This document shows, piece after piece, positions 1 through 64,000 of a DNA stretch of 64,000 nucleotides. The stretch spans positions 23,539-87,538 of the forward strand of contig NIVC01003063.1 in assembly GCA_002269645.1 (NCBI GenBank), in the 5' to 3' direction. A program made the translations under genes and the position numbers. The stretch's first letter is position 1. Each line of letters begins with the position of its first letter. The DNA comes from Macrostomum lignano. Its lineage: Eukaryota. The notes beneath the pieces were generated by a model, which saw only the letters and a list, made by a program, of their open reading frames with translations, did no database searches and was not told where the DNA came from.

Positions 1-34529
<34,529 letters not shown>

Positions 34530-37270
34530 GTCTTCTTGGCCAAAGTAGTAATTTAGAAGGGCATCATTTTGTACGAGCTAAGTTAGGCAAGCAAGTCTAG
34601 CAAGATGGCTCGAAGGAGGCAGTCGGGATTTATTTCTTGTTGCTAAACCCAACCCCATGCCACATCTGTTTGTTTTCCTTGACGATTCTGATGTGGTCCT
34701 TGGTTTCACGTACTTCGCTGGTTTAACCATTCTCACTGCTCCACGCGCTGGTTGGCCCTTGCGCCTGTACTTGTCTGGCAAAACTGTAGTCATCAGTGTG
34801 TAGAGAGCAGCCTAGCTTACCATCTATTGAAGACAACACCTCATTTCTTGAGCGTCTCGGTTGTTACTATTTTTGGGGATGAGGTAAGTAACCAAAATTT
34901 TCTCCCATAAACTCGTACTCACGGTAGCGATACACAATTATTGAATTTTATAAATCGATTTTCCATGTTGGCTATTGATTTGCCTGTTTTTCAGCCGTTT
35001 GAATCTTAATCTAATCCGCCAATAAACGCGTTTCAGTACGAGAGCTTCGAGCGTACGTTCTACTGCTTCAATCAGTCATAAAATAGAGGGATGTACATAC
35101 CGTTTGATAACAACACAAATAACACTTTCACAAAACTGAATGGCAGATTCATGTCATCAATCATAGAAATCAGTTTTTGTTTTAAAGTACAGTGTATTTT
35201 TACACCATATAGGTGCATACCAGTTATGGAGTCTCAATCGCTATTGAGGCGTTATAACGAGTTTCTTTAGAATACTGTGAAGTGTACACTGCTTGCTTCT
35301 GAGAGTAATCGTGTACGTTTAGTAATTCATAGTATATTTAGATTGCATGTACATCTTATCGGTTGTATGAGGTGGGTTGTTGCAATCTGGCGCGACCCCC
35401 AAATATATATAGTCAACCTTGCGCGTCTTAGCAGTTTGCAAGACCGTTTCGTTCTAGCACATACCAGCCTTACATTGGTGGCAGCGGTGACTCAGTCAGT
35501 CAGTCAGTCTAGTTTTGCTAAATCATGGAAAAACAAGTCAGCGCACTCTTACCTCCTAAGTTCTCTGGCTCTGCAGATTCAAACATCCATATGTGACTGC
35601 AGATGTTTGAAGATTTCGCCAACGATTCTGAGTGGAATGAATTACTAAACGTACACGATTACACTCAGAAGCAAGCAATGTACACTTCACAATACTATAA
35701 AATATACCTGAACCAAAATCTGTTTTAACTGATTTGAAAAAAACGCTTTGTTCCTATTATTCCCGCTGAAGAACGGCTAGCAGAGATGGACAACCGTATG
35801 CGAGAGCTGCAGTTGAATGGAGAAGACAGTTTCGTGCTGCCTGATGGTGTAGCCTCGGATGCCAAATGCTCAATAGAGTGCCGAGCAAAAGGAAAATAAC
35901 GGCATAAATAAAAACTTTCACATACGTTCGCAGCACGGTGGTTGTGGCTTCTGAGCTTCTGAAGCAAGCCAAAACTGTACGCAGACACGAAACCACGCCT
36001 GCCATCCATATAGTAGTACAGCCCACTCCCTACTCCCTCACCTATCCGCGCTGCTTTGTCTAATTTTTAGCTAGTCACCTGGCCTCCCCTGTAATTCAGC
36101 GCCCGTCTTGATGACGCACGACTCTTAAAAAAATCAACGACTTTTCTTTCAAAAGAGAGAGACAGAGGGAGAGTTAGCCGGAGAGTCGTCGCAGCAACGT
36201 AGGGAGAGTGCTAAGTCTCCCCAAATTTTGCAAAGCACTTCCAAAAAGTACTTTGGCCTCATAATCTTTGGACAATTCATGGAAAACAATAAGCGCAGGG
36301 ACGTAAAATGTCTTAAAAATTCTAGAATTGAAAATTTTGGTCATTGTCTATTTGGGAACAGCATCAGTAGCTTCCCTACAGTCTCCTACTAGTCAAGAGG
36401 ATAAGGAAGTTGCCGCGGCTTACAAAGTCTCACTCACAATGGCGAAGCATTCTACCAGCGTAGATAGTAGTTCAGCAGAATGTGCTAACGAGGTAAAGCA
36501 AAAAACTACCTGTCACTCAAGGAGCATGACCTGTAAGAAAGTTTTCTGGCTGCTTCAGAAAGCAGAAGATCTGCAGATGCCTATAGATATCCATAGCTAG
36601 CGCATATGGATTTGCAGTAGTTCAAAGATAATAATCAAAATTTTTAGGTGGCAAATGGCTAAACTGATTGTTTTTTTTTCTCACGAGCGCCGTAGAATCA
36701 ACATCTCGTAGATTAGATTAGGTTTGAACTCCACAACAGACAATTAGTTCACTTCTGGCGGGTGCCGTGAAATTTAAATTATTGAATTTCAATGAGAATT
36801 TGTATTTAGCTCGCATATTCTACTGCTTTCTAAAGCCGTATACAGACTATACACTTAGTTAACTTTATAAGAGCTGCGAGCTGGTGAATAAAACAGTAGA
36901 AAAATCTGGCCTTAGGAAACACAAGCGTAGGTTCTACTCTGATAAATAAAGATCGAGCCTTAATATTGGCATAGGTATTTCAACTGCCAAGACCCAACAA
37001 ATTCTGAATAGGAAAGAAAAAAATACAGCATATCACACTTACTTATAATCATATTAAAATAATTGACAATAAATGTCAATATATCATCTATCTAAAAAAA
37101 AATACAAAAAGCCAGATTAGTATACAATAATAACCAACGTGACAAAAAGTTATTCCCAAACTATCGGGTTCAATACTAAAGACTTGCATATCAAGTTGAG
37201 AAAATCCAATTGTAATCCATTTTGACACTATGAGATTTTATTCCCGTTAAATATTACTTTTTACCACGCA

Positions 37271-37276
37271 TTTATT
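37271..37276 (-). terminator. Candidate polyadenylation signal of copy B
   Basis: AATAAA on the minus strand ~195 nt after the stop at 37470. A second AATAAA is at 37237-37242. Confidence 0.45.
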
Positions 37277-37469
37277 GCTAATCGTGATCCAGTCCAGTTC
37301 TCGCATTCACACTCAGGTGGGCATGAGCACGGTCCCATGTGCGCAGCGCAGCATTGTGCCTATTCAGCAGGGATTCCACCGAGTTCAGCCTCATTTCCAA
37401 CAGGTCAATGGATGCATCGAACGCGACTGAAATGACGACAACATTGCTTGGTAACGAAACTAACCAGTT

Positions 37470-39056
37470 TTAAACAGGCTCCCGGATCAACTCACCGTCA
37501 GAATCCACATACGACTCGTGTGTCTCCTGCGCTCTATTCCGAAAGGTGTTCTTGAATCGCTGGAGGACGAACTGCACAATCTGGAAGTCGCGCGCTCCAC
37601 CGACCTCGGAGTTCTTGGCCATCTCGTAGCTTTCATTCAGGACGCTGACGAAGAAGTTGACGATGACGAACGTAAGAAAGGAGACGTAGATCGAAAAGGC
37701 TATCTTCGGTAAAAGTCCGTGGTGAGTGACCATCTGTATGTCGAACTTGCCCAGCATCGCAGTGAAAAAGGTGGACATTGTGCCAGCTGGTGAGTTGAAC
37801 TGCTGCTGCACTGAGCCAAGCAGCAGATTCATGAGCAGGCTGAAGGCAACGAAGATCACACAGAAGACGATGCTGAAGGAGCGCATCTGGCTTAGAGAGA
37901 GGCGAAGCGTAGCAAGCAGGTGACTGAGGTTGGTGCTGAACCTGACGAGACCCAGCAGAGACAGCTGAAGCATGAAGGTGCCGGCGCCAAGGCAGTAGTA
38001 AAAGTACTGGTTCAGCAGCAGCAGAGCCCGTAGCTGAGGTCTGCCGCCGTTCACAGCAGCTTCGAGAGCGGCCCCAGTGTTGGCAGTCCGGACTCCGTAG
38101 ATGATTGCGGTCGCAGTCATGCTCAGCGCAACGCCAACGTCCAACCAGTTCTCGAAGCTGTTCCAGAAATCTCGAAATTTTCGCAACCGCAAAAGAAGCA
38201 GGACCAGCCGAATGAGGACGATGATGCTAGTCAGAATCTCTGAGACCAGAGCGAAGACTCCCATGGCACCGACGTACCGATAGAGACGAGTGCTCAGCAG
38301 CTGCTGGCTCACCAGAGCTCCACCAAACGGTTGCAGCTCAACAGCCAGGGTGACAGAAGTGAACAGGTTAATGTCGGAGTACAGCAGGTCCAAGTCGATG
38401 GCCACAAAGCGAGTGTGTCGATCCAGCCAGTTCTGGCTCTTCAGCTCATCGATCAGAGCTCGGCTTTGCTCAAGGCTGTCGGGCAGCAGGATCGAGAAGC
38501 CACCTCCGCGGTACTCAGCCAGCCGTCCCGAGTATCCGGCACCGTCGACACGGTTCATGAAGGCTTGGGCAAGAAGCTCGCCATCCGTGAGGTTGCACGG
38601 CGTCAGCTCTGTCCAGCCAGGAGCAAAGCAGCGCGTCTCGTCTTCGTCCCTGTCGCTGACGAGCCCGACGCTGACCGGCTTGCGACGCCGCCGCAGCTGC
38701 CGCACGGAGACGCGGCTCAGCCGATAGCCGCAGCCGTCAGAGATGAGCTTGGATCCGGACTTCGGGAACACGGATGGCAGAAAGCTGTCGTTGAGTGCGC
38801 TGTACATTTGATCGACAGTGTTCGACACAGACTCAATATCAGCATATTTCAAGTGGTTCAGAACGCTCTCGTGCAGCTGGAAAGTCATCGGGTCCAGATT
38901 GGTGTAGCAGATGCAGTACTGCAGGAACAGCAGCAGAATGGCAAGACAGGCGTTGACGGAGCTGCTGATGGCCTCTTTTCTCAGGGGATCCTTCTTGGCC
39001 TCGGACTGCAGCTCGTGCAGGTAGGCGACGCCCTCTGTGGGAGTTTGAAGTCGCAC
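37470..39056 (-). CDS. Copy B terminal exon: TOP domain, polycystin cation-channel domain and short cytoplasmic tail
   Basis: 528-aa open frame with VRQLR, YRGGGF, WLDRHTRFVAIDL, VELQPFGG, FWNSFENWLDV, and the pore region FFTAMLGKFD...FVIVNFFVSVLNESY. Confidence 0.92.
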   Translation of the reverse strand: MRLQTPTEGVAYLHELQSEAKKDPLRKEAISSSVNACLAILLLFLQYCICYTNLDPMTFQLHESVLNHLKYADIESVSNTVDQMYSALNDSFLPSVFPKSGSKLISDGCGYRLSRVSVRQLRRRRKPVSVGLVSDRDEDETRCFAPGWTELTPCNLTDGELLAQAFMNRVDGAGYSGRLAEYRGGGFSILLPDSLEQSRALIDELKSQNWLDRHTRFVAIDLDLLYSDINLFTSVTLAVELQPFGGALVSQQLLSTRLYRYVGAMGVFALVSEILTSIIVLIRLVLLLLRLRKFRDFWNSFENWLDVGVALSMTATAIIYGVRTANTGAALEAAVNGGRPQLRALLLLNQYFYYCLGAGTFMLQLSLLGLVRFSTNLSHLLATLRLSLSQMRSFSIVFCVIFVAFSLLMNLLLGSVQQQFNSPAGTMSTFFTAMLGKFDIQMVTHHGLLPKIAFSIYVSFLTFVIVNFFVSVLNESYEMAKNSEVGGARDFQIVQFVLQRFKNTFRNRAQETHESYVDSDGELIREPV

Positions 39057-39179
39057 AAGCCTTGAAAATGTTTCTGCGCCATGACTAATGTATGCAGAGC
39101 ATCGCGAATAAATTTAATGAATTAAAGGATCAATTAAAACATGCATACCCTTTCGAACTACTTTATTGTAGTGAGAGAC

Positions 39180-40680
39180 TCGAACCAGCGGAGTATGCTC
39201 AACATCGTAGTCCTTTCGAAAGATGACGACAAGGATGAACCCAATAACAATTACCTGCAAGTACATTAAGTAGTAATTTAGTTCTACGGTGTCCAATAAC
39301 AAATGACACCGATCTAATTTATATCATACACGCTCATAAAAAATCAAACCTTCAGAGGCTGAACAAGCAGCGCTGTCTGGATGAACGACAGCACAAAGGA
39401 CAGCAGCCACTGCTGCGACTTCTCCTGCCCCCACTGCATCGCGTAGAACACCAGAAACACGCCAGCCCCAACCATGCTGCCGAGAACCAAAGCCCAGCCG
39501 ATGTACTGGAACCAGTACGGCAAGGTGAATCGCTTTGGGTGCGAACCGGAACCCTTCTTCACCAGCGGTGTGTTGGCGGGATTCTCTGTGTAGTTGTTCG
39601 CTCGTCCGCTCAAGTCCTCGGAGGTTCGGAACACTTGCATAGTCTAAAAATTTGAGTAAAGCCATTAGGTTTTTCTAAAAAACTGAATGACTCATCAAGT
39701 GTCTGACCTCATCATTAAAGTGTTCAGTAGTCAGTGCATCGTCGGTATTTTCTACAGTTGTTGAAAGAATGACGTCCGCGGGTTCATCGTTCTCTGGCTC
39801 CGGCTTTCGCTCCGACTTTAGAAAGAATATTGTAACCGCTGCAGAAACGGGAATGACTACGAGGCCTCCCATGATGGAGGTGAAGAGAGTGTTGATTGAC
39901 AGCTTGATGGGCCCGATGGAGATCGTGTCAGAAGCAGCCTGGCTTTCTTCACCTACGCCGTAGAACATGGCGTTGGAAATCATGGTCATGAACAGCAGGC
40001 AGAAGCACACCCCGAAGCGCTGCAGGCGGCTGAAGTTTGTGTCTGTATCGCGCTTGAAGACGGACATCCACAGGTGGTCGTCTTGAAACTTGCGCTGCAA
40101 GTTGAGCTTCACAAAGCGAGGCTGGAACGCCAGAAGCCCCTTGGTCGCCAGTTTCAGAATCACCGGCGGATCGAAGCCGACAATCGGCTCCGAGTTGACA
40201 AACACGTACCTGGCAATCATGAGCGAACAGTTACGGGCTTCATCGCTGTTTTTCGGATTGCTAAACATTTGACTACTCACGTGGCATTGTACAGCTGGTC
40301 TGTGATGACAATCTTTCTCAGCGTCCATGGAAACACTGGGCGAGTGCCTTCCAGAGTAACACTAAGCTGCATGATGTCGCCCAAATGCTTTGCGGTTGTC
40401 ATGGTAAAGTGATCGATGTCACCAGATCGAAGGTTCTAACATGAACAAAGAATGTGTTGAATAATTCTATTTCCCACAGTACGATTCTACCAAAATTAAA
40501 ATTGCTCACCTCGCGAACTCCATCGGAGAGGATCCTGCAGGCTTCTATGTGGTTTCTTCCGACAATGCTCAACAACGGAGTTCCCGTTGTGCTGCAGCCC
40601 TTGTACTTGTCGGTGTACACATCCATCAGGTAGCTGAACTGCCGCTGACAGTCGTCAACGAGCGGCAAGTGTTTGAACTG
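39180..40680 (-). CDS. Copy B PLAT/LH2 domain and transmembrane segments
   Basis: YLMDVYT...LSIVG...RILSD, HLGDIMQL, DDHLWMSVF...FSRLQRFGVCFCLLFMTMISNAMFYG and FTLPYWFQYIGW...FYAMQWGQEKSQQWLLS. These are hallmark PKD1-like motifs, with splice phases in register. Confidence 0.9.
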
Positions 40681-40744
40681 AAAAATCAAATCGAAAGTCA
40701 ATCACTTCAGCGAGACAAACAGCGAAACGAAGACTCAACTCACC

Positions 40745-41840
40745 TTCTCCAAGTCTTTCTTGTCAACGTGGCGAAGCCACACGGCTATGGGAATGAAGAT
40801 GATCCACAGCGTGACGACCGTAGCAACCACAGCCGCGCTGTCAGCCAGTTTGCCCTGCCAGTTCTCGAACAGTGTCCCGAAGTCAATAAGATTCGGCAGA
40901 ACATTCAGTCCGACACCGAAGCTGCCAAACAAGTTGCTGACGAATCGAGGCTTGCTGGCAACAGAGCTGGGCTCAGGCCGGCACACATCCTCCGACGGTG
41001 TGATCCAGACGCCAAGGCTTGAGTCCCACATGCTGCACACAAACAGAGATAGACCGAACTCGTAGGACAAGACTGGGTCTGGGCACGAGGCGGCTGTCAC
41101 ATCTCCGCTGGCGTCTCGATTGCAATCTGCTCGACCCACGGCAATGAAGTAGCTCTCGTTTACCGCTGCCGGCAGGTAGAAAGAGCCCTGACTCACATTC
41201 AGCATGCTGTCGGTGAGTGTTGGCAGGCGTCCGAGCTGTACAGATACCTTCAAGTTCTGCTTTTGGTTTAGTGGCAAGACCGTCACCTGCAGCAGCCCAC
41301 TTGTCACATTGACGCTATGATAGAACCTCAGCCAGCGATCTGTGGGAGTCGCATTCACCACTATTCTGGATCCTGTTGTAGCAGGAAGAGAGAACTCAAA
41401 AGAATCCGTGGTGTCGATGGCTCTTCTAGTCCGACAGCCCTGCTTTCCAATCATAAGAACAGGTGAGCTGACACTGTTTTCGTTCTGCCAGAGATAAGGA
41501 CTCGGTCGAGAGAACAAAACCTTCACTGACTCGCAGCCAGCAGTGCTGGGCAAGACTACTTCTCCAAAACTCGATTGAAAAGTGACGTTCTCAGTCCCAC
41601 TGCCGTTCAATTTGAGGCCTTGAGCTGATAGCGAGTCGTCTGATATTGAGTACGTACTTGACGAGTTTAGCAGAGTGTCAGTGACGCTATCGATGGCTGC
41701 AAGGACCGTCTCCGTTACTCGCTTTACTTTGCTCTGAGCTTCCGTATCATTGTGACTGGATCCGTTCACTGACGCAGCAGAAGAGTTCACGGTGCTTTCT
41801 GAGGCTACCCAGATGTTTGATCCGGTCAAGACGATGTCTG
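40745..41840 (-). CDS. Copy B GAIN/GPS region and TM1
   Basis: CSMWDSSLGVW...C...SNLFGSFGVGLNVLPNLIDF, then the hydrophobic VVATVVTLWIIFIPIAVWL and RHVDKKD. Confidence 0.88.
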
Positions 41841-42089
41841 AAATCGGCGAAAAGTCGAATACACGTCAGCTGTTTTGAGTGCAACCTCAAACAAAAATGT
41901 CATGCGAGTCTTACCTGGTCCGAGAAAGGCTCTTGAGTCAGCCGGGATTTTGTCGCCGATGCGGCCAAAGCTGTGACTGATTTCTGATAGCTTCTCGGCT
42001 GCACTCTCCTGAAAAAGGAATAGCAAAAAGTAAGCAATGTTCTGATTACAATTTGTACCATTAGAGCTGCTGTTTGGTTACCTGAGACT

Positions 42090-44890
42090 CGACTGTGACC
42101 TGATTGATTCTGTCTACAGGGATCGCGTTTTTCAAAGCATAATTCACTTGCTCAAGATCTTCAGGTGTGTCCACAGAGAAATTGGCAATTATTGAAATCA
42201 TATTTGCTCTTAGCTGGAAAGAAGTGGCAGTGGAAAGTAATAGTTTTAATGCGGAACATACATTTCAAGGAATCAGTTTATTTATGCACAATTTTCCGAT
42301 GTCGTACCTCAGTCATTATGTTTTGAAAAACTGCAGTCTCCTCAGATGTAGCATTTGACCCCTCGGCGTCGTCGTTCTCAGCATTCATCACGGATGCCAG
42401 GCACACGATGGTGGTGGCAGCCGCCTGCTGGTTTCCACTTCGCAAATGCTTCTCCAAGTCGTCGTTGGATCCATCGAAAATTGCGGTCAAGTTTTCAAGC
42501 AATACGCTCGCGGGGATCGGAGGTGGATAAACCTATCAAGGGATCAACGACGCCAAAAATTATTGTCAGAATCCAATATAAGCTACTTGAGTATGGTTTA
42601 CAGCATCGTCACTTACAAATACGTCAAATACAAAGGCGATCTTATCTCCGATGCTGTCAATAACGTTGATGTAAGCGTCAGACCTGAATCCATGAGAGCC
42701 AGAACCAACTGGCAGCAGAACTGGCGGTGAAATGGCTGCTGGTCCATAAAACAACAGAATGGTTCGCCGAGTTCCTTTTGGTCGAATTCGATATTCGTAG
42801 GTGAGTTTATTGGAGGTTACGTTGAACTCCTGCCAGCCCCAGCATGAGATCTGATATTCGGTGATCATCGCGTAGCCAAAGTTCGGCTGAATGGTGCAGT
42901 TGCCTCCACTGGCCGGCTTGTTAACAACAAAGATTTTGCTTACTGTGACCGGACCCTCCTGTCCGAAGCTGGATGCAGACACTTGATGAGGTACGCCACA
43001 CCCAGGGTCATTGTGTTGGCCTTTCGAACCAGAGTGTTGTTGGCGAAACCTAAGCAAAATCGGATTTAGTTTTTGGTTTAAATGTTTCTTAATCCTGGGA
43101 ACAGCTGTACTGCTAAAACTTACCTGAGTCTGTAACAAGTTGCAGATTGTCGAAATGATTAGCCGTCAGCTGTCTCATTGCCTAGTCAAAGGAAAGGCCC
43201 GAAAACTTGGTCCCACAATGGGATAAGCAGTCGGCCTGGTACACCAATGGCGCTGAACCGCCCACTTTCTCGGCACAGTTGCTCACGCATCTAAAAATCA
43301 AATTTAGCGCAAGCCAGTAATCAACTTTAATTTCATTGGTAGACACATTGGGGTGGCCTTGGGGGTTCCCTGTCAGCCACCCGATTCCGCTTATCGTCTA
43401 GTGTGCAGCCACCCCACTCCCGGTATGTACATTTTAACGTCAGTTTAATGTCGGTAAAAACCGATCGGCCAAAGTTATAAACTAAGATGCCAAGGTTTAT
43501 TGGTGGAATTGTCGAGAGGTCAAGGCTTATGGCGGCAAATGCTAAGATATCGAGGCTTACTGAAGGTAAGGCTGAGATCTCAAGGCTTACGGGGGAATCG
43601 CAAATATTTCAAGGCTTGAAGGAATTGCTAAGATATCGAGGCAAATAGGATACACAGTAATAATTTTCGTCTATTGGTCGCCCCGAAGGGAGGCCCAAGG
43701 CCAAGATTGCTAGTCAATCAACTTTGATCAATAGTGCAACACGATAAGAAACCATTTTATGGGCTTTACTCGACCAATAAAGCACATAACTTACGAAACT
43801 CTTAAAGATGCTTGTTTTTGAGGGCTGACATAAATGTTCCAGTCAGCATTGGCTGTACGCCCGTCCTTGGTCAAAAGTGTTCGAACAATATAGATATAGT
43901 TTGGAAGCATGTGAAAAGTGTCAAGAACCGCCGTGGCTGATTCATTCTGCTCCATGAAGATTCCAATGCCGTTGCCAAAGCAGCCAGAATATCCTTCAAG
44001 ATCTTGGCTCACAGGAATGCTAATCCGAGTTTCCACATTGTCAGGAAGTGACGGCAGCTCCGCCTCCTGCAGACAAATCCAGCGAAACGCCATGCCCGTC
44101 AGATTCCCAGCCTCAACGTCCCAGTCCCGAGGCGACAGCTTCAGCCTGACAGTTTCGTTGTAGGCAGCGGAGGCCGGTGTTGACTCATTGTTGAAGCTCA
44201 GCGTCAGAGGTGTCTCCGTGATTTTGAGGTAAAACGCGAACTCTGCAGAGACCGGAGGCGTCACGGCAAACATGGATAGGTTGAGTACAATCTTGTACAG
44301 ACCATACCAGAGTGTGCGGTTGGGAACCTGCAGCAGAAATGAGTTACCGAGACTCAGGCTGACTTCAGCTCCGGCTGCATACAGAACTCGCCAGCGCCAA
44401 TACGTGTTGCTTGTCTTCGTGCAGTTCAACTCCGGAAGACCCTCTACAACGATCTCTTGGGACCTCATCAGCTGCAGAGGCCTCTCGGGATCCCACTGGG
44501 TCAGAATCCGACCAGCATGAGAAAAGTTCAGTTTTGGTTTGTCGCACATCCAGTCGAGTATAATTGCCAGAGTTTCGGCCGTGTCGTTGCTGACGTGGTT
44601 GAATGCTAGCAGAGAAGCCGAGAAGCCACCAAGACTTGGATAAACGTGAGAAAACGAAAACAACGTGTTGTTGTAACAAATTTCAGTAAAATTGATGCCC
44701 CGAGTAGCAGAGTAGGGCTGACACAAAAATGGAATGCCAAAGCTGATTGATGTAGAGTCTCCAAAATCTACGACAAAACAGCTGTTTGTGCCGAATCTGG
44801 TGATGTTTAAGAAGAAGAAAGTCGCGTTCGATATGAAGGCCGAGCCGTTCGTTTTGAAGCTTTCGACTATGACAGCATCGAGCACAATGT
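42090..44890 (-). CDS. Copy B REJ-module exons
   Basis: NKPASGGNCTIQPNFGYAMITEYQISCWGW...LTYEY...LLPVG...VIDSIG is the REJ C-terminal motif. Contains the TAG at 43182-43184 and a frameshift near 42983. Confidence 0.85.
43480..43713 (+). mobile_element. Helitron-like 3' end of the same family, with ~30-bp degenerate repeats
   Basis: ATTGGTCGCCCCGAAGGGAGGCCCAAGGCCAAGATTGCTAG|T, preceded by GCTAAGAT.TC.AGGCTTA repeats. Confidence 0.55.
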
Positions 44891-47800
44891 CTACAGAGAT
44901 CGGAAGCGTTTGGAAGGAGATGAGGTTGGAGCAGTTCAGACTAAAGTTTTGCAATCACAAGGCAGCTCTGGGAAACGAGTGAGACAAGGCGACGTCCGCA
45001 CTGAACCCAATCGTGTCGGCGTAGATATAGCTGGAGCCAAATATGTCCCAACTGAACACGCAATGCACATTGCTCAGTGAAAGCAGGGAGTTCGACAGTC
45101 GAAAGTGCACCTCAGCAGGTGTGTACAACACGCTAGAGTTGTACTCCAGTGTCAGACCTCGAACTCTCTCCTGAACCACAACGGGACCGAGCGACACCGT
45201 CTTGTTGCTGACGTCATTCCAGACAGACACTCGCGTAGTGAAGTTGCCGACACTTGGAAACTTCAGCTCAACAGTACCCAGGTGTCCCAAAGCTGCTATG
45301 CGGCCGTCACCAAAGTCGACGCCGACCCGTAGAGCAGATCCGGTGACTACCGAGACGGTGAAGTTTCCAGCTTCCGCTTTGACCAGGACCGTGGGACCGG
45401 TGAATATCAGACCACTCACTGCCTCCTGACAACGCACTTTTACATTCGGAGCATGTAGAATGGACACCAAATTCCAGCAGGTTACTTGCACCGGCTCCGG
45501 TCCTTGAAGGAGACTCCTTGAACACGCGAGCGGCAGCTGAGTTGACACTTCTGATATCGAGAGTTGTGTTGATATGCTTCCGAACACGAAGCTGCAATTT
45601 GCATTTGTTGGTAGTGGCTCAGGGTGACTCAGTGTGGCGCTCACGTTTGTGACAGACAGCTCCAGGAATGTCGGGGCTTGTACAGTCAGTGACTGGACTG
45701 GATTCTGGACTAAGACACCGAGCGTCACGGCCTCAGATCGAGTGTGATAGTTGGCGGCGAACGCTGTCAGTTGGTAATAGCCTGGTATGTGAAAGCTCAT
45801 GTTGAAAACATCTGCAGCTGCCCAGGCAAACGGATGCTGATCTTCTAAATGTACCGAGCTGCCGTTTCCAAAGTCTAGCTGATATGTCACGTGACTACCG
45901 GTGCCAACAGAGAAAGTTAGCGAGAAGCTGCGGTTTGTAGCAACGACAGAATGGCTTGAACTGAAGTGAAAGTTTGTCACGTTCTCCTGCAGAATCACAT
46001 AGAAAGAGGCGGTGTGAACGGACAAGCGGTTCCAACAGGAGACATTCGCCACCGCGGATGGAGCATCGAGTGGGAAGATTATGAATTCGTCATGGCTAAC
46101 AGTTGGCCGAAGAGTCGTTGTGATGTTAAGCTGCTGGACTCCAGGCTGCAACACGGCAGTGCAGAAGATTGGCAGATTTGACACTGCAGTGCCGCGCATC
46201 ATGTCAAGGCGAAGAGTAGCGTTGAGTGGCGCTGCTGTGGGAACGTAAACCAGAAGCAGCCTGAGATAGTCGACGAGTTGAGGCGCGACCTCCACATCTT
46301 TGAAGGATTTCCAGTCCCCTGTGCCATTGCCGATCGTGCATTGAAAGTCAAACAGGCCGACGTCTTCTTCAAATGAAAAAGAAAGTTCAGTAGAGTGAGC
46401 AAGAAAGTTGCTCGTGTGTCCAGCAGCTACCCAGTTCCAGTGCTGCTTTTGTCCGTTACTGAAGTTGGCAACCAACTGCAGACCTGAGCCTTGATGCCAC
46501 GATGCAGTCACTTTAAATGTCTCATTGAGTGACAGCAAAGGCTTGGACACTTCGCATGTAGCATTGAGAAGCGGAACTTCAGAGCAGGACAGATTTCCAA
46601 TGATTGAGGCGCAACCAATGTTGTTGGATAGGTCGCTTTCCGTATAGGAAGGCCCGGAGCTTTCATTGAAAACTGCACACAAACGGGTAATGTCGGGACA
46701 GCTTGATTCAGAGACATTGAAGATGTAGCTGCAATTTACGATGCTGAAATTCGAGAGGCCCTGACGCAGTTGGTCTGGCTGACAGAAAGCGGTCTTTGGC
46801 ATCTCAAGCGCATTCAGAGAAAAACCGGATGTCAAAAACGCAACCGGCTCAAAATTTGTTCGTGGTGGTGGAACTTCAGCTACTGGCAGTCCAAGGCTTA
46901 GATGCAGTAAGTATGTGACAGTCAGGTGCACAGGGTAGCGATGAATCCATGTGCTGTTTCTCATTCTAAAGTTCACGCTGAGCAACTCTGTGTCTGCAGT
47001 AAGACTGCAGTTTCGAGGCAGTTCTGTACACGCTGCGCCGTTCTCTGGCGAAGCCATGACGAAACTACCGTTAGTAGTTCCTACGTATGTTCCAGTGCAG
47101 ACATAGGGAAAAAGTTCGCAAGTGGCCAAGTCAAGATTTGTCTGCGCACTCAGCCTGACGCCAGCGGCCTCGCCAGGATGCACAGAATCTCCAGATGTCA
47201 GGTTGGCAGGTAAACTCAAATTTAGCATTAAGCATGAGGAGGCAATGCAGCTGGTGTTCAAGCTACAGTTGCTGCGGCAGAGAAATAGGACTGGTTCCAG
47301 CTGTGGAAGTGAAATAATAATTTTTAATAATTTAAATAATCTATAACATCGCACAAAAGTATGAAATTTATCTCTTACTTGAAAGTTTGCATCCGGCAGG
47401 GTCACCGCGGCCACGTGAAAGGGACTGGATGGGCTGAGGATGAGCACTGACTCAAAAATCAGAAACTCCTGAGTTGATCGAGTAATCACCGGAGGGCTTA
47501 TCAGATGAAGTGAGGCTGAGACATTCAACTCAGGCTGGCACAGCTTGTTGAAAGAGACGCAGGCTTCGTTGTTGTCCAGCTGGTAGTCGACAAACTCGGA
47601 GAAGCTGCCCGGTGCTGCGGACACGCAGACATTTGAGATCTGGTGGCAGATGCTTCCGGCAGGCAGCTTTAGTGTTGCTGTGCACACAACATCGAATGTT
47701 TCTCCAAGATAGCGTGCAGCACTGAGGTTTCCGCTCACAGCGATCGCTGAGCTGGCGGTGAAGTTCAAGTCGCTGACTGATGAATTAAAGCGGGCGGTGA

Positions 47801-47955
47801 GGTCGAAGTTCGTCCTCGGAGACGGAGCGGCCGTCAAGTTTGTGGTGGCGTTGAGAACACGAATTCTGAAGCTGAACGTCAGGTTGGTCGCGATGTCCCG
47901 AACTACTGTCTGGGTAGAGACCAAACTCAGTGAGTTGACTTCGGTGTCCATCACT
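44891..47955 (-). CDS. Copy B exons: three Cys-rich repeats followed by several PKD repeats
   Basis: 999-aa ORF that includes a 78-nt in-frame intron at 47301-47378. PKD signatures include VTYQLDFGNGS, GYYQLTAFAANYHT, VGVDFGDG and GNFTTRVSVWNDVS. Confidence 0.85.
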
Positions 47956-48029
47956 GGAAAAGAAAATGAGGTTATGAATCACGCATTCTATCACTTGTAA
48001 CGAAGCAAAAGCTTGCAGCAATTTGTCCT

Positions 48030-48185
48030 GAGCCACTTACAAAGTTTGCACAAAGCTTTCCGCATCACGTAGCCAGACTTGCACAAGCACGTCGTATTCA
48101 ACGGTTCTCCGGGTGACAGACACACCGTGTACTTTGCCAGAGTGCAGCTTGCATCCGCGAAGCAAGCATCGTTAATATTTTTAGC
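48030..48185 (-). CDS. Copy B exon, EGF/EB-module-like Cys-rich domain
   Basis: KNINDACFADASCTLAKYTVCLSPGEPLNTTCLCKSGYVMRKALCKL between ttccag| and |gtaagt, phase 1/1. Confidence 0.7.
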
Positions 48186-48254
48186 TGGAAAAATCGAGAT
48201 TAGTTGTAGCTCCTTTGATAATTGTACAAGTTAGGGTAGCAAAAATCAGACTTA

Positions 48255-48825
48255 CGTAAGTGATAATAGGATTTTTGAATGATTCTCATTTGAACCTGAG
48301 CCCCTGACGCGCTGCTCAACGACCATCTGATGGAGTCGGATCGGTTTGAGCCGGCGCTCCCTGTGAGCTTCGTGGCGGGACAGTCGCTGCTGAACCACCA
48401 GCCGCTGCCACCAGCAGTTGCGCACATCTTTGCGTGCCGAAGTCGAACGTAGAGAAGGTCGACATGTTCTGAGCTTCGAACAGCTGCCCGTCACCGAAGT
48501 CGGAGGTACAGTCTTCCAACCGGAGCTGAAAGTCCAGAAACGACGGTGCCACTTTGACCTCCCGGCACTCCACATATCGAAAGCTTCCGTCGGAGATCCA
48601 CGCGTCGATCCGCATGGAGAAGTTGACCATGAGTGTCAGATCGCTGAGTGACTGCAGCCCGATCCAAACGAGGTTGTCCATCTCGAAACCAGCCTGATAC
48701 TGCGCTATAGAGAAGTTCATCGAGCTGTTCAGGTTGAAGTTTTGATAAATGATCATCCAGTCGTGGTAGCAGTTGATTTTCTTGCTGTCAATGGCGGTCT
48801 CATTGCGACCCACGCATGTCGGTAC
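48255..48825 (-). CDS. Copy B exon, fibrinogen-related (FReD) domain with a frameshift
   Basis: WMIIYQNF...QYQAGF...WIGLQSLSDLT...MRID...FSTFD...CA, continuing in another frame as GGSGWWFSSDC...LTG. Confidence 0.8.
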
Positions 48826-49959
48826 TGGAAAAAGCATGTCGAAAGTCATTTAGCACTTTTTTACGCCAAAGAGCAGTTTCGAAAACTATAAATAAAGAAT
48901 ATATGCCGAAGCAGAGGACGACTCACCCTGCAGCACGCTTCCAAATATTTCATATTTAAAACTCAAATCGCTCCGGTAAATTGCAGGCATAATCTTGGCC
49001 TGCTGAGCAACCACTATTGTGCGGGACTGAAGTATCACCACCTGGTTCAGCAGATGCTTTTCGTTTACGGAGAGTCGTGACGTCTGAAACCGATAGAGGT
49101 CATTCATTACTTCGTCCGGTAATTCTCAAAGAGAGATGCAGTTTTTAGCTTACCTGGTTGTCGCTGAGCACAAATGTTGCAGGAAACCAAGTCATGGTCT
49201 CACCGTCGAAGTACAACAACAGGATGGAGTTGTATGCGAGGGGCTCTCCGTCTACGCGTTTCAGGTTGTTTCCGGCACCAGAGAAGCCTAATCCGGTGAT
49301 TCTGACTTGCCTCGACATTGTCACCTGACGGTAGGTCATGATGGCTTTCTATCTATCTCTATTAACAGTCTATCTTACAGACAAAAAAACGGTCAATTAC
49401 GAGTACCATTATGTAATATCCGTTGAAACACTCCGAAGGTGACAAAGTTGGAGACGACAAGAGCGAATCAGCTGCAGTTCCGTTTGTAGCGTTGGCTGTG
49501 AAAGTAACACTGACGTTCGATGTTTCAGACATCAAGTTCTGCCAGGAATCAGCTGAAATCATTTCAATTTTACCTAACTGTAAGTAAATGCTCATATCTA
49601 CTGCACATGTCAAGACTCAGAATACGAAAGCGAAGTGACTCACGACGACAGACTTGCTCCACGAAGTGAGTGCCGATTCGCAATACTGCTTGGAAACTGA
49701 TTGACAGAGTGTCCACATTCAGCCCTGTGAAGCTCTCGTGGGAAATCTCCAGGCTCCTGCACCCTCCATCCTGGCACTTCACCAGCGCACTCTGAATGCT
49801 GTCCACTTGTAAGGACTGGCGGGTGTCGGAGACAATTGAGTAATTGTAGAACACATTGTAGAACGGGTTGGAGCAGCTCAGGTGTTGCAGAACATCTGCA
49901 ATTAATCAAGTCATGGATCTGACCCAGTTCCAATGACAGTCTCTGCATCAACCTAGATC

Positions 49960-50490
49960 AAGTCGGTGAGCTCACCGGCCTCAGTCTGGCACAGGATGTG
50001 ACCTCTGAAGGAGCCGCAGTCAACTGCAGTCCAGGCCTCTTCAGTCAGCCTGGTGGCAGCGCAGGCTCCCGCCACCGAGGGCTCCCCGATGCTCCAGTGC
50101 GCCCAGGCTCCCAGGCTGCTGTTGGTCGCCTCAGATAGCCACTGGCCGCTGCTGGAGTTGAGCACTGCGCCAACGTGAAACCTGAGGTCGCTGGGCTGCG
50201 AGCTGAAGCCGCTGCGGGTGCACAGAGTTGGGTGAGTTTGTCAGTGAGAGGCTGGCATAGTGCTGGGTTAAAGCAATGCGAGCGATTCTGGCATACAGCG
50301 AGTGATCGATGAAGGCCAGCTTCAGAGCGGTGTAGTCAGCGTATGAAGTAGGCAGGAAGAGGCCGCCAGGCCGGTCCCAGTTGAGGCTGCCGCAGTAAGC
50401 CTTCGCCACTTCGCGCGCGACTCCCGGAGTTCCGTCCGCAGAGTGGTGGCGGCAGCGGCCTTCGAAGTAGTAGAAGTTCACAGGGCAATC
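49960..50490 (-). CDS. Copy B exons, C-type lectin domain (absent from copy A)
   Basis: DCPVNFYYFEGRC...AKAYC...LFLP...FHVGAVL...W...HWSIGEPS...CAA...WTAVDC...ILCQ. Confidence 0.85.
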
Positions 50491-50768
50491 TGTAGAATGG
50501 CGCATGTTTGATTGAAATCTTGTGAATAAATGACAGGTAAAAAAGATTTAAAACTGTGGCTTACCTCCCGATGGACAGCCGTATATAGTGTTGATGGCCA
50601 AATTATGTATCTCAGATGCGTTTCCCAGTATCTTTCCGCTCTTGGCAATAAAAGTTTGATTCAGCCAAATACGGTTTGTACCGTTGATTACGCGGAAAGT
50701 CTAAAAACATCGTTAATAGTGAAGATTGTTTAAATAATCAAGTATAGCGAGTATCGAGTATCTATCGA

Positions 50769-51723
50769 ACTCACGGAGATTCACTCAATTAGCCATTAGC
50801 ACAAACTCACGGAGATTCACCCAATTAGCCATTAGCACAAACTCTCACGGAGATCACTCAATTAGCCATTAGCACAAACTCACGGAGATTCACCCAATTA
50901 GCCATTAGCACAAACTCACGGAGATCACTCAATTAGCCATTAGCACAAACTCACGGAGATTCACTCAATTAGCCATTAGCACAAACTCACGGAGATTCAC
51001 CCAATTAGCCATTAGCACAAACTCACGGAGATTCACCCAATTAGCCATTAGCACAAACTCACGGAGATTCACCCAATTAGCCATTAGCACAAACTCACGG
51101 AGATCACTCAATTAGCCATTAGCACAAACTCACGGAGATTCACTCAATTAGCCATTAGCACAAACTCACGGAGATTCACTCAATTAGCCATTAGCACAAA
51201 CTCACGGAGATTCACTCAATTAGCCATTAGCACAAACTCACGGAGATTCACCCAATTAGCCATTAGCACAAACTCACGGAGATCACTCAATTAGCCATTA
51301 GCACAAACTCACGGAGATTCACCCAATTAGCCATTAGCACAAACTCACGGAGATTCACTCAATTAGCCATTAGCACAAACTCACGGAGATTCACCCAATT
51401 AGCCATTAGCACAAACTCACGGAGATCACTCAATTAGCCATTAGCACAAACTCACGGAGATTCACCCAATTAGCCATTAGCACAAACTCACGGAGATTCA
51501 CTCAATTAGCCATTAGCACAAACTCACGGAGATTCACCCAATTAGCCATTAGCACAAACTCACGGAGATTCACCCAATTAGCCATTAGCACAAACTCACG
51601 GAGATTCACTCAATTAGCCATTAGCACAAACTCACGGAGATTCACCCAATTAGCCATTAGCACAAACTCACGGAGATTCACTCAATTAGCCATTAGCACA
51701 AACTCACGGAGATTCACTCAATT
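50769..51723. repeat. 36/35-bp tandem array (ACTCACGGAGATTCAC(T/C)CAATTAGCCATTAGCACAA), about 27 copies
   Basis: Three interleaved unit variants with no spacers. It begins 30 nt inside the intron after the donor at 51753. Confidence 0.97.
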
Positions 51724-51753
51724 TATAGCTACTATCAGTGAAACTGTACTTAC

Positions 51754-54700
51754 CTACAGGAAACCCGACGACTCCAACTGTCAGTAGAGCGTCTCCATAG
51801 AAACTGACAGGTGTCAGGACCAGGAACTTTGCCACTACTGGATCCGGCAGATCTTCCACAAAACTCACATTGGAAATGACTGAACCCAGCAATTCTTTGT
51901 CTGGAGTGCCTGCCCTGGGCACTTCCTGAAGCTGGGAGTCGTCATGAGTTCCATAGTGCAGTCTGTACTGATTCAAACATGATCCATTGATCCCGGGAGT
52001 AACAATGGAAAACACTTGATGAGGAACCGGGAATGTGATGCGGATAGAGGCATTCACAGGTAGCTCAAAGGCTGAGTCGCTACTCAGCAGCAGGGCGGCA
52101 GGCCCGCGTTCCCAGCTCGCACTGGAGGGCCGGCGCACCGTGACCTGGTGCGGCGCCACCGGCACGAGAGGCGCCTCAGGCAGCGACTCGGGAGAGCAGC
52201 CGAACAGCTCAAATTTTCCGGCAAACCGGCCAACCACTCGCAGTGGGTAGATGCGGAAATGGCGGCCGATGACAGGGTTGGGTAGTTGCTCGATAGAGGT
52301 TATGCAGCTGTTTGGGTAGTCCGCAGGTCCGTGCAGAACCTGCATGATAGGTGATGAATGAGCCTGTTGTCATAGCTCAGTAATAACTGAAGTATTCAAT
52401 GAATGCTAGTAGTCCACTTTCACAACACTTACGGACGGCGCCAAGCCCCAGAATGTTCCGCTACGAGAGTACATCAGTACATAAGTGACTGCTGCCTCCC
52501 TTGCGAGTCCAGTTAGACAGTAGATACCGGACATTGCAACAGCTCGAATTCTAGCTTGCGTCTGGAGGGTGATTTGAAGCCACTCATCCAGACCGGCGGA
52601 TGCTGCTCTAAAGAAGCCGAAGGTCCCGACCGGAGCGTCTGAAATATTGTACAAATAAAGAGAATGGAGTATGCAGACAATCAGGCGAAAAACTAAAACC
52701 ATGATTAATGGTGTGAGTGACGGTAGGGTAGTCATAATCATAATCAATTCTAATGGGTTAGTCGAACAGGATTTGTTAGCCTGCCAATGGATTCCTTTAA
52801 AGCTTTACATTTAAAATGAAGTTAGTAAACTTTTACTAACTTTGAGTAAAGATTTTTGTTAAAACATTAGGCAGAAGCTTTGTAAGAAATCGGTTACTGC
52901 AAGTATAGCGATAAACGAATATGAAGCAATTGTCTCACAAAATTTGAAAAAAATCAAACTTGAACGAATCTTGTATTATAAAACAAAATATGAAAATTAA
53001 GGGCACATAAAACTTTCAAGGCGATTAAAAAGCTTTTGACGAGAATAGACTAGAGAATCGGTCATTGGTGTTCTGTGTTGAATTCTCACTTTATGATGCA
53101 CATTTATAAGTTTAAATGCATGACAAATACGAGCTATAGCAACCAATCACGGGAATGTCCCGTGAAATCTTGTTGGTAAAGTTACCTTAGAAAATTACTC
53201 GTAGAAGCCAAATAGAAGTTTGCTTACTTGGAGAGTAAAACCCGAACGATACGTGCTCAGGCGGGTAGCCTGGAAGGCTTGACTTAGAAGTGATGCTGGA
53301 CACCATCACAGTTGCGTTGTCGTTTGGGTCCGGACTTAAAAGCGGCCTGTCACAGTCTGCAGCTGAAATTTGTTTAAAACAAGCAAAACATTTCAGATAT
53401 ATGAGAATGCTCAATAATCAGTTTAAAAGTTTTTGCTTATGGATCAGTAAACACCGGCACTGTTACAGTCACGAACATTTTGCCAAGAACTTTCGTCGCT
53501 CACCATAGCACCGCCACCGAAACGAACTGTTCAGGGCAGCCGTTGAACTCTGAGTTGCAGCTTCACCTTCCGCTGTGGCCGCATCACTGACGGTAGCGGG
53601 AGGATGACTCAGCAACACAGCTGAGCAGTTCCGAGTTTCATTTCGGTGGCAGTCGATCAAAGGCTTCAGAATTGGGTTCGATGTAGCGTACGTCCTAATG
53701 GGAGTGGCTGCTGACGAACTCAGGGCAGTCACGAAATATTTCGACTCGCAGTAATTTCCTGCGTATTTAATTGTTAAAAATATGTGCGAGAGTTCAAACA
53801 ACTCAATGTCAGATGCAGCAGAGAAAATCTCACCAGGTGCGGCTGGCACCTCACAGATGAACGGAAAGACGGCAGTTTCGCTGTCGCAGGGCACGGTGGA
53901 CCACTGCATTCGCTCGCCGACCTCCGACACCACGCAGCCGCTGGTTGCATTGCTGGGCAGCTTCCAATTGTTCAGATGGGCTGACAAAAGCCTGCCGTCG
54001 TAGGTTTCAAATCTGCCGCTGGCGTTGCTGAACTCGCCATCGATTTGGATGAACTTGTAGGCCGGGACCGAGCTGAAACATAAGTTATCCAAGATATGAC
54101 TCGATTGCATCTATCTTTAGAATGTTGTATGTGAATGGTTTCAGTTTAGCTCAAACTCTCACAGGTTCAATTTTCCAAAAAGGGCTTTGAAAATCTGTAG
54201 CTCAGACTCCGTAGTCATCTTTGCTAGCCGTCCTCTTCCGTTCCAAGCAAGAGACTTGCAGATCTTGTGAGCAGTTTGCCTCGTTGCGATTGTATGAGGC
54301 TGGCTGGAGTCCGAGAATGGAGCCCAGTAGCAGAGTTGGCCATGACGAAAGGTGTTGATGGGACAGTCTGCGGCCAGGGGTCCCAGTAATGCAGTTACGA
54401 TTGTGTACTACATTTTTGTACTTTTGTATCGCTGAATCCCTGGCCTGCGAGGCACGTTACGGTAGGGTGTACAGGGTACACTGGGTACAGTACAAGGACA
54501 TGGGTCTTTGCTCGCTCCAACGTGACTGAAGCCCTCTCAGGACGCCGGGACACCAACCACCTGATGCTAGTTTCATAACACACAGGCTGGCGTAAAATCA
54601 AAGCGATTAGGGTGTGACTACATGTGCGTAGCCGAATCTGAGTCGGAATCAGAGCACACGGACCCTTAGCTGCCACCTTGGCAACCGAAAGAAAAAAGAC

Positions 54701-57700
54701 GGATGAGCCCACTCAGCGTACTTGGCGGCAGGAACTAATACAAGCAGCCAGGCACAAACCTCCATAGGCTTCCCTTTTGATTCTGTTCTCGCTTCATATT
54801 GTTATTATTCAGCTTGTCCTGGAGTATTGGCGTGGGTGCCTGCAGACTAGTGGAGCGGGCGACCAAAAGCTAGACAAAGTCAGATATAAAAATCGCACAC
54901 ACGCCCAGCAGAGCGCGGCGCGACTACGAGCTACCTAAAAGTCAGCCCGCGCGGGGAAACCATTCCACCACACACCCCACCAGCCGGCCGTTGGGCTTTA
55001 CCCCAAACCAGCCAATCAGGGTGAGAGAGGAAACTCGTCAAGCCAGCCACTTGGCACAGCTAACCAGCCGCAGCGGCTCTCAGTGCCAGAGAGAGCTAAA
55101 GTCGAAAACAAAATGAGAAACATGGGTGGGGGAGGGCAAAGACAAAGAGCTCTTGCACTGCAAAAAAGTTCAAAAGGCAACACTAAGTTTATCACTACTA
55201 CGAGCATTGAAAGCAGTTTTAAAACAGTAGTCTGGGAAAGGGGCTTTCTAGGACAAAAATTATCGCAGCCTCCATAATGCACAAACGATTAACTTTATTA
55301 TTCCTAAAGAGAATAATCACATCCCGAAGGATGTGAAGCTAACCGGAATCGAGCTGTATTTGGAAGTCATTGAGCCAAAGACCGCACTAAAAGCGGATTA
55401 TCTCAAGGCAATAGAGAAGGAAATTGATGTTGCATACACGGCCTACATGTGTCGAGATGAGCGAAACGAAACTAGAACAAACATCTGCATTAAAGAGGGA
55501 TCATGCTGCAATCCAAGGTATATTATTATTAACATGAGAAACCCAAATAGCATTATACGCTACATGCATGGAGACGTGCGGTCCATTCAGCATGAAATCA
55601 GTGATAATCTTTACCCTGCACTGCCACAAAATGGAGATTTCAGTCAGAACAAGATTAGCAAATTTTACAGCGAGTTGGTCGACTTGGCTGTGAAAGGGAA
55701 CAATGGAATTGCTATCACCGCTCTTCAATATGGAACTCTATATCCAATGTTTGGCGCTGATGTGTCTGCCAGACAAATGCCTACTGATAACAGCCCTGTG
55801 AATATCGTGACTAACATTGAGAGGGCTGTCGCAACACCCGTGGACCTGTACATTATCTATGCATTTGAGAGGAAGGTGAAGCTTAACATGATCAACAATT
55901 CATCCAGTAAAGTTTAAAGATATTATTCATTTATTATTTTGTGGGTGAAAAAATGGAAGCGATTGCTGAAAGACTAAATAATATTATTTCTCGCTCTAAG
56001 GAGAGTATTCCTATTACAATAACTGGGCGAATTAATGACTCAAACGGGATATTTGTTGAAAAATTAGAGCAGGTGATTCGCCTGGATCCAGGTGCTAAGT
56101 ACCATGTCTATCTTAACGGCTTCACTTGTTGGTCAAACGTTCCCAATGTGACGGCAGCAAATAATAAGTTTTATTACAAATGGAAAGGTGCAGCAGCAGA
56201 ACCTGTGGTATTCCCTGTGAGCACGCAAAGTGTGGATACCTACAATTACTTTCTAGAAAACGTCTTTACTAAAAAGGCCATTTTGAGACACCTGATCTGA
56301 TTAAGCCAGAACTGTTCCCTGTCAAACTAGCCTATGATCTCACTGTAATGAGAGTGGTCATGCGAGTTTCACAAAGATGCGGAGGTTGAGTTTAAAGATG
56401 ACACTTGGTATAGGGAATTGGGATTCGAGAAGAAAGTTTATAAGGCAGAATCCGCGGCGCGGATCGCCACTCAAACGTCGGGGGCCGTTAGCATGGCCCG
56501 GGAAAGTGTAAGCGGTTTGTTCTTAGCACCCAATATTGCAGACATTGTAAAGGGTCTGCATTATCTCTTGAATGTGATTGAATATTCTAATCAGAAGTAA
56601 TCTCAGTCTTGATTGGGTATTTAAGGGAAAGCGAACAAATATTTTGTACATCTCTATTCTGTAGCTGGAGGACAGATGCTGGTAGAGAAACCAAATCCAG
56701 TGAAAAGAGTTGTATTGAGTAATAAGGAGATTCACGAGATTGTGCTACAGTTTGAGACTGAAGATGGGGTGGGTGTTGATTTCAACGGTGAAGAGTTTGT
56801 ATTGACGTTGATCATTGAGAGAATGTGAGAAAAAAAATACAATTGCTTAATGATTTCTGCAAAGTTATAGTCGCTGTCGTAGTCTTTTACGTAGGTCACT
56901 CCATACTTAAGAAACCAGTATCTTTGGAGAGCTAGATTAATATTAGGGACGTTGATATCAACGCCGGGCAAATATTTTCTCATGTACTCACTGCATTCTA
57001 GTTTGCATCGGTACTTACTCTTGTAATAAGGCTCGTGCCTTTTGTCAAAAGAACCCGGAGAGACGATTGGAAGCATTTTTATTGAGAATTTAATTTTTTT
57101 CGGAGGATGAGCACCCTGGGTTTTGGGATTGGCGCTAATTTGATTGTCTTGGCACACTTTTTGCAAGGCTGGGAATATAGAGACTGATATTTTGTGCTAG
57201 ACTGATGGGGCTGCGTGAATTTTTGATAATAAATGTAGAGACAGATTTTTGTGAGGGGCAGGTACCCTTTTTTCCTGATCTCTTTGGGAATAATAAAGTT
57301 AATTGTTTGTGTATTATGGAGGCTGCGATAATTTTTGTCCTAGAAAGCCCGTTTCCCATACTACTTAAAACACATAAGAGGAGGCAGTTGAATATTCAAA
57401 ATGAATATATTACCAGGAATTGGGCAGCCACGAATTTCGAATCTCGTAGTGACTTGATCTGCATCAGAAAAGTTAATGAAAATCATTCTAGTCCGTAACA
57501 TTGTCGGCAGATATTGCTCAAAACCGAGACTCAAGTTGAACAGCTGGAATAATTCAAGTGGGTGAAATTATTTTTCAAAATATGCGTTTTTGGAAACTAT
57601 TAATACATTTTATTTAATAAAAATTTCGTGGGTCTGTTGCTACGACTGAGTCGATTCGTTAGGTTAGATCAGTCTTGTATCGCTGAAGTGGCTCCGATCA

Positions 57701-60700
57701 ATATCCTAGGGCAACCACTAACCAAACTATAGTCACCCATTGTACACTGCTAAAATGTACAGAAGTATAAAACCTTATATGAGCTATTAATAGACATCTC
57801 ACATGCGCTGAACCGTGAAGTGTGACTGGACGGACGCTTTCATCTACAGGGCTTGCATAGGATACGACGAATGTGGCGTTCTCCGACAGGCCGTTTAGTC
57901 TCCACCCTGTGAGCAAGTGCGCAGTTGCCAGCTGAACCTGCACTGTAGTTGGCGATGTTTGCGTGATTGTCAACACAGCGCTGCTGACCCAGTCGCAATC
58001 TGAAGTGAAGTTTGGCGATTAGCGTTTGAATTTCAGTTCTGATTGATTTTCCTACGGCAACCGCGTCTCACCTTCAGGATAGCCCAGCAGTTCTAGTCTC
58101 AGCAGTCTCTTCCTCACAAATCTGATTGGCAGAATTCTGACTACTCTGGCAAGAAACGGCTTAGTGAAGGACATCCGGTGGCCATTTCGTTGCCTGTGAG
58201 ACCGGTTCTGATGATCTGTAATTGACGAACATTTTGTGCTCTAAAATACCTATTTATCTTTTCAATTGTACTTCCAAGTTGAACAGTACTATTTTTAACG
58301 TCAATCTCACATGGCTTAGTCCTCCAGCAGAGTACTCAGTATAATTGAGCATTTCTGTCGAGCTGTTTCCATACCGAATTCGGCGGTCGTGACGTACCCG
58401 TCAAAGCCTCCAGTTGCGAAGTCCCAGACTCCGCTGCCCTGCCACACAATCCCGGTGATGCGGTGGATTACATCCAGCTGAATCTCCAAGAAGCTGCCGT
58501 CAGTGGCTGCTGCAAGTTAGAAATGCCTCATTTTAGCCTCAACTATCAACTGCAGCACTGCTCACAGCTGGGATCAATCAGCTCAATCAACTCAATCATC
58601 TCAATCAGCTGCCAAGCGACTCACAGTCAGAGAAGACGGCAGCGGGCGGCAGGCCGACCTCCTGGCCGCGATTCAGCGCTGCCATGAGCGGAGTCGGGTG
58701 CCGAAATGCATCCTGCGGACTGGCGGCTGTCGCATCGCCGACTGCCAGCTGATTGGCCATAATGCGACCGTCCTCGAGTCCGACATTTGAGTTGATGAAG
58801 TAGTAGGCAGCTGGAAATAAAAGAACTAGTTGACGTTAGAGTGACGCTGTTTACGAACTCCTGTAAACTCAGTTAAGTTTTTGTCGGAGTAAAGATTTGA
58901 TGTAATCAGCTCACCAATGCTGGGATAGCCGTAGACTTCGAACTCGCAGAGTGAGAGAGTTCCCAGCGATGAATGCTTTCGCAAGCCAGCGACTGAAGCA
59001 ACCTGTTGGTTATTATAGATCACCTCTAAGACTTGTACTTCTCGTTGAGAGTGAAAAAGCTGCCATTTATTTTCTGTTTAAAATGACGGAATCGCTACCT
59101 TATTGACGTTAATCTTCCACAAATGGGACTTCATGAAGCCGCCAGTCCAAGTTTCCAATATCGTGACTGCTGTCGCGTCCCACGGAGCGGCCGTGCTGTT
59201 GCTGATGTAAACACTGGCTGACTGCATGTCCTCGGATAAGGCCTGGACTTTGTCTGTCGGATCAGGGGGTAAATAGGGAGTCCAATAAGTGCGATTGATT
59301 TGTTTAAGGCGACACAGAAAATCTTCTGCAGCTCTGAGGACTCACCGAGTGTCTCGACCATGTCGACTATAAAGATGAAGACGATTCGCTGCGCCACTCC
59401 GAGATCCACGAACCAGTACAGATAAGGATCGGCGGTGCCGGAGTGCTGGAAGCAACGGCCTGACAGAGCGTGGCTCTCGAAGTTCCCGTCGACAGGCAGT
59501 CCTGTTGCTGCGTCGGAATTCGATCCGGTGGGCCGGTAGCGGGACAGCAGAATCGGGTTGGCGATGGCGTCTGGATATGGCGCATTCGGAACGGCAGGAT
59601 TGAGGCTTACAAACGCACTACTCTCGGACCTCAAAAAGCTAAACAATGCATGTCAATGTCCCAATATGCAACTGTTTTTTACTTACTGGCGGAGTCGCTG
59701 CAGCCGAGCAGCTGCCACTTGAACTCGAGTTTCCGCGTCCAGCTCAGCGGATACAGCCGGAAGCCCAACGCGACGGGCTCGGGCAGCAAGCGGTGCCGAG
59801 ACTCGTGCTGAGCCACGAAGACTCCGGTCAAAATCTGTGGAAAGAATTGAGGCTGTCTGTGTGAGTAATTGTTCAATGAACTCAATGGGGAAGCGCATGC
59901 AACTCACCCAGCCGTCTCGGTGCAGGCTCCAGTACTTGCCCTCTTCGCTCACCGCGGCCCTGAATGACGTCACGTAGTTAGAGTTGTCTCCGGCCTGGTT
60001 GACGATGGCGCCGCCGCCGATGGCCACCGCGAACAGCCGGCAGCGTCGTGGAAGAATCGCCTGCAGAGTTGGCGAGTTCCTCGACCGTTAGTCGGCTGGT
60101 GCGAAATTGGACTTCAAATTACTAGGCGGAGCAAGCTGCACCTCCAAATGGTACTTACCTGGACAAAGACTGCGGTAGTGGCTGGATTGTCGCTCAGGTA
60201 CGCAAGCAGGCTGGGCGAGAACGCACCCATGCTGCTGTTGTCCAGCTCATGGAACACCAGGTGCGGCGCCATCTTGCCAGCAGTGTAGGAGTCTGAATCG
60301 ACAACGAACCGCTTCTTCCGCCTTCTGTAGGGCTGAATGAGTCCGGAGTAGCCGATCTTGTTCACCTGGATGCCGTAGACTGAGTCCCAGCAGCTGCCCA
60401 GCGACTGGTTATTAGAGAACACCCTGATAATGGTGAGGTTGCTGCCAGCGCTTTTCGACTGCTGCCAGGTGACGCTGATGTTGGCGAAATCGTCCGTGTC
60501 GAACACCACAGGGTCGGAGAAATCCGAATCCAGCGATGTGAGCTCAAATTCTGCATAGCTGTAGTCCTTGTGCTCAACGGTGCAGCCGCTCAGCCTGATG
60601 TGGCTGCTGTTTCCCGTCAGCTTGACGATTTAACGTTTCTAGACAAGGCAGAAGTTTTGAGACCATTAATAATTTCCTGACCTATTTGAGTTTTATTGCA

Positions 60701-63700
60701 AGAGACTTTCTCACGTTTCTCATGGCTTTGTCGTATCCGTACTGATCCGTGAGCCAAATTTTTAACGTTGTTGTTTTCAAGCGGGCTTGGAAATGTACTT
60801 CCTGCTGAGGGATCGCGGCTGCCACAACGCCTCTCGGCATCCATTCCGGCCTCACTTGCACGTTCTCATCCAGAGTGTAGTCTGAGAAAGGAGAGTTGCA
60901 CTCGTAACAAATTACACAGTAACCTGTACATAAAAAATCTGTTTCTTCCGAATTTGGAGAGTACATGTAAACCTTCTACCTTATTATGCAGCCTATCCTA
61001 AGTTATTGTTTTCTAGAGCAAATTAAAGAGATGATACTTGTACTTACACTCTTTGCCATATACATGCAGAGCAGTGATGCTCAGCGGGGATCCGTGCTCG
61101 ATCCTCCGCACAATGGCCAGGTATCTGGACGGTTCAGAAGCGACGCAGCAACGACGAGCTTGGAGCTCAGGATCGGCACCTCGACAGATCCGCACTGGGG
61201 CCACGCGTCGAAGGCCGAGCCGCCAAGTGCCGGCTGCCAGACGGTGCTGGTGAGCAGCCGAACTCCGAACTGGCTGCGAGTGGCTTTCAGGGTTGGGAGT
61301 CGCTGCATCAGTCAGTTTCGATATGAGTACAACAAAGACCCTTTAATCCCCCATCCTTTTCGACAACTTTCAGCATAGCTAAAGTTGAGTCTTTACTATG
61401 CACCAAAGAAGCATCAATGCGGTTAACGTAAATGATTTTGCATCAGTGTTTCTCAATAACTCAAACTAAATATGAACAAACTACCTGTCTCCATGTCGAC
61501 TCCGGAGATGAGGTGCAGGCTCTTGAAGTCAACAAGCAGACTGTTGACTTGCGTTCCGACCACAGGTGCAACGCTATTAAGGACGAGCCTCAAAAATCCT
61601 TGCGCAGTTCTACCTCTGATGTTGACCTTCTGACCGTTATAGTAGATGGTCTTGAAGTAGGCGATGTTGTGTGAGTACGGTTGCGATCTCCAAGGCTCGT
61701 AGTCGTGAACTTCAATGAGTGAAAAAATATTAACGAGTATGATTACTTTTTCTGTTTCAGAAACAGTGTTTGGGTTTGTGAAAAGATGATCAATTTCCAG
61801 GGAATTTAGTCGCGGAATTTCTGTGGAAGGCGACGACCTCGCTTCGAAATTAAGGGGGTGTTGAGCCAGAAATAACAGTAGCGAATAAAATTCAACACAC
61901 AAGTATGATTTCTGTAATTTTAGTTAGGCAACTGGTATTTGCGTATTTTACCCAGTATAATTATTTTATTTGAACCGACTTCAACAGCCAAAAATAAGCT
62001 GAGTAGCGAAAGAAGAATATCTCAAATACTCGTAGCATAAAAGATTAACATAGGAGTGAACACAAATAGTGTGAGACCAGAGGGCAAGAGAGGGTGAGAG
62101 CACAGAGGATGAGAGTACAGAGGTGAAATCATATTGTTTCACGGAATTCTGCAACGCACCCGCGGATCGGAGACTTTCCACAAACCCTACTGTATTCAAC
62201 TAGGAGGTCTATTGGAACTCACGGCAGCTGTGTCGAATGCAGTCTTCTGTGGATAGTTTGCCGGATTCTCGGCAATAGGGTGATCTGCCTTCGGTGGCTG
62301 CATAAGTATAAATAATTAAAAAATGCATTGAGGAATTACAAACATTGGCTACTTTCGTTGAGTGAAACAATATTTCTGCAGGGCAAAAGCACTTACGACT
62401 GATGCAGTAATTGCGGAAGTCTCTTTTACTGCTCTTGGTTGCTGGCCTGCAAACCTGGCCCCTTGCAGTCACGTTGATCTTGTAGACAAAGTTCTCATAA
62501 TCACCAGTTGACAGAAGACAGTTAGCTGAAAGGTGCTACTAAATGCAAGTTTGAGAAAGCATAGCAAGTGCAAGAAGTACTAGATCGATAGTGAACAAGT
62601 CTTACCGCGCATTCGAACTCCGCTTCCAATGATGGAGCCAGCAGAGTCAAAGTAGGACGCAGAGAACGGGAAGCCCCGGATCGAAGCTCCGCTGCCTTCG
62701 CCAAGGAGCGGACGGTAGCAGTCTGGATCGGGAATGATGCACATGACCCAATGAAAACGATGTTAACAATCATAAGAACTGCTTTTGCTCTGGATTGTTA
62801 GCCGATGTTTACCTCTTTCGGCTGGCATCACAGTCACAATTCTCCTATTAAAGGCTGGCCGAGCACCTCCCACCAGATCGGGCGGCACGCTGCAGGCAAA
62901 CACAGTGGAGTTCGAATACTGAGTGCTGCTGGTGCTGAAGCCGCTCTGACTGCCCTCTAGCAAATGCAGCCGATCGTACAGCAGCCTGCGGTACCGGTTT
63001 CTGCCGGGGTCCGGCTGCTGAACACAAGCTCTACTGTAGCTGCCACCAAAGCTGGCCCTCTGATCCGCATAGGCCACATGACTCACTAACATCGTTACTT
63101 TTTCGCCTGAATTAGAGTTGAGTTCGTTTTTTAGAATGGAGTTTGCACATTGACATTTTGCAAAATGCTTAAGTGTTTAACGCACCGTTTCGTTGGGGTG
63201 CCTGCGGCAGCTGGCAGGCGAACATCTCCTTGGTCCCAGCTTCGTGTGCAACGATGGACGCTTGCATTGTGCTGTACACGCCGTAGATCTCAGACGGCTG
63301 GCCGAGCTTCCAGTGGAGTTTGGCACCGCTGTGCCGTCGAACCAGAACCAGCCGGAGTCGTTCCGCTGCATCCCGATGTGAATTCAAAATCGTTCCTGAA
63401 TGAGGAGAGTATTAAATTACTTCACGGTAAATTGTATTTGTAGCTACGCGTTTGTTTTGTAATTTTATCTAAGTTTTTTATCTGTTCTACGAGCGCTCAA
63501 TCTTAACGAATCACAAGTCCTGCATGATCTTTACACTAACTCGATTTTAGTTATCACCTCATTAACTGAATGCTCTTCCTAACGGAGAGGGAAATGTTGA
63601 ACGCTTCAGTTTTTTTGCTCCATGGTTGTTACTCGAATGACTAACTTACCGCAGCACTAATACCACAGTCATATACCTAGTGCAGTCCTAATACCACATC

Positions 63701-64000
63701 AGACTCACCAAACACTCAGGAAGCTCATCACGGCCGCGTCCTTCGGCATCAGTAAGCTGCCTCGGCCACCAGCCCAGAAGTAGGAGCTGCACAATCTGTG
63801 TGCACTGCTCTGCAGAGCCTTCACGGCGCCGAAGTGCAGGCAGATGTCTCCGTGTGGGGTGAAGCCTGGCGGACAGGGGCTGGCCTGGACGCCCCAGAGG
63901 GACACTTCCTCCGGCTGCAGAGACCCGTTGGTGACGTGGATTGTGAGATGGATCGGCGTCAGCAGCACCGGGAACTCGAATATCCATCGGGCTGAGCTTT
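51754..64000 (-). CDS. Copy B lectin-module exons paralogous to copy A 1539-13260
   Basis: Exon-by-exon collinearity with copy A. Includes a kringle-like pair of exons at ~62200-62490 (NVTARGQVC...RNYC...PYC...EDC). Confidence 0.85.
55333..55917 (+). CDS. C-terminal half of a Polinton/adintovirus-type major capsid protein (PY)
   Basis: KLTGIELYLEVIEP, NPRYIII, YMHGDVRSI...YP...DFSQNKISKFYSE and LYPMFGADVS resemble the Polinton double-jelly-roll MCP C-terminal pattern. 5'-truncated, with no ATG at the start. Confidence 0.7.
   Translation: MKLTGIELYLEVIEPKTALKADYLKAIEKEIDVAYTAYMCRDERNETRTNICIKEGSCCNPRYIIINMRNPNSIIRYMHGDVRSIQHEISDNLYPALPQNGDFSQNKISKFYSELVDLAVKGNNGIAITALQYGTLYPMFGADVSARQMPTDNSPVNIVTNIERAVATPVDLYIIYAFERKVKLNMINNSSSKV
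55953..56828 (+). pseudogene. Polinton-type minor capsid/penton (PX) gene, frameshifted
   Basis: IRLDPGAKYHVYL...WSNVPNVTAANNKFYY, RELGFEKKVY, GQMLVEKP and IHEIVLQFETEDGVGVDFNGEEFVLTLIIE. Joining them needs about four frame changes (~56272, ~56365, ~56597, ~56660). Confidence 0.8.

What the first reader, a model, noticed from the sequence alone, without database searches (positions are those of the whole stretch)
55220..57371. Capsid-only mini-Maverick/Polinton with intact termini, inserted in an intron
Seen: 87-bp TIRs starting AGTAGT (5 mismatches), an exact 6-bp TSD TAAAAC, total length 2140 bp, and MCP-like and penton-like sequence. No integrase, polymerase, ATPase or protease is present. 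Established: Mavericks/Polintons are usually 15-20 kb, make 6-bp TSDs, have AG/AGT-repeat termini and encode a major (PY) and minor (PX) capsid. Inference: this is a deletion derivative that integrated as a unit using a helper element's integrase. That would make it a satellite or defective-interfering Polinton that kept structural genes and lost the enzymes, which is an unusual retention pattern.
Basis: partly seen in the sequence, partly recalled or inferred. Interest (0 to 1): 0.85.

Follow-up and report, generated by a model that had tools for sequence, protein, structure and literature searches.

The report
Collapsed fossil of a Polinton element
This is a real 2.1-kb leftover of a Polinton (a virus-like mobile element) in an intron of an animal gene, but it keeps only half a capsid gene and a broken penton gene, so it looks like an ordinary deletion fossil and not a capsid-keeping satellite.

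Summary
The boundaries are real: 87-nt TIRs (5 mismatches, AGTAGT ends), TAAAAC TSD, 2140 nt, inside an intron of a polycystin-1-like gene. Capsid homology also holds, through intact relatives.

The element did not keep working structural genes. The major capsid gene is cut: only residues 228-428 of a 428-aa relative remain (47%), with no start codon, beginning at the inner edge of the left TIR. The penton spans full length but has four frame switches. A third small gene (about 75-80 codons, minus strand) and 200 non-coding nt lie inside the right TIR.

One junction explains the structure: 87 nt of the left end joined to the right 2.05 kb. Gene content is therefore positional. Penton decay roughly matches TIR divergence, about 3% per arm, so it decayed mostly after insertion.

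Whether the deletion happened in place (about 0.5) or the short unit was integrated in trans (about 0.35) needs the host genome, which I did not have. Defective Polintons are common. Interest is low.

The parts
55220..55225 (.). Left target-site duplication TAAAAC
55226..55312 (+). Left terminus, 87 nt, starts AGTAGT. Either the whole TIR or the surviving part of a longer one.
   Evidence: native TIR length unknown
55312..55917 (+). 3' part of a double jelly-roll major capsid gene (residues 228-428 of relative P0001): last strand of jelly roll 1 plus jelly roll 2. No start codon at its 5' edge. Homology begins at the TIR's inner edge, which is the deletion junction.
   Evidence: tblastn 74% identity, E 8e-106; relatives hit PF21738 above cut-off; two beta-sandwich domains at 24-249 and 283-412 in a low-confidence model of P0001
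55953..56828 (+). Penton (minor capsid) pseudogene spanning full length. Frame switches near 56282-56309, 56374-56385, 56570-56578 and 56628-56658.
   Evidence: 9 intact relatives of 258-332 aa, 54-66% identical to the first piece; frame map; model of relative P0006 matches viral pentons
56451..56516 (+). 66-nt GC-rich (67% against 39%) in-frame insertion in a variable penton loop
   Evidence: no folding signal, z 0.24
56850..57076 (-). Small gene of about 75-80 codons, starting AAAAATG and converging on the penton. Function not identified. The frame stays open to 56732, overlapping the penton end.
   Evidence: stop-free run of 122 codons, 12 of 2000 shuffles; codon usage like the capsid genes, 1 of 5000 shuffles; no credible homolog; weak Atlas lead to DNA_pol_B_2 fragments, score 0.83
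57077..57278 (.). Probably non-coding subterminal or promoter region; may be the rest of a longer native TIR
   Evidence: no coding signal in the small gene's frame, 2049 of 5000 shuffles; TIR reading is inference
57279..57365 (-). Right TIR, 87 nt, ends ACTACT
57366..57371 (.). Right target-site duplication TAAAAC
54372..57412 (-). Host intron (GT..AG) of a large polycystin-1-like gene. The element's TSD starts 41 nt after the donor.
   Evidence: paralogous exons and intron at 4716-4911; Polycystin_dom, PKD_channel, REJ and PKD domains in downstream exons

Best explanation
A full-length Polinton/Maverick integrated into this intron through its retroviral-like integrase, which left the 6-bp TSD and AGTAGT ends. 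A single large deletion then joined nt 87 of the left end to about codon 228 of the major capsid gene. The likeliest cause is abortive gap repair after an excision attempt, or an ordinary break-repair deletion. What survives is whatever lay next to the right terminus: half an MCP gene, the penton, one small converging gene, about 200 non-coding nt and the TIR. The remnant cannot make a capsid and has decayed neutrally. Shown: boundaries, MCP truncation at the TIR edge, penton breaks, small gene, excess change at conserved penton sites. Inferred: that the right 2.05 kb is the parent's contiguous native end, the repair mechanism, and that deletion came after insertion. I am about 0.9 confident that this is a positional one-junction derivative with dead capsid genes. 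The 0.5 below is for the in-place timing.
For: MCP homology starts at 55312, the last base of the left TIR. The region inside the right TIR has a gene with its own ATG and a non-coding stretch upstream, so no second junction is needed. At columns invariant among relatives the window copy differs more than a held-out intact relative in 13 of 13 comparisons (not independent): penton 8.6% against 3.2% (P about 0.005), MCP 11.6% against 7.6% (P about 0.10). A 3% neutral nucleotide drift, which is what the TIRs show per arm, predicts about 6.6%. So there is no sign that the half-MCP drifted long before insertion. A close relative, P0019, carries a different internal MCP deletion. No near-identical copy appeared among 84 candidates of similar length or elsewhere in the window. 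96% of vertebrate Maverick loci are defective (PMC8097293, passages). Interrupted gap repair yields internally deleted copies with both TIRs in DNA transposons (PMC3014272, passage).
Against: An intact TSD and intact ends do not date the deletion. A breakpoint only 87 nt from the end is a small target for a random deletion and is also what a minimal replicon would keep. The MCP half has no stop or frameshift in 200 codons, although all four frameshifts falling in the penton has P 0.12 by chance. The protein search is a weak test of copy number, since the window's own protein was not listed. The TIR clock is wide, 95% interval 2-12%. Gap repair after excision is documented for cut-and-paste transposons; I found no report of it for Polintons (listing only). 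P0019 could be an assembly chimera.
Confidence: 0.5

Rival explanations
1. The short molecule arose during Polinton replication, by polymerase slippage or by copy-back onto the right terminus. It was then integrated here in trans by a helper's integrase, once or as a small MITE-like family. The capsid fragments are passengers.
For: Only a minimal left end is kept, the junction is clean and both ends are intact. polB-lacking polintons that stayed mobile are reported in butterflies (10.1101/2025.02.07.637071, passages). Families named Polinton-1N1_DR and Polinton-N1A_NV exist, the latter with an MCP (reading N as non-autonomous is recalled).
Against: No second copy in the window and no near-identical protein. 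Coding decay is no older than TIR divergence, which argues against a long-lived family but not against a one-off jump.
Confidence: 0.35
2. One reading: a satellite or defective-interfering Polinton selected to keep its capsid genes while losing enzymes.
For: Both capsid genes are represented and no enzyme gene was found. The penton spans full length and was probably intact at insertion.
Against: 53% of the MCP is missing, including nearly all of jelly roll 1 and the start codon. The penton is broken and shows neutral-type change. A non-capsid gene is also kept. Adjacency to the right end explains the content. Krupovic et al. describe the opposite pattern, joint loss of morphogenesis genes (PMC4028283, part 1 of 4).
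Confidence: 0.03
3. Assembly artefact: a mis-join collapsed a full-length element, or long-read indel errors produced the penton frameshifts.
For: The window is rich in repeats. The two pairs of frame switches each restore the frame.
Against: Five long host exons (8097 nt) are open, where the penton's rate predicts about 37 frameshifts; these exons were picked for being long ORFs, so the control is lenient. The TIR arms differ by substitutions, and no repeat is evident at the junction.
Confidence: 0.05
4. Two-junction derivative: both arms were deleted, and the kept block is the centre of a genome where two converging gene modules meet. The minus-strand frame would then be a piece of a larger gene such as pPolB.
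For: Vertebrate Mavericks have two modules that point toward the centre (PMC8097293). The Atlas's best family-bearing hits for the minus ORF are DNA_pol_B_2 fragments.
Against: The Atlas score of 0.83 is reached by a third of shuffled proteins. phmmer over 1.84 billion representatives gave one spurious repeat hit, although capsid relatives at 54-79% identity exist. The coding signal starts at an ATG with the penton's start context and is absent upstream.
Confidence: 0.07

Closest known systems
Polinton/Maverick elements (polintoviruses, adintovirus-like)
   Same: (AGT)2//(ACT)2 ends, 6-bp TSD, TIR length within the reported 46-1447 nt (PMC8097293). DJR major capsid plus a nearby penton (PMC4028283).
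   Different: 2.1 kb against 12.7-24.6 kb for intact vertebrate elements. No pPolB, integrase, ATPase or protease found. MCP halved, penton broken. MCP directly upstream of the penton, next to a terminus.
Defective or fossil Mavericks
   Same: Stops, frameshifts, insertions and lost genes describe 96% of 3511 vertebrate loci. Fragmented 0.6-4.5 kb Maverick consensuses are reported in Mayetiola (PMC8504770).
   Different: Many fossils have lost recognisable TIRs. This one keeps both ends and the TSD around a very short core.
Non-autonomous Polintons (Polinton-1N1_DR, Polinton-N1A_NV; polB-less butterfly polintons)
   Same: Ends kept and enzymes lost; N1A_NV has an MCP.
   Different: Those are described as families or as mobile. 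Multi-copy status here is untested, and I did not see their structures.
Internally deleted DNA-transposon derivatives from abortive gap repair (for example KP-type P elements, recalled)
   Same: A short piece of one end joined to a longer piece of the other, ends and TSD intact (PMC3014272).
   Different: The mechanism is established for cut-and-paste transposases, not for Polintons.

Membership tests
Polinton/Maverick (autonomous) | TIRs with AG- or AGT-repeat termini | tested here: met
   motif in PMC8097293
Polinton/Maverick (autonomous) | 6-bp target-site duplication | tested here: met
   TAAAAC on both sides
Polinton/Maverick (autonomous) | Protein-primed PolB gene | tested here: not met
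   only 450 nt unassigned; no Pfam hit; Atlas lead at 0.83 is at noise level
Polinton/Maverick (autonomous) | Retroviral-like integrase gene | tested here: not met
   15 ORFs of 22 aa or more lie in the right end; 12 were scanned, no rve hit; no room for the gene
Polinton/Maverick (autonomous) | Packaging ATPase and cysteine protease | tested here: not met
Polinton/Maverick (autonomous) | Intact double jelly-roll MCP | tested here: not met
   homologous to PF21738-bearing proteins, but only residues 228-428 are present
Polinton/Maverick (autonomous) | Intact penton | tested here: not met
   homolog present with four frame switches; fold of relative matches pentons, Z 5.7-7.5, rmsd 2.8-4.6, 105-117 aligned
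Polinton-derived deletion remnant | Polinton ends and TSD enclosing Polinton gene fragments | tested here: met
Non-autonomous Polinton family | Several copies of the same structure at different TSDs | not testable with these tools
   no host genome available; 1 copy in 64 kb; no near-identical protein among 84 candidates, a weak test
Non-autonomous Polinton family | Autonomous partner with matching termini in the same genome | not testable with these tools
   intact MCP and penton relatives exist in public data, but without genomic context
Capsid-encoding satellite | Functional capsid genes under purifying selection | tested here: not met
Copy-back defective genome | Both TIRs derived from one end, longer than or different from the parent's other end | not testable with these tools
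   needs the parent's DNA

The most novel reading that the evidence does not exclude
This is the integrated fossil of a defective Polinton genome made during replication: the right 2.05 kb closed by a copied-back 87-nt terminus, amplified and integrated in trans as a 2.1-kb family. That would be genomic evidence that animal Polintons replicate as free linear genomes and spawn defective-interfering particles, and it would bound the cis-sequence for replication and integration at 87 nt or less.
Probability: 0.15. Interest if true: 0.6.

Novelty: new member of a known kind. Interest (0 to 1): 0.22.

Why it matters
As an in-place deletion it is one more defective Polinton copy and matters little, beyond marking a little-sampled Polinton family with about ten MCP and nine penton relatives in public data. 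If the same junction recurs at other sites, it would show that 87 terminal bases suffice for a Polinton to be copied and integrated in trans, which bears on how these elements replicate.

Tried and rejected
Direct Pfam and PDB sequence searches of the window's capsid pieces gave no real hit. The penton profile found nothing in PDB sequences, and 0 of 9 penton relatives had a Pfam family above cut-off. The capsid calls therefore rest on relatives and on folds. Both models are low confidence: pLDDT 50.5 for the penton relative and 38.8 for the MCP relative. In the MCP fold search, unrelated beta-sandwiches ranked above mavirus MCP (Z 5.6), so I used it only for the two-domain layout. The BFVD penton hits had E of 2.7e-3 or worse.

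I first suspected the minus-strand ORF was a protease, then a pPolB piece. Neither was supported. Hit P0015 is a five-fold repeat artefact, and the Med27 hit (E 0.003, below cut-off) was rejected. I rejected the idea that this frame runs to the TIR edge as a truncated gene, by codon usage. Rfam gave 0 matches. The TIR, the subterminal region and the penton insert show no folding signal.

The cluster look-up for the MCP relatives could not be made, so their copy counts beyond one search are unknown. The viral and metagenome contig collections stayed unchecked. A guess at the host (a flatworm, from recall) was not tested; two searches found no relevant paper.

Rows left out of the conserved-site test: P0005, P0017, P0018, P0019 (partial or deleted) and P0013 (truncated).

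Full report
Observation. The arms 55226-55312 and 57279-57365 are 87 nt with five mismatches and begin AGTAGT, TAAAAC flanks both ends, and the length is 2140 nt. The chance of an exact flanking 6-mer is about 2.8e-4. There is no second copy in the 64-kb window. (AGT)2//(ACT)2 ends with a 6-bp TSD are the commonest Maverick termini in vertebrates (PMC8097293, passages).

Host context. The window holds a very large minus-strand gene with Polycystin_dom, PKD_channel, REJ and PKD domains (4 of 13 ORFs scanned carried these), and a partial paralogous copy. Exons on both sides of the element align with the paralog. The paralog's intron is about 195 nt against about 3040 nt here, with GT and AG in matching places. 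The element's TSD begins 41 nt after the donor. The host taxon was not determined.

Major capsid. ORF 55252-55917 has no Pfam or PDB hit itself. Five of 503 longer candidates are relatives, 388-438 aa and 62-74% identical, and all five carry PF21738, a double jelly roll-like domain, above cut-off. Homology covers only residues 228-428 of P0001 and starts at 55312, the last base of the left TIR. The first 20 codons of the ORF are TIR sequence, and the first in-frame ATG is codon 66. A low-confidence model of P0001 (pLDDT 38.8) has two beta-sandwich domains, about 24-249 and 283-412. The window therefore keeps the last strand of the first jelly roll and the second jelly roll. Double jelly-roll capsomers need both barrels (established knowledge), so this piece cannot build a capsid.

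Penton. Nine of 157 candidates are intact relatives of 258-332 aa, and they align across 55953-56825. The homologous frame switches four times, near 56282-56309, 56374-56385, 56570-56578 and 56628-56658, and there is a 66-nt GC-rich in-frame insertion. A model of relative P0006 (pLDDT 50.5, confident only around residues 64-189) ranks putative minor capsid proteins of giant viruses first in BFVD (E 2.7e-3 and 1.2e-2). Its five best PDB matches are all viral capsid entries: EhV-201, PBCV-1, an adenovirus-derived ADDobody, mavirus penton and fowl adenovirus (Z 5.7-7.5). Each score is middling; the consistency is what supports the penton call.

Right end. The 450 nt between penton and TIR hold a 122-codon stop-free run on the minus strand (12 of 2000 shuffles). 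A codon model trained on the capsid pieces picked the right frame in 2 of 2 held-out penton pieces. It scores the part from ATG 57076 as coding (1 of 5000 shuffles) and the 200 nt upstream as not (2049 of 5000). That ATG has the same AAAAATG context as the penton start. So there is a third small gene with its own start, and the element is not capsid-only. I could not name it. phmmer over 1.84 billion representatives gave one spurious hit. Pfam, NCBIfam, PHROGs and PDB gave nothing credible. The Atlas gave a noise-level lead to DNA_pol_B_2 fragments (0.83).

Anatomy. The simplest reading is one junction: 87 nt of the left end fused to the right-hand 2.05 kb of a Polinton (half MCP, penton, small gene, subterminal region, TIR). 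The 'retention pattern' then follows from position. Contiguity of the right part with a parent is inferred, since no parent DNA was available.

Age and selection. The TIRs differ at 5 of 87 sites, about 3% per arm, with a wide interval. At columns invariant among relatives, the window copy differs more than a held-out intact relative in 13 of 13 non-independent comparisons. Penton: 8.6% against 3.2% (P about 0.005). MCP: 11.6% against 7.6% (P about 0.10). Neutral drift of 3% predicts about 6.6%. The excess fits decay since insertion, with no sign of long earlier drift. Against this reading, there are no stops in the homologous frames and no frameshift in the MCP half; all four frameshifts falling in the penton has P 0.12. 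Assembly error is unlikely, because 8097 nt of long host exons are open where the penton's rate predicts about 37 frameshifts (a lenient control).

Copy number. No host genome was available. A similar-length search gave 4 hits among 84 candidates, none near-identical over its length. One of them, P0019, is 93% identical over the last 43 residues and carries a different internal deletion. This suggests that deletions recur in the family with different breakpoints, though P0019 could be a chimera. The test is weak because the window's own protein was not listed.

Mechanism. Most likely (0.5) a full-length element integrated and was deleted in place. Interrupted gap repair produces such copies in DNA transposons (PMC3014272, passage); applying it to Polintons is my inference. 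Next (0.35), the short molecule was made during replication and integrated in trans. polB-less polintons that stay mobile are reported (10.1101/2025.02.07.637071, passages). The satellite selected for capsid genes gets 0.03.

Comparison and novelty. By definition Polintons encode pPolB and integrase (PMC5499653, abstract in listing and one passage), so this is a derivative and not an autonomous member. 96% of vertebrate Maverick loci are defective. Families named Polinton-1N1_DR and Polinton-N1A_NV are mentioned in PMC9341505 and PMC11296320 (single passages); reading N as non-autonomous is recalled. I also saw part 1 of 4 of PMC4028283 and passages of 10.1101/2022.07.12.499685, PMC8504770 and PMC6431247. 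Nine searches listed no paper on a 2-kb capsid-fragment Polinton. The library lacks most subscription papers, I did not read Kapitonov and Jurka 2006 or Repbase entries, and no supplements were read, so such elements may well be catalogued.

Verdict. A real, neatly bounded Polinton remnant whose capsid genes are dead. New member of a known kind, interest 0.22. The open question worth a genome search is whether the junction recurs.

Noticed in passing
window 345-9591 and 43790-60888: Two paralogous copies of the extracellular part of a polycystin-1-like gene, 68-92% identical in aligned blocks; the first gives the intron without the element.
   Followed up: partly
window 56451-56516: 66-nt GC-rich in-frame insertion in the penton. 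Relative P0014 has a longer insertion in the same loop. No folding signal above shuffles.
   Followed up: partly
protein P0019: Close relative of the MCP with a different internal deletion, lacking about residues 214-386 of P0001.
   Followed up: partly
window 54372-55219: The rest of the host intron is 848 nt at 52% GC, far longer than the paralog's whole intron and with no match in the window; possibly another insertion.
   Followed up: no
window 22285-22449 / 23245-23407, 35266-35330 / 35637-35701, 6203-6789: Other inverted-repeat structures (166 nt at 87%, 65 nt at 92%, and a nested foldback-like cluster), MITE-like.
   Followed up: no
window 14744-15328, 30979-31364, 50768-51723: Three tandem-repeat arrays.
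   Followed up: no
window 21648-22088 (+): 146-aa ORF that resembles the start of a tyrosine-recombinase-type element gene (recalled resemblance); no Pfam hit at E 0.01.
   Followed up: partly
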